Below are positions 1-64,000 of a stretch of 64,000 nt of DNA, in pieces. The DNA is from an uncultured delta proteobacterium. GTDB lineage: Bacteria; Desulfobacterota; Syntrophia; Syntrophales; CAMTWB01. The notes beneath the pieces are model-generated. The model made no database searches and was not told where the DNA came from. It saw nothing but the letters and a program-made list of their open reading frames with translations. The position numbers were made by a program, and so were the translations under genes. The stretch spans positions 1,023 through 65,022 of the forward strand of contig CAMTWB010000005.1 of the NCBI GenBank assembly GCA_947085375.1, read 5' to 3'. Each line of letters starts with the position of its first letter. Position 1 is the first letter of the stretch.

Positions 1-639
1 ATCTATCATCCGACCCAGGGCCGGATTCATTTTCATGGCGCCGACATTACCGGCCTGAAGCCCCACCGCCGCGCCGAGCTGGGGATTGCCCGGACCTTTC
101 AAAAGCTCGAGCTTTTCCGCGGCATGACTGTCTTGGACAATATCCGCCTGGGCCGTCACATTCAGCTTAAATCGGGAATATTAAGCGGCATTGCCTATCT
201 GGGAAAAACGGCCCGGGAGGAAATCAAGGCCCGGGAATTCATCGAGGAAGAAATTATCGACCTCTTGGAAATTCCTCATATCCGCAACAAGACCGTAGCC
301 ATGCTCCCCTACGGCCTGCAGAAGCGGGTAGAGCTGGGGCGGGCGCTAGCCCTCAAGCCAACCCTGCTGCTTTTGGACGAGCCTCTGGCGGGTCTGAACC
401 TCGAAGAGGTGGAGGATATGGCCCGTTTTATCCTGGACATCAATCAAGACGAGCGCTGGAAGGTCACCTGTATCCTGGTCGAACACGATATGGGGGTGGT
501 TATGGATATTTCCGATCGGGTTTCGGTGCTCAACTTCGGATACAAAATCGCCGAAGGAACGCCCCGGGAGATCCAGAGTGACAGCACTGTTGTCAAAGCC
601 TACCTGGGGGAGGAGGATCTGTATGCCACAAGGAGATAA
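1..639 (+). CDS. ABC transporter ATP-binding subunit, LivG-type (5' end outside window)
   Basis: Frame 1 is open from base 1 (IYHPTQGRIHFHGADITGLKPHRRAELGIARTFQ). LivG-style signature LPYGLQKRVELGRALA and Walker B LLLLDEP. Stop at 637-639. Confidence 0.85.
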   Translation: MYHPTQGRIHFHGADITGLKPHRRAELGIARTFQKLELFRGMTVLDNIRLGRHIQLKSGILSGIAYLGKTAREEIKAREFIEEEIIDLLEIPHIRNKTVAMLPYGLQKRVELGRALALKPTLLLLDEPLAGLNLEEVEDMARFILDINQDERWKVTCILVEHDMGVVMDISDRVSVLNFGYKIAEGTPREIQSDSTVVKAYLGEEDLYATRR

Positions 640-2575
640 TGCCACGCAAACCAGCATTGCCGCAACCGGCAACCTGACCCTGCCCAAAATGTTTCTGGCC
701 GCAGCAAAAAATTTTGGCGACGACCGGATAGCCCTGCGGGAGAAGGAATTCGGCATCTGGCAGCCGATCACCTGGAAACGCTATCTGGACAATGTTCGCC
801 ATATTGCCCTGGGACTGGCCAGCCTGGGCTTAAAGAGGGGTGAAAAGGCCGCCATGATCGGCGACAACAGGCCTGAGGGCCTCTGGGCGGAAATGGGGAT
901 CATGTGTGCCGGCGGAGTTGCCGTCTGGCTTTTTCAAGACTGCCTTCTTGATGAAGTGGTCTATATTATCAACCATTCCGACGCCCGTTTCCTGTTCGTG
1001 GAAGGACAGGAAGAGGTCGATAAGGGACTTTCAATTAAGGAAAGATGTCCTAATCTCGAACGGATTATCTGGGATGATCCCAAGGGGATGCGGGGTTACG
1101 ACCAACCCATCTTGCTTAGCTTGAAGGATCTGATCGGTCTGGGTCGAGACCTGGAGCAACGTGATCCGGAACTCTTTGACCGGATGGTCGCCCAGGGCAA
1201 TTCCGGCGATGTGGCCCTGCTCTTCTATACCTCAGGGACAACCGCCCTGCCCAAAGGCGCGCTCCTTTCCCATCAAAACATGATCAGCATGGGCAAAAAC
1301 ATGATGGCGGTTGACCCCTGTTATCCGGAAGATTCCTACGTCTCGTATCTGCCCTTTGCCTGGATCGGAGAGCAGATGATGTCGGTGTCAAGCGGTCTTC
1401 GAGTTGGATTTACCATCAATTTTCCCGAGGAACCGGAGAGCAACCAGGAGAATATCAGGGAAATCGCCCCCCATGTAATGTTTGCCCCTCCCCGGATGTA
1501 CGAGCAAATGACCCGAACGGTGCAGGTAAAACATCTCGATTCCTCCTGGGTCAAGAGGAAAATATTTAATCTGGCCATGACAATAGGCTACTGGGCCGCA
1601 GACTTGAAGTTTGAAAAGAAATATGTGCCCTTCTATGTGAGTTTCCTGCGCTGGCTGGCCCACATTGCGGTATTCAAGAAATTGCGGGACCACTTAGGCC
1701 TGGTAAACATCCGCAACGCCTACACCGGTGGCGCGGCCATGGGGCCGGAGCATTTCCGCTTCTTCCATGCCATCGGGGTAAATCTGAAACAAATCTACGG
1801 TCAGACCGAGATCGCCGGCATCTCCGTACTTCACCGCAAGGGGGACGTGAAGTTCGACACGGTGGGAACCCCGCTTCCGGAAACGGAAGTGAAAATTACC
1901 CCCGAAGGCGAGATCATCTCACGGAGTCCTTCGGTTTTTCTGGGTTACTATAAGAATCCCGAAGCCACTGCCAAAACCCTTCGTGATGGCTGGCTTTATT
2001 CCGGTGACAAGGGATTTATCGATGACGACGGCCACCTGGTGGTTTTCGATCGCACCGCCGACGTGATGACATTAAGCGATGGCAGCATCTTCGCCCCCCA
2101 GTACCTGGAAACCCGCCTCAAATTCAGCCCCTACGTAAAAGATGCCTGGGTGATTGGCAATAACCGGCCCTTCATGTCCGCGGTAATCTGCATTGACTAT
2201 GCCGTGGTGGGGAAATGGGCGGATGAAAGAAAGCTCAACTATACCAGCTACCAGGAGCTTTCTCAGAAAAAAGAGGTCTATGAGCTGGTGGAAAAACAGA
2301 TTGCCGAGGCCAACAAGGGCCTGAAACCAGCGGCCAAGCTCCATTGCTTCGTTAACATGTTCAAAGAATTCGATGCCGATGATGAGGAGCTTACCCGGAC
2401 GAGAAAGATCCGCCGGGCCTTTCTGGAAAACCGCTATCAGGACATTCTGTCGGCAATCTACGAAGGTAAAGATAATATCAATATTGACACCTCGATAACC
2501 TACGAGGATGGTCGGGTAGTGCGGCTCAAGGCGGATCTCCATGTTCAAAAAATTAAGGTGGAGGAGGGGAGATAA
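623..2575 (+). CDS. AMP-dependent acyl-CoA synthetase/ligase (long-chain acyl-CoA ligase-like) embedded in the ABC operon
   Basis: AMP-binding motifs LFYTSGTTALPKGA, YGQTE and GWLYSGDKG. ATG at 623 follows GGAGGAGG. The tracked start at 578 lies inside the upstream gene. Confidence 0.85.
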   Translation: MPQGDNATQTSIAATGNLTLPKMFLAAAKNFGDDRIALREKEFGIWQPITWKRYLDNVRHIALGLASLGLKRGEKAAMIGDNRPEGLWAEMGIMCAGGVAVWLFQDCLLDEVVYIINHSDARFLFVEGQEEVDKGLSIKERCPNLERIIWDDPKGMRGYDQPILLSLKDLIGLGRDLEQRDPELFDRMVAQGNSGDVALLFYTSGTTALPKGALLSHQNMISMGKNMMAVDPCYPEDSYVSYLPFAWIGEQMMSVSSGLRVGFTINFPEEPESNQENIREIAPHVMFAPPRMYEQMTRTVQVKHLDSSWVKRKIFNLAMTIGYWAADLKFEKKYVPFYVSFLRWLAHIAVFKKLRDHLGLVNIRNAYTGGAAMGPEHFRFFHAIGVNLKQIYGQTEIAGISVLHRKGDVKFDTVGTPLPETEVKITPEGEIISRSPSVFLGYYKNPEATAKTLRDGWLYSGDKGFIDDDGHLVVFDRTADVMTLSDGSIFAPQYLETRLKFSPYVKDAWVIGNNRPFMSAVICIDYAVVGKWADERKLNYTSYQELSQKKEVYELVEKQIAEANKGLKPAAKLHCFVNMFKEFDADDEELTRTRKIRRAFLENRYQDILSAIYEGKDNINIDTSITYEDGRVVRLKADLHVQKIKVEEGR

Positions 2576-3459
2576 TGGAACTTTTTTTCCAAGCGATTAT
2601 TACCGGGATCATGGTGGGTGGCATCTATGCCCTGGTTGCCCTGGGCTGGACGATTATCTACAAATGTTCCGGCGTCCTCAATCTGGCCATGGGCGAGCTG
2701 GTGCTCATCGGGGCCTACGTTTGTCTGAGCTTCTACCTGTGGGGCTTCCCCTTTTGGCTGGCGGTCATTGTAACCATGATCATCGGATTTATCCTGGGAC
2801 TCATTACCGAGAGGCTATTTCTTGACAAGCTCATCGGCGAGCCGGTTTTGACTGTGATCATGGTCACCGTGGGCCTGTCCTTTTTCTTCCGGGGAGTCAT
2901 CATGTTCATCTGGGGCACCGACACGGTAGTCTTTGCGCCGCCTATCTTCCCCAGCGAACCGGTGAACATCATGGGGATAATAATCGGCCAGGTTTACATC
3001 TGGAGTTTTGCTGCCGCTTTGGTGCTTTTGGTCGTATTCGTTGCCTTTTTCCAGTACACCCGCTGGGGACTGGCCATGCAGGCAACGGCCGACCAGGAGA
3101 AGGCGGCACTGTCTCTGGGGATCAGCGCCCGCTTTGTTTATGCCACCGCCTGGGGAATCGCCTTCGTTGCCGCGGGTGTTGGCGGCGCCCTTCTGGGCAA
3201 TATCAACGGGCTTAACATTTCCGTAGGCTACCTGGGACTCTTGGTGCTGCCGGCGGTGGTTCTGGGGGGGCTCAATTCAATTCCCGGGGCGATTGTGGGG
3301 GGTATCCTGATCGGGATTCTCCAGAATCTCAGCGGCGCCTATCTGGATCAGTTCACTCCGGGGGGGGTAAAAGAGATAGCCCCCTTTGTCTTCATGGTCA
3401 TCATCCTCCTGTTTAAGCCTTACGGCCTATGGGGATGGGAAAGGATTGAGAGGGTATAG
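2575..3459 (+). CDS. ABC transporter permease, LivH-type
   Basis: 294-aa polytopic membrane protein with typical LivH-like glycine-rich TM segments. Start overlaps the upstream stop (TAATG). Confidence 0.85.
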   Translation: MELFFQAIITGIMVGGIYALVALGWTIIYKCSGVLNLAMGELVLIGAYVCLSFYLWGFPFWLAVIVTMIIGFILGLITERLFLDKLIGEPVLTVIMVTVGLSFFFRGVIMFIWGTDTVVFAPPIFPSEPVNIMGIIIGQVYIWSFAAALVLLVVFVAFFQYTRWGLAMQATADQEKAALSLGISARFVYATAWGIAFVAAGVGGALLGNINGLNISVGYLGLLVLPAVVLGGLNSIPGAIVGGILIGILQNLSGAYLDQFTPGGVKEIAPFVFMVIILLFKPYGLWGWERIERV

Positions 3460-3461
3460 CC

Positions 3462-4529
3462 ATGTCTTATCTACCGAGCGGCATCTATCACGAGTATTAC
3501 CGGCAGGATCATGCCTGGTGGCAGACCAGGTTCATAATGGCCAAGATGATTCTTCTTGGGTTGATAGTGTTTTATTTTATCCCCTACTGGGGCGGCCTGT
3601 ACCTGGTAGGCGTGGCCACCCTGATAATTTACACGGCCATGGGGGCCTTGGGGGTGCAGCTGCTAATTGGTTACTGCGGCCAGGTTACTCTGGGACATGC
3701 GGCCTTCATCGCAGTCGGGGCCTATACCAGTACCCTTTTGATGCTGCAGTTTAATGTTCCCTATCTGCTGAGTATTCTTTTTGGCGGAATTGCAGCCGGC
3801 CTCTGGTCCGTCCTCTTTGGCCTGCCCTCCGCCAAGGTTAAGGGCTTTTATCTGATCATGACTTCGCTTGCCGCCCAGTTCGTCACGGTGGATTTCATCC
3901 TGACCCAGTACGTAAGCCAGATTGGCGGACGAGGTCAGGCCTTTTCCCTGCCGCCCGGTAGCATTACGATTGGGCCGATAGTCTTGGACGACGACATTAA
4001 AATTTATCTCTTGGGCGCGGTTCTCATCGTGATTCTAACCATGGCGGTGGTAAACCTTCTCAGGTCGCGAGTTGGACGGGCCTGGATTGCAATCAGGGAC
4101 AATGACATTGCCGCCGAAACGATGGGCATCAATATCGTCAAGTATAAGCTCCTGGCCTTTTTCGTAGCCGGCTTTATCGGCGGCGTGGCCGGCGCTTACT
4201 GGGTTTCTACCCTGGCGGCGCTGAGTCCCGAACATTTTCCCTGGTTCTGGTCTCTGTGGCTGGTGGGTGTAATTCTCATCGGCGGCGTGGGCAGCATCCA
4301 CGGCGTCTTTTTTGGGTCGCTCTTCATGGTGCTGATCCTGGAAGCCCTGAAGTTTGCCCTGGTACCCCTGATGCCGTTTTATCCGGCGCTGGCGATGAAG
4401 TTTCTCTTTATCAAGGAAGCAGCCTTTGGTCTGGCCATCTGTCTCTTCCTCATCTACGAACCAAACGGTCTGGCCTATCGGTGGTGGCAGATCAAAAATT
4501 ACTTTAATTTGTGGCCCTTTTCCTATTGA
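3462..4529 (+). CDS. ABC transporter permease, LivM-type
   Basis: 355-aa polytopic membrane protein. The LLIGYCGQVTLGHAAF motif is typical of LivM-family permeases. Lies 2 nt after the preceding gene. Confidence 0.85.
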   Translation: MSYLPSGIYHEYYRQDHAWWQTRFIMAKMILLGLIVFYFIPYWGGLYLVGVATLIIYTAMGALGVQLLIGYCGQVTLGHAAFIAVGAYTSTLLMLQFNVPYLLSILFGGIAAGLWSVLFGLPSAKVKGFYLIMTSLAAQFVTVDFILTQYVSQIGGRGQAFSLPPGSITIGPIVLDDDIKIYLLGAVLIVILTMAVVNLLRSRVGRAWIAIRDNDIAAETMGINIVKYKLLAFFVAGFIGGVAGAYWVSTLAALSPEHFPWFWSLWLVGVILIGGVGSIHGVFFGSLFMVLILEALKFALVPLMPFYPALAMKFLFIKEAAFGLAICLFLIYEPNGLAYRWWQIKNYFNLWPFSY

Positions 4530-4653
4530 CGGACATCATCATCAACCAGATGCTTTCTTTGAACTTCTCGTGTCTTGACGAGGTCGAGGGTGGGTGGGGC
4601 AAACAATGAGGGATGAGATTTAGAAACACAAACGTAAAAAGGAGGGAATGCGT

Positions 4654-5922
4654 ATGAGAAGGACATTTTTGTTTTTGTTGGTGGTGATGGCCATTGCCAT
4701 GGGTGGGGCAACCGGCATGGCCTTGGCGCAGGCCAAGGCCAAGGCGGTGGATGTACGGGTGGGGTCTCTCAACGATACCACCGGCGCTACCTCGGATGTC
4801 GGCAAGGATTATGCCATGGGGATAGCCGAGGCGATCACCTATATCAACGATACCGGCGGTATCAACGGCAAGAAGATCAAGCTCTTTCAGTACGATTACG
4901 GTTATCGGATTCCTGAGGCGATAACCACCTACAAGAGATTTCGTGACTTTGACAAGGTGGTAGCCGTTTTAGGCTGGGGGACAGGAGACACGGAGGCCCT
5001 ATCACCCACCATCACCAAGGACAAGATCCCCTATGTTTCAGCGTCCTATTCGGCCCATCTGACGGATCCCAAAAAGACGCCCTACAATCTCTTCTTTTCC
5101 GCTGATTATTCTACTCATGCCCGGGCGGCGCTCACCACCTGGTTTGATCACGTCTGGCTTAAAGACGCCCGTTTCAAGGAACGGCGCGATAAGGGAGAAA
5201 AACCTCGTTTCGTGTGTTTTTACTCCTTCCCCTCACCCTATGCCAGCGCCCCCATCAAGGCGATAAAGGATCAGGCTGCCCTGCTGGGTTTTGAGATCGG
5301 TCCCGATCAGGATGTACCCCTAACCGCTTTGGATACCAAAAGCCAGGTTCTGGCCGCCAAGGCCTTTAAACCGGATGTGGTTTGGCACGGCAATACCACC
5401 ATGTCGGTGGCCACCGCACTGAAGGATGCTCTGGCGCTGGGATTGGGTGCAGACCATCTTTCCAATACCTGGGGCTTTGATGAAAACCTTCCCCGTCTGG
5501 GAGGCCCCGCGGCGGAAGGCGTTATGGGAATAGCGCCAACAGCCTTCTTTGGCGGCAAGGCGCCCCTGATGGATACCATTGCCAAGTACGCCAAGCTGGT
5601 AAACCCGGGGGTTCCCACGGAGAAACGGCTAATCCACACGCTTAAGGCCTGGGGCAATGTTTTGATCTTAGCTGATGCAATGCGAATTGCCGATAAGGCG
5701 GGCGAATTAAACGGCCCCGGCATCCTCAAGGCCATGGAGACCTTCCGGAACAAGGATTTGGGGATCGGCGCGATGCCGGTGAGCTTTACTGCAACCGATC
5801 ACCGTCCTGCTTCGGGAACGCCGGTATTTCGCGTCGAGAAGGGCAAATTCGTTTTCGTGGATAATATCGACTTAAAGAAACGCTGGCCGGATAAGTGGGA
5901 GAAGGAGTGGTTCGGCTGGTAA
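4654..5922 (+). CDS. ABC transporter periplasmic substrate-binding protein (LivK/type I PBP-like)
   Basis: Signal peptide MRRTFLFLLVVMAIAMGGATGMALAQA. Size and operon context fit. The second ATG (4654) has better spacing from AAGGAGGG than 4648. Confidence 0.8.
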   Translation: MRRTFLFLLVVMAIAMGGATGMALAQAKAKAVDVRVGSLNDTTGATSDVGKDYAMGIAEAITYINDTGGINGKKIKLFQYDYGYRIPEAITTYKRFRDFDKVVAVLGWGTGDTEALSPTITKDKIPYVSASYSAHLTDPKKTPYNLFFSADYSTHARAALTTWFDHVWLKDARFKERRDKGEKPRFVCFYSFPSPYASAPIKAIKDQAALLGFEIGPDQDVPLTALDTKSQVLAAKAFKPDVVWHGNTTMSVATALKDALALGLGADHLSNTWGFDENLPRLGGPAAEGVMGIAPTAFFGGKAPLMDTIAKYAKLVNPGVPTEKRLIHTLKAWGNVLILADAMRIADKAGELNGPGILKAMETFRNKDLGIGAMPVSFTATDHRPASGTPVFRVEKGKFVFVDNIDLKKRWPDKWEKEWFGW

Positions 5923-5949
5923 TTCTGTTCACTTTTATTAGGGGAGGTA

Positions 5950-6765
5950 ATGGCCTTGAGTGGCGATCCGATATTACAGATAAACAGCATTGAAGTAAAG
6001 TACCACGAGGTGATCCTGGTGCTCAAGGGGGTTTCGATCGCTGTTCCCCGGGAGGGCATTGTTGCCCTCCTGGGGGCCAATGGCGCCGGCAAGAGCACCA
6101 CCTTGAAGGCGGTCTCTGGTCTCCTGAAGCATGAAGACGGCAAGGTAAGCGATGGCAGCATCGTCTTTATGGGCGAACGTATTGACAAAAAACAAGCGGA
6201 GGAGATTGCCAAATCGGGAATCATTCAGGTCATCGAAGGGCGTCTGGTCTTTGAGCACCTGACCGTAGAGCAGAATCTCATCGTGGGCGGGCACCTTAGG
6301 AAGGATCGAGCGGCAATCAAAAACGGCCTGGAGATGGTCTATCATTACTTCCCGCGCCTGAAAGAAAAGAGAAACGAAACGGCGGGTTTTGTCAGCGGCG
6401 GCGAGCAGCAGATGACTGTGGTGGGCCGGGCGCTGATGGCCAATCCGAAACTGATGCTCTTAGATGAGCCGTCTATGGGCCTGGCCCCGATGCTTATCGG
6501 TGAGATTTTCAACATCATCACCCGCTTGAATCAAGAGTCAAAAATAGCCATTCTCCTGGTAGAGCAAAACGCCAAGCTTGCTCTCAGTGTTGCGCCCTAC
6601 GCCTATGTGATGGAGAATGGCCGGATCGTCATGGATGATACAGCCGAGAAGCTTTCCCAAAACCCTGATATCAAAGATTTCTATCTCGGCCTGACTGACC
6701 TGGGGGCCAGGAAAAGCTTTCGGGATGCCAAACATTATAAACGCAGGAAACGCTGGATGACCTGA
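5950..6765 (+). CDS. ABC transporter ATP-binding subunit, LivF-type
   Basis: Walker A GANGAGKST, signature VSGGEQQM, Walker B LMLLDEPSMGL. RBS GGGGAGG. Confidence 0.88.
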   Translation: MALSGDPILQINSIEVKYHEVILVLKGVSIAVPREGIVALLGANGAGKSTTLKAVSGLLKHEDGKVSDGSIVFMGERIDKKQAEEIAKSGIIQVIEGRLVFEHLTVEQNLIVGGHLRKDRAAIKNGLEMVYHYFPRLKEKRNETAGFVSGGEQQMTVVGRALMANPKLMLLDEPSMGLAPMLIGEIFNIITRLNQESKIAILLVEQNAKLALSVAPYAYVMENGRIVMDDTAEKLSQNPDIKDFYLGLTDLGARKSFRDAKHYKRRKRWMT

Positions 6766-6778
6766 AGGGAGGGTTGAT

Positions 6779-7393
6779 ATGAAAAAAGCTGTTATGACCA
6801 TTTTGGTGTTATTCACAGTAATTGGCTTTACTGTGACGGTATGCGGAGCTGCCTCTCATGGAAAGCAGGCTGCCCCCGCCGAGAAACCAACGGCTGCCAA
6901 AAAAGTGGAGGCTCTTAAACAGCCAGTAATCACACTGGATCGGGTAGAGATCGCGGGCTACTGGGGCTATTGGTTTGATGCCCCCAACCGTCGGGCCGCT
7001 CCCCTGGCTTTGGCATTTATCTTTGCCTTGGAGAATCCGAACAAGGCGGCAGTGATGCTCGATGACCTCAAGTTTACCGTGGCTTTCGAAGATTTCGAGG
7101 TCAACACGGTAATGATCTATGATGACAACTATATTCCCGGTATGACCAAGGAGTACCTGCGGGTCAATGTCCTTCTTGACGCCTGGATAACCAATGGTCT
7201 TTTGGCCGTCACCAGCGGTCACCGGCTCCTGGAGATGAATGTCAAGGGGACGGATCTCCTGGAAAAATGGTGGAAGGGGGTGGCGGAATTCGATTTTCCT
7301 ATCGAAGTAAGGAACGGAACGGCAACATTCGAAGGCCCCAGGGAGCAGATAATCCGGGTTGCTTTTGGAGGGGTCTTCCCGCCTAAGAAATGA
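6779..7393 (+). CDS. Hypothetical exported protein (signal peptide/lipobox-like TVCG), family not recognised
   Basis: The 204-aa ORF starts 13 nt after the LivF-type gene's stop and has RBS GGGAGGG. N-terminal hydrophobic signal MKKAVMTILVLFTVIGFTVTVCGAAS. Confidence 0.6.
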   Translation: MKKAVMTILVLFTVIGFTVTVCGAASHGKQAAPAEKPTAAKKVEALKQPVITLDRVEIAGYWGYWFDAPNRRAAPLALAFIFALENPNKAAVMLDDLKFTVAFEDFEVNTVMIYDDNYIPGMTKEYLRVNVLLDAWITNGLLAVTSGHRLLEMNVKGTDLLEKWWKGVAEFDFPIEVRNGTATFEGPREQIIRVAFGGVFPPKK

Positions 7394-7411
7394 CTTGGGG
7401 AAATTTGAGAA

Positions 7412-7443
7412 GAAAGGGCCGGCTCAGTGAGGCCGGTCCTTTC
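7412..7443 (+). terminator. Stem-loop between the ABC operon and the PaaK-like gene (possible attenuator or weak terminator)
   Basis: GAAAGGGCCGG (7412-7422) pairs with CCGGTCCTTTC (7433-7443) with one mismatch. There is no T-tract, so the function is uncertain. Confidence 0.25.
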
Positions 7444-7480
7444 CCCGGGGACATGCCGAGTTAGACTCAGGAGGTAATTG

Positions 7481-8764
7481 ATGGCTCAAGTCAATCGTAA
7501 ACGCGGCTACTTCCTGGCCGATCAGGAAACCATGACGGCAGGAGAAAGAAAAAAGCATCTCCAGCGCAAACTGCGTCAAATTGTAAAATACGCCTATGAA
7601 AAGGCCCCGGCCTTTCACGATATAATGGACCGGGCCAGTTTAACCCCGGCGGATATCAAAACCATTCCTGATCTGGAGAAGATGCCGGTTACGGCCAAGA
7701 CCGACCTGATTACGCTGCAGAAAAAAAATCCCCCTTTCGGCGGTTTAAACGGGGTTGCGCCGGAGAAGTTACGCCGGATATTTGTCTCGCCGGGGCCGAT
7801 ATATGAGCCGGGAGAAATGCACTATGACGACACTCGCTGGGCTCAGGCCCTTTGGGCCGGAGGCTTTCGGCCGGGCGACATCTGTCAGATTACATTTGGT
7901 TTTCATCTGACGCCATTTGCCTTCATGCTCGATGAATCACTTAAGATGCTGGGCTGCCGCTCTATCCCGGCTGGTTTCGGAAATACGGAAATTCAAGTCC
8001 AGATACTGCGGGATATGAAGGTAACAGGCTTTCTCGGAACGCCAAGCTTTCTCAATGCCATCATCGAGAAGGCCCGGGAGATGAAATACAGCCTCAAAAA
8101 AGACCTGAAATTAAAAACCGCCTTTGTGGCGGCGGAGATGCTGCCGGAATCCCTCCGGCAAGAGATCGAGTCTTCCCTGAACATTACCGTCCGACAGAGC
8201 TACGGCACCGCCGATATCGGCTGCCTCGGCTTCGAGTGCAGTGAGAAGAAAGGCATGCACATCCCCGATGACTGCATTGTGGAAATTGTGGATCCTGCAA
8301 CCGGCAGGCAACTGGGGCCGGGCGAGGTGGGCGAGGTAGTCGGCACCTGCTTTAACAAGGTTTATCCGCTGATCCGTTTCGGCACCGGCGATCTTTCCTA
8401 TTACAACGACGAACCCTGCCCCTGCGGCCGGACCTCCCACCGGCTGGTTAAAATCATCGGTCGCGTCGATCAGGTCACCAAGGTAAAGGGGATGTTTATC
8501 CATCCGGGTCTGGTCGATGCGGTAGCGGCGAAATTTCCCGAAATCTGCGCCTGCCAGGTGGTGGTAACCAGGGAAAGGCACCAGGACAAGATGCTCTTTC
8601 GGGCCGAGTTGACCGAAATCTGCGGCGAGCCCCAGGAATTAAAGGGGCGGGTTGCCCTGGCGCTGCAGGACATATTGCGGGTTCGGGGCGAGGTAGAATT
8701 TTTGTCTCGGGGCGCAATCCCCGGCGGCGCGAAAAAAATCGAGGACAAGCGAACCTGGGAATGA
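7481..8764 (+). CDS. Phenylacetate-CoA ligase family protein (PaaK / coenzyme F390 synthetase-like)
   Basis: 427 aa with PaaK-like N-terminus (ERKKHLQRKLRQIVKYAYEKAPAFHDIMD) and ANL-type core. ATG at 7481 follows AGGAGG. Confidence 0.85.
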   Translation: MAQVNRKRGYFLADQETMTAGERKKHLQRKLRQIVKYAYEKAPAFHDIMDRASLTPADIKTIPDLEKMPVTAKTDLITLQKKNPPFGGLNGVAPEKLRRIFVSPGPIYEPGEMHYDDTRWAQALWAGGFRPGDICQITFGFHLTPFAFMLDESLKMLGCRSIPAGFGNTEIQVQILRDMKVTGFLGTPSFLNAIIEKAREMKYSLKKDLKLKTAFVAAEMLPESLRQEIESSLNITVRQSYGTADIGCLGFECSEKKGMHIPDDCIVEIVDPATGRQLGPGEVGEVVGTCFNKVYPLIRFGTGDLSYYNDEPCPCGRTSHRLVKIIGRVDQVTKVKGMFIHPGLVDAVAAKFPEICACQVVVTRERHQDKMLFRAELTEICGEPQELKGRVALALQDILRVRGEVEFLSRGAIPGGAKKIEDKRTWE

Positions 8765-8849
8765 CGGTTACACTCTTGGCGGGTCAATAGAGGGACGAGT
8801 TTAAGTCTCGTCCGAATTCCCCTGCTGGTTCCATCTTCCCCCCCCCCGC

Positions 8850-8874
8850 TGGTTCAATCTTGCAGATTGAACCA
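8850..8874. repeat. Perfect 11-bp-stem hairpin TGGTTCAATCT-TGC-AGATTGAACCA (hairpin module of repeat family C)
   Basis: An identical hairpin with similar C-rich 5' flank recurs at 24122-24146. A variant is at 42855-42889. Confidence 0.85.
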
Positions 8875-8916
8875 CAACCTTGTAACAATATAGACCTGAC
8901 CCCCGTTCGACCCCGT

Positions 8917-9273
8917 TCAGATTTCGATCCCCATCACCTCCAGGACGGCGGGATAAATCCGCGCCATCTCCTTCTCGGTTAGCAGGGTAAGGGGTCCGGT
9001 TACCAGGCGCAGGTTGTCGATGGCGCGGATCTGATCGATTAAAAGGTCGGAATCCCGCTCCAGGCCGTCCCGGGCGCTGAGACGCAGGCGCAGGGGCGCG
9101 GCGTCTTCAATCAGGCGGGTCGTCAAGGGAATGACCAGGGTCGAGGGATGACCGACGTCCAACAGGGCCTGGTTCTGGATGATCAGCACCGGTCTTGTCT
9201 TCCCCGGTTCAGTGCCACTGCGCGGATTGAGATCGGCCAGCCAAACGGCGCCCTGTTCAAGTTTCCGGGTCAT
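8917..9273 (-). CDS. Type II toxin, MazF/PemK family mRNA interferase
   Basis: 118 aa. The GAVWLADLNPRSGTEPGKTRPVLIIQN motif is typical of PemK/MazF. It overlaps the upstream antitoxin ORF. Confidence 0.85.
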   Translation of the reverse strand: MTRKLEQGAVWLADLNPRSGTEPGKTRPVLIIQNQALLDVGHPSTLVIPLTTRLIEDAAPLRLRLSARDGLERDSDLLIDQIRAIDNLRLVTGPLTLLTEKEMARIYPAVLEVMGIEI

Positions 9274-9493
9274 GTTCGATCTCCGCGAATTCCCGATTGA
9301 CCGCCATGCTTTCCTCTCTTACCCGGGCGCTTACCTCCATCAGCCTGATCCGCTGCTGACGGCTATGAGTCGCCCGGTTCATCGATTCAATAGCCCGGCG
9401 CAGATACTCGGCCCGAGGAATCTGCAATTCAGCCGCCCGACAGTCCACCTCCCGGAGGAGCTGATCGGGAAGACGGATAGAAATGGTATTCAT
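9257..9493 (-). CDS. Ribbon-helix-helix (CopG-like) antitoxin
   Basis: MNTISIRLPDQLLREVD is a typical RHH N-terminus. ATG at 9493 follows AAGGAG. There is a 17-nt overlap with the toxin gene. Confidence 0.8.
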   Translation of the reverse strand: MNTISIRLPDQLLREVDCRAAELQIPRAEYLRRAIESMNRATHSRQQRIRLMEVSARVREESMAVNREFAEIEHDPET

Positions 9494-9584
9494 AATGCAT
9501 CTCCTTTTTGTATTCTTTACTTGAATACTAATTTGATGCCGTGCCATTGTCAACAGGAATGTAAGACCGGTTAATTATGGACAT

Positions 9585-9916
9585 GGGTGTGCGACAAATT
9601 TATGACTGTCCTAATCTTGTAGGGCCTAGACCCCCCCCCTTTCCCAAAGGGGGGCAGGGGGGTGATTCAGGCAGAGCTGAACCCCCCTTTCCTAAAGGAG
9701 GGCAGGGGGGTGATTCAGGTAGAGCTGAACCCCCCTTTCCTAAAGGAGGGCAGGGGGGTGATTCAGGTAGAGCTGAACCCCCCTTTCCCAAAGGGGGGCA
9801 GGGGGGGATTTATAATAAAAGCAATAGGTTATTTTTAGTTCGTCAAATCTCCCCCGACTCATCTTTGCCCAAGAGGGGAGAAAACCCGCTCTACCCATAA
9901 AATTTGTCGCACCCCC
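9585..9916. mobile_element. Family A MITE-like element with terminal inverted repeats and an internal tandem expansion
   Basis: Left end GGGTGTGCGACAAATTTATG (9585-9604) is the near-perfect reverse complement of CATAAAATTTGTCGCACCCC (9896-9915). The interior holds CCCCCCTTT-CCC-AAAGGGGGG and TCTCCCC..GGGGAGA hairpins. A second copy is at 33896-34078. Confidence 0.75.
9634..9806. repeat. 48-bp tandem repeat, about 3.6 units, inside the family A element
   Basis: GGTGATTCAGG starts at 9661, 9709 and 9757, giving a 48-nt period. Units 2 and 3 are identical. The unexpanded copy at 33896-34078 has a single unit core. Confidence 0.9.
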
Positions 9917-12070
9917 CTACTTTACCAGCCCCGGCAGCGGACTGAGGCCGCTATACCACCAGATGACAATTAGAGCTGCTATCAAAATGGCCAGGAGAAT
10001 GTAGCGGCCCCAGGGGCTTTTCTTGTCAGCATAGATATCCGTCAGGGGCTTTTCCGCACCCTCGGGCAGCCTGGCCAGGCCGGTTAAGGAGGTGCCAAAT
10101 TTGATGTTTATTTTCGCCCGGGCATTGACCGCCCAGCCATTGGCGTCCAGGATGGGGCCGAGGTTACGCTGGCGCAGCTTGAACCAGGCGATAATCATGG
10201 ATGGACCGGAAATCGCCAGAATGAATACAATAATTACCAGCGGCCACTGCCACCAGGGCAAGCGCAAGAGTCCGGTCATCATAGAGGCAATGGCCGTTCC
10301 GATGGCGCCCACGGCCAGGCCGATGGCGGCAAATATGCCCGCAAATTTCCCAACATCAAAAGTTTTTTCCGCGGGGGCCTTTCCGGCGGCGGCCTGCGTT
10401 TCCGCCTGAACTGCCGTGGCTGCGATCTTGTCCTGGGTTGCTTTGGAGCGGGCCGAAGCTAGTTTCAATAACTGTTCGTTCAGCAGCTTGCTCAACTGTT
10501 TGTAGGGCGACCAGAAGGCCTGCCGGACGCTGATGGGGTGCTCGACAATCCGGACAATCGTTGCATCCCAGTCTCGCCCCTTTCGATCGTAAAAAAGGCC
10601 ATTGCGTCCCACCATCAACTGATCCGAATCCCCGGCGGTAAAGGCGGCGGCGATGGTCATCCTGTCAGAACCGCCCTGGCGGGTGCAGTTACAATATACG
10701 AGATAGACGCGGCTTAAGCTGGCCAATGTGACGTGTGTCCCCACGTCATCAACCTTGACGCACAAGTCGCAACTCCTGCCGTCGAGATACAGCGTCCCTG
10801 CCTGGAAGACCGCCTTTTCCCTCGAGCGGTAGAAATCTCGAAACGAAACGAAATTATTTATAAAAACATGTAAGTACCGGCAATAGCGAACGAGCCGCTC
10901 TACCGAAGAAATTGCTTTGGCCTGCGGCGCGAGAGCCTGGTCGCGGCTAATCAATTCATCTATTTCCGCCTTATAGTTGTTGTCCAGCAGTTCCCGAACA
11001 CGCCCGATGCCGAGCTTTTCCAGGGAAGTTTCCGGCTTGGCCGCATGCCAGGCCCCATAACGCGCAAATTTAGCATCCAGAGACTCCCATTCAGCGGCGC
11101 TAAGGCTCTCCTTTACACCAAGTAGCGGGGCTACCACAACCTCCCGGAACCTCGTTACCGCTTCGCTCCAGGCAGGGTTTATTCCCTCCCGGAGGGGCAG
11201 GGGTTTATCAGCTTCGACTATGGCCAGGGGAAATGAAATGTAGGAGTCGTTTGAGCGGGAGAGGTCCAGGGGGGCCAGTTTTTGATAATCTGTTTCCGCT
11301 GGGTTGAGCAAAAGGGCGCAACGGCCATCAAAAGCGGCGAGCCGGCAGCGGGTAAAGTAGTCATTTATCTTGTCACGGACCAGATTTAGCGCCTCGAAAG
11401 CCGCCGGGGTGGACGCGGCCAAGGGCAAAAGCGAGGGATCCGTTTCAATTTTGGCGAACCAATCAGCATAGGCACGGGCCTCAGTAAAAAAGCGGTCGAC
11501 CGTATCCTGAGACACCCCCGGGGCGCCGCTGCGATCAATTTGGCCGCCCAGGCAATCGATAATATCTGTAATTGCTGCCTTAAGCGCTGGATCAGCGGCA
11601 GTTTCAGGGGGAATTATGCCGTCGCCATTGAATCTCATCTGGGCAAATATCCGCTCCTCGCTGTCCGTATCTTCGACCGTGATGGTATCGGCATCTTTCT
11701 TGCCCAGGTTCTCGAGAATATGACGGGCTGAGTCGAGCAGGATTTTACCCTCGGGCGTGGCATCGTTTATCGCGGCCAGCGGCAGTCCGTTTTGTCTTTT
11801 GATCAGTGTTTCCGGATCCTTGAGGAGGGCGCCGGCCCATGCTACGGCCTCCAGGATTTCCGGGGCGCGGATATGGCCGTCCTGGTCAGAATCAAGAAGT
11901 TTAAGCACCCGGTCATCAAACTCCAGATTTTTTACCGGGCAGCTCAGCGTAACCCAGAGTTTCTGATCCAGGTCTTTCAAGGCCAAGAGGTCCGCGCCGT
12001 TTTCAAGGGAGACTTGATCGAATCCGCCGGCACGAAAAAACCGCCATTTGTAAGGTGTCATTTTGCCCAT
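9917..12070 (-). CDS. Large uncharacterised protein with an EF-hand-like Ca-binding loop and C-terminal transmembrane segments
   Basis: 717-aa ORF. DSDQDGHIRAPE matches the DxDxDG EF-hand loop. The last ~150 aa contain about 3 hydrophobic TM stretches. I recognise no enzyme motifs. Confidence 0.6.
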   Translation of the reverse strand: MGKMTPYKWRFFRAGGFDQVSLENGADLLALKDLDQKLWVTLSCPVKNLEFDDRVLKLLDSDQDGHIRAPEILEAVAWAGALLKDPETLIKRQNGLPLAAINDATPEGKILLDSARHILENLGKKDADTITVEDTDSEERIFAQMRFNGDGIIPPETAADPALKAAITDIIDCLGGQIDRSGAPGVSQDTVDRFFTEARAYADWFAKIETDPSLLPLAASTPAAFEALNLVRDKINDYFTRCRLAAFDGRCALLLNPAETDYQKLAPLDLSRSNDSYISFPLAIVEADKPLPLREGINPAWSEAVTRFREVVVAPLLGVKESLSAAEWESLDAKFARYGAWHAAKPETSLEKLGIGRVRELLDNNYKAEIDELISRDQALAPQAKAISSVERLVRYCRYLHVFINNFVSFRDFYRSREKAVFQAGTLYLDGRSCDLCVKVDDVGTHVTLASLSRVYLVYCNCTRQGGSDRMTIAAAFTAGDSDQLMVGRNGLFYDRKGRDWDATIVRIVEHPISVRQAFWSPYKQLSKLLNEQLLKLASARSKATQDKIAATAVQAETQAAAGKAPAEKTFDVGKFAGIFAAIGLAVGAIGTAIASMMTGLLRLPWWQWPLVIIVFILAISGPSMIIAWFKLRQRNLGPILDANGWAVNARAKINIKFGTSLTGLARLPEGAEKPLTDIYADKKSPWGRYILLAILIAALIVIWWYSGLSPLPGLVK

Positions 12071-12091
12071 CCTTTTTAATATCTATTTTGT

Positions 12092-12141
12092 GCTGCCGCA
12101 GTGACGAGGGATTTAGCCTGAACGCCGCATCCGAGGTCATC
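12092..12141. repeat. Truncated family B repeat (half element)
   Basis: GCCGCAGTGACGAGGGATTTAGCCTGAACGCCGCATCCG closely matches the reverse complement of the left half of the copies at 15233 and 41455. It ends at the mutM stop codon. Confidence 0.7.
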
Positions 12142-12922
12142 AATGTTGACATTCCGGACAGAAAAAGGTGCCCCGCCCTCCCAATTTAATTCTTTGCACC
12201 AAAGAGCCGCAACGCTGGCAGGCTAACCCGCCCCGGCCGTACACCTGGAGATGCTCCTGGTTTTCACCCCGGGCGCCTAAGAGATCCCGCCAATCCGAAA
12301 AGGTGGTGCCGCGGCAGGAAATCGCCCGGTTCAAGATGACAGTAGCAGCCCTGGCTATTTTCTCCCATTCCGGCAATACAAGGGAGGAGCAGGGGCGGCG
12401 GGGATCTAACCCGGCATGATGCAGTATCTCGCAGGCATAGATATTCCCCATGCCCGGCATTGCCTTCTGATCCAGCAGAAAGAGCTTCACGGGGGAGCGC
12501 CTCTTTTGCGCCATCGCCCAAAGGATTGCGGGATTTGAATTTTCCGGGGGATTAATGATTTCGGATTCGGCCGGGATATTCGCAGCGACCAGGCTCAAAG
12601 TGGCGAACCGGCGGGGGTCGATAAGGGCAATCCGGCCACCCGCAAACTCAATTGTTGCCCGACAGTATTGCGGCCGGTCATCGCCCGCCGCCTGCCAGAG
12701 AAGACGGCCGGTCATGCGCAGATGAATCTTAAGTTTGCATCCCCCCTCAAGGACGATCCCCAGTTCCTTGCCTTGTCTTAAAACGGCTTGAATCTTGGCA
12801 CCGCATATTTGCGGGATGATTCCCAGCTTGGAATCATGTATTGTGATATTATCGATTGTTTCGCCCAGAATAAGACTCGTGAGTTGTCTTCGCAATGTTT
12901 CCACTTCCGGCAATTCCGGCAC
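12140..12922 (-). CDS. mutM: Formamidopyrimidine-DNA glycosylase
   Basis: N-terminal MPELPEVET and C-terminal zinc finger CQRCGSLVQRIKLGGRGTFFCPECQ. Confidence 0.9.
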   Translation of the reverse strand: MPELPEVETLRRQLTSLILGETIDNITIHDSKLGIIPQICGAKIQAVLRQGKELGIVLEGGCKLKIHLRMTGRLLWQAAGDDRPQYCRATIEFAGGRIALIDPRRFATLSLVAANIPAESEIINPPENSNPAILWAMAQKRRSPVKLFLLDQKAMPGMGNIYACEILHHAGLDPRRPCSSLVLPEWEKIARAATVILNRAISCRGTTFSDWRDLLGARGENQEHLQVYGRGGLACQRCGSLVQRIKLGGRGTFFCPECQH

Positions 12923-13023
12923 GGCCTCTGCTCCTTAGCGTTGTTGATGGGAAATGACTGCGAAGTTAGCATAAAACATTTCGTCTGTTTTGGGCAATAA
13001 ATCTTTGCGGGGCGAATTAATTC

Positions 13024-13052
13024 TTGCAAAGACGGAGGGATGATTTTATGGT
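13024..13052 (+). promoter_or_regulatory. Putative sigma70-type promoter for the 13102 gene
   Basis: TTGCAA (13024-13029), 17-nt spacer, TATGGT (13047-13052). It lies about 50 nt upstream of the ATG. Sequence match only. Confidence 0.3.
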
Positions 13053-13101
13053 TACAGAGAATAAATCGTGCTCTTGCCTTTTTTACCCGGGGGTTGTCTC
13101 C

Positions 13102-14235
13102 ATGAAGTTTTTTGCCAATATCTTCTTGCTCTGCACTATTTCCTTTATGCTCATTTCTGTAAGCCATGCTCAGGAAAGGTGCGTCGATGCTGCGGGGGAG
13201 GCGGTGATCGTGAAAAACGATCTTCCCTCGGCGCGCACCGAAGCCGTAGCCCGGGCCAAGTGGGATGCGATCGAACAGGTGGTAGGGACCGAGGTTAAGG
13301 CGGCAAGCATCGTACAAAATTTTGTTCTGGTGGACGATGCCATCAAAACCCAGGCGGTTGGAGTAATCAGGTCCTTCCGGCTTCTTGGCCAGGAGACCAA
13401 ACAGGATATTCTTTCTGTGCGGGTCAATGCCTGCGTCGAGCCAGTTAAGGCCCGCGAGGCGGTCGCAAGCCTTGCTTTGAACAATTCCCTGGCGGTCTTC
13501 ATCACCGCCAAAAAGACCGATTCCGCCCTCCGTGATTCCTACGCCGACACCAACATCTTTTCCGAATCCCTGGTAGGCAAGCTTACCGACCAGGGTTACC
13601 AGGTGATCGACGTAGCTCCCACCCAGGCGCTGGAAGCGGCGGAAATCGACCGGGCGGTAAAAACCGGCAGCACTCTGGCCGTCCGCAGCCTGATGTACAA
13701 GTTTCTTTCCAACCTGCTCATAATTGGCAGCATCGAATACACCGTCTCGACGCGCCGCGGGGAGCAGATCGGCTACGGTATTGCAATGCCCTTCAACAAT
13801 GTCACCGCCCGCATTAATTACCGGATTGTGGCTAAAAACGCCAAAACGGGGCAGATGGAAATCTTAAGTGCAGCAGTAGGGCAGGGGCGCGGGATGGCGC
13901 CCCACCTGGAGGATGCGCTAGCCCGGGCATCCGCCGACCTCTATCAAAAGGTCCACCCCGAAATTCTCGACCGGGTCGCCCGCTACATCCAGGGAAGCAC
14001 GAAGAAGGTAAACATTAAGGTAGAGGGGGTATCAGACCTGGACATCAACCTGGAAATCAAAGGAATCCTCCAGCACCTGGTTTGGGTCACCGATGTCCAG
14101 GAGCGGCGGATGGGAGAGTTTGTGGTGAGCTACCCGGAGAACACCCTGTATCTGGCCAACAGCCTCAAACAGAAAGGGATGTTCAAGATTCTGGATTTTT
14201 CACCCTATTCCATTAACCTTGAGTACATCAGATAG
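13102..14235 (+). CDS. Exported hypothetical protein with an LPP20/FlgT-N-like N-terminal region (tentative)
   Basis: Signal peptide MKFFANIFLLCTISFMLISVSHA. The following AGEAVIVKNDLPSARTEAVARAKWDAIEQVVG resembles LPP20/FlgT_N-type domains. The rest is unrecognised. Confidence 0.45.
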   Translation: MKFFANIFLLCTISFMLISVSHAQERCVDAAGEAVIVKNDLPSARTEAVARAKWDAIEQVVGTEVKAASIVQNFVLVDDAIKTQAVGVIRSFRLLGQETKQDILSVRVNACVEPVKAREAVASLALNNSLAVFITAKKTDSALRDSYADTNIFSESLVGKLTDQGYQVIDVAPTQALEAAEIDRAVKTGSTLAVRSLMYKFLSNLLIIGSIEYTVSTRRGEQIGYGIAMPFNNVTARINYRIVAKNAKTGQMEILSAAVGQGRGMAPHLEDALARASADLYQKVHPEILDRVARYIQGSTKKVNIKVEGVSDLDINLEIKGILQHLVWVTDVQERRMGEFVVSYPENTLYLANSLKQKGMFKILDFSPYSINLEYIR

Positions 14236-14241
14236 GAGCAT

Positions 14242-15228
14242 TTATCTGCTGCGGTGAATAAGCTGGGAAAGCAGAGCCAGCATATCAACCTCGCCGCGAC
14301 AGAATGATAGCTGGCGTCTGAGCTCTGCTCCACCGGGGAGTCTCTTGGTGTACCACAGCAGATGGGGGCGAAAATCCTTTATCGCCTGGTCGGGGCCGGC
14401 ATATTGTCTGGTAAGTTCATAATGGCGTCTGAGGACCCTCGCCCGTTCTTCCGCACTGGGCGCCTTGTCTGGCGCAGGCAGGGGCGCTTCGCCCCTGATG
14501 GCCCGCCCGGCATCGAGGAATATCCAGGGATTTCCCAAAGCGCCGCGGCCGATCATCACCCCGTCGCAGCCGGTCAGGTCAAGCATCTTCCTTACGTCCT
14601 GGCCGCTTCTCACATCGCCATTGCCGATAACCGGTATGTTCATAGCTTTCTTAACCAGGGTAATTACGCCCCAATCCGCAAGCCCGCCGAATCCCTGCCG
14701 GGCCGTTCGGGCATGGATCGTCAGTGCGTCCGCGCCGTTTTCCTGGGCGATGCGGCCAATCGCGATTGCATTTTGCTGTCCTTGATCCCAGCCGGAGCGG
14801 ATCTTTACTGTCAAGGGCAGACTGCTGGCCCGGCGCACTGCTTTGACAATCTGGCCGACCAGTTGCGGATCTTTCATTAAAGCCGCCCCGGCGCCGGTTT
14901 TGGTTACCTTGGGCACGGGACAGCCCATGTTGATATCCAGGAGATCCGCCCCCTGATCGGCCACGATCCGAGCGGCATCCGCCATAATCGCCGGGTCGGA
15001 ACCGAAAATCTGGACCCCCAGGGGCCGATCCTCTTCGGTAGAGGCCAAAAACGCAAATGTTCCCCGCGATCCCCTGGTCAAACCCTCGGCGCTAACCATT
15101 TCGGTAAAGGCCAGGCCGACGCCAAATTCCCGCAGCAAAAGCCGGAAGGGCAAGGTGGTGCTCCCGGCCAGGGGGGCTAAAAACAGATTATTCTTGAGAG
15201 ATAGCGTGCCGATCTTCATAGTCATCAT
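14242..15228 (-). CDS. dusB: tRNA-dihydrouridine synthase
   Basis: LAPLAGSTTLPFRLL and catalytic-Cys motif DINMGCPVPKV. ATG ATG at 15228. The longer tracked ORF reads into the adjacent repeat. Confidence 0.85.
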   Translation of the reverse strand: MMTMKIGTLSLKNNLFLAPLAGSTTLPFRLLLREFGVGLAFTEMVSAEGLTRGSRGTFAFLASTEEDRPLGVQIFGSDPAIMADAARIVADQGADLLDINMGCPVPKVTKTGAGAALMKDPQLVGQIVKAVRRASSLPLTVKIRSGWDQGQQNAIAIGRIAQENGADALTIHARTARQGFGGLADWGVITLVKKAMNIPVIGNGDVRSGQDVRKMLDLTGCDGVMIGRGALGNPWIFLDAGRAIRGEAPLPAPDKAPSAEERARVLRRHYELTRQYAGPDQAIKDFRPHLLWYTKRLPGGAELRRQLSFCRGEVDMLALLSQLIHRSR

Positions 15229-15232
15229 CTTG

Positions 15233-15390
15233 ACGACACGGTAAAAAGACCGGATGCTGCGTTGCGCTGCATCCCTCGTCACTGCGGCGTACCAAAAGTA
15301 CGCCTCATTCCTCAGGATTTGCGCGCCTTGCCTGCGGTCTTTTTACCGCGTCGTCCCCAAATTATAGTTTTACCGACTTTTTACCGCTTT
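15233..15390 (+). mobile_element. Family B nested-palindrome MITE-like element, copy 1
   Basis: Outer arms GACGACACGGTAAAAAGACCG and CGGTCTTTTTACCGCGTCGTC, central GGCGTAC-N6-GTACGCC hairpin, tail CCCCAAATTATAGTTTTACCGACTTTTTACCGC. Flanked by a perfect 9-bp direct repeat ATCATCTTG (15224-15232 and 15391-15399). Confidence 0.85.
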
Positions 15391-15391
15391 A

Positions 15392-16147
15392 TCATCTTGG
15401 CCTGGCCGTAAGGATCATCTCCGCCCGCCTCAGGTCATCGGGGCTATTTATTCCCAAGAGCTCATCCGGATCAGCCGTAAGGAAGGAGGACATGGGAACT
15501 CCGCGATGCCGGCCGATCGCGATTATGTCCGTCAGGTAGTACTCCCGCTGGGAGTTGGAGCGGCCGATCTTTGTGACCGCGTCAAAAAGGAAGGGGCTTT
15601 CCACACAATATAGCCCCGTATTGATCTCGTGGATGTTTTTCTCTTCCGGGGTGGCGTCTTTTTCTTCCACTATTCTAATGAGGGCGTTATTGTCATCTTT
15701 CACCACCCGGCCATATCCGCCGGGATCAACCAGGCACGCCGTAAGCAGAGTCAAGACCGCCGCCTGTTGGCGATGAAAATCAAGAAATTGCCGCAGGGTA
15801 TCGCTCGTGAGGAGCGGCACGTCGCCGCAAAGGATGAGGACGGAACCACAGAAATCAGCTAAAGCCTCTTGAGCCGAAAGGACGGCGTGGCCGGTGCCCA
15901 ATTGGGGAGTCTGCTCGACAAAGACCAAATCCTCTGACGGAAAGGCCGCCCGAACAGCGTCAGCCCTGTGACCCACTACCGCTACTATCCTTTCCGCTCC
16001 AATTTTCCGGGCCGCATCCAGCACATAGGCCAGAAGCGGCCTCCCCCCCAGCGGCTGCAGCACCTTCGGCAGGTCCGATTTCATCCTGGTTCCTTTTCCG
16101 GCAGCCAGGATCAGGACAGCAACTTTTTGGTCGTCACTTCGTTTCAT
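15392..16147 (-). CDS. Sugar-phosphate nucleotidyltransferase resembling the GlmU N-terminal domain only
   Basis: LAAGKGTRMKSDLPKVLQPLGGRPLL signature. Only 251 aa, so there is no room for the left-handed beta-helix acetyltransferase domain. Confidence 0.75.
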   Translation of the reverse strand: MKRSDDQKVAVLILAAGKGTRMKSDLPKVLQPLGGRPLLAYVLDAARKIGAERIVAVVGHRADAVRAAFPSEDLVFVEQTPQLGTGHAVLSAQEALADFCGSVLILCGDVPLLTSDTLRQFLDFHRQQAAVLTLLTACLVDPGGYGRVVKDDNNALIRIVEEKDATPEEKNIHEINTGLYCVESPFLFDAVTKIGRSNSQREYYLTDIIAIGRHRGVPMSSFLTADPDELLGINSPDDLRRAEMILTARPR

Positions 16148-16257
16148 CTCAATTCCCTTTTGGTGTATTCTTGTAACTGCTCAGGTTGTTTAGACTGTAG
16201 TCTGTTAGGACTGCGCAAACTTTTTACCTAAACACCTACAGACTATCCAGCTGAGCA

Positions 16258-17532
16258 CTAAGTATTCTTATCCATTTCCGGCGGGAATACAACCATTACT
16301 TCCCGGATGGATTTGGCGTCTGCATCCTCAATAATGAAACGGATCTGCCCGTACTGATGGGTCTCCTTGCGCCGGGGGATCTTACCCATCCGGGCAAGAA
16401 GAAACCCGGCTAAAGTTTCATAATCAGCCTCCGGCAGCGGCACTGGCAAAAGCTGGTTGATCCTATCTAGCGATATCTGGGCCGGGAAAATGTAACGGCC
16501 GGGGGCAAGCCTCCGGTAGCCGACATCAGGGTGGTCGTCCAGTTCACCCACAATCTCAGCCAGGATATCCTCGATGGTTACCATCCCAACTGCGCCGCCG
16601 TACTCGTCCACCACTATCGCCATCTGTTCGTTTTGCTCCCTCATCTCCAGGAGCAGCTCCTTGGCCAGCTTGTTTTCGGGGACGAAGAGCACATTTTTCT
16701 GGCAGATCTTTTCGACGGACTCGGCGCTACCGCTTTCGCTGTCCCTGTTGTGCAGAGCCGTAAGCAGGTCATAGTAATTAATTATCCCTACGACATTGAA
16801 AATTTGATCCTGATAAAGGGGAATGCGCAGGTACTTCTTTTCGGCAAACAAAGCCACCGCCTCTTCGATGCTGGCGGTGATGGGCAGCGCGGCCATGTTG
16901 GAGAGGGTCACCATTACCCTTCCCACATTCAATTCCGAAAAATCGAGAATCCGCTGGACCATTAACTGCTCGTGGGCCAGCATGTCGCTTGCGGCGCCCC
17001 GGCTTATCAATAGGTGCCGCAACCCGCTTTTGGTGATGTAGGAAGAGGTCAATTCATTTTCCCGCCGGGCACTCCCCACGGTGCCCCGGGAAATGCGAGA
17101 AATCAGAAATACCAGCGGATACATGATGAAAGAGGCGATCCAGATTAACCATGATATCCGCAAAGCCACCTTATCCGCCCGCTGCTGAAAGATGCTCTTG
17201 GGAACAATCTCACCCAGAATCAGCAGGGTGGGAACCATTACCAGAGCCGATATTAACTCGCCTCGTCCGGGGCCAAAGGAGGAGATGAAGAAGGCAGTGG
17301 CAGTGGCAGTAGCTGTAATCACACAAATATTGGTTCCCGCCAGGGTAGTGGCCAAAAACCAGTCCGGTCTTTCCAGGAAGGAAAGGGTCAGTATAGCGGA
17401 GCGGTTTCCCTTTCTGGCCAGTTGTCGCACCCGGTTGATGTCTGCGGAGACCAGTGCCAGTTCCCCCCCGGAGAAGAGACCCTCCAGGATGAGGCAGGTC
17501 ATGATGATTAACAGGGCCGGCAGACTATCCAT
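16258..17532 (-). CDS. Hemolysin-family CNNM/CorC protein (DUF21 TM domain + CBS pair + CorC_HlyC)
   Basis: 424 aa. N-terminal TM domain with GGELALVS motif, CBS region, and a C-terminal CorC-like domain. Confidence 0.8.
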   Translation of the reverse strand: MDSLPALLIIMTCLILEGLFSGGELALVSADINRVRQLARKGNRSAILTLSFLERPDWFLATTLAGTNICVITATATATAFFISSFGPGRGELISALVMVPTLLILGEIVPKSIFQQRADKVALRISWLIWIASFIMYPLVFLISRISRGTVGSARRENELTSSYITKSGLRHLLISRGAASDMLAHEQLMVQRILDFSELNVGRVMVTLSNMAALPITASIEEAVALFAEKKYLRIPLYQDQIFNVVGIINYYDLLTALHNRDSESGSAESVEKICQKNVLFVPENKLAKELLLEMREQNEQMAIVVDEYGGAVGMVTIEDILAEIVGELDDHPDVGYRRLAPGRYIFPAQISLDRINQLLPVPLPEADYETLAGFLLARMGKIPRRKETHQYGQIRFIIEDADAKSIREVMVVFPPEMDKNT

Positions 17533-18838
17533 CCGGCGTTTCCTCCCTTCTGGCGACCAGTACCTTCCAGATGCGGGCCCGTTTCATCTCGACTACGGTA
17601 AACGTGAATGCTCCATAATCTATTGCCTGGCCTCGAGCCGGCAGTTTGCCGAACAGATGAAAAACAAATCCCCCCACCGTGTCCACTTCATCGATGGGAA
17701 TATCGAGGTCGGCAATATCCAGCAGTTCGTCGATGGGCAGCCGTCCGGAGACCAGCCAGGTCTTTTCGTCAATCTTTTTTTTCATTCCGTCGCGCAGACC
17801 GTGATCGTCGAACATGTCGGAAAAAAGGTTCTCCAGAATATCCTCCAGGGTCAGCATTCCGGAAACCCCGCCGAATTCATCCACCACAATGGCCATCTGG
17901 AGCGCTCTGGTCTGAAAATCAAGCAAAAGCCTGCCTACGGTCATTTCCAGGGGAACAAAGTAGGGACGCTTCAAAATACTCGCCAAGTCAACGGGTTTAT
18001 GCTTTTTATTCGGCTGAAGCAGGTCCCTGGTCAGCAGAATGCCAAGGATGTCATCCCGATCAACGCCGTATATGGGGATGCGGGAATGGCGGGAGCGGAT
18101 TATCTCCTCCTCCAGGCCTTTCAGGCCCAGGGAAGCCGGCAGACAAAACATATCAACCCGCGGTGTCATCACCTCGGACACTGGCTGATCATTCATCAAA
18201 AATACCCGATGGATCAGATCCCGCTGCACCTCTTCCAAGGCGCCCTCCTCCTGCCCTACGTCAATGAGTTCTTTGAACTCCTCCTCAGAGAGATATTTTT
18301 CTTCTTTAAGACCGGCTGCCGGGAAAAACACGATGAAAAATCCTGCCACCTTTTCGAAAAGCCAGGTGACCGGCCGCAGGAGACGGTAGAAAAACCAGAT
18401 CACCGGCGACAAAAATGAGGAATAAACCACCGGCTGGGTTACGCCCAGAGTTTTTGGGATGGCCTCGTTGAAGATGACCATAAAGGGGGTGGCCAAAGCG
18501 ATTGCCAGCCACGATCCGGAGGCGGCAAAAAGGGAGACAAAGACGGAGGTGATCAGGATCGTAATGATGATATTTATCGCTTCATTGCCCACTATGATCG
18601 TGATGAGCAGACGACGGGGCCGGGCCAGCAGCCGCCGGACAAAGGTCATAAACAGAGACTTGTCCTCTTCCATCTTGTGAACTTGCAGCGGGTTTAAGGA
18701 GAAAAGGGCAGTTTCAGAACAAGAAAAGAGTCCTGAGAGGATTGAAAGAAAGAAAATTAAAAATATTTTCAGATTAACCGATTCGTCCAAAATTTGCGTC
18801 TTGAGTTCGATGATACAGGAAAACCCTCGCGAAGCCAA
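17525..18838 (-). CDS. Hemolysin-family CNNM/CorC protein, tandem paralog
   Basis: 437 aa with the same architecture (SETALFSL motif, CBS pair, CorC_HlyC-like end). It overlaps the downstream paralog by 8 nt. The exact start is uncertain. Confidence 0.75.
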   Translation of the reverse strand: MASRGFSCIIELKTQILDESVNLKIFLIFFLSILSGLFSCSETALFSLNPLQVHKMEEDKSLFMTFVRRLLARPRRLLITIIVGNEAINIIITILITSVFVSLFAASGSWLAIALATPFMVIFNEAIPKTLGVTQPVVYSSFLSPVIWFFYRLLRPVTWLFEKVAGFFIVFFPAAGLKEEKYLSEEEFKELIDVGQEEGALEEVQRDLIHRVFLMNDQPVSEVMTPRVDMFCLPASLGLKGLEEEIIRSRHSRIPIYGVDRDDILGILLTRDLLQPNKKHKPVDLASILKRPYFVPLEMTVGRLLLDFQTRALQMAIVVDEFGGVSGMLTLEDILENLFSDMFDDHGLRDGMKKKIDEKTWLVSGRLPIDELLDIADLDIPIDEVDTVGGFVFHLFGKLPARGQAIDYGAFTFTVVEMKRARIWKVLVARREETPDG

Positions 18839-18999
18839 AGGCTACTTATTAATACTTTTAACAGATTCAAGGAAAAAAACAAATCCCATTTTTCTCCCTG
18901 GGCTAGGGTAATTATTTGCCGTCCGGTTTCGCTTTTGATTGACGGCAAGGCTCTTTTGGGCTATTTAAAGCGTGGCCACAGCGGCAAGGAGCGGACGAT

Positions 19000-20343
19000 A
19001 TGACCAGGGTATTATTAATCGGCAACGGGGCCAGGGAACACGCCCTGGCGGAAGCGATAATGAGATCAAGGCGCAGCCCGCGGCTTTTTGCCTGCATGAA
19101 GGCGAAAAACCCCGGCATCGCCCTTCTCGCGGAAGCCATAATGCTGGGCGACTACGCGGATATCAAGGCCATCACGGCTTTTGCCCAGGCCTCCCGGGTG
19201 GATTTCGCCCTGGTGGGGCCGGAAGATCCTCTGAACAACGGCGTGGTCGATGCCTTAAGGGATGTCGGCATTCCGGCCGTGGGCCCCAGCAAGGCCCTGG
19301 CCCGGCTGGAAACATCCAAGTCATTTACCCGGGACTTGCTTTCCAAATATGCCATCCCGGGAAACATCAAATACCGGGTATTCTCCAATATGACCGGCGT
19401 GGCGGAATTTCTCGCCAGCATTCCTGAGGTGGTGATCAAGCCCGACGGGCTGACCGGCGGCAAGGGTGTTTTGGTACAGGGGGAGCATTTTCAAAGCCGG
19501 CAAGAGGCGCTTTCGGCCTGTCGCCAAATATTATCCCATCACCCCCGCTTGATAATAGAGGAGAAGCTCGACGGCGAAGAATTTTCCCTCCAGTGCTTCT
19601 GCGACGGCCGGCACGTCCTGGCGATGCCCGCAGTACAGGATCACAAGCGCCGCTTTGCCGATGATACCGGGCCAAACACGGGGGGGATGGGTTCCTATTC
19701 AATGGCCGACCACTCTCTTCCCTTCCTGAGAGGCGGAGAAATAGCCGATGGTCTGGCCATTACCAGGCAGGTGGCGGCGGCCCTCCACCAGGAGACCGGC
19801 GAGTATTACCGGGGGATCATGTACGGCGGGTTCATGGTTACCCGGGACGGGGTGCGCCTGCTGGAGTACAACGCCCGCTTCGGCGACCCGGAGGCGATGA
19901 ACGTCCTGCCCCTGCTTAAGACGGATTTTATTGACGTCTGCCGGGCCGTCATCGCCGGCGCCCTGGAGGGGATGGAAGTCCTCTGGGATAGGAAGGCCAC
20001 GGTTTGCAAGTACCTGGTGCCGAAAAATTACGGCCTCGCCGCTGATGCTTCCGCACAGGCGGCTTCAGGCTGTGATCAGAGGATCACCATCGCTGATATC
20101 GGCCGGGCCGGGCTTTACTTTTCTGCAGTGGACGAACGGGAAGACGGCCTTTACTTGACCCGCTCCCGGGCGGTGGGTCTGGTCGGAATTGCCGCAACTC
20201 TGGAAGAGGCAGAGGGGATCGCCGAAGAAGCGTCAGCGGCTGTTACGGGCTGGGTCGATCATCGGCGGGATATCGGTACCGCGGCTCTTATTGAAAAACG
20301 CATCCGGCACATGGAAGCGCTTAGGGGCTATTGCCCGCGGTAA
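19000..20343 (+). CDS. purD: Phosphoribosylamine-glycine ligase
   Basis: VLLIGNGAREHALAEA N-terminus and ATP-grasp core VVIKPDGLTGGKGV. Confidence 0.9.
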   Translation: MTRVLLIGNGAREHALAEAIMRSRRSPRLFACMKAKNPGIALLAEAIMLGDYADIKAITAFAQASRVDFALVGPEDPLNNGVVDALRDVGIPAVGPSKALARLETSKSFTRDLLSKYAIPGNIKYRVFSNMTGVAEFLASIPEVVIKPDGLTGGKGVLVQGEHFQSRQEALSACRQILSHHPRLIIEEKLDGEEFSLQCFCDGRHVLAMPAVQDHKRRFADDTGPNTGGMGSYSMADHSLPFLRGGEIADGLAITRQVAAALHQETGEYYRGIMYGGFMVTRDGVRLLEYNARFGDPEAMNVLPLLKTDFIDVCRAVIAGALEGMEVLWDRKATVCKYLVPKNYGLAADASAQAASGCDQRITIADIGRAGLYFSAVDEREDGLYLTRSRAVGLVGIAATLEEAEGIAEEASAAVTGWVDHRRDIGTAALIEKRIRHMEALRGYCPR

Positions 20344-20388
20344 TTTTAATTCAGCATCAAATCAAAAAATTATAAGGAAAGGAAAAAA

Positions 20389-21957
20389 ATGAAAACCAAT
20401 ACAATCAAAAGGGCTTTGATCAGCGTGACCGACAAGACGGGGATTGCTGAATTTGCCAAAGAGCTAAGAAAGTACGGTGTAGAGATCCTCTCGACCGGCG
20501 GCACCGCAACCCACTTACGCCAAAACGGCATCGAGGTGGTTGACGTTTCGGCCTATACCGGTTTTCCTGAAATGATGGACGGCCGTCTCAAGACGCTTCA
20601 TCCGGTTATCCACGGCGGCATTCTCGCCCTGCGCGACAATGAGGATCACCTCAAGTCCCTGCAGGAACACAAGATAGGACTGATCGACATGGTGATCATC
20701 AATCTCTACCGTTTCGAAGAGACGATAGAGAAGCCCGGGGTCACTATGGCGCATGCCATCGAAAACATAGACATTGGCGGACCGACGATGCTGCGGGCGG
20801 CGGCGAAGAACTACCGCTTCGTAACCGTTGTTACCGATCCGGCCGACTATAGCGTCATCGCGCAAGAACTGGCTAGCGAGGGCGGGAGGATCAGCGAAAC
20901 CACCAATTACCAGCTTGCCGTAAAGGTATTCCAGCTCACGGCCCGCTATGATGGGGCAATTTCCAATTACCTTGGCCGCTTTACCACCGCCGGAGGCGAG
21001 GCCGCTGTCTTTCCGGCCACCATCAGTTTGCAGTTCAGCAAGGCTCAGGACCTGCGTTACGGGGAAAATCCCCACCAGAAGGCGGCTTTTTTCCGGGAAC
21101 TGACACCGCCACCGCTGTCCATCGCCTCGGCTCGGCAGCTTCAGGGAAAGGAATTGTCCTACAACAACATCATGGATGCGGACGCCGCCTGGCAGATGAT
21201 CTGCGATTTCAGCCGGCCCGGGGCGGTCATCATCAAGCACGCCAATCCCTGTGGCGCCGCTGTCTCTGATGATGCAGCCACCGCCTATGTCAAGGCCATG
21301 GCCACCGATCCGGTCTCCGCCTTTGGCGGCATCGTGGCCTTGAATCGGCCAGTCGATCGGGCGCTGGCCCAAGAGCTGGTCAAGACTTTCCTTGAGGTGA
21401 TCATCGCCCCGGAATTTAATGAAGATGCCATGACGATCCTGCAGGCCAAGCAGAATGTGAGGTTGCTGGCCATCCCCGGCAATCCGGCGGCGCTTCCGGG
21501 CGGCCTTGATCTGCGCCGGGTAGGGGGGGGGATTCTGGTACAGGATCGCGATACCGATACCTTCGACATCAGAGAGGCCAAGGTGGTTACCAAAAGAAAG
21601 CCCACCGAGGCAGAGTATGCCGCGCTCGATTTTGCCTGGCGGGTGGTGAAGCACGTCAAGTCCAATGCCATTGTGATTGCCGGAAAAGAACAACTGGTCG
21701 GAGTAGGGGCAGGTCAGATGAGCCGGGTGGATTCGGTCCGGATTGCCCGGATGAAGTCCCTCTTGCCCACCCAGGGCTGCGTTTTGGCCTCCGACGCCTT
21801 CTTCCCCTTCCGCGATGGGCTGGACATGGCGGCCGAGGCGGGGATTACGGCGGTTATCGAGCCGGGAGAGTCGCTCCGGGATGCGGAGGTCATCCAGGCC
21901 GCCGACGAGCATAATATGGCCATGATCTTTACCGGCAGAAGGCACTTCAAGCATTGA
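20389..21957 (+). CDS. purH: Bifunctional AICAR formyltransferase / IMP cyclohydrolase
   Basis: [11 protein letters not shown]...[11 protein letters not shown]-like N-terminus and conserved C-terminal FTGRRHFKH. Confidence 0.92.
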
Positions 21958-22032
21958 TGACCGGATGCCAATCCGCGATACCCAGAGGTTTTTTCGGAGG
22001 GCAATACTTCGTTTCCTGGTTGTGAAAAAACA

Positions 22033-23046
22033 ATGACGGTTGTTCTCAAAATAAAAAACACTGCCATCGAACAAGAAAAAATAGCCCAGGCGGCGGCGGT
22101 GATCAAACGGGGGGGGTTGGTGGCCTTCCCCACCGAAACCGTCTATGGCTTGGGGGCTGATGCCTTCAACCCGGCGGCGGTAAAGCGGATATATTCCGTC
22201 AAGGGCCGTCCGGGGGACAATCCCTTAATTGTCCACATCGCCGATTTTGCCACCCTCGATTCATTGGCGCGCTTGGTGCCCCCTGAAGCCCGCATCTTGT
22301 GCAAGCGGTTCTGGCCGGGTCCCCTGACGCTGGTTTTGCAGAGGATGCGGCAGCTGCCCCCCGAAGTATCCGCGGGCCTGCCCACGGTTGCCATCCGGAT
22401 GCCGGCCAATCCGATCGCCCTGGGCCTCATCCGGGCCGCGGGAACTCCCCTGGTCGCCCCTTCGGCCAACCTTTCCTCCCGGCCCAGCCCTACCCGGGCC
22501 AGCCATGTCCTGGAAGATCTGAGAGGGTTGATCGATCTGATCATCGACGGCGGGAAAACGACCATTGGCATGGAATCAACCGTGGTGGATTTTACCGCCG
22601 GAAGCCCCCGGATTCTCCGGCCGGGAGCGGTAACGCCAGCAGATATCGAAGCTGCCATCGGTTTGCTTGCTTCCGGCGGGAAATTGAAAGGGGAAGAGCG
22701 GCCTAAATCCCCGGGAATGAAGTATCGTCATTACGCCCCCCGGACCAGGCTCATCCTGACGGAGGGAGAAAATTTTCAGGAAAATGTCCGGCAATTGATT
22801 GCGCAGGCAGGAAAGGAAAAAAAGGTTGCCGTGATCGCCTTCCATAAGGACTCCCGCTACGACGACTGTCTCTTAATTCACGCCGGCAGCAGTTCCCGGA
22901 CGGTCGCCCGCCGCCTCTTTGATATATTCCGCGATCTGGACAAGCGGGGCGTGGATTTAATAATCGCCGAACCCTATCCGGCGACGGACGGTCTGGACCT
23001 GATGATTTGGGATCGGCTGAAGAAAGCCGCCGGGTCGGGAAATTGA
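22033..23046 (+). CDS. tsaC: L-threonylcarbamoyladenylate synthase (YrdC + Sua5 domains)
   Basis: GGLVAFPTETVYGLGADA and KGRPGDNPLIVH motifs. The 337-aa long form has a Sua5-type C-terminal domain. Confidence 0.88.
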   Translation: MTVVLKIKNTAIEQEKIAQAAAVIKRGGLVAFPTETVYGLGADAFNPAAVKRIYSVKGRPGDNPLIVHIADFATLDSLARLVPPEARILCKRFWPGPLTLVLQRMRQLPPEVSAGLPTVAIRMPANPIALGLIRAAGTPLVAPSANLSSRPSPTRASHVLEDLRGLIDLIIDGGKTTIGMESTVVDFTAGSPRILRPGAVTPADIEAAIGLLASGGKLKGEERPKSPGMKYRHYAPRTRLILTEGENFQENVRQLIAQAGKEKKVAVIAFHKDSRYDDCLLIHAGSSSRTVARRLFDIFRDLDKRGVDLIIAEPYPATDGLDLMIWDRLKKAAGSGN

Positions 23047-23073
23047 AAGGGTATTGAAAAGGAGATTCATCAT

Positions 23074-23526
23074 ATGAGCGAAAAAATAGCCATAGCGGTC
23101 AAGGCCGTTAAGGAAGGTATGAACTGTTGCCAGGCAATCATTACAACCTATGGGCCGTCATTGGGTTTAACCTTTGATGCAACCGTAAAAATAGGCTCCT
23201 CATTTGGTGGCGGCCTGGGACGGACCGGAGAGGTTTGCGGTGCTCTGACTGGGGCGACAATGGTGCTGGGGTTGAAGTACGGCCCGCTGGAAGCCAAAAA
23301 TCCCCAGGCGCGGGATCGGGTATATACTCTGACCCGACTGCTGTTGACGGACTTCCGCCAGCGCCGGGGGGAAGTCACCTGTCGCAACCTGCTCAACTGC
23401 GACATCAGCACTGATGAGGGTTACACCAAAGCCAAAGACAGCGGCTTACTGAAAAATCTCTGCCCCCTGCTGGTTCAGGATGCGGCCCAGATCCTGGAGG
23501 GCATCATGGCCAGGGAAGGTGCGTAA
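23074..23526 (+). CDS. C_GCAxxG_C_C family protein
   Basis: MNCCQAI near the N-terminus, GEVCGALTGA (CGAxxG) motif and later Cys residues. 150 aa. Confidence 0.75.
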   Translation: MSEKIAIAVKAVKEGMNCCQAIITTYGPSLGLTFDATVKIGSSFGGGLGRTGEVCGALTGATMVLGLKYGPLEAKNPQARDRVYTLTRLLLTDFRQRRGEVTCRNLLNCDISTDEGYTKAKDSGLLKNLCPLLVQDAAQILEGIMAREGA

Positions 23527-23548
23527 ATCCTGTCGTTATAGGTGGATA

Positions 23549-23579
23549 AACTAATAGGGCGCTGTCCCTAATTATCCCA
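23549..23579 (+). repeat. 31-bp junction motif AACTAATAGGGCGCTGTCCCTAATTATCCCA, solo copy
   Basis: Identical 31-mer at 24204-24234. A 26-nt core is also at 42940-42965. Confidence 0.9.
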
Positions 23580-23591
23580 CAGGAAACATCT

Positions 23592-23858
23592 ATGATAATC
23601 TGGACAGACTACTTCAAATACAGGGCGGGTTTAAGGGGTTTTGATCTTGCTATAGTGGAGAAGATTCTCAGTTTTAGCGACGAGCGGTACATAGACACCG
23701 CCACGGGAAGAAAAGTTGCCGTTGGCAAGCATGGCCGACTGCTGGTACTGATACCATACGAGAGGATAGGCGATGGCATTACTCCGGTGACGATACACGC
23801 GACGACGAGGCAACAGATTAACTTCAGGTTGAAAAATGGGAGATTTAGTCATGAGTAA
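23592..23858 (+). CDS. DUF4258-like small protein (putative toxin component)
   Basis: 88 aa. The pattern resembles DUF4258 (GRLLVLIPYERIGDGITPVTIHATT). It overlaps the next gene by 8 nt. Confidence 0.55.
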   Translation: MIIWTDYFKYRAGLRGFDLAIVEKILSFSDERYIDTATGRKVAVGKHGRLLVLIPYERIGDGITPVTIHATTRQQINFRLKNGRFSHE

Positions 23859-24084
23859 AACACAAATGGCATATTTCGAGAAGGAAGACATCCTCCATTT
23901 ATGTATTTCCAACGAGGGAGAAGCGTCAAGCGTAGAATTAACACCTCATATAACGGCCGAGCTTAACGAAAATGGCGATCTGATAGGGATCGAAATATTG
24001 AATGCCAGCAGCTACATCCGAGACGCCATTATGGAAACCGTCCAGGCAAAAATGCTCAGGCTTTCAGACGCACCCGTAGCGTAG
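23851..24084 (+). CDS. DUF2283 domain protein (putative antitoxin component)
   Basis: MAYFEKEDILHLCIS...NGDLIGIEILNASS matches the characteristic DUF2283 pattern. Its ATG overlaps the upstream gene's 3' end (CATGAGTAA). Confidence 0.65.
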   Translation: MSKTQMAYFEKEDILHLCISNEGEASSVELTPHITAELNENGDLIGIEILNASSYIRDAIMETVQAKMLRLSDAPVA

Positions 24085-24234
24085 GGTGCATTAGCGAAGC
24101 GTAATACGCCTTCCCTTCCGCTGGTTCAATCTTGCAGATTGAACCAAAATCTTAAACAGCGGCGCTACTTACCGTCTGCCAGAGCGCCGAAGGAATTGAA
24201 GTGAACTAATAGGGCGCTGTCCCTAATTATCCCA
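24081..24234 (+). repeat. Family C composite element (GTAGGGTGCATTAGCGAAGCGTAAT module + 11-bp hairpin + 31-bp terminal motif)
   Basis: It starts on the DUF2283 stop codon and ends 1 nt before the mpg ATG. A homologous composite is at 42820-42966. Hairpin at 24122-24146; terminal motif at 24204-24234. Confidence 0.85.
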
Positions 24235-24235
24235 T

Positions 24236-24814
24236 ATGCCTAAGTTGCCGGTTGAATTTTATGCCCGTCCCGATGTTGAGCGCATCAGCCGGGAGCTGCT
24301 CGGGATGTATCTCTTTACCCTGATTGAGGGAGAAATCACCGGCGGCATTATCATAGAAACCGAAGCCTACGGCGGAGAGCTAGATAGGGCTAGTCACGCC
24401 TATGGGGGGCGCCGCACCCGCCGCACGGAAATCATGTATGCCTCAGGTGGTGTCGCGTACGTCTATCGCTGCTACGGAATCCACTGGTTGCTTAATGTTA
24501 TCACCAATGGCCCCCATATTCCCGAAGCGGTGCTGATCCGGGCTATTGCACCAACAGCCGGCCTGGAAGTCATGTTGCGACGTCGCGGTAAAGCCGCCGC
24601 CAATCCTCTTTTGACTGCCGGGCCGGGAAATCTAACCCGGGCAATGGCAATAGACGGCAAATTTAACGGTGCAAGCCTCCAGGGGCCTCAAATCTGGATC
24701 GAGGATCGGGGCGAGCGGCCCCTGCCCGGGCAGATACTGGCCGGCCCACGGATCGGAGTCGATTATGCCGGCCTCGACGCCTTTCGTCCCTGGCGGTTTT
24801 GGATTAACCGGTAA
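24236..24814 (+). CDS. mpg: DNA-3-methyladenine glycosylase (Mpg/AAG family)
   Basis: ETEAYGGELDRASHAYGGRRTRRTEIMY and GVAYVYRCYGIHWLLNV motifs are typical of the Mpg family. Confidence 0.88.
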   Translation: MPKLPVEFYARPDVERISRELLGMYLFTLIEGEITGGIIIETEAYGGELDRASHAYGGRRTRRTEIMYASGGVAYVYRCYGIHWLLNVITNGPHIPEAVLIRAIAPTAGLEVMLRRRGKAAANPLLTAGPGNLTRAMAIDGKFNGASLQGPQIWIEDRGERPLPGQILAGPRIGVDYAGLDAFRPWRFWINR

Positions 24815-24824
24815 TCCCCCGGCT

Positions 24825-25646
24825 CTACCGCCAGGTTATCTGGGGGGAAAGACGCAAGGGCAACCGCTGGTAGTTGAACTTTGGATAGCCCAGCATCAGG
24901 GCGCCAAAACAGTGGTTGCCAGCCGGCAATTGAAGGGCCTCCCCGAGGGGTGGAAAGAAGTTCGCCGCTGCCATAAAGTAGCCGGCCCAGCAACCGCCGA
25001 GGTTTCGGGTGGTGGCGGCCAGTTCGAGATAGGTCAGGGCAATGGTGGCGGCTGCCGGAGCCATCCGGTTGTCCTTTTCCGCATGGGCGATTATCAAAAC
25101 GGGGGCCTGACGCAGAAATACGTCCCGGCCAGATTCCCATCCGGCCAACGTGCGGTCCATGTTCGCAGATACGGCGTATTCAGTCATATTCTGCAGCATC
25201 CATTTCATCCAGTCTGCCACGATAGACGAGAGCTTGTGCATTTCCTCCCGGTCGGTTAAAACCAGCCATTCTATGCACTGGGAGTTGCGGCCGGTTGGGG
25301 CGTGGCGGGCTATTTCGATGAGCTCCTGGATAGTTTCGCGTGGCACGGCTTGTTTTTTATAGGCCCTGATTGACCGGCGGGCCCTCATGAAATGCTCGCA
25401 CTGCTCCACGGATAACTGGAGATCCTTCCGGACAGGGGGACATTTTTCCACCGGCATTTCCCGGTGGGTAAGGCTTGCGGTAGGGCAAACCGCGACACAA
25501 TGGCCGCAACGGATACAAAATTTATCAGCGCCGGCAATGGGACGGGGATACCCGCCCGGGGAAAGTGCGATCAGCGCCGCCGGACAGGAGGCCGCACAGC
25601 GGCCATCACGGGTACATGTTTGTTCGTTGATTTCCAATAGCTCCAC
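24825..25646 (-). CDS. Nitroreductase-family protein with N-terminal 2x[4Fe-4S] ferredoxin domain
   Basis: CTRDGRCAASCP and CIRCGHCVAVCP motifs, followed by a nitroreductase-like RRSIRAY core. Confidence 0.8.
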   Translation of the reverse strand: MELLEINEQTCTRDGRCAASCPAALIALSPGGYPRPIAGADKFCIRCGHCVAVCPTASLTHREMPVEKCPPVRKDLQLSVEQCEHFMRARRSIRAYKKQAVPRETIQELIEIARHAPTGRNSQCIEWLVLTDREEMHKLSSIVADWMKWMLQNMTEYAVSANMDRTLAGWESGRDVFLRQAPVLIIAHAEKDNRMAPAAATIALTYLELAATTRNLGGCWAGYFMAAANFFPPLGEALQLPAGNHCFGALMLGYPKFNYQRLPLRLSPQITWR

Positions 25647-25668
25647 TTTGAACCTCCCCTGTCTGTTC

Positions 25669-26916
25669 CTAATTATCCGTTCCCTGGCTTTTGGTGTACC
25701 TGATGAGGTTGTATATTCCCAAGGCCATAATAACGATCACCAGAGCTGAAAAAACATAAACCATTTCCAGTTTCCACATCCCCTTGATCCAGCCCGCAAT
25801 ATATACCGCCATTGACCCCACGCCGAAGGTTAAGCTGAACTTGATGCCGTAGCCGGTGCTTCTGAATTGGCTGGGGGTCAGTTTGGCCACCAGGGTGTTT
25901 TCTACCGGTTGCATGCCTAAAGCGAAGAAGATGTAAAAAGAGGCGGCCAGTACCAACGGGATATCCGACCAGAAGGCCATTGCCAAGAGGAAGGGCAGGC
26001 CAATTAAGGTGAAGGCTAGATACACATGGGCAAGCTTGTACTTGTCTGAGATCCAGCCGCCGAAATACTGGCCGAAAATGCCAACAATGTAGATGAACGT
26101 AGCCAGGATGGTGGCCGCCAGGGTAGTGGCGGAGGCGGCCTGGGCGAAGTTTAGGCTGCGGAAATAATCCCAGAGAAAGGGGGCCCGTAATTCGAGGTAG
26201 GCGGGCAGGACCAAAGTATTCATCCGATAGACAATGCCGCTCATAATGAGGACAAAGGCCAGCGCCAGCAGGGTTTTGATATGGACGCTGCTTTTGGCCC
26301 GAGCGGTGGAGACATCCTGGGTGTGCACCGGGGTTTCGTCTATTTTGGCAAGTCCCATGAAGAGGCCAAGGAAAACGGAAACGATTCCGGCGATGAGATA
26401 GATCATCCTCCAGCCGACGAGCCAGTTGAAAAGCCCGGCCATCAGGGGCGCCATGGCGATGCCCGCGCTGCCGGCTGCACCATTGATCCCCATGGCCCGG
26501 CCGCGTTCCCTTACCCCCCGGGATAACAGGGCCAATCCCGCGGGATGGTAACTGCTGATGAAAAGCCCTATTACGGCCAGGGAAAAGAAGAGGGTGGCGG
26601 CGGTTGTAGCAAAGGAGGTGATAATCGATCCGACACCGGACCCGACAAAAAAGATTACCAGGCAACGCCTGTGGCCGAAACGGTCCGATACCATCCCCCA
26701 CGGGGCTGCTCCCATTCCCAAAAGGAGGTACATGAGGAAGCTGATGGGCAGGACTTCGGCCAGGCTCATGTTAAGCGACAGGGTAAGGGGGATGGCTAAG
26801 GCCGGGAAAATAAGTTCAAAAAAATGGTTATAGAAATGGGCAATACTGGTGAAGAGGACGATTTTTTTTTCGTTGGTCATGGAGTGACTCCGGCTATTGT
26901 GCTTGCTTTTTTTCAT
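25669..26916 (-). CDS. MFS transporter
   Basis: 415 aa with about 12 hydrophobic segments and an MFS loop motif GMVSDRFGHRR. Confidence 0.8.
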   Translation of the reverse strand: MKKSKHNSRSHSMTNEKKIVLFTSIAHFYNHFFELIFPALAIPLTLSLNMSLAEVLPISFLMYLLLGMGAAPWGMVSDRFGHRRCLVIFFVGSGVGSIITSFATTAATLFFSLAVIGLFISSYHPAGLALLSRGVRERGRAMGINGAAGSAGIAMAPLMAGLFNWLVGWRMIYLIAGIVSVFLGLFMGLAKIDETPVHTQDVSTARAKSSVHIKTLLALAFVLIMSGIVYRMNTLVLPAYLELRAPFLWDYFRSLNFAQAASATTLAATILATFIYIVGIFGQYFGGWISDKYKLAHVYLAFTLIGLPFLLAMAFWSDIPLVLAASFYIFFALGMQPVENTLVAKLTPSQFRSTGYGIKFSLTFGVGSMAVYIAGWIKGMWKLEMVYVFSALVIVIMALGIYNLIRYTKSQGTDN

Positions 26917-27006
26917 GCCCGGACGGGCAGGGAGGGAGCAAAAGCTGGCGATCCCGGGAAAGTCAGTTGGTTTCCTCTGCGGCAGGCGAGATTTTTTGAG
27001 AAGTCC

Positions 27007-27570
27007 TCATACGTGCCCTGTAAACATGCTGCTGAAGAAACTCTGGTACTTCCTGGGGAAATACATGTTGCCTTCGTAGTCAATGATGAGGCGCCCCTCT
27101 AGGTGATCCAGTTCATGCTGTACCACCCGGGCAAGAAAACCCTGGTAGCGTTCGTTGATCTTGCGGCCGGTGAGATCATAGGCCCGCACCTTGATCTCCG
27201 GAAATCGGGGCACCTCCACTTGGATATTCGGGCAGGACAGGCAGCCTTCAGTCTGTATTTCCAAGTCCCCTCTGGCCTGAGTGATCCGGGGATTTATCAG
27301 GATCGCGTAAGAATCCGGTTCCTTGCTCCAGTTTCTGTCGTCTAAGCCTTTAGTTCGGAAGGCGATTATTCTCTTCATGATGCCAATTTGCGGCGCTGCC
27401 AGACCAAGCGCGTCATTCATGTCCAGAAAGGAATTCAGGAGGGTGGATATATCCCTCCGGTCCTCCTCGGAGAAGGGGGTGGCCGTCTCCAGAGAGGGAT
27501 TTCTCAGGGCTCTAGTTTCGGCCTCGTTGATCCTGGCTTCTGTCCAGAGGGTTAAGATTGCTGCGGTCAT
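27007..27570 (-). CDS. def: Peptide deformylase
   Basis: Motifs GLAAPQIG, EGCLSCP and QHELDHLEG. The start is set at ATG 27570. The tracked ORF extends to a TTG at 27657 that overlaps the upstream stop. Confidence 0.85.
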   Translation of the reverse strand: MTAAILTLWTEARINEAETRALRNPSLETATPFSEEDRRDISTLLNSFLDMNDALGLAAPQIGIMKRIIAFRTKGLDDRNWSKEPDSYAILINPRITQARGDLEIQTEGCLSCPNIQVEVPRFPEIKVRAYDLTGRKINERYQGFLARVVQHELDHLEGRLIIDYEGNMYFPRKYQSFFSSMFTGHV

Positions 27571-27653
27571 TGCCCTTGGCCTTGCCAAACCGATAAAGGT
27601 TTGTCTGGTTAATTTTAATTGCCTACTGGCTATAGCATTCGTCTTGGGGCATT

Positions 27654-30557
27654 TCAAGTCGTTTTCGGTTTTTCTTGATTTAGCTGTGAGGGGCTCAGGT
27701 ATTCTATCCGGTCTCTGCCTCCTGCTTTGGCCCGGTAGAGGGCCTGATCAGCGGCGGCGATCAAGGCTTCGGGTTCCATTCCAGTTTGTGGCGTCACCGA
27801 GGCCACGCCAAGGCTCATGGTAACTGCTGCCCCGACATCAGAATCCGGGTGGGGCAGGGCCAGTAACTGTATACGCCGGCGTATCTCCGCTGCCACCTTC
27901 AGGGCGCCTTCCTGATCTGTGTCCGGCATGGCGGCAATGAATTCCTCCCCGCCATAGCGGGCCACCAGATCCAGCGGACGTCGCGTGGCGTCTTGCATCG
28001 CCGCGGCTACCTGGATGAGACAGCTGTCTCCGGCCTGGTGACCCAGGGCGTCGTTGTAACGCTTGAAGAAATCGATGTCTCCCATGATCAGAGAAAGGGG
28101 AGTTCCTTCGCGGGTGGCAAGTTTCCACTGCCGGTTGAAGAACTCATCGAAGTTCCTCCGGTTGGCGACCCCGGTTAAGCCGTCGACCAGAGACAAGTGC
28201 TTGAGCGTCTCTTCGTATTTTCGCTGCTCCGTCACATCGATGCCGGTGGCGATCACCAGATACGATTGACCGTCCGTGTCTTTCAATGTCGTATTGTTCC
28301 AGGCGATAATCCTGGTTTCCCCGGTCCTGGTAATAATCGGATTTTCATAGCTTAAAGGCTGTCCCTCTCCAAGCAAGGTTTGAAACGTCTCCTCCACCCC
28401 GGGCAGGTTGTCGCCTAGAATGAAGCGCTCAAACCAGTTCTTTCCCAACACCTCTTCTCTCTTCCATCCGGTGGTCTGTTCGGCATGATCATTGAAAAGG
28501 ACGATGCGGCCATCACGATCGAGAACCACGATCAGGGCCGCGGCTGTTTTCAGCACCGACTCGCTGAATTCCCGGGCCAGGCGGAGTTCCTTCGCGGCTT
28601 GGTTGCGCTCCGTTATATCGTGGGCGATAAGGAGCTGACGGGACTCGTCATCGAGGGCAATGGCCGCCGCTACCTCTTCCACCTCGACGATCGCGCCATC
28701 TTTTTTTCTGTAAGAGCGCTGGTTCTGCGCCTGAGACGGCCCGATCACGATGTCCGCCCGGGTCATTTGGCGCAGCTCCGGCGGGGAATAGCCAAGCCAC
28801 TGGTAAACGAAGCTGTTTTCCGAGAGGATCTTGCCGTCGTTTCCATCCAGGATGAAGATGGCGACGGGAACATTCTGGAATATCAACTGGAAGCGTTTTT
28901 CCGCCCCGAGCAGTTGGGCGCTTGTGGTCAGAAGTCGCTGACTGTCGATAAAAAAGACCAGAGTGACGACAACCAGTAATAACAACAGCAATATAGTTGC
29001 CAGCCGGGCCTGAACGACCGAGTCGATCGGGGTCATGATATAAATGGGCCACTGGTGAAAACTGCGAACCAGAAGATGGGGGGAGCCGTTGAAAATTACG
29101 ATGTTGCCCTGAGGTCTTGCCGACAAGAGCGCCTTCCCGGGGGTAAATTCGTATTCCCGATTGTTGGTGATAGCCATTCGGACCTCCGCGTCCAGTGGCC
29201 ACAGGGTCATCCAGCGCAGTTTTGGTTGGCTTGCCAAAAGGATGATCCCCTCCGGACTCAGATGAAACGTATAGGGATGTTTCTTCAGGAAGTATTCCGC
29301 CGATTCAATGTTCTTTACCATGAGCAGGGCGCCCTTGATATCGCCGTTCTGGCAGCGAACGGGGAATGCCGTCCAGTAGCTGGGGGATTCCCGCGTCTGG
29401 TCGAAAGTGATGCGATAGCCGCGGCTTCCCGACAAGGCGTATGCCAGAACGGGAATAGTTGGATCAAGCTTGCTTATGCCTCGATCCAGCCGCAATTCAG
29501 AGGAGGCAATAACCGCACCCTCTGAATCCAAGAGCAGGCATTTTTCCAGACGATAGCTCGACTTGGCGTGGAGCAGGTCTTCCGCGGCCTGCTTAAGCGC
29601 GTTTTTATCCTGTTCGGTTATGGCTTTTTTAATGGATGTCATATTAGACAAGAGCATCGCCCCCTGGTTGACGCCATCCAGTACGCCCCCCAGGTGATCC
29701 GACATCAAATCGGTGTCAAGCCGGGTGCTTTCAATTTTTTCTTGCAGGAAATAACGGCCGGTATAATTGGTTAGCCACCAGCCGCCTGCGATAATGAAGA
29801 TTACAATTAAAACTGAGGTGTAAAAATAGCTACTTGACTTGCGGCTTAAGTAAACGGACAGTTGGGACAATTCGACCCGGGCGAAGGTAAGCTGCGAGAA
29901 GGAAAAGGCGATCCACATGGCTGTGAGGCCGCTGAGAAATAGATAAACCAAAGTAAAATTGATCTGCGGTATGGGGGCCAAGAGGGGAAAAATGGGTAGT
30001 GGCGCCCTGCCAGTCAGGCCGGGCAGAAAACGGGCGGCAAAAAGAAGCCCCTGAACCAGGAAAAGAATGCCTGCGGCAATCAACCAAAACCGCTCTGTCT
30101 TTTTGACCTTGCCACCGGCTTGCCAGAAGGCGATGGCCGCGCCAACAGAAACAATGGCGCCCGGGAAACTGTCAATTGCCACCTCTAAAACAGCTGGCCC
30201 GTTATAGGCGGCGCTCATAGTAACAGCCGTAAGCGGTAAAAGCACAAGCCAGCGTCCGGGCTTGCGGCCGGACGGAAGTTTAATTGTCCGGTGGGCGAAT
30301 TCGCCAAGACATAAAAAACCTGCCAGCGCAAGGGAGCTTTGGACTATCTTAATGATTAAAGGAGAATCAAAGAGCGGGCCGGCCAGAGCAAGGAGGCAAC
30401 CCAGGCTGTAAAACAGGGCGAAGATGGCGATCAAGCCCCAGGGCATATCCCGGCGTCCCTGCCGCAAGAGCGGGAAACAGGCCGCAGCCAGGATGACAAA
30501 CGAAATCCCTTGAAAAAAGGTCAGATAGTCCGAAGATATGTAAAACAATGATTGCAC
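27654..30557 (-). CDS. Membrane sensor diguanylate cyclase (multi-TM N-domain, periplasmic Cache-like region, 2 PAS, GGDEF)
   Basis: 967 aa with about 8 N-terminal TM helices. PAS-like segments and a C-terminal GGDEF domain with RYGGEEF. Confidence 0.85.
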   Translation of the reverse strand: MQSLFYISSDYLTFFQGISFVILAAACFPLLRQGRRDMPWGLIAIFALFYSLGCLLALAGPLFDSPLIIKIVQSSLALAGFLCLGEFAHRTIKLPSGRKPGRWLVLLPLTAVTMSAAYNGPAVLEVAIDSFPGAIVSVGAAIAFWQAGGKVKKTERFWLIAAGILFLVQGLLFAARFLPGLTGRAPLPIFPLLAPIPQINFTLVYLFLSGLTAMWIAFSFSQLTFARVELSQLSVYLSRKSSSYFYTSVLIVIFIIAGGWWLTNYTGRYFLQEKIESTRLDTDLMSDHLGGVLDGVNQGAMLLSNMTSIKKAITEQDKNALKQAAEDLLHAKSSYRLEKCLLLDSEGAVIASSELRLDRGISKLDPTIPVLAYALSGSRGYRITFDQTRESPSYWTAFPVRCQNGDIKGALLMVKNIESAEYFLKKHPYTFHLSPEGIILLASQPKLRWMTLWPLDAEVRMAITNNREYEFTPGKALLSARPQGNIVIFNGSPHLLVRSFHQWPIYIMTPIDSVVQARLATILLLLLLVVVTLVFFIDSQRLLTTSAQLLGAEKRFQLIFQNVPVAIFILDGNDGKILSENSFVYQWLGYSPPELRQMTRADIVIGPSQAQNQRSYRKKDGAIVEVEEVAAAIALDDESRQLLIAHDITERNQAAKELRLAREFSESVLKTAAALIVVLDRDGRIVLFNDHAEQTTGWKREEVLGKNWFERFILGDNLPGVEETFQTLLGEGQPLSYENPIITRTGETRIIAWNNTTLKDTDGQSYLVIATGIDVTEQRKYEETLKHLSLVDGLTGVANRRNFDEFFNRQWKLATREGTPLSLIMGDIDFFKRYNDALGHQAGDSCLIQVAAAMQDATRRPLDLVARYGGEEFIAAMPDTDQEGALKVAAEIRRRIQLLALPHPDSDVGAAVTMSLGVASVTPQTGMEPEALIAAADQALYRAKAGGRDRIEYLSPSQLNQEKPKTT

Positions 30558-30775
30558 TGTTCATCCGTTTTGGAGGCTTGGGGTGGACTTACTATGGTTC
30601 AGGATGCTTTTGGTGCTGGAAAAGGCTCGTGCGAGGAAGTTTTCGCGGGTCTTGCCCAAACGGACCTCCATCTTATCCCTCTTTGATGCAGCATAATCTC
30701 TCTTTTTCCGGGATTTATTACACTTTATTCCCCCGGCGGTCAATGCTTAAAAGTAACAGGGGTTAGGTTTACTTC

Positions 30776-30804
30776 TTGACAAGTTACGGCAAAACAAATA
30801 CGCT
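30776..30804 (+). promoter_or_regulatory. Putative sigma70-type promoter for the MBL-fold gene
   Basis: TTGACA (30776-30781), 17-nt spacer, TACGCT (30799-30804). It lies about 55 nt upstream of the ATG. Sequence match only. Confidence 0.3.
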
Positions 30805-30857
30805 CCCGCAAAACTCATCCCGCGGAGCAGGCGCATCCTGCTCATTCCGGAGGATCT

Positions 30858-31697
30858 ATGCTTGTACGCTGCTGGGGTGCCCGGGGCTCGATCCCTGTTT
30901 CAGGTCCTGAGTACCTCCAATATGGAGGTGATACCACCTGTATTGAGATTAGAACCAGACAGAATGACGTCATTATTATTGACGCGGGTTCAGGGATCAG
31001 GAGACTGGGCAAGAGGCTGGTAGCCGAGGGTCGGAAAAACTTGTTTCTCCTTTTTACCCATGCCCACTGGGATCACCTCCTGGGTTTTCCTTTTTTCGAG
31101 CCCATCTACCGCAGTGAAAGCACGATCACCATCTATGGCTGTAACTTTATGGGGGACTCGGTAAAATCAACCCTCTCTCCCACGATGAAACCACCCCATT
31201 TCCCGGTTCATTATGAGGATATCAGTGCCGGTATCACCCACCTTGATGCTTGTGGAAATGTCTTTGAGATCGGTTCCGTCGAGATTTCCACCATTCCCTT
31301 GAGTCATCCCAATCAGGGTGTCGGCTATAAGTTTGTTGAAGATGGCAAAACCCTGGTTTTTTTGACGGACAATGAGCTTGCCTATCGTCATGACTTCTCG
31401 CTGGGATTCGATGATTACCTGGCCTTTTCCCAGGGGGCGGACCTGCTCATCCATGACGCCGAATACAATCGGGCCGTGTATAACCAGAGAATCTCCTGGG
31501 GGCATTCCTGCTACGAGGACGCCCTGGATTTGGCAAGGCGGGCCGGGGTGAGGAAGCTGGGACTGTTCCATCACAATCAGGATTCCTCTGATGCCACGGT
31601 AAATTCCTATCTGGAAGACTGCCGGCGGCTGATCCGGGAAGACGGAAAGAAACTGGCCTGTTTCGCCCTTTATCAGGGGTGGGAAGGGGAATTGTAA
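30858..31697 (+). CDS. MBL-fold metallo-hydrolase
   Basis: HAHWDH metal-binding motif. 279 aa. Confidence 0.8.
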   Translation: MLVRCWGARGSIPVSGPEYLQYGGDTTCIEIRTRQNDVIIIDAGSGIRRLGKRLVAEGRKNLFLLFTHAHWDHLLGFPFFEPIYRSESTITIYGCNFMGDSVKSTLSPTMKPPHFPVHYEDISAGITHLDACGNVFEIGSVEISTIPLSHPNQGVGYKFVEDGKTLVFLTDNELAYRHDFSLGFDDYLAFSQGADLLIHDAEYNRAVYNQRISWGHSCYEDALDLARRAGVRKLGLFHHNQDSSDATVNSYLEDCRRLIREDGKKLACFALYQGWEGEL

Positions 31698-31752
31698 AAA
31701 CCTTTTTAGAAGCACCACCGTGACCTAAGGTAGGCACCAGGGAAACAGAGGG

Positions 31753-32008
31753 ATGGATAAGTCTCCACTACCGGCAGAAATAGTCGATTTTCACGTTCAT
31801 CTTTTTCCTGATCGACTTTCTGGAGGAACATCGGCTACGTATTCTCTACGGGTCCGATTTTCCCAATGTCCTCTTCCCCCGGGAAACGGAGATCGATACC
31901 CTGGTTGGGTTCGGGCTGACGGATGAGTTTTATCGGCGGGTGTTTTCCGAAAATGCCCGGGATTTGATCGGGAAATGCTCCGGGATGGCAAAAAAGACGA
32001 ACTGTTAA
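31753..32008 (+). pseudogene. Internally deleted, frameshifted amidohydrolase remnant
   Basis: Frame 1 gives an amidohydrolase N-terminus MDKSPLPAEIVDFHVHLFPD. A different frame (31784-32008) gives a typical C-terminus FLEEHRLRILYGSDFPNV...FSENARDLIG. The ~250 aa in between are missing. Confidence 0.65.
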
Positions 32009-32021
32009 AAAGGAGATAGCG

Positions 32022-32366
32022 TTAGCTTTGCCCCGCCCGATCGTAGTCATCCCTGATCCGTTCAATGTCGTCCTCGCCAAAGTAACTGCCGGTCTGGATT
32101 TCAATGATGGTCAAGTTTGCCTCCCCGGGGTTATGTATGCGGTGAAGGGCGCCTGCGGCGATGTTGATGGACTGGCCGGCCTGAAGGTGATAATCCGCAC
32201 CGTCGAGGGTTGCCAGCGCCAATCCGGAGATAACGTACCAATGTTCCTCTCGGAGCCGGTGCCGTTGCAGACTGAGCCGGTGGCCAGGATTGACGACCAG
32301 GCGCTTTACCTTGAAGTCATCTGATTCGGCCAGTATCTCGAAGAACCCCCAGGGCCTTGAAACCAT
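32022..32366 (-). CDS. Cupin-domain protein (type II phosphomannose isomerase C-terminal-like)
   Basis: RPWGFFEIL...KRLVVNPGHRLSLQRHRLREEHWYVISG is the characteristic cupin motif of this family. Confidence 0.75.
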   Translation of the reverse strand: MVSRPWGFFEILAESDDFKVKRLVVNPGHRLSLQRHRLREEHWYVISGLALATLDGADYHLQAGQSINIAAGALHRIHNPGEANLTIIEIQTGSYFGEDDIERIRDDYDRAGQS

Positions 32367-32430
32367 AAATATTCACCTCCCGCAAAGGACATGGGGTGAC
32401 AAGGCGCCATTTAATGGGTGCCCCATGTTG

Positions 32431-32946
32431 TTATTTTAATGAAGTGGCCACGTATGTCGGGGCGGTCTTCGGGGACTTGCCGCCCTTCACCTGATGGTAA
32501 TAGGCATAGGTCATGGGTTCCTCATTACCGATTATTTCCGCCCCCACCAGCTCGCCCAGAAAAATGCTGTGGCTGCCGCAATCGAGCTCGGCTTTAACTA
32601 TGGCGTCGAAATAGGCGATGCCATGATCCAAAACAATGGGGACGCCAGTCTGATCGGTCTTGAAGTTGACGCCCTCAAATTTGTCCATGTCCCGGCCGCA
32701 CCGGAAGCCAAAACGGCCAATATAGGTCATCGGTGTGGACTGGGCCAGAACCGTAACGGCAAACAGGCCGCACCCCTTGATGAGTTCATGGGTGTAGTTG
32801 GCCTTGTTGATGCTTACCGCCAGTTGGGCAGGCTCGGAGGTCACCTGAAAGACCGTATTGGCGATCTGGCCATTGGCCTTGCCGGCTTGTCCTGATGTGA
32901 CCACATATAACCCGTAACTGAGTTTGAAACAGGCTGACTTGTTCAA
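32431..32946 (-). CDS. Flavin reductase-like FMN-binding protein
   Basis: 171 aa. FKLSYGLYVVTS and a split-barrel-like pattern are typical of flavin reductase domain proteins. Confidence 0.7.
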   Translation of the reverse strand: MNKSACFKLSYGLYVVTSGQAGKANGQIANTVFQVTSEPAQLAVSINKANYTHELIKGCGLFAVTVLAQSTPMTYIGRFGFRCGRDMDKFEGVNFKTDQTGVPIVLDHGIAYFDAIVKAELDCGSHSIFLGELVGAEIIGNEEPMTYAYYHQVKGGKSPKTAPTYVATSLK

Positions 32947-32968
32947 TTTAGTCTCCTTATTTTAGCCA

Positions 32969-33226
32969 TTACTCTTCAAAGACCATCTTTTTAACCACCA
33001 CTCCCGGTATCTTTTTCAGCTTGGACTCCATTTCTCTGATTGTCTCCGGGATGCCGCAACACTCCATCAGCAACAGCCCCAATGTATTCTTTTGGGAGTC
33101 TTCCGGCTCGTGGAGACCCAAGCGTGTCTTGATGCTGCGGCTGTATTCGTTCAGTATCTTCTGTACCTCAAGTGGACTTACGATCTGTTTGGTTACCTGG
33201 AGACCGAGGATAATTCTCTTCTGCAT
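32969..33226 (-). CDS. Small ACT-like protein resembling the TM1266-type regulator family (tentative)
   Basis: 85 aa. The pattern VQKILNEYSRSI...LLLMEC...KLKKIPGVVVKKMVF parallels TM1266-family proteins as I recall them. Confidence 0.4.
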   Translation of the reverse strand: MQKRIILGLQVTKQIVSPLEVQKILNEYSRSIKTRLGLHEPEDSQKNTLGLLLMECCGIPETIREMESKLKKIPGVVVKKMVFEE

Positions 33227-33305
33227 TTTCCCTCCCGGCTGGGTTGTAATAAGTTACGCAGGCAATACCTTATGAGTTCACGTCAGCATTAACTTGCCGC
33301 CCGTG

Positions 33306-33827
33306 CTAATGTCCCGATTCCGGGTGGTCGGCGACCCGGGAGTGCTTGGACATGATGCTTGTCGCGAAGTGCTGGGCATCCTGGAGGTCCGATTCGTTCG
33401 GATGTCCCTGGGCGCCCTGGGCCTCCTGTGCCCAGCCCTGGTGCTCCGGCTTTTGCATTAAGGCTTCAATCAGCGATGCTTCCACCCGGCCACGACTGCC
33501 GAAGTGTCCCAGTACCTTTACCTTGGCGGCCAGCCCAAAGGCGTGTTCGAAAGCCTGCTTGGGAAGTTGACCGCCGCGCAGTGAACCATGGGTGGAGAAG
33601 AAAGCGATATGTTTTCCGGCCGGGAGCCTGCTGATAAAGCTCTGCGCCGGCAGCGGCACGGAATGGGCCTGTACTGGAAAGCCGATGAAGATGAGATCGT
33701 AGGCGGAGACGTCATCAATTTTATCAATAGTCTTGATATCCTTGTCGGCATCAATGATGTCGTAAATCGCCTGGGCTAATTTCTCCGTATTCTTCGTTTT
33801 CGAGTAGTAGGCTACCAGGACCTTCAT
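33306..33827 (-). CDS. Flavodoxin-family protein
   Basis: MKVLVAYYSKTKNTEKLA FMN-phosphate-binding N-terminus. 173 aa. Confidence 0.8.
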   Translation of the reverse strand: MKVLVAYYSKTKNTEKLAQAIYDIIDADKDIKTIDKIDDVSAYDLIFIGFPVQAHSVPLPAQSFISRLPAGKHIAFFSTHGSLRGGQLPKQAFEHAFGLAAKVKVLGHFGSRGRVEASLIEALMQKPEHQGWAQEAQGAQGHPNESDLQDAQHFATSIMSKHSRVADHPESGH

Positions 33828-33895
33828 GTCACCACCTCCGTATGATTTTGTGTGTGTCCGATATTAAAAAAACTGGCGAATTGCAAGCCAATATT

Positions 33896-34078
33896 GGGTC
33901 TGCTGCAAAAATGTTGGTATTCTGTTCTTGCAGAGACTTATCCCCCCTTTCCCAAAGGGGGGCAGGGGGGATTTATAATAAAAGCAAGAGGTTATTTATT
34001 ATCCGTCAAATCTCCCCCAACCCCTCTTTTCTAAAGAGGGGAGAAAAACCGCCCAACCCATAATTTTGTCGCACACCC
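33896..34078. mobile_element. Family A MITE-like element, unexpanded copy
   Basis: Collinear with 9585-9916 but with one CCCCCCTTTCCCAAAGGGGGGCAGGGGGG core. The right end CATAATTTTGTCGCACACCC (34059-34078) matches the other copy's right end. The left end is more diverged. Confidence 0.7.
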
Positions 34079-34087
34079 GCTAATATT

Positions 34088-34275
34088 GATGACTTCGTAA
34101 AAAGTCTTTTCTGCGGTTCGACAGGCTCACCACGAACGGAATAAAGTAAATGATTTCAACTTGACCATCGTTCGCCCTGAGTCCTGAGCTTGCCGAAGGG
34201 TCGAAGGGTGATTTATGACTTTTTACCGCTTCATCAATATTCATCCCGGACTTTTTACGAAGTTACCAATCGTCC
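34088..34275 (+). mobile_element. Family B element, variant interior (copy 7)
   Basis: Termini GATGACTTCGTAAAAAGTC (34088-34106) and GACTTTTTACCGCTTCATC (34217-34235), plus an extra half-site to 34275. The interior is replaced by a TCGACAGGCTCACCACGAACGG ... GTTCGCCCTGAG..GCCGAAGGGTCGAAGGG module. AATATT occurs on both flanks. Confidence 0.7.
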
Positions 34276-34292
34276 CTACAGTGCCAATCGGC

Positions 34293-35069
34293 TCAGCTGA
34301 CTATCCTGGATTTCAACAGTCCCCCGTTGATGGCGCCGGAAAAACCGGCGGCCAACTCCAGCCTCAGGGCGGTAATCTCTTCCTCTGGGAGCATCTCACC
34401 CCTCATGATTTGTGGCAGCCTGTCGGCCAGTTCTTTTGCCCGGGGCAGAAAGGGGAATTCGCCCAGGTACCTGTCGCCCAGATAACTTTGAAAGTATTCC
34501 CGGTTGATTTTCTTTACCGCATCCGGTTGGCCGTCTAAGTCATTGAGGATCACCCCCAGCGTTTCAATTCCCCGGCCGTCAAGCGCCTCCAGGGTCAAGA
34601 GGGTATGATTGATGGTTCCCAGCCGATTGGGCGCCACCAGCAGGGTCGAAAGTTTCAGATCGGCTATCAGATCGATATTGAATATCTTCTCCTCCAGAGG
34701 AACCAGTACGCCGCCTGCCCCCTCCAAAAGAAAAAAGTGATCTCCCCGGAGATAATCTTGGATTATTGGGAGCACTTTAGCATAATTCAACGGGTTATTA
34801 TCAAGAAAAGAACTCTGGTAGGGCGCCAGGGGGAGCGAGTAGCGAAAGGGCACAATTTCCTCGATTGGTTCCCGAAGGCGAAGCAAAAGCCGGTAGAGAG
34901 TGCCATCTTGGGGAAGTAATTTTTGATTTACCCTGGGACAGCCTGTTTCGAACGGCTTGACCACCCGGATGGGAAGGCCAGCTTCCTGCAGATAAATGCC
35001 GAGGGCGACCCCAACCATGGTTTTACCAGCCCCGGTGTCGGCACCGATGACAAAAACACCCCTCATCAA
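34293..35069 (-). CDS. bioD: Dethiobiotin synthase
   Basis: P-loop GADTGAGKT. The start overlaps the bioA stop. Confidence 0.88.
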   Translation of the reverse strand: MMRGVFVIGADTGAGKTMVGVALGIYLQEAGLPIRVVKPFETGCPRVNQKLLPQDGTLYRLLLRLREPIEEIVPFRYSLPLAPYQSSFLDNNPLNYAKVLPIIQDYLRGDHFFLLEGAGGVLVPLEEKIFNIDLIADLKLSTLLVAPNRLGTINHTLLTLEALDGRGIETLGVILNDLDGQPDAVKKINREYFQSYLGDRYLGEFPFLPRAKELADRLPQIMRGEMLPEEEITALRLELAAGFSGAINGGLLKSRIVS

Positions 35070-36427
35070 CGACTCCTTTCGTAACTCTGAATTGACCGGT
35101 AGGTGATGTCTAAAAGCTTTTTAAGCTCTCTTGCGCTAATAGCCAGTGGCGGCATCAGCACAATCACATTTCCCAAGGGTCTTAAGATTGCGCCCAGTTG
35201 GCGGGCCTTTAGTATTACCTTCACTCCTGCCTGCTCTTGGAGGGGAATTTCGGCTCGGCTGTCCCTGTGGGCGGTAAGCTCGATTCCCACCATGAGACCC
35301 TTTTGCCTTATATCGCCGACAATTTCCAGTTCCATAAAACGCTTGAGTCCTGCCGCCATAAGGTCACTCAGTTCCAAAAGCCGGTCCAGGAAGTCTCTTT
35401 TGCGCAAAAGCCTGATGTTCTCCCGGGCCACCTCACAGGCCAGGGGGTTGGCCGTATAGGTATGGCCGTGAAAAAAAGTCTTGGTCTTTTCGTATTCCCC
35501 CAAAAAGGCCTCATATATCTTTTCGCCGACCAGCGTGGCGGCCAGGGGTAAATACCCACCGGTAATTCCCTTGGCCAGTGCCATCAGGTCCGGCGAGACT
35601 CCAGAATGTTCCGCAGCGAACATTCTGCCGGTGCGGCCGAAACCGGTCGCCACCTCGTCAAAAATCAGCAGGGTCTGATGGACGTCGCAAATTTCTCGGA
35701 CCCGGCGGACAAAACCCGCAGGCTGGGTTATCATGCCGGCCGCGCCCTGCACTTCCGGCTCCAGGATGACCGCCGCAATTTCGTCCGATTTTTCCTTAAG
35801 CAGCCGATCCAGTCTGTTTAGACAGGCCAAGCGGCAGTCGGGAAATGTTTTTTCTATCGGGCAGCGCCAGCAGCAGGGACAATGGGCGCGGTAGGTTGGA
35901 AAAAGGAGGGGATTAAATATCTGATGGAACAAATCAATGCCGCCCAGGCTGACTGCCCCGATGGTGTCGCCGTGATAGGCATTGGTAAAGGTTACAAAAC
36001 TGGTTTTGTTTTTTCCCTGAAACTGCCAATATTGGAAGGCCATTTTCAGGGCTATTTCTACCGCGGTGGAACCGTTGTCGGAGTAAAAAACCTTGCTTAA
36101 GCCGGCGGGGGCGATGCTGATCAGATCGGCGGCCAGCTGAATCGCCGGCACGTTGGAAAGGCCCAAAAAGGTGGAGTGGGCGACCCGGCTAAGCTGCCTC
36201 CTTACGGCCCGATCCAGCTCGCCTTTACGATGGCCGTGGACATTTACCCACAGGGAAGATACGCCATCGAGGTACCTGTTGCCATCGGTGTCGTACAGAT
36301 ATGATCCCCTGGCCCTTGCAATGACCAGAAAATCCATCCGCCGCCAGTCCTGCATCTGGGTAAAGGGGTGCCAGATATATTTTCTGTCCAGCTCTCTCAA
36401 ATCTTCGGTGTTTGTCAAGTCATTCAT
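35066..36427 (-). CDS. bioA: Adenosylmethionine-8-amino-7-oxononanoate aminotransferase
   Basis: Class III aminotransferase motifs ([12 protein letters not shown]) in bio operon context. 453 aa. Confidence 0.9.
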
Positions 36428-36440
36428 ATTCCAACCTTGA

Positions 36441-36618
36441 CGACTTCGTAAAAAGTCCGGATGCGGTGTTGCGCTAAATCCCTCCCCCGCCTTCGCGGGG
36501 GCAGGCTTGCGGCGTACCCGGAAGTACGCCTCATTCCTTGTGATTTGCGCGCCTTGCCTGCGAATTTTTTACAAAGCCGCCCCCAAGCTTACGTTTTGCC
36601 GACTTTTTACCGCTTCAG
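36441..36618 (+). mobile_element. Family B element, copy 2, inserted between bioF and bioA
   Basis: Termini CGACTTCGTAAAAAGTCCGG and GACTTTTTACCGCTTCAG, with an extra CCCCCGCCTTCGCGGGGG hairpin in the centre. Perfect 9-bp direct repeat CAACCTTGA at 36432-36440 and 36619-36627. Confidence 0.85.
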
Positions 36619-37771
36619 CAACCTTGATAAAGGCTGCCAGCGCCGATTCCATATCTTCCGGACTATGAGCAGCCGACGCGGTGATTCTTATCCGGGCGCC
36701 TCCGTTGGGTACGGTGGGCGGCCGGATCGGCTTCACCAAGAGCCCCTCTTTCAAGAGCTGCGCCGCCAGCAGAACGGCCTTTGCGGTTTCTCCCACCATC
36801 AGGGGAATGATCGGCGTTTCCGTGGGTCCGATCTGAAACCCCATCTTGCGCAGGTTATAAAGCAGGGTATGTGTGTTGTCAAAAAGCTTTTCTCTTAGCC
36901 GGGGACTATTTACCGTCAGGTCAATGGCGGCAATATTGGCGGCCAGGATGGAGGGGGGAAGGGCGGTGCTGAAGATCAAACTGCGGGCGCGGTTGACCAA
37001 AAAATCGATCAGATCATTGCTTCCGGCGACAAATCCGCCCAAACTGCCGAGGGCTTTGCTGAATGTTCCCACGGTGGCATCAATTTCGCCGACAATGTTC
37101 AAATGCTCAGCCAGGCCCCCACCAGACCTGCCCAAGACTCCAGTGGCGTGGGCGTCATCGACAATCAGCAGGCAGCCATATTTTTTTCTGATTGCAACCA
37201 GCCTCTCCAAGGGAGCCAGATCGCCATCCATGCTGAAAACGCAATCGGTGATAACAATGGCCTTGCCCGAAGCAGGACGAAGGGATAGCAACTCTTCCAG
37301 ATGATCCATATCATTGTGCCGATAGACGAACAGTTGCCCGCGTGACATCCGGATACCGTCGATGATGCTGGCATGGTTGAGCTCATCGGAAAATATGCAA
37401 TCCCCCTTGGCGGCGATCGCTGAAATCACTCCTGTATTTGCCATGTAGCCGGATGCAAACACGACTGCGGCCGCTGTTCCCTTGAAACGGGCGATTCTCT
37501 CTTCCAACTGTTCGTAGAGTTCATGGTTGCCGCAGATCAAGCGGGAGGCCCCGGCTCCGACACCCCAGCGGCGGGTTGCTTCAATCGCCGCTTCCTTGAG
37601 CTCCGGCTGTTGCGACAGGCCCAAATAATCGTTGCTGGAGAGGTTCAAAAATAGTTTGTCGCCGCTGGCAATCCTCCCCTCGGGCAGTTGCACGACGGGC
37701 TGGAGAAACCGGTTCAGGCCTTGGGCATGCAGGTTATTGATAACTTGACGGAAAAAATGGTGGTCGTTCAT
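36569..37771 (-). CDS. bioF: 8-amino-7-oxononanoate synthase; the last 16 codons and the stop are repeat-derived
   Basis: PLP-enzyme motifs DDAHATGVLG and TFSKALGSLGG. The C-terminal AEAVKSRQNVSLGAAL is encoded inside the family B element. Confidence 0.88.
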   Translation of the reverse strand: MNDHHFFRQVINNLHAQGLNRFLQPVVQLPEGRIASGDKLFLNLSSNDYLGLSQQPELKEAAIEATRRWGVGAGASRLICGNHELYEQLEERIARFKGTAAAVVFASGYMANTGVISAIAAKGDCIFSDELNHASIIDGIRMSRGQLFVYRHNDMDHLEELLSLRPASGKAIVITDCVFSMDGDLAPLERLVAIRKKYGCLLIVDDAHATGVLGRSGGGLAEHLNIVGEIDATVGTFSKALGSLGGFVAGSNDLIDFLVNRARSLIFSTALPPSILAANIAAIDLTVNSPRLREKLFDNTHTLLYNLRKMGFQIGPTETPIIPLMVGETAKAVLLAAQLLKEGLLVKPIRPPTVPNGGARIRITASAAHSPEDMESALAAFIKVAEAVKSRQNVSLGAAL

Positions 37772-37772
37772 T

Positions 37773-38738
37773 TCAGGGGAGTTCCAGGCCCAAGTCGATA
37801 ATTAGTCGGCGATCATCTTCGGGGTTTCTCCCCTGGGTGGTAAGATAATTTCCCGTCATAAGTCCATTGGCTCCTGCCAGCAGCAGCAGGGGATGTGTTT
37901 CCCTTAGGTTCAGCATCCGGCCGCCGCAGATGATTATATCCTTATCTTTCAATATCAGGCGGTATATCGCCAGGGTTTTCAATATTTCCAGCGGCTCCAG
38001 GCAGCCGAAGTTTTCCAGGGGGGTCTTCATTATCGGATTGAGAAAGTTCATCGGGACGGAATCCACGTTCAGATCGGCTAGGGTCAAGGCCAGTTCAATA
38101 CGATCCCGACGGCTTTCGCCAAGCCCGAAGATGCCGCCGCAGCAGACGTAAAACCCTAGTTCTTTGGCGGCTTTTACGGTATCTACATCCTCCTGGTAAT
38201 CATGGGTGCTGCAGATGCGGGGGAAGAAATTGCGCGATGTTTCGAGATTGTGATGATACTTATTCAGGCCGGCCTGCCTGAGTTCATGGAGAGTGTCGGG
38301 ATCGAGAATTCCCAGCGAGGCGCAGGGCGCAATGCCCAGTTGTTTTATCCCGGCAATGGACGTCGTTATCGTCGTGATCTCATCCTTGTTTTTTATCCCC
38401 TTGCCACTGGTGACAATCCCAAACTCGCGGGCCCCGTCCTGGTGGGCCTTCTGGGCGGCGGCTACTATTGTTTCTTCCGGCAGAAGCGGATAGGTGGAAA
38501 TATCGGTTGGGTAATGGGACGACTGGGCGCAGAATTTGCAGTCCTCGCTGCACCGGCCGGACTTGGCATTGACGATGGAGCAAAGGTTCACCTTGCGGCC
38601 CTTATATTTGAGTCTGACCTGGTGAGCAGCGGACAGCAGATCGAGAAAATCTTCCGGGGGCAGTTCGTAGAGTTCGAGGGCTTCCCCGACTGTGGGCAGC
38701 CACTGGTCAGCAAATGCTTTTTTAATATTGTCATTCAT
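37773..38738 (-). CDS. bioB: Biotin synthase
   Basis: Radical-SAM cluster motif CSEDCKFCAQ. 321 aa. Lies 1 nt upstream of bioF. Confidence 0.9.
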   Translation of the reverse strand: MNDNIKKAFADQWLPTVGEALELYELPPEDFLDLLSAAHQVRLKYKGRKVNLCSIVNAKSGRCSEDCKFCAQSSHYPTDISTYPLLPEETIVAAAQKAHQDGAREFGIVTSGKGIKNKDEITTITTSIAGIKQLGIAPCASLGILDPDTLHELRQAGLNKYHHNLETSRNFFPRICSTHDYQEDVDTVKAAKELGFYVCCGGIFGLGESRRDRIELALTLADLNVDSVPMNFLNPIMKTPLENFGCLEPLEILKTLAIYRLILKDKDIIICGGRMLNLRETHPLLLLAGANGLMTGNYLTTQGRNPEDDRRLIIDLGLELP

Positions 38739-38844
38739 GGTTTTTCGTCCTTTAACCTATCAGTGATTGATCGGAATGCGTCAAACGGGGGGCGCAGGCT
38801 CCCGGCTCCAGGTTAAACAAGAAGGCAGGGAATGAAGTGCTTAC

Positions 38845-40218
38845 TCATTTCAACCGCGGCGACCAGGAGGGGGAAAGGTAATTATCCGGGCCCTCCTGAA
38901 GGATTCGTAGATTTGTTCCATTGGCATTAATAATGGCAATCTTGGCTTTGCCGTCTTTTTTTGATGTAAAGGCGATGTATTTGCCGTCGGGCGACCAGGA
39001 GGGGCTCTCATTGTTGCCTTCGGTCGTAAGCTGGATGGGGTTGAGTCCGTCTTCGTCTACACTGAAGATTTGGAAGCGGCCCCCCACCATGCCCTCATAT
39101 GCGATTTTGCCGCCCTTCGGCGACCAGGAGGGAGAGGTGTTATAGTTGCCGTCGAAGGTCAGCCTCCTTACGTTGCTGCCGTCAGCATTCATGACATATA
39201 TCTGGGGTGAACCAGCCCGGTTCGAAACGAAGGCGATTTGCTGGCCGTCCGGTGAGTAGCAGGGCGACACGTCGATTGCAAAATGATTGGTCAGGCGGGT
39301 TAGCTGCAAGCCGTCAATGTTCATGCTGTAAATTTCTTCATTGCCGTCGATACTTAAAGTCAAAAGCAGCTTTTTGCCGTCCGGCGACCAGGTTCCCGGC
39401 AGATTAATTCCCCGGAAGCCCATGATCTTCCTGGTTGTCCCGGCGCCAACCAGGGAACGGAAGTACAGGTCAGGATTGTCCTCCTGGAAAGAGGTAAAGG
39501 CCATGGTCTTGCCATCGGGGGACCATTTGGGCGCCAAGAGCAGCGAAGGGACTTCGATGATCTTGGTCAGGTTCGTGCCGTCGAAGTTAATGACGGAGAT
39601 TTCTGAAGTCTTGCCTCTTCTGCTGACAAAGGCGATTTTGGAATCATAAATGCTGCCGTCTCCGGTGAAGTTGGCCAGCACCTCGCTTGCGAAACGCTGC
39701 ACCATAATTTTACGGTCCTCCGGGCTTCCGGAATAGCGTTTTCCCACCAGGAGCTCCCCCTTGATTAAGTCATAAAGGCGCAGCTCGACGCTCACCTCCG
39801 GCCCGAGCTGCTGGATGCGGCCATTTATCAGATACTCGGCGCCGATTAAGCGCCACTCAGTGAATCTGATGAAGTCCAATGGTGCACGGTTGCGGTCAAC
39901 AGCGGTTTGTTTTCCCGCCTGGATGTTGAATATGCCGGTGATATTGAGCAGACGGGTTAGCTCATTGGAAAACCATCCCAGCATTTCATCCGTGGGCAGT
40001 CTATCCTGGCCCTGTCTTTGGAAATCGGAGATAGCCAGGGGGATTCTTTGGAAGGTCGGCGAGTCGATGTCGATGTAAACTCTGTTGGCCAATCCTTCCG
40101 AGACGCCCGCCACTAAAATTATGGCCAAGGCTATGATTATCGCGGCAACGTTGCCTTTGGGCTTTCGTATCGTCATATTATCTCTCATGGTCATTACCAA
40201 TGGTCTCCTTTTTTGCAA
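38845..40218 (-). CDS. tolB: Tol-Pal system beta-propeller protein
   Basis: Repeated SPxWSPDG blades, N-terminal signal/anchor and tolQRA context. Confidence 0.88.
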   Translation of the reverse strand: MQKRRPLVMTMRDNMTIRKPKGNVAAIIIALAIILVAGVSEGLANRVYIDIDSPTFQRIPLAISDFQRQGQDRLPTDEMLGWFSNELTRLLNITGIFNIQAGKQTAVDRNRAPLDFIRFTEWRLIGAEYLINGRIQQLGPEVSVELRLYDLIKGELLVGKRYSGSPEDRKIMVQRFASEVLANFTGDGSIYDSKIAFVSRRGKTSEISVINFDGTNLTKIIEVPSLLLAPKWSPDGKTMAFTSFQEDNPDLYFRSLVGAGTTRKIMGFRGINLPGTWSPDGKKLLLTLSIDGNEEIYSMNIDGLQLTRLTNHFAIDVSPCYSPDGQQIAFVSNRAGSPQIYVMNADGSNVRRLTFDGNYNTSPSWSPKGGKIAYEGMVGGRFQIFSVDEDGLNPIQLTTEGNNESPSWSPDGKYIAFTSKKDGKAKIAIINANGTNLRILQEGPDNYLSPSWSPRLK

Positions 40219-40232
40219 AGCTGGGGAAACTT

Positions 40233-41015
40233 TTACCGCCTCATCAAATCAGAGGAGTGAAATCGGATGCCGATTTCAATTCCCCCCTTGGCCCATTCCG
40301 GCAGGGGAGGGAGGGGGGAAGCCTTCTTTATCGCTCGGATGGCCGCTTCATCGAACTGATTATTACCTGATCTTTCCTCAAACGACAGGTCCGTAACCGA
40401 GCCGTTGGCGGCCAGTTTAACTACCACCGTGGCCGAAGTGCTGCCCTTGGGCGCATGCAGGGCGGGGATGGTCCAATGTCCCTTTATTGCCGTCCATAGC
40501 TGGGTAATGTAGGCCTGCATCATGGCGCTCATTTCCGCATCGGTCACAACGGGGTTGGCGGCGGGTTCCCCTTTGCTTTCCTCCCTAGCCGAGCCTCTGG
40601 CCGAAGGCGTGGACGGGGCAGGGGATGAAGATGGCGGTACGGACGCCGCCGCCTTGGCTCTTAATTCGTCGGGAATCTTTGGAATCGCGCCGGTATCTTT
40701 TCTGGCGATCTCAATTGGCCTCAATGGTTCCGTAGGCGTCAAGTCGATTGGTTTGCGAAGGGAAATTGCCGGATGCCGTGATAGCGTCTCCGGCATGAAG
40801 CTTCTGCTGCCTATCTTTTGAAGATTGCGGGCTGCGGAGAGGCTGGCGGAACTGACCAACTCCACTGTATGAATCGGGCCGAAGGTCCATTTCGGTTTTT
40901 CCCTAAAGGAGACGCTTACGGCCAGATATAAAAACAGCAGGTGCAACATGACGGATGCCAATAGCATACCACCCATTCGCATTCCCGCTCGGTTTTTAAA
41001 AGTATCGGAGAACAT
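40233..41015 (-). CDS. tolA: TolA/TonB-family energy-transducer protein
   Basis: N-terminal TM anchor, Pro/Ala/Ser-rich linker and a TonB_C/TolA_C-like C-terminal domain. Positioned between tolR and tolB. Confidence 0.65.
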   Translation of the reverse strand: MFSDTFKNRAGMRMGGMLLASVMLHLLFLYLAVSVSFREKPKWTFGPIHTVELVSSASLSAARNLQKIGSRSFMPETLSRHPAISLRKPIDLTPTEPLRPIEIARKDTGAIPKIPDELRAKAAASVPPSSSPAPSTPSARGSAREESKGEPAANPVVTDAEMSAMMQAYITQLWTAIKGHWTIPALHAPKGSTSATVVVKLAANGSVTDLSFEERSGNNQFDEAAIRAIKKASPLPPLPEWAKGGIEIGIRFHSSDLMRR

Positions 41016-41440
41016 TACTTCGAAACCTCCGGTGGGTCGGTTATCATGCCCAGTTTATCCACGCCCGCCTTTCTTGCCTCAGCCATTACCTGCACCACGA
41101 AACCGTAGGGGATGTTCTTGTCGGCCCGCAGGTACACTTCCCGGTCTATCCGGCGATCAAATACCTTTTCCAGAGTCCCCCTCAATGCCGGCAGAGTGGT
41201 CTTTTCGCGATCGATAAATATTTCCTGTTCTTGGTTTATCGTCAAAATCAGTTTTTCCTCATGGACATCGATGCTTTTGGCCTTAACCCGTGGCAGATCC
41301 ACATCAATTCCCATCTGGAGCATCGGAGCGGTAACCATAAAAATTATCAGCAGAACCAATATCACATCCACCAACGGAGTGACATTTATTTCCGCAATCG
41401 CCCTTCTCCCATTAAATTTGTTTCGGCTAAGTCTTCCCAT
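41015..41440 (-). CDS. tolR: Biopolymer transport protein ExbD/TolR
   Basis: AEINVTPLVDVILVLLIIFMV motif. 141 aa. Confidence 0.85.
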   Translation of the reverse strand: MGRLSRNKFNGRRAIAEINVTPLVDVILVLLIIFMVTAPMLQMGIDVDLPRVKAKSIDVHEEKLILTINQEQEIFIDREKTTLPALRGTLEKVFDRRIDREVYLRADKNIPYGFVVQVMAEARKAGVDKLGMITDPPEVSK

Positions 41441-41454
41441 ACGGCGTCATTTCT

Positions 41455-41613
41455 GACGACACGGTAAAAAGACCGGATGCGGCGTTGCGCTAAATCCTTC
41501 GTCACTGCGGCGTACCAAAAAGTACGCCTCATTCCTCATGATTTGCGCGCCTTGCCTGCGGTCTTTTTACCGCGTCGTCCCCAAATTATAGTTTTATCGA
41601 CTTTTTACCACAT
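41455..41613 (+). mobile_element. Family B element, copy 3, filling the tolQ-tolR spacer
   Basis: Near-identical to copy 1. Perfect 10-bp direct repeat CGTCATTTCT at 41445-41454 and 41614-41623; the right copy contains the tolQ stop codon. Confidence 0.88.
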
Positions 41614-41615
41614 CG

Positions 41616-42365
41616 TCATTTCTTCGGCTGGTGGCGCTCGACAATATTTAAAAATTCAGAGGAAAAATTATCCATCTCGATGGAAATGTTTTTTATGCGG
41701 TTGAGGTAGTAATTGTAGAAAATAACCGCCGGGATGGCAGCCGCGAGTCCCGCCGCGGTGGCAATGAGGGCCTCCGATATTCCGGGAGCTACTACGGCCA
41801 GGGTAGCCGAACCGCGGGCGCCGATGTTCTGGAAGGTGTTCATAATTCCCCAGACGGTGCCAAAAAGCCCGATGAAGGGGCAGGCGCTCCCGGTGGTGGC
41901 CAGGAACCCAAGCGCCCTTTCCAGCTTGCCAGTTTCGGTATCGCAAGCGCGGTTCATTGCCCGTTCCAACTGATCCATTATCCGGAGTTCAAAGAGGGGT
42001 GAGGTCGCCTCCGGCGCATCTTTGGCAGTGGTATCCTTCCCCGTCTTTGCTATTTTCAAAAGCTCGCCGTATCCCGAGCGGAATACTTCGGCCAGGGTGG
42101 AATTGTGATATTTTTTTGCCAAAGGAAACATGTCTGCAATCCGCGTATTTCTCGCGTATATCGCCAGGAAAGATTCGTTTTCCCTCTTTACCGCTCTTAG
42201 CTGGAAATATTTCATGAAGATTATGGCCCAGGAAATTATCGAGAAAATCAGCAAAAGCGCCAGTACGAACTGAACCATCGGACCGGAGGCAAAAATCATA
42301 TCTATTACGCTGCCGTGGAAATTGCCACTTCCTGACGCGCCAGCCACGGATAAAATCTCTTTCAC
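41616..42365 (-). CDS. tolQ: MotA/TolQ/ExbB proton-channel protein
   Basis: 249 aa with 3 TM segments and a conserved GLFGTVWGIM motif. Confidence 0.88.
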   Translation of the reverse strand: MKEILSVAGASGSGNFHGSVIDMIFASGPMVQFVLALLLIFSIISWAIIFMKYFQLRAVKRENESFLAIYARNTRIADMFPLAKKYHNSTLAEVFRSGYGELLKIAKTGKDTTAKDAPEATSPLFELRIMDQLERAMNRACDTETGKLERALGFLATTGSACPFIGLFGTVWGIMNTFQNIGARGSATLAVVAPGISEALIATAAGLAAAIPAVIFYNYYLNRIKNISIEMDNFSSEFLNIVERHQPKK

Positions 42366-42402
42366 TATATCATCTCCTTATAAACTTTAGATTCTAGGCC
42401 CG

Positions 42403-42720
42403 ATGAAGCGGTAAAAACTCCCCCCGCCCCTCCCCCGGTGGGATGGGGCAGAAGGAGTTGATGGTAAGCATCCGATATATCAACTATTTTCACCCTTGCC
42501 CCAACACTCCCCCATCAAGGGAGAGGGGGCCTTTTGACTTTTTACAGTGCCATCAGGTATGACGAGGCGGTAAAAAAATCCCGATATTGCGTTGCGCTGC
42601 ATCCTTCTCCTGAGGCTTCATCACTCGGATAGGGGGCCTGCGCGCCTTGCCGCAGCCTGTCTTGGCGAAGGCCGGGGGCCTTTTTACTAAGCCGTCCCCA
42701 GGCCAGCGGTTTTTGACTTC
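42403..42720 (+). mobile_element. Family B elements, two adjacent units with divergent interiors (copy 4a/4b)
   Basis: Unit a runs from GATGAAGCGGTAAAAACTC (42403) to GACTTTTTACAGTGCCATC (about 42555) and has a G/C-rich interior. Unit b runs from GACGAGGCGGTAAAAAAATCC to GGCCTTTTTACTAAGCCGTCC and retains TGCGTTGCGCTGCATCC and GCGCGCCTTGCC blocks. Confidence 0.65.
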
Positions 42721-42819
42721 ATGCGAGGTCACTGCATTTCATTAATGAAAAAAACCCCCCTTGTCAATACCTCAAAAAAAATCGATTGGCGCCAGCCAGG
42801 AGCCAAGAGGAGTAGAGCC

Positions 42820-42966
42820 GTAGGGTGCATAGCGAAGCGTAATGCCCCTTCCCCTTTGCTGGTTCAAGCGGCAAGATTGAACCAGCAAAGAAAACGGCCC
42901 TGCCACAGGTGGCCCGTCGCATTTCGCTTGCGGTTAAATTAATAGGGCGCTGTCCCTAATTATCCA
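42820..42966 (+). repeat. Family C composite element, second full copy
   Basis: GTAGGGTGCATAGCGAAGCGTAAT module, 13-bp-stem hairpin (42855-42889) and terminal TAATAGGGCGCTGTCCCTAATTATCC (42940-42965). Collinear with 24081-24234. Confidence 0.8.
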
Positions 42967-42974
42967 GCACGAGA

Positions 42975-43365
42975 CATCGATATTGCCTGCGACGGCATTC
43001 CGGGATGGAAGTTCTTTGAGCTGGCAGCAAGGATTGAAGACGAACTGGACATCCCTTGGCAATGGCGATAACGATCCCACTGACACGAAGGGACATGGGA
43101 CCCATATCTCCGGGATCATTGCAGCCCTCGGGAACAATGGGACCGGCGTGGCCGGGATCGGCTGAAATCTCCAGATCATGCCGCTTAAAGTTCAGGCGGA
43201 TGGCCAATGGGACATGTTGGCTGACGACATCATCGAGGCGATTGACTATGCCATCGCTTGAGGGCGTCCGGATCGTTAATTGCAGCTTTGGCGGCGAGGC
43301 AACCTTCTCGCGGCACGAATATCGGGCCTTTGTGCGTCTCCACCAGGCCGGCATCCTGGCCGTTC
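42975..43365 (+). pseudogene. Subtilisin-family (S8) serine protease fragment, truncated at both ends and frameshifted
   Basis: NGDNDPTDTKGHGTHISGIIAALGNNGTGVAGIG carries the catalytic His motif, then a stop. Other frames give IMPLKV..., DDIIEAIDYAI and VRIVNCSFGG...AGILAV. No Asp-region N-terminus and no Ser-region C-terminus. Confidence 0.8.
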
Positions 43366-43394
43366 AGACTATTCAACTGAGTAGTTATCGGCCG

Positions 43395-44768
43395 CTATCT
43401 CGTCGTCCGCTCTATCAACTGGGGCGTCTCCAGGTCCTCGCCTAAGGCCGCTCCCAGTTCCTTGAATTTCCTGGCGGTCACCAATACCCGGCCCTCCAGC
43501 GATCCCATCGCCTTGTTGTAATACTCTACCGACCTGTCCAGGGATTTCCCCAGAGTGGAAAAATGATCCAGCATGGTTTCAATCCGTTCGTACAACTGTT
43601 TCCCTAGAATTCTTACTTCCTCCGTATTTCTGGTCAAGTGTTCCTGCCGCCAGGCATAGGAAATAAGTTTCAGTAAAGCGATCAGGGTAGTAGGCGTGGC
43701 CAGTACGACCTTGCGCTCGACTCCGTATTCAATCAGCTGCGGGTTCTCGGCCAGGGCAGCGCTGAAAAACGACTCTCCCGGCAGGAAAAGGACGACGAAT
43801 TCCGGGGTTGGGTCACATTGGGCAAAGTACTGTTTATTGCCGAGGATATTTATGTGATTCTGGATTTGCCGGGCATGCTGGCGGAGCCTTTCCCTCCTGC
43901 CTTCTTCGTCTTCCTGCTCCAGGGATTCCAGGTAGGCCATGAGGGGGGCCTTGGCATCCACGACCACGTTTAAGTTTCCCGGCAGGCGGATCATCATGTC
44001 CGGCCTGAGCCTCCCGCCATCGGTGGCATGGGATTTTTGCTCCACGAAATCGCAATGTTCCACCAAGCCGGCCAGTTCCACCGCCCGGCGCAACTGTAAT
44101 TCCCCCCACTTTCCCCGGACAGTGGGCATCTTCAGGGCCTTGACCAGGTTCGCCGTTTCCCGCTGGAGCTGCTGACCGGCCGTCCCCATGGTCTTAATCT
44201 GCTCCATGAGGGTAGCGTAGGAGCCAGCCCGGGTTTTTTCCATTTCGGCAATGGAGCTGTCCACCCGAGCAAGCGATTCCCGCAGCGGCTGCACCAGGTC
44301 GGAAATGGTCTGCTGCCGGTGCTTTAAGTCCGTCAGGGCCGATTCCTGATACCTCTCCAGACTGAGCTTCGCCTGCTCGATAAAGGCCTGATTGTTGGCC
44401 CGTAGGGCTTCGGCGGAAAGAGCCTGGAAGGCGTCTCCCAGCCGCTTTTTGGCCTCTTCCAGAAGAATCATCTTTTCCTGGGCGGCCTTCTGTTGCTCCA
44501 GAAGGCTGGTTTCCAGCCCGGCCAATCTGGTCCTAAGCTGGGTATTCTCTTCTTTGAGCGCTTCGCAGGATCGAGCTTCACGAGCCCTTAGATCGTCCGC
44601 TGCCTGGAGTTGCTCCTCCCGGTGGCGCAAGCGCTCGACCAGGGTCGCCTGTTCCAGGGCTGCCTCCCCTCTACCCCGTTCATAGGACCGGCGGCCCTTC
44701 TGCCACAAGAGCGCCAACGCTGCGAGTAAAACGATCACCAGCGTTATCAGTACCAGCTTCTCTTCCAA
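43395..44768 (-). CDS. rmuC: DNA recombination protein RmuC
   Basis: N-terminal TM segment, long coiled-coil and a C-terminal RmuC nuclease-like domain (VVLFLPGESFFSAAL). Confidence 0.85.
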   Translation of the reverse strand: MEEKLVLITLVIVLLAALALLWQKGRRSYERGRGEAALEQATLVERLRHREEQLQAADDLRAREARSCEALKEENTQLRTRLAGLETSLLEQQKAAQEKMILLEEAKKRLGDAFQALSAEALRANNQAFIEQAKLSLERYQESALTDLKHRQQTISDLVQPLRESLARVDSSIAEMEKTRAGSYATLMEQIKTMGTAGQQLQRETANLVKALKMPTVRGKWGELQLRRAVELAGLVEHCDFVEQKSHATDGGRLRPDMMIRLPGNLNVVVDAKAPLMAYLESLEQEDEEGRRERLRQHARQIQNHINILGNKQYFAQCDPTPEFVVLFLPGESFFSAALAENPQLIEYGVERKVVLATPTTLIALLKLISYAWRQEHLTRNTEEVRILGKQLYERIETMLDHFSTLGKSLDRSVEYYNKAMGSLEGRVLVTARKFKELGAALGEDLETPQLIERTTR

Positions 44769-44874
44769 TTTCGTCCCCCCTCAAAAAATATCTTTCGGTT
44801 TGCTCTTAGCTCCGCCCTCTGACGCAATAGCTATGATATCATGACACACTACTGCCGGAAATTCATCTAATTTT

Positions 44875-45068
44875 GATGACACTTTCCCGAAGTCGTCATT
44901 TTCGATGAAGCGATAAAAAGTCGGCAAAGCTGTGATTTAGGGATGGCGCTGTAAAAAGCGCCTTAAGGCAAGGCGCGCAAATCATGAGGAATGAGGCGTA
45001 CTTCTGGGTACGCCGCAGTGACGAAGGATTTAGCGCAACGCAGCGTATGGACTTTTTACAGTGTCATC
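44875..45068 (-). mobile_element. Family B element, inverted orientation (copy 5)
   Basis: It is the reverse complement of the canonical layout. The tail GATGAAGCGATAAAAAGTCGGCAAAGCTGTGATTTAGGG comes first, then the palindrome ending GGACTTTTTACAGTGTCATC. Confidence 0.8.
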
Positions 45069-45150
45069 ATTTTTCATTTGACAAAAGAGAAAACATGTCT
45101 ATTGTAGGCCAAATTCCGCCGTTCATGAAATGGCAAAAAAGGAGATAATC

Positions 45151-45465
45151 ATGTTTAGCGTAACCCAAAAGGCAGGCGAGGAGCTCAAAAATGTTCTCGC
45201 CAATAGTACCGATGAGATCAAGTCAATACGCATTTTTATGCAGGATGGAGGCTGCGCCGGACCCTCCCTGGGCATGGCCCTTGATGAAGCAGCGACAGAC
45301 GATGAGGTATTTGATGAGCAGGGCATCACCTTCCTGGTAAACAGGCCGCTCTTTGATGAGGTCAAGCCTGTAGTTGTCGATTTCGTCAGCGGACCACAGG
45401 GAACCGGCTTTATCCTGTCCTCCAGTCTGAAAAGCGCCTGCGGCTCCGGTTGCAGTTGCTCGTAA
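45151..45465 (+). CDS. HesB/IscA-like small protein (Cys-containing)
   Basis: MFSVTQKAGEELK...IRIFMQDGGCAGPSLGMALDE has a HesB/IscA-like fold pattern and a Cys-rich C-terminus CGSGCSCS. ATG at 45151 follows AGGAG. Confidence 0.6.
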   Translation: MFSVTQKAGEELKNVLANSTDEIKSIRIFMQDGGCAGPSLGMALDEAATDDEVFDEQGITFLVNRPLFDEVKPVVVDFVSGPQGTGFILSSSLKSACGSGCSCS

Positions 45466-45470
45466 TCCTT

Positions 45471-45504
45471 CCCCGGAGACTCTTGGGGTCTCCGGGGTTT
45501 TTTT
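45471..45504 (+). terminator. Rho-independent terminator
   Basis: CCCCGGAGAC (45471-45480) pairs perfectly with GTCTCCGGGG (45488-45497), followed by TTTTTTT (45498-45504). It starts 6 nt after the stop codon. Confidence 0.85.
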
Positions 45505-45589
45505 ATCCGTGCCAATAACATTGCAAACCACTGTTAATGCCCGCCCGTATAACCACACCAGCACCGGACGGCTATTTTAACCTGCCGTT

Positions 45590-46879
45590 GTGAGAACGGT
45601 GCATCTTTTGGCGACAAATAAACATGAGCGAGAGGCAGATCAATTGAAATTAAGCCGACATTTCCGGGGAATGATCCCGCTGTTCGTCCTGGGGCACTTC
45701 AGCCACCACGTACTTACGTCGATTACCACTCCCCTGTTGCCCTACATCAGAAACAGCTTCAACCTGGACTATACCCAAACCGGTTTAGTGGTTTCCGCGT
45801 TCATGCTCTCCTACGGGCTGGGCCACCTGCCGGCGGGCTGGCTTGCCGATCGGGTAGAGCCACGGAAACTCATGACTATCGGGATATCCGGGGTGGCCCT
45901 GGTTGGAATTATGATCGGCTTGAGTCAGACCTATTTGCTTTTGATCGCCTTTCTCATCCTGATGGGTCTTTTAGCCGGCGGTTACCATCCCTCGGCGCCG
46001 GCGCTGATCAGTTCCTCCGTACAGCCGGAAAAGTTGGGAGGGGCGCTGGGATTACACAACATCGGCGGCGGGGCCAGCCACCTGGTAACTCCGCTGGTTG
46101 CCGTGGCCATTGCCGTTACCTGGGGATGGCGCACCGCCTTTGTGGCATTGGCGATTCCTACCCTCATCTTTGGCGTTGTCTTCTACTTCCTGCTCGGCCG
46201 CATGAACAAGCGGGAAAGGGAAAATCCGCCGCCGGAACGAGAAGAAGCAGCGCACGCCCTGAGCCGGAAGCAACGTTTGCGCCGCCTGACCATCTTCCTC
46301 GTCCTGACAACGATCACCGGGGCAATCATCAATTCCGCGGTTTCGTTTCTTCCGCTGCTCTTTGTTGACCAGTTTGGAATGAGAAAGCATCTGGCCGCAG
46401 CCTCTCTTTCGATCCTCTTTACGGCGGTATTCTGGGCGAGCCCCTTGGGCGGTCATCTGGCCGACCGCGTAGGCAGCATGAGGGTTATTCTGTGGGTTAC
46501 CTTTTGCGCCGGACCCTTAATCTTCCTGACTTCGATCATTTCCAGCGCCTGGGGGATTACGGTGCTCTTGCTGCTTTTAGGCACGGTTATCTTTGCCCGC
46601 ATGTCGGCTTCGGAAGCCTATCTTATCCAGATTGCGCCGGCGGACACCCGCTCCACAGTTCTTGGCATCTATTTCTTCGCGGGTATGGAAGGTGGCGCGA
46701 TTATTACCCCGCTTTTGGGATACATCATAGATCACATGAGTTTCACCGTCGCCTATGCGCTGGCCGGCGGGACGTCCTTTGTGGCAACGCTTATCTGTTC
46801 GTTCTGGCTCTGGGAGCCAGCGCAAAAATTGAAAAAATTGAAAATGGAGACTGCGTTCGATGATCGACGACAAAATTAG
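45590..46879 (+). CDS. MFS transporter
   Basis: 429 aa with about 12 TM segments and an MFS loop motif GWLADRVEPRK. GTG start as tracked, so the exact start is uncertain. Confidence 0.78.
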   Translation: MRTVHLLATNKHEREADQLKLSRHFRGMIPLFVLGHFSHHVLTSITTPLLPYIRNSFNLDYTQTGLVVSAFMLSYGLGHLPAGWLADRVEPRKLMTIGISGVALVGIMIGLSQTYLLLIAFLILMGLLAGGYHPSAPALISSSVQPEKLGGALGLHNIGGGASHLVTPLVAVAIAVTWGWRTAFVALAIPTLIFGVVFYFLLGRMNKRERENPPPEREEAAHALSRKQRLRRLTIFLVLTTITGAIINSAVSFLPLLFVDQFGMRKHLAAASLSILFTAVFWASPLGGHLADRVGSMRVILWVTFCAGPLIFLTSIISSAWGITVLLLLLGTVIFARMSASEAYLIQIAPADTRSTVLGIYFFAGMEGGAIITPLLGYIIDHMSFTVAYALAGGTSFVATLICSFWLWEPAQKLKKLKMETAFDDRRQN

Positions 46880-48251
46880 GGAAAAAATAATCTCCATCGT
46901 AGGGCGGGAGAACTGCCTGACTTCCGACCTGGAACGGTTCGCTTACTCCTATGACTCCTCCTTCATTCCTTTGACGCCGGCCAATAAGCCGGAGCTGGTA
47001 GCCCGTCCCCAGACCACCGAGGAGGTATCCCGGCTTTTGACCGTGGCTTATGAAAATCAAATTCCGGTCACACCCCGCGGCGCCGCCAGCGGCCGCAGCG
47101 GGGGCAGCATCCCTCTAAAAGGAGGGATATCACTCGCTCTCGACCGGATGAGCCGCATCATCGAGCTCGACCCGATGAATATGACGGTGATGACTGAGCC
47201 TGGGGTGCGCACGATTGACCTCTACAATTACGCCGCCGCCCGCGGTCTCTTCTACCCGCCCGATCCGGCCAGCTGGAAATTCTCCACCATCGGCGGGAAT
47301 GTGGCGGAAAACGCGGGCGGGATGAGGGCCGTGAAGTACGGTGTCACCGGCAACTATGTGATGGGTCTTGAGGTTGTCCTGGCTGATGGAACTATTTTGC
47401 AAACCGGTGGCAAGGCGATCAAAAATGTCACCGGCTATGACTTAAAGAGCCTCTTTGTTGGCTCGGAAGGAACCCTGGGGATCATCACCAGGGCGCTTCT
47501 CAGGCTCATTCCCCTGCCGCCAAGGCGCGGCACCCTGCAGATCATGTTCGGCTCCCTCGACGATGGCTGCGCCACCGTTCATCAACTGCTGTGCAGCGGG
47601 ATCGTGCCCTCCGCAGCCGAAATCATGGACCGGCTTTCGTTGGATGCGGTAGCGCGGCACCGGAAAATGAGCCTGGAGGCAAACATGGCCGCCTGTCTCA
47701 TCATTGAAATCGATGGTGATGATGATTCGGCAATTGCCGCCCAAACCAGTAAAATCAAGGAGCAAGCCAGCAAAAACCGCGCGCTTGCCTTCCGCACTGC
47801 CGAATCCCTGGCGGAGGCCGACGAACTTTGGGCCATCCGCCGGGGTGTCAGCTCCGCCTTGGCAGCCATGGCGCCTAATCGGATCAGTGAAGATATTTCC
47901 GTCCCTCGGGATGTCTTCCCCGAAGTGGTGCGCCGGATACAGGCCATCGCCGCAAATCATGGCCTTTCGATCAGCGTTTACGGCCATGCCGGTGATGGCA
48001 ATCTTCATCCTTCCATCTTGTGCGATATGAACAATCCACAAGAGGCCAGAAGGGTGCATCGGGCCATCGATGACCTCTTTGCCGTTGCCATTGAACTGGG
48101 CGGGACCCTCTCGGGCGAACATGGCATCGGCATCACCAAGCAGCCTTACATTGTTCAGGCGGTGAGTGAAGCCGGGGTAAAAACAATGCAGGCCATCAAA
48201 CAGGCTCTTGATCCCCGAGGAATACTAAACCCGGGCAAGATCTGGCAATAG
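46860..48251 (+). CDS. FAD-linked oxidase (GlcD / D-lactate dehydrogenase-like)
   Basis: FAD_binding_4-type N-terminal region (VTPRGAASGRSGGSIP) and a C-terminal GEHGIG motif. Confidence 0.85.
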   Translation: MIDDKIREKIISIVGRENCLTSDLERFAYSYDSSFIPLTPANKPELVARPQTTEEVSRLLTVAYENQIPVTPRGAASGRSGGSIPLKGGISLALDRMSRIIELDPMNMTVMTEPGVRTIDLYNYAAARGLFYPPDPASWKFSTIGGNVAENAGGMRAVKYGVTGNYVMGLEVVLADGTILQTGGKAIKNVTGYDLKSLFVGSEGTLGIITRALLRLIPLPPRRGTLQIMFGSLDDGCATVHQLLCSGIVPSAAEIMDRLSLDAVARHRKMSLEANMAACLIIEIDGDDDSAIAAQTSKIKEQASKNRALAFRTAESLAEADELWAIRRGVSSALAAMAPNRISEDISVPRDVFPEVVRRIQAIAANHGLSISVYGHAGDGNLHPSILCDMNNPQEARRVHRAIDDLFAVAIELGGTLSGEHGIGITKQPYIVQAVSEAGVKTMQAIKQALDPRGILNPGKIWQ

Positions 48252-48281
48252 GCGGCCGTCCGGATATTGGGAAAGTACTTT

Positions 48282-49508
48282 ATGCACCCATGCGAAGAAA
48301 ATAAATTACTGCAAGGCGTTAAAGACAAGGTAAGCCAGTGCGACCGCTGCGGCGCCTGCCTCCCGGTCTGCCCCCTCTTTGGGGTCAGGGACCTGGAATT
48401 AGCGAGCGCCCGGGGTAAAAACACCCTCGGGCGTGCCTTGGCGGAAGGGATAATCGAACCCACCCGGGAAGCACTTAAGGCGGTCGATTTTTGTCTGTTG
48501 TGCCGCGCCTGTGTTGACAACTGCCCGGTCCAGGTTAAGACTGATGAAGCGATGGTTGACCTGCGCCGCCTCTTGATAGAAAAAACAGGCGCCACGAACA
48601 GCAAATACCGTCTCGTGGGGGGGCTCTTGAAAAGTCCCCGGCTGGTTGGAATCGCCGCCCGCGCCCTGTCGTTCCTGCGGCAGACCGGGCTGAACAATCT
48701 TGTTCCCTTTGGCCTGGCGCCGGATGAATACACCCGCGCCCATTTTCTGGCCAGCTTTGCCGGACCGGCTGTACTGGGGCCACCGGCGCCATCGATCGTC
48801 ACTGAAATCGGCTCTGGAGCGAAAATTGCGTATTTCCAAGGCTGTGGCATGAAAATGATGTTTCCGCAAGCGACAGCAGAGTCGCTGGCCATTTTGCAGA
48901 CCACAGCCAACGTATGGAGGCCGAATAATTTTTGCTGCGGCCTGCCCCACCTGGCGCACGGTTTGCGGGAAGAGTTTTTGAATCTGGCCCGAAAAAATAT
49001 CCGTCTTTTCGAAAAGGCCGATCTGATCATCAGCGACTGCGCCAGCTGTGGCGGCACGTTGAAGCACCTGGCTTCTTTTTTTCAAGGCGACCCCTTATGG
49101 GAAGAGCAGGCGGCTTCTTTCAGCCGCAAGGTGATGGACTTGACCGAGTACCTCACAGTCATAGGCTATACCCCCCGCAAGAGAGTGGACGGGGCGCTTA
49201 CCTATCACGACCCCTGCCATCTGGCGCGGGGGCAGGGCATCAAAAAACAACCCCGTGATCTTCTAAAGATGACCGGTAATTTTATTGAAATGGAGGAGGC
49301 CGGCGTCTGCTGCGGCGGGGCAGGATCGTTCCATCTGGATTATCCGGACATTTCGGCGCTGATTTTGGGAAAGAAGTTAAAGAACATCGAGAAAACCGGC
49401 GCATCCCTGGTCGTCACCGGCTGTCCCGGCTGCCTGATCCAGCTTGCCAAGGCGGCCAGGGCTTCGGGCGGGAAGTTCCAGGCGCTGCATATCAGCCAGG
49501 CAATTTGA
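48282..49508 (+). CDS. (Fe-S)-binding CCG-domain oxidoreductase (GlcF-like partner)
   Basis: CDRCGACLPVCP and CLLCRACVDNCP cluster motifs and two CCG-type regions (CCGLP, CCGGAG). The start could also be the TTG at 48267. Confidence 0.82.
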   Translation: MHPCEENKLLQGVKDKVSQCDRCGACLPVCPLFGVRDLELASARGKNTLGRALAEGIIEPTREALKAVDFCLLCRACVDNCPVQVKTDEAMVDLRRLLIEKTGATNSKYRLVGGLLKSPRLVGIAARALSFLRQTGLNNLVPFGLAPDEYTRAHFLASFAGPAVLGPPAPSIVTEIGSGAKIAYFQGCGMKMMFPQATAESLAILQTTANVWRPNNFCCGLPHLAHGLREEFLNLARKNIRLFEKADLIISDCASCGGTLKHLASFFQGDPLWEEQAASFSRKVMDLTEYLTVIGYTPRKRVDGALTYHDPCHLARGQGIKKQPRDLLKMTGNFIEMEEAGVCCGGAGSFHLDYPDISALILGKKLKNIEKTGASLVVTGCPGCLIQLAKAARASGGKFQALHISQAI

Positions 49509-49539
49509 AATTGTCGGCTCTTTACGAGGGCGCCAGATT

Positions 49540-49764
49540 TTGATGACACTGTAAAAAGTCCATATACTGCGTTGCGCTAAACCCTTCCCTTCGACCCCTT
49601 GGCCCTTCGACAAGCTCAGGGCTCAGGGCAGGCTCTTTGCTGGTCATGGTGAGCCTGTCGAACCATGCGCGCCTTGCCTATGGCGCTTTTTACAGCGTCA
49701 TCCCCAAATTACAGTTTTACCGGCTTATTACCGCTTCGTCAGATCTGACGGCTTCGCAAAAGGT
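49540..49764 (+). mobile_element. Family B element, variant interior (copy 6) plus a solo terminus
   Basis: GATGACACTGTAAAAAGTCC ... GCGCTTTTTACAGCGTCATC followed by tail CCCCAAATTACAGTTTTACCGGCTTATTACCGCTTCGTC. The interior carries a CCCTTCGACAAGCTCAGGGC...GAGCCTGTCGAACC module. An 8-bp direct repeat GCCAGATT sits at 49532-49539 and 49765-49772. Confidence 0.75.
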
Positions 49765-49836
49765 GCCAGATTGAAAATGCCCGAACACCTGATGCCCCAG
49801 CTTACATCAGGGGCCGGGTCTTTCGTCAGTAAGCGG

Positions 49837-50280
49837 TCAGAACTTACCGGCAATGTAATTGCTCAATTGCTCGATCAGGGTCTCCTGCTCCGAAATAATG
49901 GACTTCAGGACATCCCCAATGGAGACGAGGCCGATGAACGTATCACCCTCGTAAACCGGGAGATGGCGGATACGGTTGCCGGTAATCAGGATCATACACT
50001 CTTCGACGGTGGTGTCGGGCTTGACAGTGTACAGCACCCGGGCGGGGGTCATAATCTCTTCTACCCTGGTTTCCGGCGATTTTTTTCCTTTAAGCACGAC
50101 TTTCCGGGCGTAATCTCTCTCAGTTATAATTCCGAGGACTTTTCCCGCATCGTCTAGTACCATCAGCGCCCCAATCTCCTTTTCCACCATGAGTTGCAGG
50201 GCTTCATACACCGTGGACTGAGGAGAAACACTGTAGATCACCTTGTTTTTGCCTGCGAGCAGATCTCTTACTTTTTTCAT
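49837..50280 (-). CDS. CBS-pair domain protein
   Basis: 147 aa with two CBS motifs. ATG at 50280 follows AGGAGGG. Confidence 0.8.
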   Translation of the reverse strand: MKKVRDLLAGKNKVIYSVSPQSTVYEALQLMVEKEIGALMVLDDAGKVLGIITERDYARKVVLKGKKSPETRVEEIMTPARVLYTVKPDTTVEECMILITGNRIRHLPVYEGDTFIGLVSIGDVLKSIISEQETLIEQLSNYIAGKF

Positions 50281-50324
50281 GTCTTGACCCTCCTTTTTAG
50301 CTATCAATGGTTAACAATTTAAAA

Positions 50325-51104
50325 CTACTGCAGCGTATCTCCCGGCTTCATTACAATCACCCTCGTTTGTGGGACCGCGGTCATTTGCCGCAGGAATTCC
50401 TCCGGTGTGCCGGTCAAGACCGGGAAGGTGCCATGATGGATGGGAACGACGTATCTTGAACCCAAAAGCCGGGCGGCGTAAGTGGCTTCTCGGGGGTCCA
50501 TCGTAAAGTGGCTGCCAATGGGAAGGATGGAGAGTTCCGGCTGATAGATATCGCCGATGATTTTCATATCCCCAAAAACGCAGGTGTCTCCGGCATGATA
50601 GATCGTAAAATCATTTTCGAATCTAATGACAAAGCCGGCTGGCTCGCCGGTATAAATTACCTGATCTCCTTCGGTTACACTCGAGCTGTGGAAGGCGTTG
50701 ACCATGGTAACTGCAATGCCGTGAGAGGTATAGGTGCCGCCTTTATTCATGCCGACGACATTTTTGGCCCCCTTCCGGGTCAAATACCTTCCCAGCTCCG
50801 GCATGGCAACGATTCGCGCATTGGTCTTTTCGGCAATAGCCAGTGTGTCACCCACATGATCGGCGTGGCCATGAGTCACGAGAATAAGGTCCGCCTTGTC
50901 AACCACCTTCATCTCGGCCGGCGTTCGGGGATTTGCACTGAGAAAAGGATCGATATAGACCACGACCCCCTTGGTGGAAACAAACTTAAAAGCAGCGTGC
51001 CCCAGGTAGGTGATCTTTACCTCCCTACCAATCTCATTTGCCTCTACCGGCAGGGTAAGCATCAGAAAGGGAGCCAACCAAAACAAATGCCCGTTCCTGA
51101 TCAT
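50325..51104 (-). CDS. Exported MBL-fold metal-dependent hydrolase
   Basis: Signal-like N-terminus and a VTHGHADHVGD metal-binding motif. Confidence 0.8.
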   Translation of the reverse strand: MIRNGHLFWLAPFLMLTLPVEANEIGREVKITYLGHAAFKFVSTKGVVVYIDPFLSANPRTPAEMKVVDKADLILVTHGHADHVGDTLAIAEKTNARIVAMPELGRYLTRKGAKNVVGMNKGGTYTSHGIAVTMVNAFHSSSVTEGDQVIYTGEPAGFVIRFENDFTIYHAGDTCVFGDMKIIGDIYQPELSILPIGSHFTMDPREATYAARLLGSRYVVPIHHGTFPVLTGTPEEFLRQMTAVPQTRVIVMKPGDTLQ

Positions 51105-51204
51105 AGTGACACCTCATTTTTGATTTTGGTTCAGTTTACACAATTGAGACGATCTTGCAATGTTTTTTCAAGGACAGGACCGGGACGGGCGTGATGAACA
51201 ACAG

Positions 51205-51396
51205 CTGCAATGTAGCGTTTTAGTAACTACTCAGGAGCCAGGAGCCAGTATGGAAAGCAGGCCCGCGCCAGGATCTTCGATACTTTATTGTATGGCAAAA
51301 GGCAGGAGCAGTTTGTTTTATCCATCTATCACTGCCTTTATTCTGAATTATGACTCCTGAATTCTGGCTCCTTAGCAGTTACGAAGCAAGTTGCAG
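51205..51396. repeat. Long imperfect inverted repeat (about 44-bp arms) with a nested inner hairpin; single copy in window
   Basis: CTGCAATGTAGCGTTTTAGTAACTACTCAGGAGCCAG (left arm) pairs with CTGGCTCCTTAGCAGTTACGAAGCAAGTTGCAG (right arm). Inner AAAGGCAG (51298-51305) pairs with CTGCCTTT (51332-51339). Confidence 0.7.
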
Positions 51397-51414
51397 TGAT
51401 GATATCGGACGAGA

Positions 51415-52269
51415 TTAAAAATCCCGCGGCAGACGGTCGAGCTCCGCCATTGAAAACACGGGGCCATCTTTACAGACATACTTGCTGCCAACATTACAGC
51501 GGCCGCACTTGCCGATACCGCATTTCATTCTCATTTCCAGCGAGGTGAGGATGTTTTCTTTAGAAAAACCTAAACCAATAAATACCGGAAGGGTATATTT
51601 AATCATGATCGGCGGGCCGCAGATTACGGCGACTGCATTCTCCGAGCTGGGAGCCGCATCTTTACAGATTGTGGGAACAAATCCTTCCTTACCCTCCCAG
51701 GCAGCATCTCCCTTGTCCACAGTGACACAGACATTCAAATCGTTCCTCTGACACCAGGAGCCAAGTTCGCCCTTGTAGCACAATAGCCCGGGATTGCGGG
51801 CGCCGTAAACTACCGAGATATTGCCGAAGCGCTTACGGTTATCCTCATGCAGCATGTAGTTAACCAGTGAGCGCAGGGTGGTGAAAGCAAAGCCACCGCC
51901 AACCACTACAATGTTTTTACCCTCCAGAAATTCAATCGGCCAGGGGTTCCCGAGGGGACCGCGAATGCCCAGTCTTGCCCCCTCGGTCATGTCGTGCAGA
52001 GCGGTGGTAACGAGGCCGGGCACCGCTGTTCCGGCGCGTTGCACGGTAAATTCCAGGTAACCCTTTTCAGTAGGTGATGAGGCAATGCCGATCGGGCTTT
52101 CCCCCTTGCCGTAAATGGAAAGCTCGGCAAATTGCCCCGGCAGGTACTGAAAATTATTCTCATCCTCCTTGTTGACAAAAGCCAGACGGAAGGTCTTGAT
52201 CTCATTGGTATCGACTTCGGAGACAACCTTTATGATCTCCACCGGCATGGGAATATATGGGTTCTGCAT
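51415..52269 (-). CDS. FAD/NAD(P)-binding oxidoreductase with C-terminal 2Fe-2S site (FlxA / HydG / AsrB-like)
   Basis: Ferredoxin-reductase-type fold pattern and a CGIGKCGRCNV cluster motif. It is the last gene of the hdr-flx string. Confidence 0.75.
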   Translation of the reverse strand: MQNPYIPMPVEIIKVVSEVDTNEIKTFRLAFVNKEDENNFQYLPGQFAELSIYGKGESPIGIASSPTEKGYLEFTVQRAGTAVPGLVTTALHDMTEGARLGIRGPLGNPWPIEFLEGKNIVVVGGGFAFTTLRSLVNYMLHEDNRKRFGNISVVYGARNPGLLCYKGELGSWCQRNDLNVCVTVDKGDAAWEGKEGFVPTICKDAAPSSENAVAVICGPPIMIKYTLPVFIGLGFSKENILTSLEMRMKCGIGKCGRCNVGSKYVCKDGPVFSMAELDRLPRDF

Positions 52270-52278
52270 TTTTGCTCC

Positions 52279-53316
52279 TTACTTTTTCATCGCTTCGGCA
52301 ATGATGGTAAAGATGTCGATATTAACCGGGCAGGATCTCGTGCAGCGGCCGCAGCCGACGCAGGAGATGACCCCGAAATTCCGGATGTAATAACTGTACT
52401 TGTGACACACCTTCTGCCGCAGACGCTGGTAAACCCGGGATCGGGGATTGTGCCCGCTTGCCTCCAGGGTAAAATCGGTAAACATACAGGCATCCCAGAA
52501 GCGCCTGCGGGCACCGTCCCGGAAAATGTTTTCATCGGCAATGTCGAAACAGTGACAGGTGGGACAGACAAAGGTGCAGGTGCCGCAACTGATGCACGCC
52601 GCCGCCATCTGCTCCCAAAACGCGGTGTCGGCGAAGAGGTTCTCCAGTTTGCTTGCCGTCCGCTTAGGATCGCAATCGAGATTTCTGGTCACAATAGCGG
52701 CTCCCTGGGCCAGGGCGGCAAGATAATACTGCTCGTCGTCGCCGGTGGCTTCGGTAAAGAGCGCGGCCTGCTTAGCCAGTAAGGCATTGCCCTTCTCGGT
52801 GAGCCCCTTAAACAGCAATTCACCGTTTTTCTTGATGAGGAAAATGTCACTCCCCCGGGTATCGGTGGCGCTAATTCCCAGGCTGCTGTAAAAATCAACC
52901 GCATCCGGCGTTTGGTTTATAAAGGGATAGCCGATAACCACCGTCAAATCCCTGCGGCTCTGCCAATAGGGATCGACAATGCCACTGCCTAGAAACAGTT
53001 CATCCATCAAGAAAAAACTGTACGCGTCCGGCGGTCTCACTCCCAAAAGAATCGTCTGGGCGGTCGGCAGGGGCGTTGTCTTGGCTGTTGGCTCTCCTCG
53101 GCCCAGTCGATAGCTGATCAGATCTTCCGATTGGGGGAAAAACACCGCTTTGGGGCTCAAAACGCTGTTGTAAAAATCAAGAGTGACAGCAAGCGGGCTT
53201 CGGATGGACTGGAAATTCACCCCCCGGTCATCCCGGACGGGGGCGTAAAGCGGCCCCTGGTCGATGAGCGCGGTAACCAATTCACTCAACTTTCCCTGTT
53301 CAATCTTCTTCAACAC
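52279..53316 (-). CDS. 4Fe-4S dicluster protein (FlxB / HydB / AsrA-like)
   Basis: CISCGTCTFVCPTCHC and CVGCGRCTRSCP motifs. 345 aa. Confidence 0.72.
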   Translation of the reverse strand: MLKKIEQGKLSELVTALIDQGPLYAPVRDDRGVNFQSIRSPLAVTLDFYNSVLSPKAVFFPQSEDLISYRLGRGEPTAKTTPLPTAQTILLGVRPPDAYSFFLMDELFLGSGIVDPYWQSRRDLTVVIGYPFINQTPDAVDFYSSLGISATDTRGSDIFLIKKNGELLFKGLTEKGNALLAKQAALFTEATGDDEQYYLAALAQGAAIVTRNLDCDPKRTASKLENLFADTAFWEQMAAACISCGTCTFVCPTCHCFDIADENIFRDGARRRFWDACMFTDFTLEASGHNPRSRVYQRLRQKVCHKYSYYIRNFGVISCVGCGRCTRSCPVNIDIFTIIAEAMKK

Positions 53317-53357
53317 GACATACTCCTGTATTGGGTTGCCTTACGGCCGGCTTTAAA

Positions 53358-54218
53358 CTACTTCAACATCTCATCGGTGTCTTCTACCCGGAAATCGACC
53401 ATCACCGGTTTGTCTTCGATCCTCATCCCGGCGGCCTGCCCGAACATTTCCTCGCAGTCTTGGGCCAGTTTCTTATGGAATAGATACAGCGGAATATCAA
53501 CGGGACAGGACCGGGAACAATTTCCGCAATCGATGCACCGGCCGGCCAGGTGATAAAACCGGGTGAGGTGATACATGATGCTGCCCTCGGCAGTGGGTGA
53601 CTTGTCTGCCCAGCGGGGCCGGGATTGATCCATGAAGCAGGGGTCGCAGTAGCACATCGGACAGGCCTTGCGACAGGCAAAACAGCGCAGACAGCGGCTC
53701 AATTCGTTTTGCCAGAACTGCCAGCGGTCATCTTTTCCCATGACCTCAAGCGGTTTCAATACCTGATAGGGTGACTCGGTCCTGCCGTATTTTTCCTCCC
53801 CCAAAAGATAGTCGCACAATACCGGGTTTATCTGGCCGCCCGTGGTTTGGGCGTCAATAATCTTCCCGGTTTTCTGATCTACCATGCCGGAGGCGGGAAT
53901 GCCCAGAAGCACCAGATCCTCCCGGCGGAGTTTGGCCTCCTGGATAAGCTGAACTACCGCCCGGCTGTCGGCGCCTTTCACCACAATGGCAACCTTGATC
54001 CCGGGGGGACAGCGCATCAGGTAGCCCACCAGATTGAAGGTGCAAAATTCGTTAAATACCAGGTTGTCAGCATCGGCGACCGTTTTTGCTACGTAGGGCA
54101 TGGGATGCTGGTCATCGTATCCCCGGCCGTAGGCAATCACTTGAGCTACCTCGCCCCGCTCCAAAAGCTCTTTCGCCTGTTGTATCAGTTTCTTTTCTAT
54201 TTCTTTGAAGGCCGTCAT
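53358..54218 (-). CDS. Iron-sulfur protein (FlxC-like)
   Basis: CLRCFACRKACPMCYC and CIDCGNCSRSCP motifs. 286 aa. Positioned between the MvhD-like and FlxB-like genes. Confidence 0.65.
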   Translation of the reverse strand: MTAFKEIEKKLIQQAKELLERGEVAQVIAYGRGYDDQHPMPYVAKTVADADNLVFNEFCTFNLVGYLMRCPPGIKVAIVVKGADSRAVVQLIQEAKLRREDLVLLGIPASGMVDQKTGKIIDAQTTGGQINPVLCDYLLGEEKYGRTESPYQVLKPLEVMGKDDRWQFWQNELSRCLRCFACRKACPMCYCDPCFMDQSRPRWADKSPTAEGSIMYHLTRFYHLAGRCIDCGNCSRSCPVDIPLYLFHKKLAQDCEEMFGQAAGMRIEDKPVMVDFRVEDTDEMLK

Positions 54219-54232
54219 ATCAACTCCCCGGA

Positions 54233-54655
54233 CTATCCATCATGGCTTACTTTCAGCTTGGTTTGCGGGCCCAGGCCCTTTACCGCCGCGGTAAATTCGG
54301 TTACCACTTCGGCAAAGCGGTTGCCCTCCGAAGCCGATATCCATTCCACCCGGAACCGGCCCGGCTCCAGGCCGGCAAACTCCAGGATTTTCTTCGTAAT
54401 GGCCAGCCGACGGCGGGCATACATGTTACCCGTTCCGTAGTGACAGTCACCGGGATGACAGCCGCCAATCAGTACCCCGTCGGCGCCCAGCTGAAAGGCG
54501 CGAAAAACAAAAGAGGGATTAATGCGGCTCGAACACATGACCCTCACCATGCGCAGATTCTGGGGATACTTAAGTCTGGTCGTACCGGCCAGGTCGGCGC
54601 CGGTGTAGGTACACCAGTTACAGGCAATACCCAGTATTTTCGGCTCAAAATCCAT
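54233..54655 (-). CDS. MvhD/FlxD-type methyl-viologen-reducing hydrogenase delta subunit-like protein
   Basis: ILGIACNWCTYTGADLAG and GGCHPGDCHY motifs. 140 aa. Confidence 0.85.
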   Translation of the reverse strand: MDFEPKILGIACNWCTYTGADLAGTTRLKYPQNLRMVRVMCSSRINPSFVFRAFQLGADGVLIGGCHPGDCHYGTGNMYARRRLAITKKILEFAGLEPGRFRVEWISASEGNRFAEVVTEFTAAVKGLGPQTKLKVSHDG

Positions 54656-54681
54656 AGCTGCTCCTCGTTTTCGCTAAAACA

Positions 54682-56640
54682 TCAAAACTCCATCAACCCT
54701 TCCATCTCCGCCATGATCTGATCATTGGTGAAGTGGCGGGTAATTATCGCCGAGGTGGGACAGGCGGCGGCGCAGAGACCACAACCCTTGCAGAGGGCCT
54801 CGTTTATCTCTGCGACGTTCTTTTCAGCATTAAAAAACGGCGCCCCGTAGGGACAAACCTTGACACAATTCTGACAGGCGCAGCAGGCGGCAGCATTGAC
54901 GAACGCCGTGGTGGCCTCCAATTCCATCTTTTCCTTCATCACCACGACCAGCGCCTCAGCGGCGGCACCGGTGGCCTGAGCGACCGTATCGGGGATGTCC
55001 TTCGGCGATTGGCAGGTCCCGGCGATAAAAACGCCGTCAGTCATGGTGGAAAGGGGAGCCAGCTTGGGATGCCTTTCCAGGAAGAAGCCGTTTTTGTCCG
55101 TGCTCAGATTGAGCAGGCGGGCCATTTCCTTCGCATCTTTCCTGGCGGTCATGGCAGGCGAGAGCACCACCATGTCCACCGGGATACGGGTGAACTTGCC
55201 GGTCAGGGTGTCGTCTACCTCGACGATCAGCTTGCCCGCCTCTTCCGGGTTTTTCGTCCGATCCGTCACACAGGCGGCCTTGCCCCGGATGAATTTAACA
55301 TCCTCTTCCAACAGACGATTGTAAAATTCCTCATAGCCCTTGCCGCCGGCCCGCATATCAATATAGAGCTGATAGACATCGCCCTTGGTCTTTTCCTTGA
55401 GCAGATGGGCGAATTTCAAAGAATACATGCAGCAGACCCGGCTGCAATATTCGTGGTGGTTCTTATCACGGCTGCCGATGCAGTGGAGAATCGCCACCGA
55501 CTGGGGCTCGCTGCCATCCCTCATTACTACCTTGCCCCCGGTTGGGCCCGCAGAATTGAAGAGCCGCTCCATCTCCAAGGCATGATAAACCCCCGGATAT
55601 TTACCGTAGCCGTACTGGACCAAAGGCTTGGTATCCATTAAATCGTAACCGGTGGCCACAATAATGGCCCCGGCCTTTATCTCCCGGAACGTATCCTCCT
55701 GATCATAGTCGATTGCCCCCTGCTCGCAGACCTTTTCACAAAGGCGGCACTTGCCCTTGAGGAAATAAGTGCATGATTCCCGGTCGATCACCGGTTTCTG
55801 CGGCACTGCCTGGGCAAAGGGGATGTAGATGGCCTTTCTCTTGTTTAGCCCCTCATCAAATTCAGAGATGCCCCGGGCGGGGCATTTTTCCACGCAGGCC
55901 TGGCAGCCGTTGCACTTTTTATGGTTTACGCAGGTCGCCTTGTGCTTTACCTTAATGTCGAAATTGCCCACATAGCCCTTCACCTCGGCCACCTCGGAGT
56001 AGGTGAGGAGCTCAATCATGGGATTCTGCAATACCGCGTCCATCTTGGGCGTCAGAATACAGGCGGAGCAGTCCAGGGTAGGGAAGGTCTTGTCAAACTG
56101 GGCCATGTGGCCGCCGATGCTGGGCGTCCGCTCAATCAGGTAAACATTGCGGTTGACGGCGGCGATTTCCAGGGCCGCCTGGATTCCGGCGATGCCACCG
56201 CCGATCACCACCACATCGGGATGAACATCGATTACCCGGGAGGACAGGGGCGCCAAAAGCCGGGCACGGTAAACCGCCCCATTGATCAGGGCTTTGGCTT
56301 TACTGGTTGCCTCATCCTCATCCTCGGTGACCCAGGAACATTGTTCCCGGATATTGACGATGGTAACCAGATACTGATTCAGGCCGGCGGCTTCCGACAC
56401 CTTCCGAAATGTCTTTTCATGCATCAGGGGTGAGCAGGCAGCCACAATTACCCGGTCTAGGTTGTATTTCTTTATATCGTTGAAGATCAGTTCCTGGCCG
56501 GGGGTGGAGCAGACAAACCTGTATTCTTCCGCCACCACCACTTCCGGCAGGTCCCGGGCAAACTCCACCGTCTCGTTTACCCGCACGGTTTTGGCGATAT
56601 TCATGCCACAGTGGCAGACAAAGACGCCGATTCTGCTCAT
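54682..56640 (-). CDS. hdrA: Heterodisulfide reductase subunit A-like flavoprotein
   Basis: MSRIGVFVCHCGMNI N-terminus, FAD motif VVVIGGGIAGIQAALE and several CxxCxxCxxxCP clusters. Confidence 0.88.
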   Translation of the reverse strand: MSRIGVFVCHCGMNIAKTVRVNETVEFARDLPEVVVAEEYRFVCSTPGQELIFNDIKKYNLDRVIVAACSPLMHEKTFRKVSEAAGLNQYLVTIVNIREQCSWVTEDEDEATSKAKALINGAVYRARLLAPLSSRVIDVHPDVVVIGGGIAGIQAALEIAAVNRNVYLIERTPSIGGHMAQFDKTFPTLDCSACILTPKMDAVLQNPMIELLTYSEVAEVKGYVGNFDIKVKHKATCVNHKKCNGCQACVEKCPARGISEFDEGLNKRKAIYIPFAQAVPQKPVIDRESCTYFLKGKCRLCEKVCEQGAIDYDQEDTFREIKAGAIIVATGYDLMDTKPLVQYGYGKYPGVYHALEMERLFNSAGPTGGKVVMRDGSEPQSVAILHCIGSRDKNHHEYCSRVCCMYSLKFAHLLKEKTKGDVYQLYIDMRAGGKGYEEFYNRLLEEDVKFIRGKAACVTDRTKNPEEAGKLIVEVDDTLTGKFTRIPVDMVVLSPAMTARKDAKEMARLLNLSTDKNGFFLERHPKLAPLSTMTDGVFIAGTCQSPKDIPDTVAQATGAAAEALVVVMKEKMELEATTAFVNAAACCACQNCVKVCPYGAPFFNAEKNVAEINEALCKGCGLCAAACPTSAIITRHFTNDQIMAEMEGLMEF

Positions 56641-56726
56641 AATTGCTCCTTATTCCAATTGGCAATCGAAATAGCTATAATCAAGTAGGCGGGTTAGTTA
56701 GGCCATTGCCGCCACCCGCCATTATT

Positions 56727-56756
56727 CGGCGCGTTACGCTACGCTAACACACCTGA
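56727..56756 (-). repeat. Fragment related to the first module of family C (inverted)
   Basis: GGCGCGTTACGCTACGCTAACACACCTGAC aligns by eye at about 24 of 30 positions with the reverse complement of GTAGGGTGCATTAGCGAAGCGTAATACGCC. Confidence 0.5.
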
Positions 56757-56786
56757 CATAAACTGCATTTTGAATGCGAAACGGCA

Positions 56787-57926
56787 TTAGTTCTCCAAAC
56801 TCTCAAGCAGTATTTCCGACAGGTCTTTGAGCTTGATTCGATCTTCCGCATTGGCGGTCCTGATGCTGTCGTCCAACATGGCGATGCAATAGGGACACGA
56901 GGTAGCAATAACACCGGCGCCGGCATCCACGGCCTCTTCGATCCGAAAGTCGCTCAACCGCTCGCCCTTCATCCGCTCTACCCATAAACCGCCACCGCCA
57001 CCGCCGCAACAGATGCTTCCCTCCCTGATCCGGTCCATCTCTACTAGCTCGACCGTGGGCAGGGACTGGAGAATTTGCCGGGGGGCATCATAGATGTCGT
57101 TATGCCTTCCCAGATAGCAAGGATCATGGTAGGTTACCTTGAGGCCGCCAAAGTCTTTTTTTGGCGTAAGACGGCCATTAGTAATCAGTTCAGCCAATAG
57201 TTCGCTTACGTGGATAACCAGATAATCCTCGCCGTATTCCTTCTTGAAGGTGTGGTAACAATGGGGGGAGGCGGTGATGATTTTCTTTACTCCGAGGTTG
57301 CCCAGGGCCGTGATGTTGTTTTCTTTCAGGCGCTCAAACAGGTCCAGATCTCCTACCTTTTTCACGCTTTCGCCGCAGCAGTTTACATTCACCCCAGGCA
57401 ACCCCCAGGAAATACCGGCGCGGTTCAACAGCTCGGCCAGTGCGCGGGTAACCGCCACATTGCGCTGATCATAACAGCCGGTGCAGCAGGGGAAAAAGAG
57501 ATACTCGGTCCCTTGTGTGTAAAGAGGGTAATTGCCCTGCGCCCAGTCGTTTCTTTTTTCCTGGTCGCCCGACCAGGGGTTGCCGCGGGAAGACAGGCTG
57601 CCGACCAGCGTCCGTAGAGTTTGCGGCAAGAGCCCGCCGCCCGCATAGACATTGCGCACTGCCGTGACCAGGTCAATAATTTCCACTCCCCGGGGGCAGC
57701 GATCGACACAGAATTTGCAGGTCGAGCAGGACCACATGAGATCCTCAACGCCCTCCAGGCCGAGCTGACTCAGCCGTACCAGCTTGCGAATATTGAATTC
57801 GGAAATGGGAGTCCAGGGACAGGTGCCGCTGCAGGTCCCGCATTGATAGCATTTTTTGAATGCGTCTCCGCCGGCTTCCGCAATCGCCTGGGACATTTCA
57901 AGATAGGGGGTTACGACTGATGACAT
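56787..57926 (-). CDS. HdrD-like fused HdrC/HdrB protein (2x[4Fe-4S] + two CCG domains)
   Basis: CYQCGTCSGTCP and CSTCKFCVDRCP, then CCG motifs (NCCGE, CCGGGGGG). ATG at 57926 follows AGGAG. Confidence 0.82.
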   Translation of the reverse strand: MSSVVTPYLEMSQAIAEAGGDAFKKCYQCGTCSGTCPWTPISEFNIRKLVRLSQLGLEGVEDLMWSCSTCKFCVDRCPRGVEIIDLVTAVRNVYAGGGLLPQTLRTLVGSLSSRGNPWSGDQEKRNDWAQGNYPLYTQGTEYLFFPCCTGCYDQRNVAVTRALAELLNRAGISWGLPGVNVNCCGESVKKVGDLDLFERLKENNITALGNLGVKKIITASPHCYHTFKKEYGEDYLVIHVSELLAELITNGRLTPKKDFGGLKVTYHDPCYLGRHNDIYDAPRQILQSLPTVELVEMDRIREGSICCGGGGGGLWVERMKGERLSDFRIEEAVDAGAGVIATSCPYCIAMLDDSIRTANAEDRIKLKDLSEILLESLEN

Positions 57927-58165
57927 AGGTCTGCTCCTAAGAATTAACCGGCAGGAATCGAAACGCAAACGGCAAGACTATCCGGCAACCTCGCGCAAAA
58001 GAACAGGCGCCTGTAATTTGGATCGCGGCCGCCTGATGAACTCGCAAATATCGTAAATTGCTTTCCATGTTGTAATGGCCTCGCCAGAAGCCCAGAGATA
58101 GAGCGCTAAAATCCGAAAAACATGACGACACTTTCATCAAACATGAGGCAGTCAAAAGTACACGC

Positions 58166-58194
58166 GAACTAACAAAACCACTACCGACTGTCAA
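58166..58194 (-). promoter_or_regulatory. Putative sigma70-type promoter upstream of the hdr-flx string
   Basis: On the minus strand: TTGACA (58194-58189), 17-nt spacer, TAGTTC (58171-58166). The -10 is weak. Sequence match only. Confidence 0.2.
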
Positions 58195-58260
58195 GATATA
58201 TTTTTTTACATCGGTTTGCGCCGCCCAAGAGATGCCTCAGCCGCGGCGCTTTACAACCTT

Positions 58261-58285
58261 GACGACACTGTAAAAAGTCGGCAAA
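58261..58285 (+). repeat. Solo family B terminus
   Basis: GACGACACTGTAAAAAGTCGGCAAA matches family B termini and lies 5 nt from the thiolase stop codon. A second scrap, GACGACACTTTCATC, is at about 58123-58140. Confidence 0.6.
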
Positions 58286-58290
58286 CGCGC

Positions 58291-59490
58291 CTACTGTCTT
58301 TCAATGATCGTCGCGGTTCCCTGCCCGCCGCCGATACAGGCGTTGGCGCAACCAAAACGGCCGCCTTTCTCGGCAAGTATTCTGGCCAAAGTCCCCAGCA
58401 GGCGGATGCCGCTGGCCCCCAGAGGATGGCCGATGGCGATTCCGCCGCCCTTGATGTTCACCCGCTCCGGGTCGATGCCCAATTCTTTAATGCAGTTGAG
58501 CGCTACGATGGCGAAAGCCTCGTTTATTTCCCAATAGTCGATGTCTTTTACCGTGAGACCGGCTTTGTCCAGGGCCTTGATGCTGGCCGGCACCGGTCCA
58601 GCTCCCATGATGGTGGGATCGACTCCGGCAAAGCCAATAGAACGGATACTGGCCAGAGGCTTGATATTTTTCTTTACGGCCGTTTCCCGGGACATGAGGA
58701 TCATGGAAGTGGCGCCCGCATTCAGGGGAGACGAGGTTCCGGCGGTAACGATCCCATCGGGCTTATAGGCCGGCTTCAAGGTTTTCATTCCCTCCAGGCT
58801 GGTGTCGCCCCGAACCGCCTGATCGTCCTTGACGAGCATCATTGTCCCGTCGGCCTGTTCGGCCTCGATGGGAAGAATTTCCCCCGTAAAGAAACCTTCC
58901 CGTTGGGCCGCTGCCGCCCGCTGATGGGAGCGGACTCCCCATTCATCCATCTCTTCCCGGGATACCCCGGCCTTAAGGGCCAGCTTTTCTGCAGTGAATC
59001 CCATGTTCATGACGGTCATCATGTCCCAGTGCCGGTAGGCGGGGTCGGTAAACAGGCGCAAATTGGGAGAGATCGGTCCCTTTTCACTTGCGAGCGCGCC
59101 CATTGGCACCCTGGTCATATGCTCCATCCCGCCCAGCATGACAATATCGGCGTAACCAGCGGCTATTTCCAGGTACCCTGTTTGGATGCAGGCCATAGCG
59201 GAGCCGCACTGCTGATCAATGAATTTGGCGGCAATGCTTGCCGGTAGGTTGGCCAGGAAAATGGGCATCCGCCCGCCGTAGGTCCACTGCTCGCTGACCC
59301 CCAGGGCGCTGCCGACAATGAAATCGTCTATCTCCTCGGCGGAAATGCCAGTTCGCTTAATTACCTCCGGCAGCAGCCGCGCCAGCAGTTCGTCGCTTCT
59401 TAGTTTGTGGAACCAATCCCGACCGGGGTCGTTGGGGCGGGAACGGCTTTGGGCCGTCCTCAAATAACCGGCAATTACCACTTCGCGCAT
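58291..59490 (-). CDS. Acetyl-CoA C-acyltransferase (thiolase)
   Basis: Active-site region IDQQCGSAM and C-terminal NACIGGGQGTATIIE. ATG at 59490 follows AAGGAGGG. Confidence 0.88.
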   Translation of the reverse strand: MREVVIAGYLRTAQSRSRPNDPGRDWFHKLRSDELLARLLPEVIKRTGISAEEIDDFIVGSALGVSEQWTYGGRMPIFLANLPASIAAKFIDQQCGSAMACIQTGYLEIAAGYADIVMLGGMEHMTRVPMGALASEKGPISPNLRLFTDPAYRHWDMMTVMNMGFTAEKLALKAGVSREEMDEWGVRSHQRAAAAQREGFFTGEILPIEAEQADGTMMLVKDDQAVRGDTSLEGMKTLKPAYKPDGIVTAGTSSPLNAGATSMILMSRETAVKKNIKPLASIRSIGFAGVDPTIMGAGPVPASIKALDKAGLTVKDIDYWEINEAFAIVALNCIKELGIDPERVNIKGGGIAIGHPLGASGIRLLGTLARILAEKGGRFGCANACIGGGQGTATIIERQ

Positions 59491-59594
59491 TTTCAATCCC
59501 TCCTTCATATTTTATTTGACGATTCCTTCATGCCTGAATCTCACTGATTGCAACGCTTTTGTTTGCCGGCACTGGCCTGAAAATGCGGCGGCGG

Positions 59595-60380
59595 CTACAA
59601 GGCTAAATCAGCAAAAATCTCCGCCGCTGCCGCCGAGTATTTCCCTTCCGCCTGATAGATGGCCAGAGGCGGGAGCACTTCCAGTTCCTCTCGGGCCCCC
59701 TTGATCCCTTCTACCAGAACGAATCGGGCCGGACTTTCCATCCGGGAATGAACCAGTTGTAGACGCTTCGGTTCCAACCGATGGCGCCTGAATTGATAGA
59801 GCAGCTCCACCATCCGAGAAGCCGGATAGATGGCATAGGCCCGTCCCGGCGGGGAGAGGAGGTATCGGGCGGCGGCAAGAAAATCGGGCAGCGCCGCTTT
59901 GATCTCATGGCGGGCAATGGCCTTTTGCCGGAGGGGGTTTATCCGGCCCGCGCCCGAGCGGTGATAGGGGGGGTTGAAGACCGCCACCCCAAAGGATTCC
60001 GGTGGCAAAACATTTTTAATCTCTCGGATGTCGGCCAGGCAGATTTCCACCTTGGCTGTCTGGTCGTTGAGGATTACGTTTCGTCTTGCCAGTGAAACCA
60101 GCTCCTCCTGGATATCGATTCCCGTCACCTGCTTCACCCCGGGGCGCCTGGCCAAAATGAGCGCAATGACGCCATTGCCGACTCCCAGGTCTACCAGCCG
60201 TTCATTGGCTCCGGTATAGACAAAATTTGCCAGAAGCAGGGAGTCGATGGAAAAACGGTATCCCTGCTCGCTCTGAAGCAACTTAAGACGCCCGTTGAGG
60301 ATTAGATCAAGGGATTCTCCTTCCCCGCAAGTGGGGAGGTTAGCCCCGACATGGTCCGTCTCTGCTGAAGCCATTATCAT
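59595..60380 (-). CDS. Class I SAM-dependent methyltransferase, tRNA (adenine-N6) methyltransferase YfiC/TrmN6-like
   Basis: SAM motif DLGVGNGVIAL and NPPY motif (VFNPPYH). Confidence 0.7.
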   Translation of the reverse strand: MIMASAETDHVGANLPTCGEGESLDLILNGRLKLLQSEQGYRFSIDSLLLANFVYTGANERLVDLGVGNGVIALILARRPGVKQVTGIDIQEELVSLARRNVILNDQTAKVEICLADIREIKNVLPPESFGVAVFNPPYHRSGAGRINPLRQKAIARHEIKAALPDFLAAARYLLSPPGRAYAIYPASRMVELLYQFRRHRLEPKRLQLVHSRMESPARFVLVEGIKGAREELEVLPPLAIYQAEGKYSAAAAEIFADLAL

Positions 60381-60382
60381 AA

Positions 60383-61639
60383 TTAGCTGCTTGAGGGCGT
60401 TGTCAGAAGGTGGGTGAATAGCCCGCTTCGTAGTTTCGGTTCGAACCAGGTGGACTTGGGGGGCATCAAAAGCCCGGCATCCGCCGCCAGCATCAAATCA
60501 TCAATACTGGTGGGATAAAGAGAAATGGCCAGGTCAAATTGCCCGGAATCGACCAGCCGCTCCAGCTCCGCCGTCCCCCTTGTGCCGCCGATGAAATCCA
60601 TCCGGCTGCTTAAACGCGGGTCGGAGATCCCCAGCAGCGGCGCCAGGAGGCGTTCCTGCAGAATCTGAGCGGGGATATTTGCCAGCAGGTCAACCTTGTC
60701 TTTGCGATACTCCCGGGCCTGCAAATGGTGCCACCTGCCCCGGAAATAGATGCAAAACTCGTTTGCCGCCCCCGGAATATTGGTCTTGACGTCAAGATTC
60801 AAAAGGAAATGCTCTTGGATTCTCTCCAGAAAGTCCTCATCGGAAAGACCGCCCAGACCCCTCACCACCCGATTATAGGCCATTATCCGCAACTGATCGT
60901 GGGGAAAAAGCACGGCCAGCATGAAATCAGCCGGAGAGCGTCCGGGCAATCCCTGGCCAGGCTGCCTCAGTCTTTTGGCTGCCGCGGCCGCTGCTGCCGC
61001 TCGATGGTGGCCATCGGCAATGTAGAGTGCTGGCAGCAGCGAAAACGCTTCTTGAATGTTCTTGATGTCCTCGTTTTTAGAAATCACCCAGATGGTATGA
61101 TCCACTTCGTCATCGGTAACGAATGAATAGGCGGGCGGGGCTGAAGCAAGCCTAGACATCAGCTCGTCGATGGCCGTAACTGCCCGGTAGGCGATAAAAA
61201 CCGGCCCGGTCTGGGCGCCAACCGTCATAATATGCTTTATCCGATCCTGTTCCTTATCGCTTCGGGTCAGTTCGTGTCTCTTGATGAATCCATCTTCATA
61301 TTGAGCAATGGTGAGACAGGAGACCAGGCCGAGTTGCTGTCGCCCCTGGAGCGCGAGCCGGTAGAGATAAAAACACGGCTCTTGATCCAGGAGTAATATG
61401 CCCCTTTGCCGAAGCCGTTCCAGATTTGCCCTGGAATTAAGGTAGGGTGATTCATCCGGCGAAAATTCCTCCTCCGACATACCCACACCAGTCTTCTCAA
61501 CCTGCAGAAATGAGAGGGGATTTTTGGCTAGTGCCTCGTTCGCCTCGGCCAGTCCTATCACATCGTAGGGCACAGCGGCAACGGCGCCGGTGTATTCTTT
61601 GGCAGGCCTTAGGGCCTGGAAGGGGATAATATCGAGCAT
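60383..61639 (-). CDS. DUF1015 domain protein
   Basis: 418 aa. The FQALRP N-terminal motif and YIADGHHR motif are typical of DUF1015 as I recall it. Confidence 0.65.
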   Translation of the reverse strand: MLDIIPFQALRPAKEYTGAVAAVPYDVIGLAEANEALAKNPLSFLQVEKTGVGMSEEEFSPDESPYLNSRANLERLRQRGILLLDQEPCFYLYRLALQGRQQLGLVSCLTIAQYEDGFIKRHELTRSDKEQDRIKHIMTVGAQTGPVFIAYRAVTAIDELMSRLASAPPAYSFVTDDEVDHTIWVISKNEDIKNIQEAFSLLPALYIADGHHRAAAAAAAAKRLRQPGQGLPGRSPADFMLAVLFPHDQLRIMAYNRVVRGLGGLSDEDFLERIQEHFLLNLDVKTNIPGAANEFCIYFRGRWHHLQAREYRKDKVDLLANIPAQILQERLLAPLLGISDPRLSSRMDFIGGTRGTAELERLVDSGQFDLAISLYPTSIDDLMLAADAGLLMPPKSTWFEPKLRSGLFTHLLTTPSSS

Positions 61640-61746
61640 ATTTGATTCTCCTGTTGAAAAATTTCTAGCATACTGCCATACTGCTAGGCAAGCACAAAGG
61701 GCAACCGGAGCAAGAAACGTAAATTGAATCCCCGAGGTAAGGTCTG

Positions 61747-62244
61747 ATGGAAATTACCAGGATATTTATTCACGGACTCGACAGTTCCAGCCAGGGCACG
61801 AAAGCCACCTTTTTCCGGGCAAAATACCCGGAAATGATAATAGAGGATTTCTCCGGCAATCTTGCCGATAAAATGAACCAACTGGAAAAGCTGCTGGCCG
61901 CAAAGCAGCAATTGATCATAACCGGCTCCAGTTACGGGGGGCTGATGGCAGCCCTGTATGCCTTCGACCACCCACAACGGATTCGCAAGCTTATTCTTCT
62001 GGCCCCGGCGCTGACCCTGCCGGAATTTAACCCGGGCCGCAGCCTTACCCTCAATAAACCGGTGCTGATCTATCACGGCAGCCAGGACGAACTTATTCCG
62101 GGACAAGAGCTCGCAGCCATTGCCCGCCGACATTTTAGCCAACTGGATTTTAACCTGGTGGATGACGACCACTCGCTGCATAAAACCTTCCGCCAGCTTA
62201 ACTGGGACAGCCTGCTGCAATACAGCAGCAGTCCCCCCCAGTAA
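61747..62244 (+). CDS. Small alpha/beta hydrolase (YqiA-like esterase)
   Basis: IFIHGLDSS and nucleophile elbow GSSYGG. 165 aa. Confidence 0.7.
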   Translation: MEITRIFIHGLDSSSQGTKATFFRAKYPEMIIEDFSGNLADKMNQLEKLLAAKQQLIITGSSYGGLMAALYAFDHPQRIRKLILLAPALTLPEFNPGRSLTLNKPVLIYHGSQDELIPGQELAAIARRHFSQLDFNLVDDDHSLHKTFRQLNWDSLLQYSSSPPQ

Positions 62245-62329
62245 ACACCTGACGGCGTCAATATCCCGCCTGACCCTTAGGGGGTAACGCTAGGTAACTA
62301 CCGCCAAAGTTTTCCCTGCTCCTGATGAG

Positions 62330-62437
62330 GAGGTGAGGGTAAAAATAGCGATATGCCGAATGATTAAGCCCCCTACCCCCTCCCCCTGGCCCTTCCAACA
62401 GGGGAGGGGATTGAGGACTTTTTACCGCACCGTCACC
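62330..62437 (+). mobile_element. Family B element, short variant (copy 9)
   Basis: GGTGAGGGTAAAAATAGC ... GGACTTTTTACCGCACCGTCACC termini. The C/G-rich interior (CCCCTACCCCCTCCCCCTGG...CAGGGGAGGGG) is similar to unit 4a. Confidence 0.6.
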
Positions 62438-62539
62438 CTTGACATACATCATAGCCATTCCTATATTAGCGTCGTTGCTGCAATCAGCATGCTGATTGGG
62501 GTGTTTGCCGGAAGGACAACCGGCAAGTCGGAGAAACAA

Positions 62540-63124
62540 ATGGAAGACTACATCATAAAGATATTCCGGGACAGCAGCCTGGCAAAAGAGACTTTCGTCA
62601 ACGAGAATCTCCATAAGATTGCGGAAGTAGTAGCTGTTATAACCACTGCCCTCAAAGCGGGAAACAAAATTCTCCTTTTCGGCAATGGCGGAAGCGCTGC
62701 AGACGCCCAGCATCTGGCGGCCGAGTTTGTGAATCGTTTTCTCATCGAACGGCCACCACTGCCAGCAATTGCCCTTAGCACCGATACCTCGGTCATTACC
62801 AGTATTGGCAATGATTACGACTTCTCGGAAATATTCAGCAAGCAAATCAGAGCTTTGGGTCACGAAGGGGACGTCGCCTGGGGGATGAGCACCAGCGGCA
62901 GGTCATCAAATGTGCTCAAAGGCTTGCAGACGGCAAAGAAGATGGGTCTGGTAACACTAAGCATTACGGGCCGCGATGGGGGAGAAATGGCGGCTGTCGC
63001 CGACTACTGGCTCAATGTTTCATTTCCGAGCACGCCGCGGATACAGGAGGTTCACATCACTTTGGGGCATGTTATCTGTGAACTGGTGGACTACAAGCTG
63101 TTCCAGAGGCCGGATCTCTCCTGA
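62540..63124 (+). CDS. gmhA: Phosphoheptose isomerase (SIS domain)
   Basis: FGNGGSAADAQHLAAEF and STSGRSSNV motifs. ATG at 62540. The tracked upstream extension is translation of the repeat. Confidence 0.82.
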   Translation: MEDYIIKIFRDSSLAKETFVNENLHKIAEVVAVITTALKAGNKILLFGNGGSAADAQHLAAEFVNRFLIERPPLPAIALSTDTSVITSIGNDYDFSEIFSKQIRALGHEGDVAWGMSTSGRSSNVLKGLQTAKKMGLVTLSITGRDGGEMAAVADYWLNVSFPSTPRIQEVHITLGHVICELVDYKLFQRPDLS

Positions 63125-63170
63125 TGGCTTTTGGCCCGGGGATAAATGGAAAGGATTGAGACAATAAATT

Positions 63171-63794
63171 ATGGTTAGAAAAATAGACAAGGACGAGGGA
63201 AAAAAGCCCAAGACAACTTTGGCGGAAGAAAACGGGGAAGAAAGCCTGGGAGATGAACCTGGCCAGGATAGAGTGGAACTCAGCAACCGGGAAGAGCTTA
63301 TTGAAAGATTAAAGGAAGCCGAAAAGAAGGCTTACGAGAATCACGAAAAATATCTCCGGGCAATGGCGGATATTGAGAACTACCGGAAAAGGTCAGAAAA
63401 GGAAAAAAGCGAGATTCGTAGATTTGGCAATGAAGATATCATTCGGGATGTGGTGCCTCTAATCGACGCTTTAAATCGGGCAATCGGCCACGCCTCGGAC
63501 CAAGCCTCGGGGCCAAACGCGACAGAGGCATTAATAAGCGGCCTGAAGCTTGTTCAGGAACAGCTTGTCTGCTGTCTGAGGAAACATGGCTTGGAGGAAA
63601 TCAAGGCTTTGGGGAAAGAATTTGATCCCCATGTTCACGAAGCGCTGATTCATACGGAAAGCGACCAGCACAAACAAAACGAGATAATTGACGAATACGA
63701 GAAGGGTTACCTTCTGCACGGAAGATTATTGAAACCCGCCCGGGTTTCGGTCTGCAAATGCACGAAAAATCATGGTGGCAGCGATAACGCTTAG
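63171..63794 (+). CDS. grpE: Nucleotide exchange factor GrpE
   Basis: YLRAMADIENYRKR motif. Immediately upstream of dnaK. Confidence 0.9.
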   Translation: MVRKIDKDEGKKPKTTLAEENGEESLGDEPGQDRVELSNREELIERLKEAEKKAYENHEKYLRAMADIENYRKRSEKEKSEIRRFGNEDIIRDVVPLIDALNRAIGHASDQASGPNATEALISGLKLVQEQLVCCLRKHGLEEIKALGKEFDPHVHEALIHTESDQHKQNEIIDEYEKGYLLHGRLLKPARVSVCKCTKNHGGSDNA

Positions 63795-63831
63795 AAGAAC
63801 AAATAATTACAACTATTGAATTACAAGCTAA

Positions 63832-64000
<169 letters not shown>

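Follow-up and report, generated by a model that had tools for sequence, protein, structure and literature searches.

A MITE insertion at the bioF/bioA junction of a Syntrophales biotin operon, probably an ordinary and near-neutral event

The minus-strand gene cluster tolB-bioB-bioF-bioA-bioD of an uncultured delta proteobacterium of the order Syntrophales carries a short repeat exactly at the junction of bioF and bioA. Very likely, the 3' end of bioF was hit by a non-autonomous DDE-type MITE after this lineage had separated from its closest sequenced sister species, and this insertion was tolerated as a roughly neutral change rather than an adaptation. The last two BioF residues (GI) have been exchanged for 16 element-encoded residues, the end of bioF is now the TAA of the element's conserved GTAAAAA motif, and a 141-nt spacer, with a strong long hairpin in the predicted fold, parts bioF from bioA. 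The stretch analysed here, referred to as the window, comprises 64,000 nucleotides of contig CAMTWB010000005.1.

The bioF-bioA junction with and without the element

The bio genes were called by NCBIfam matches above the curated cutoffs. The operon and its remodelled junction are composed as follows:

34293-35066, minus strand: bioD, dethiobiotin synthase (NCBIfam); start codon and bioA stop overlap (TGATG)
35066-36427, minus strand: bioA, adenosylmethionine-8-amino-7-oxononanoate transaminase, 453 aa (NCBIfam TIGR00508, 538 bits); ATG at 36427-36425
36435-36438, minus strand: Shine-Dalgarno-like AAGG of bioA, 7 nt 5' of its ATG (read from the sequence)
36569-37771, minus strand: bioF, 8-amino-7-oxononanoate synthase, 400 aa (NCBIfam TIGR00858, 470 bits against a cutoff of 426, residues 20-380)
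36571-36569, minus strand: element-derived bioF stop TAA, within the internal GTAAAAAA motif of the element
36619-36572, minus strand: bioF codons 385-400, derived from the element, residues AEAVKSRQNVSLGAAL
37773-38738, minus strand: bioB, biotin synthase (NCBIfam); its stop lies 1 nt ahead of the bioF start

The dN/dS values of bioB, bioF, bioA and bioD are alike (0.12-0.20; 0.118 for bioA in comparison with the sister genome L001) and reflect all divergence after the species separated, including the time before the insertion; bioA and bioD still appear to be under purifying selection. The inserted element aligns over its full length with the window copies at 15231-15394, 41454-41618 and 44903-45069 (minus strand) as well as with 40 copies in other genomes. 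The element, its flanks and two family members nearby are:

36432-36440, no strand: left copy of the 9-bp repeat, made up of CA from the flank, the duplication ACCT and TGA, the first three element bases
36434-36437, no strand: left 4-bp target-site duplication ACCT (family-wide end definition)
36438-36620, plus strand: MITE copy of 183 bp, antisense to the bio operon, with termini TGACGAC...TTCAGCA (full-length alignment with the family)
36438-36457, plus strand: left terminal inverted repeat TGACGACTTCGTAAAAAGTC (family consensus TGAYG.....GTAAAAAGTC)
36484-36501, no strand: extra GC-rich stem-loop CCCCCGCCTTCGCGGGGG, confined to a subfamily and also present in L024 and L042 (alignment)
36526-36558, plus strand: core block with the highest conservation in the family, ACGCCTCATTCCTnnnGATTTGCGCGCCTTGCC (alignment of copies)
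36564-36581, minus strand: third, internal occurrence of the terminal motif, ATTTTTTACAAAGCCGCC, which holds the TAA now ending bioF
36601-36620, minus strand: right terminal inverted repeat, reverse complement TGCTGAAGCGGTAAAAAGTC (family consensus)
36619-36627, no strand: right copy of the 9-bp repeat, consisting of the last two element bases CA, duplication ACCT and flank TGA
36621-36624, no strand: right 4-bp target-site duplication ACCT (family-wide end definition)
34087-34236, plus strand: related MITE with the same terminal repeats, a different interior and an ATAT duplication, downstream of bioD
41454-41618, plus strand: sister copy with a TTTC duplication, between exbB (41616-42365) and exbD (41015-41440)

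The perfect 9-bp direct repeat that an earlier note on this DNA had described is indeed present: CAACCTTGA occurs twice on the plus strand (36432-36440 and 36619-36627) and brackets the 183-bp element. It is only partly a duplication, because the copies of the family show a 4-bp duplication together with matching ends and target. The repeat is best read as the true 4-bp duplication (ACCT) plus the element termini (TGA...CA), which coincide with the preferred target CA-NNNN-TG(A). A true 9-bp duplication of the IS4, IS1 or IS903 type is ruled out by the family-wide duplication statistics.

The structure prior to the insertion can be retraced in the two closest genomes (L001 and L112), which represent sister species with about 83% amino-acid identity. 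The element is absent from the bioF-bioA junction of both, and the two genes overlap by 4 nt (ATGA; bioF 6001-7161 and bioA 7158-8513 in L001, bioF 3001-4161 and bioA 4158-5513 in L112). Excision of 36441-36627 (187 bp) in silico results in a BioF that ends ...AAFIKVGI and a bioF TGA (36426-36424) that overlaps the bioA ATG (36427-36425) in the sequence ATATGAATG. The earlier note had proposed precisely this arrangement, which both sister genomes exhibit with ...AAFVKVGI and ATGA. The empty site of L001 reads TCAAGGTTGGGATATGA, and a blastn comparison with this orthologous locus left a gap of about 175 nt on the window side only; on the L001 side the alignments of the two flanks share 12 nt, and the flanks are perfectly collinear. 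Ancestrally, bioF and bioA thus seem to have shared an overlapping stop and start (ATGA), which would make them a putative translationally coupled pair. The empty-site allele at the junction is the sequence across GCCTTTATCAAGGTTGGAATATGAATGAC. The metagenome scan gave no match for the 22-mer TCAAGGTTGGAATATGAATGAC, a sequence expected in filled and empty alleles alike.

Two other explanations of the difference between the window and its relatives have to be weighed here. The insertion might be an artefact of assembly or binning, with the repeat misjoined into the bio operon of the MAG, since high-copy repeats break short-read assemblies and the Logan contig L002 breaks off within the element. 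This is nevertheless extremely improbable, given that L002 stems from an independent assembly of another run (ERR3478705), is 99.93% identical and has the same bioF-element junction including the 16-codon tail, that both junctions bear the duplication expected of real transposition, and that the flanks are collinear with L001. The reverse polarity, namely an ancestral element that the sister species lost by precise excision, with ...VGI and the ATGA overlap being derived, is hardly more credible. A perfect direct repeat could in principle allow deletion by recombination, and the sister species carries the same repeat family. However, outgroup BioF proteins (56-65% identity) retain the glycine of VGI after ...F-x-x-(V/C) (CGEK, CGKK, CGRR, VGRE), none of them has the element-encoded tail, and the bioB-bioF-bioA-bioD cluster of L110 is also free of the element. 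Furthermore, two independent window-specific insertions (bio, exbB/exbD) are missing in L001, where exbB and exbD are separated by a gap of 6 nt, whereas the older MITE downstream of bioD is common to both genomes (orthologous insertion at 9813-10022 of L001 with the same ATAT duplication), a pattern consistent with a gain in the lineage of the window.

The BioF tail and the initiation of bioA

The claim that BioF ends with 16 repeat-encoded residues and a repeat-supplied TAA proved correct, as codons 385-400 and the stop are located in a multi-copy element. The tail AEAVKSRQNVSLGAAL (AEAVKS...) is absent from 122 other BioF homologues, so that the window BioF is the only one of 123 to possess it; the proposed check for tail-free orthologs therefore came out in favour of the earlier note. 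The BioF proteins of the sister species (P0002, P0121, P0122) are 83% identical, 386 aa long and end ...AAFVKVGI, and the tails vary among homologues. The homology to solved AONS/KBL structures (PDB) stops at query residues 377-388, which suggests that the 16-residue tail lies beyond the conserved AONS fold. All reading frames entering either end of the element reach a stop within 0-16 codons, and the tail would represent the passive outcome of an insertion in the least favourable frame. It is confined to a single protein cluster, which leaves selection on the tail without a comparative signal. The designation of this case as "exaptation-like" finds no support in a tail of a single lineage and in frames that all stop so early, and our comparison yielded no evidence of exaptation.

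The element would have inserted into the target tCA-AGGT-TGg (gene sense), 10 nt ahead of the ancestral bioF stop that overlapped the bioA start. The start of bioA is now located 141 nt further downstream (spacer 36568-36428) after a long hairpin, as had been stated before and as the strong predicted fold of this region bears out. The notion of an "uncoupled" gene pair applies to the physical separation only, as the Shine-Dalgarno sequence of bioA (AAGG, 36438-36435) was copied together with the target and retained; it survived because AAGG is part of the bases that are repeated on both sides of the element. Copied within these nine duplicated or matching bases, it would stay single-stranded just 3' of the hairpin, and the last 14 nt, AAGGUUGGAAUAUG, are unpaired in the predicted minimum-free-energy and centroid folds, which leave the Shine-Dalgarno sequence and the ATG both free. 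This makes it probable that bioA is now translated by independent initiation and not by termination-reinitiation coupling. Transcription of the operon probably continues through the element; the scan for promoters and terminators revealed no promoter-like site in 36000-37000, and the bioA promoter that the earlier note had envisaged near or inside the element was not found. Probable transcriptional read-through, the kept Shine-Dalgarno sequence and the position of the tail beyond the fold together suggest that the insertion was tolerated and roughly neutral. Tolerance is also seen in the variable BioF tails, in the natural 99-nt bioF-bioA spacer of a related species (L111), which contains a palindrome and is unrelated to the element, and in the sister copy between exbB and exbD.

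A MITE family with a palindromic target and a candidate partner

The copies of the family have a length of 150-205 bp and are non-coding because the alignment contains 1-nt indels; a small ORF in the core (ATGCTGCGTTGCGCTGCA...) is excluded by such indels in the loop. Every full copy is bounded on either side by terminal inverted repeats of about 20 bp (TGAYG.....GTAAAAAGTC). With the element ends set as TGAYG...YRTCA, an exact 4-bp target-site duplication was found in 35 of 60 copies, and the runner-up exact length of 3 bp in three copies. The palindromic target (t)CA-NNNN-T(g) has A at -1 in 33 of 34 cases and T at +1 in 31 of 34; a 6-bp duplication (A-NNNN-T) is a possible alternative reading to 4 bp. 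The window harbors at least four full and at least five partial or variant copies, and more than 107 core matches are located in other genomes, namely in MAGs of Syntrophales, Desulfobacterales and Nitrospirota. The orientation relative to neighbouring genes is unbiased (29 sense vs 21 antisense), and 63% of the copies lie between co-directional genes. The accumulation at gene junctions would result from the preference for small palindromic targets and from selection against insertions inside genes. The element is a MITE, that is, a short non-coding sequence with terminal inverted repeats, a duplication of fixed length and dispersed copies with empty sites. REP/REPIN sequences mobilised by RAYT and IS200/IS605-derived PATEs are excluded by the variable 4-bp duplication in most copies. 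The searched literature contained no match for three conserved sequence strings of the family, PLSDB plasmids had no blastn match with its consensus, and the Rfam 15 covariance models gave no match at E <= 1 over 34000-39500, a region with two copies, apart from a lone chance miRNA match elsewhere. With respect to the searched literature, Rfam and the plasmid set the MITE family is new.

A candidate for the autonomous partner is located in a Smithellaceae MAG rich in the MITE (L080, contig JAXMLI010000005.1). This 1902-bp IS (positions 2-1903) has the ends TGACGCCCTCGTAAAAAGT...ACTTCTTACGAGGGCGTCA, of which 19 bp match the MITE, and a single ORF of 594 aa with the Pfam domains DUF772, DDE_Tnp_1_6 and DDE_Tnp_1; this is the single autonomous copy found, and its left flank is cut off at position 1 of L080. 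The best NCBIfam match of its transposase is IS1182 (NF033551) with 149.4 bits, below the cutoff of 270, covering profile positions 40-486 of 488, and the protein appears to be a distant IS1182 relative at best. Mobilisation of the MITE family probably depends on an IS1182-like transposase acting in trans. The TG...CA ends and a 3-5 bp duplication had suggested an IS3 or IS21 parent, which was rejected since the sole IS with matching ends is IS1182/IS5-like; an IS3-derived MITE is likewise dismissed, as the partner transposase is of the DUF772/DDE_Tnp_1 type and not OrfAB/rve. Two facing solo repeats at 58260 and 62435 (4.2 kb apart) were inspected as an autonomous element and enclose genes for a thiolase, a methyltransferase and DUF1015 without any transposase; repeat pairs 1.9-3 kb apart in L041, L067, L073 and L025 enclose ordinary genes. 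Members of the IS1182 family, including IS1272, are reported to target palindromic sequences, and IS1272 replaces its stem-loop target without duplication (PMC5678879). The palindromic targeting matches tCA-NNNN-TGa of the present family, which in contrast to IS1272 makes a 4-bp duplication and has a candidate transposase below the IS1182 cutoff (149 vs 270 bits).

Correia elements of Neisseria and the Rickettsia palindromic elements are MITE-like, occur in operons or ORFs, are co-transcribed, form hairpins and are sometimes coding; the former duplicate TA and the latter insert in-frame inside ORFs. Neither is known to have any sequence in common with the present family. MITEs that are fused to gene 3' ends and replace the stop codon have already been documented (PMC2759123, PMC5896051). 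One example is the ERIC/IRU (RU-1) and RU-2 repeats of Enterobacteriaceae (Delihas 2007, PMC2759123), which are also small, imperfectly palindromic, multi-copy intergenic sequences that remove the stop and add residues beyond the conserved domain as well as their own stop. They differ in sequence, host phyla, termini and target, and ERIC is not known to have a transposase partner, whereas the present family exhibits a 4-bp duplication at CA-NNNN-TG and an IS1182-like IS with the same ends. Another example is QMITE1 and QMITE2 of Coxiella burnetii (Wachter et al. 2018, PMC5896051), copies of which share 1-50 bp with the 3' ends of functional genes; in enhC of the Dugway strain an in-frame insertion provides 33 C-terminal residues and a stop codon, and the stable stem of QMITE has been proposed to affect mRNA (PMC5896051). 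They belong to another family and another host, and have not been reported at an overlapping-gene junction within a cofactor operon.

The hairpin and the significance of the insertion

The 206-nt region that contains the element has a predicted folding energy of -81.5 kcal/mol (z = -4.6). The internal third motif (36564-36581) pairs with the left repeat and closes a long hairpin of about 125 nt, which is flanked by A5 and T5 runs (GTAAAAAG...CTTTTTAC), the T5 run being at about 36452 on the minus strand, and could serve as a partial bidirectional terminator. A consensus scan found no canonical rho-independent terminator in 36000-37000 and is blind to the long hairpin because it was restricted to loops of up to 8 nt. 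The outer stem covaries, with 44 double-change cells vs 12.7 in shuffles (0 of 500 shuffles that high), for a structure that was specified by hand and then tested by pair counts; RNAalifold on the full-length copies did not recover the long-range hairpin. The stem mismatches are strand-asymmetric (69 A.C vs 9 G.T), so that the better-pairing strand is the one transcribed within the bio mRNA. The interior of the family is more conserved than its termini, and a purely selfish element does not obviously account for a conserved interior and a covarying stem.

These properties are the basis of the view that the element is a selected regulatory module that sets the levels of BioB/BioF and BioA/BioD apart and makes the uncoupling adaptive, whether by partial (bidirectional) termination, by RNase III/E processing or by stabilising the mRNA. 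The strong fold, a covarying stem and a core highly conserved across phyla, the better pairing of the bio-mRNA strand and the frequent position between co-directional genes all speak for it, and MITEs such as Correia and ERIC affect mRNA processing. The latter point is taken up in the discussion of PMC5896051. We still regard this view as unlikely: the copies show no orientation bias relative to transcription, the scan of 36000-37000 detected no terminator-like site, the insertion is confined to a single lineage, a 4-nt overlap suffices in the sister species, and the spacer of another relative is unrelated. The covariation moreover includes the third (right-terminal) motif, and co-evolving transposase-binding sites fit equally well. 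It is similarly doubtful that the repeat represents a structure-constrained hairpin module of about 125 nt on a transposon chassis, conserved across phyla (Thermodesulfobacteriota and Nitrospirota) and acting on transcripts as attenuator, processing site or stabiliser. If true, hosts would repeatedly use this module to readjust the stoichiometry of genes that were once coupled, in the window bioF/bioA and exbB/exbD.

The MITE insertion at bioF/bioA is probably an ordinary, near-neutral event, which has little significance for the bio operon itself. It provides a clean example of a MITE that rewrites a protein C-terminus and breaks a stop/start overlap while the essential-cofactor pathway is not disabled. 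For annotation it means that the 400-aa BioF, as well as ORFs elsewhere that run into the repeat, bear repeat-derived tails, and for MAG assembly that short-read contigs such as L002 break at the MITE repeat. The broader finding is an abundant MITE family, distributed across anaerobic sediment and bioreactor lineages, for which a palindromic target has been defined and an IS1182-like element is the candidate partner, and its unusually conserved, covarying core is the one feature that deserves specialist follow-up.

The bioF–bioA junction and its empty site in sister species

The tolB and bio genes around the insertion are all encoded on the minus strand and were assigned with NCBIfam equivalog models above the curated cutoff.

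Genes of the tolB–bio region in the window
38845-40218, minus, tolB
37773-38738, minus, bioB
36569-37771, minus, bioF (400 aa)
35066-36427, minus, bioA (453 aa)
34293-35066, minus, bioD

The 9-mer CAACCTTGA is present in two copies (36432-36440 and 36619-36627) that flank the 183-bp element at 36438-36620. Downstream of ...AAFIKV the bioF frame continues for 16 extra codons (AEAVKSRQNVSLGAAL) up to a TAA at 36571-36569, and a spacer of 141 nt separates it from the bioA start at 36427. In silico removal of one 9-bp copy together with the intervening DNA results in a BioF that ends with ...AAFIKVGI and a TGA overlapping the bioA ATG. Re-reading of the junction and this excision bore out every sequence statement of the earlier note, which had proposed that the element rewrote the BioF C-terminus and uncoupled bioF from bioA.

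The predicted ancestral state, i.e. a BioF ending in ...VGI, a TGA/ATG overlap and no element, is found in the sister species. The BioF search retrieved the identical protein (P0001) and as closest relative P0002 (386 aa, 83% identity), which terminates with ...ESALAAFVKVGI. The gene order tonB-tolB-bioB-bioF-bioA-bioD of the window is shared by the contig of P0002 (L001; GCA_964457235.1), in which bioF (6001-7161) and bioA (7158-8513) have an ATGA overlap and the empty site reads GTCAAGGTTGGGATATGAAC. Both sequences are collinear in blastn at about 82-83% identity, and the alignment is interrupted solely by a gap of about 175 nt on the window side; the blocks to its left and right overlap by 12 nt in L001. 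The second sister-species genome (L112) likewise exhibits a 4-nt overlap. The element-encoded tail (AEAVKS) is present in one of the 123 retrieved BioF-family proteins, namely P0001, and in none of the others, which end with ...VGI or, most commonly, ...VG(R/K)EMxLI. An independent Logan assembly (L002; run ERR3478705) is 99.93% identical and shares the bioF–element junction before its sequence breaks inside the repeat, which argues against an assembly artefact.

The NCBIfam bioF profile match stops at residue 380 and those to solved AONS/KBL/SPT structures at residues 377-388, hence the new tail is located beyond the conserved fold. Two residues (GI) were exchanged for 16, and the stop is supplied by the conserved GTAAAAA motif of the element. 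Reading into this copy, a stop is reached after 0, 12 or 3 codons from the left end and after 1, 16 or 3 codons from the right end, depending on the frame; the bioF insertion uses the longest-reading frame. The BioF tail is an accident of frame, and its previous characterization as exaptation-like finds no support.

A MITE family with a palindromic target

Further copies and related elements are present in the window.

Relatives of the bioF–bioA element in the window
15231-15394, full-length relative
41454-41618, full-length relative
44903-45069, full-length relative in reverse orientation
34087-34236, variant with the same ends but another interior
around 42389-42700, variant(s) with the same ends but another interior
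58251-58290 and 62370-62447, solo ends or elements with the terminal motif

The last three regions (42389-42700, 58251-58290 and 62370-62447) share the terminal motif GTAAAAAGTC and differ in their interiors, which form C-rich or G-rich hairpins such as CCCCTCCCCCTGG...CAGGGGAGGGG. This suggests several subfamilies served by one type of transposase. The left flank of the solo end at 58251 is CAACCT, as in the bio copy.

The matches listed for the core 33-mer, 30 bases of which are specified, exceed 107 (L003-L109), and some single genomes contribute dozens of them. They stem from MAGs of Smithellaceae/Syntrophales, Desulfobacterales and Nitrospirota, in part from long-read contigs that reach 1.9 Mb. 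Aligning 44 distinct copies yielded the consensus TGACGGCTTCGTAAAAAGTCCGGATGCTGCGTTGCGCTGCATCCTTCGTCAtTGCGGCGTAC-loop-GTACGCCTCATTCCTCAGGATTTGCGCGCCTTGCCTGCGGAnCTTTTTACGAAGCCGTC-(about 25 variable nt)-GACTTTTTACGAGTTCATCA, with three occurrences of a terminal motif of about 20 nt: one at each end and one inverted in the interior. Lineage-specific subfamilies occur, e.g. CCATATG...CCTATGG in Nitrospirota. Single-nucleotide indels among the copies exclude a conserved ORF. About 63% of the copies lie between co-directional genes, and the copies show no bias in orientation relative to their neighboring genes (29 sense-sense, 21 antisense-antisense, 16 + 13 mixed). No match was found in Rfam or PLSDB, and the literature search retrieved nothing on this sequence. 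On its combined features the element is a MITE. Three copies from different genomes (window 36484-36501, L024 and L042) carry a GC-rich stem-loop of 18-26 nt at one fixed core position, which either marks a subfamily or represents a nested mini-insertion.

With the element ends set as TGAYG...YRTCA, 35 of 60 copies are flanked by an exact 4-bp duplication. The reconstructed targets have A at -1 (33/34), T at +1 (31/34), C at -2 (21/34) and G or A at +2, hence the target preference is palindromic, (t)CA|NNNN|T(g)(a). The perfect 9-bp direct repeat of the earlier note is present as CA + ACCT + TGA, but the true duplication comprises 4 bp and the other five positions are element termini matching the consensus target. 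Alternatively, the duplication may be 6 bp long (A-NNNN-T); the excision product is identical under both.

Screening the retrieved loci for terminal motifs that face each other at a distance of 1-3 kb revealed a 1902-bp IS in a MITE-rich Smithellaceae MAG (L080, positions 2-1903; JAXMLI010000005.1). Its ends (TGACGCCCTCGTAAAAAGT...ACTTCTTACGAGGGCGTCA) are the same as those of the MITE over 19 bp. The single ORF (594 aa) harbors the Pfam domains DUF772, DDE_Tnp_1_6 and DDE_Tnp_1, and its best NCBIfam match is an IS1182-family transposase (E = 1.5e-43) that covers nearly the full profile with 149 bits, below the 270-bit cutoff. Palindromic sequences have been reported as targets of some IS1182-family members (PMC5678879), which fits the palindromic target of the MITE. 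Judging from its ends, this IS1182-like candidate is probably the autonomous partner, a partnership we infer from a single example whose left flank is cut off at the locus boundary. An IS3/IS21 origin found no support, as the IS with matching ends is IS1182-like.

Consequences for bio expression and the question of regulation

The minus-strand RNA of 36630-36425 has a predicted fold of -81.5 kcal/mol (z = -4.6 vs shuffles), which leaves its final 14 nt (AAGGUUGGAAUAUG) unpaired. An AAGG is located 7 nt upstream of the bioA ATG within bases found on both flanks of the element, so that bioA kept its ribosome-binding site. The scan of 36000-37000 detected neither a sigma-70-like promoter nor a canonical terminator. 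Transcription of the bio operon would run through the element, and bioA would now be initiated independently instead of by termination-reinitiation. The dN/dS values relative to L001 (bioB 0.168, bioF 0.173, bioA 0.118, bioD 0.195) are similar to those of tolB, exbB and exbD and document no relaxation downstream of the insert, averaged over the whole species divergence and not the post-insertion time alone. A related species (L111; Logan ERR4904396), whose BioF P0003 is 64% identical, has a natural 99-nt bioF–bioA spacer (4189-4287), indicating that physical separation of both genes is tolerated in the clade. This spacer contains the palindrome GCTGAAGGTGTTTAGGCTGAAG...CTTCAGCCTTCAGTCTAAAC, which is unrelated to the MITE and may represent a different repeat family occupying this junction.

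Across phyla, the MITE interior shows about 90% conservation and is more conserved than the termini (44-copy alignment). The outer stem formed by the left repeat and the internal motif (columns 2-24 with 166-189) exhibits compensatory changes, with double changes in nine pairs and 44 double-change cells compared to 12.7 in column shuffles (0/500 as high). Its mismatches are strand-asymmetric in family orientation (69 A.C vs 9 G.T), and better pairing, whether as RNA or as ssDNA, is expected for the complementary strand contained in the bio mRNA, which would form more G.U or G.T wobbles. A selected regulatory function, for which the A5...T5 runs bracketing the hairpin would be compatible with a weak bidirectional attenuator, nevertheless appears quite improbable. 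The unbiased orientation relative to transcription speaks against a strand-specific RNA function, and so does the covariation of the right-terminal motif, as would follow from co-evolution of all three motifs with a transposase that binds them.

Activity of the family and known parallels

The copy at 41454-41618 (duplication TTTC) split exbB (41616-42365) and exbD (41015-41440), a pair separated by only 6 nt in L001. Since the bases matching the element end include the TGA stop of exbB, ExbB is unchanged. Downstream of bioD, both species harbor a MITE (window 34087-34236, L001 9813-10022) with the same ATAT duplication, indicative of an older, shared insertion. Based on this comparison, the family appears to have been active before and after the species split, with the bio and exb insertions as the younger ones. 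The copy at 15231-15394 is located between two minus-strand ORFs: the upstream one (15392-16147) ends within the right terminal repeat, and the downstream one (14242-15282, longest reading) begins within the element, which means that the repeat may have supplied its annotated start. The purD (GARS) block directly adjoins the exb-tol-bio cluster in L001 (3-1043); in the window (18928-19968) a distance of about 21 kb lies between them, which indicates a rearrangement between both species in this repeat-dense region.

Fusions of MITE or ERIC-type repeats to gene 3' ends, with removal of the stop and repeat-encoded extra residues beyond the conserved domain, have been described by Delihas 2007 (PMC2759123), and the Coxiella QMITEs show the same kind of fusion including a 33-residue extension of EnhC (Wachter et al. 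2018, PMC5896051). The MITE reported here differs from these cases by its defined palindromic target, wide phylogenetic spread and likely IS1182-like partner. Apart from the length of the duplication and the exaptation, the interpretation of the earlier note is supported at the sequence level. The bioF–bioA case represents this documented kind of event with a new family at a new locus, and it was not found in the literature searched.
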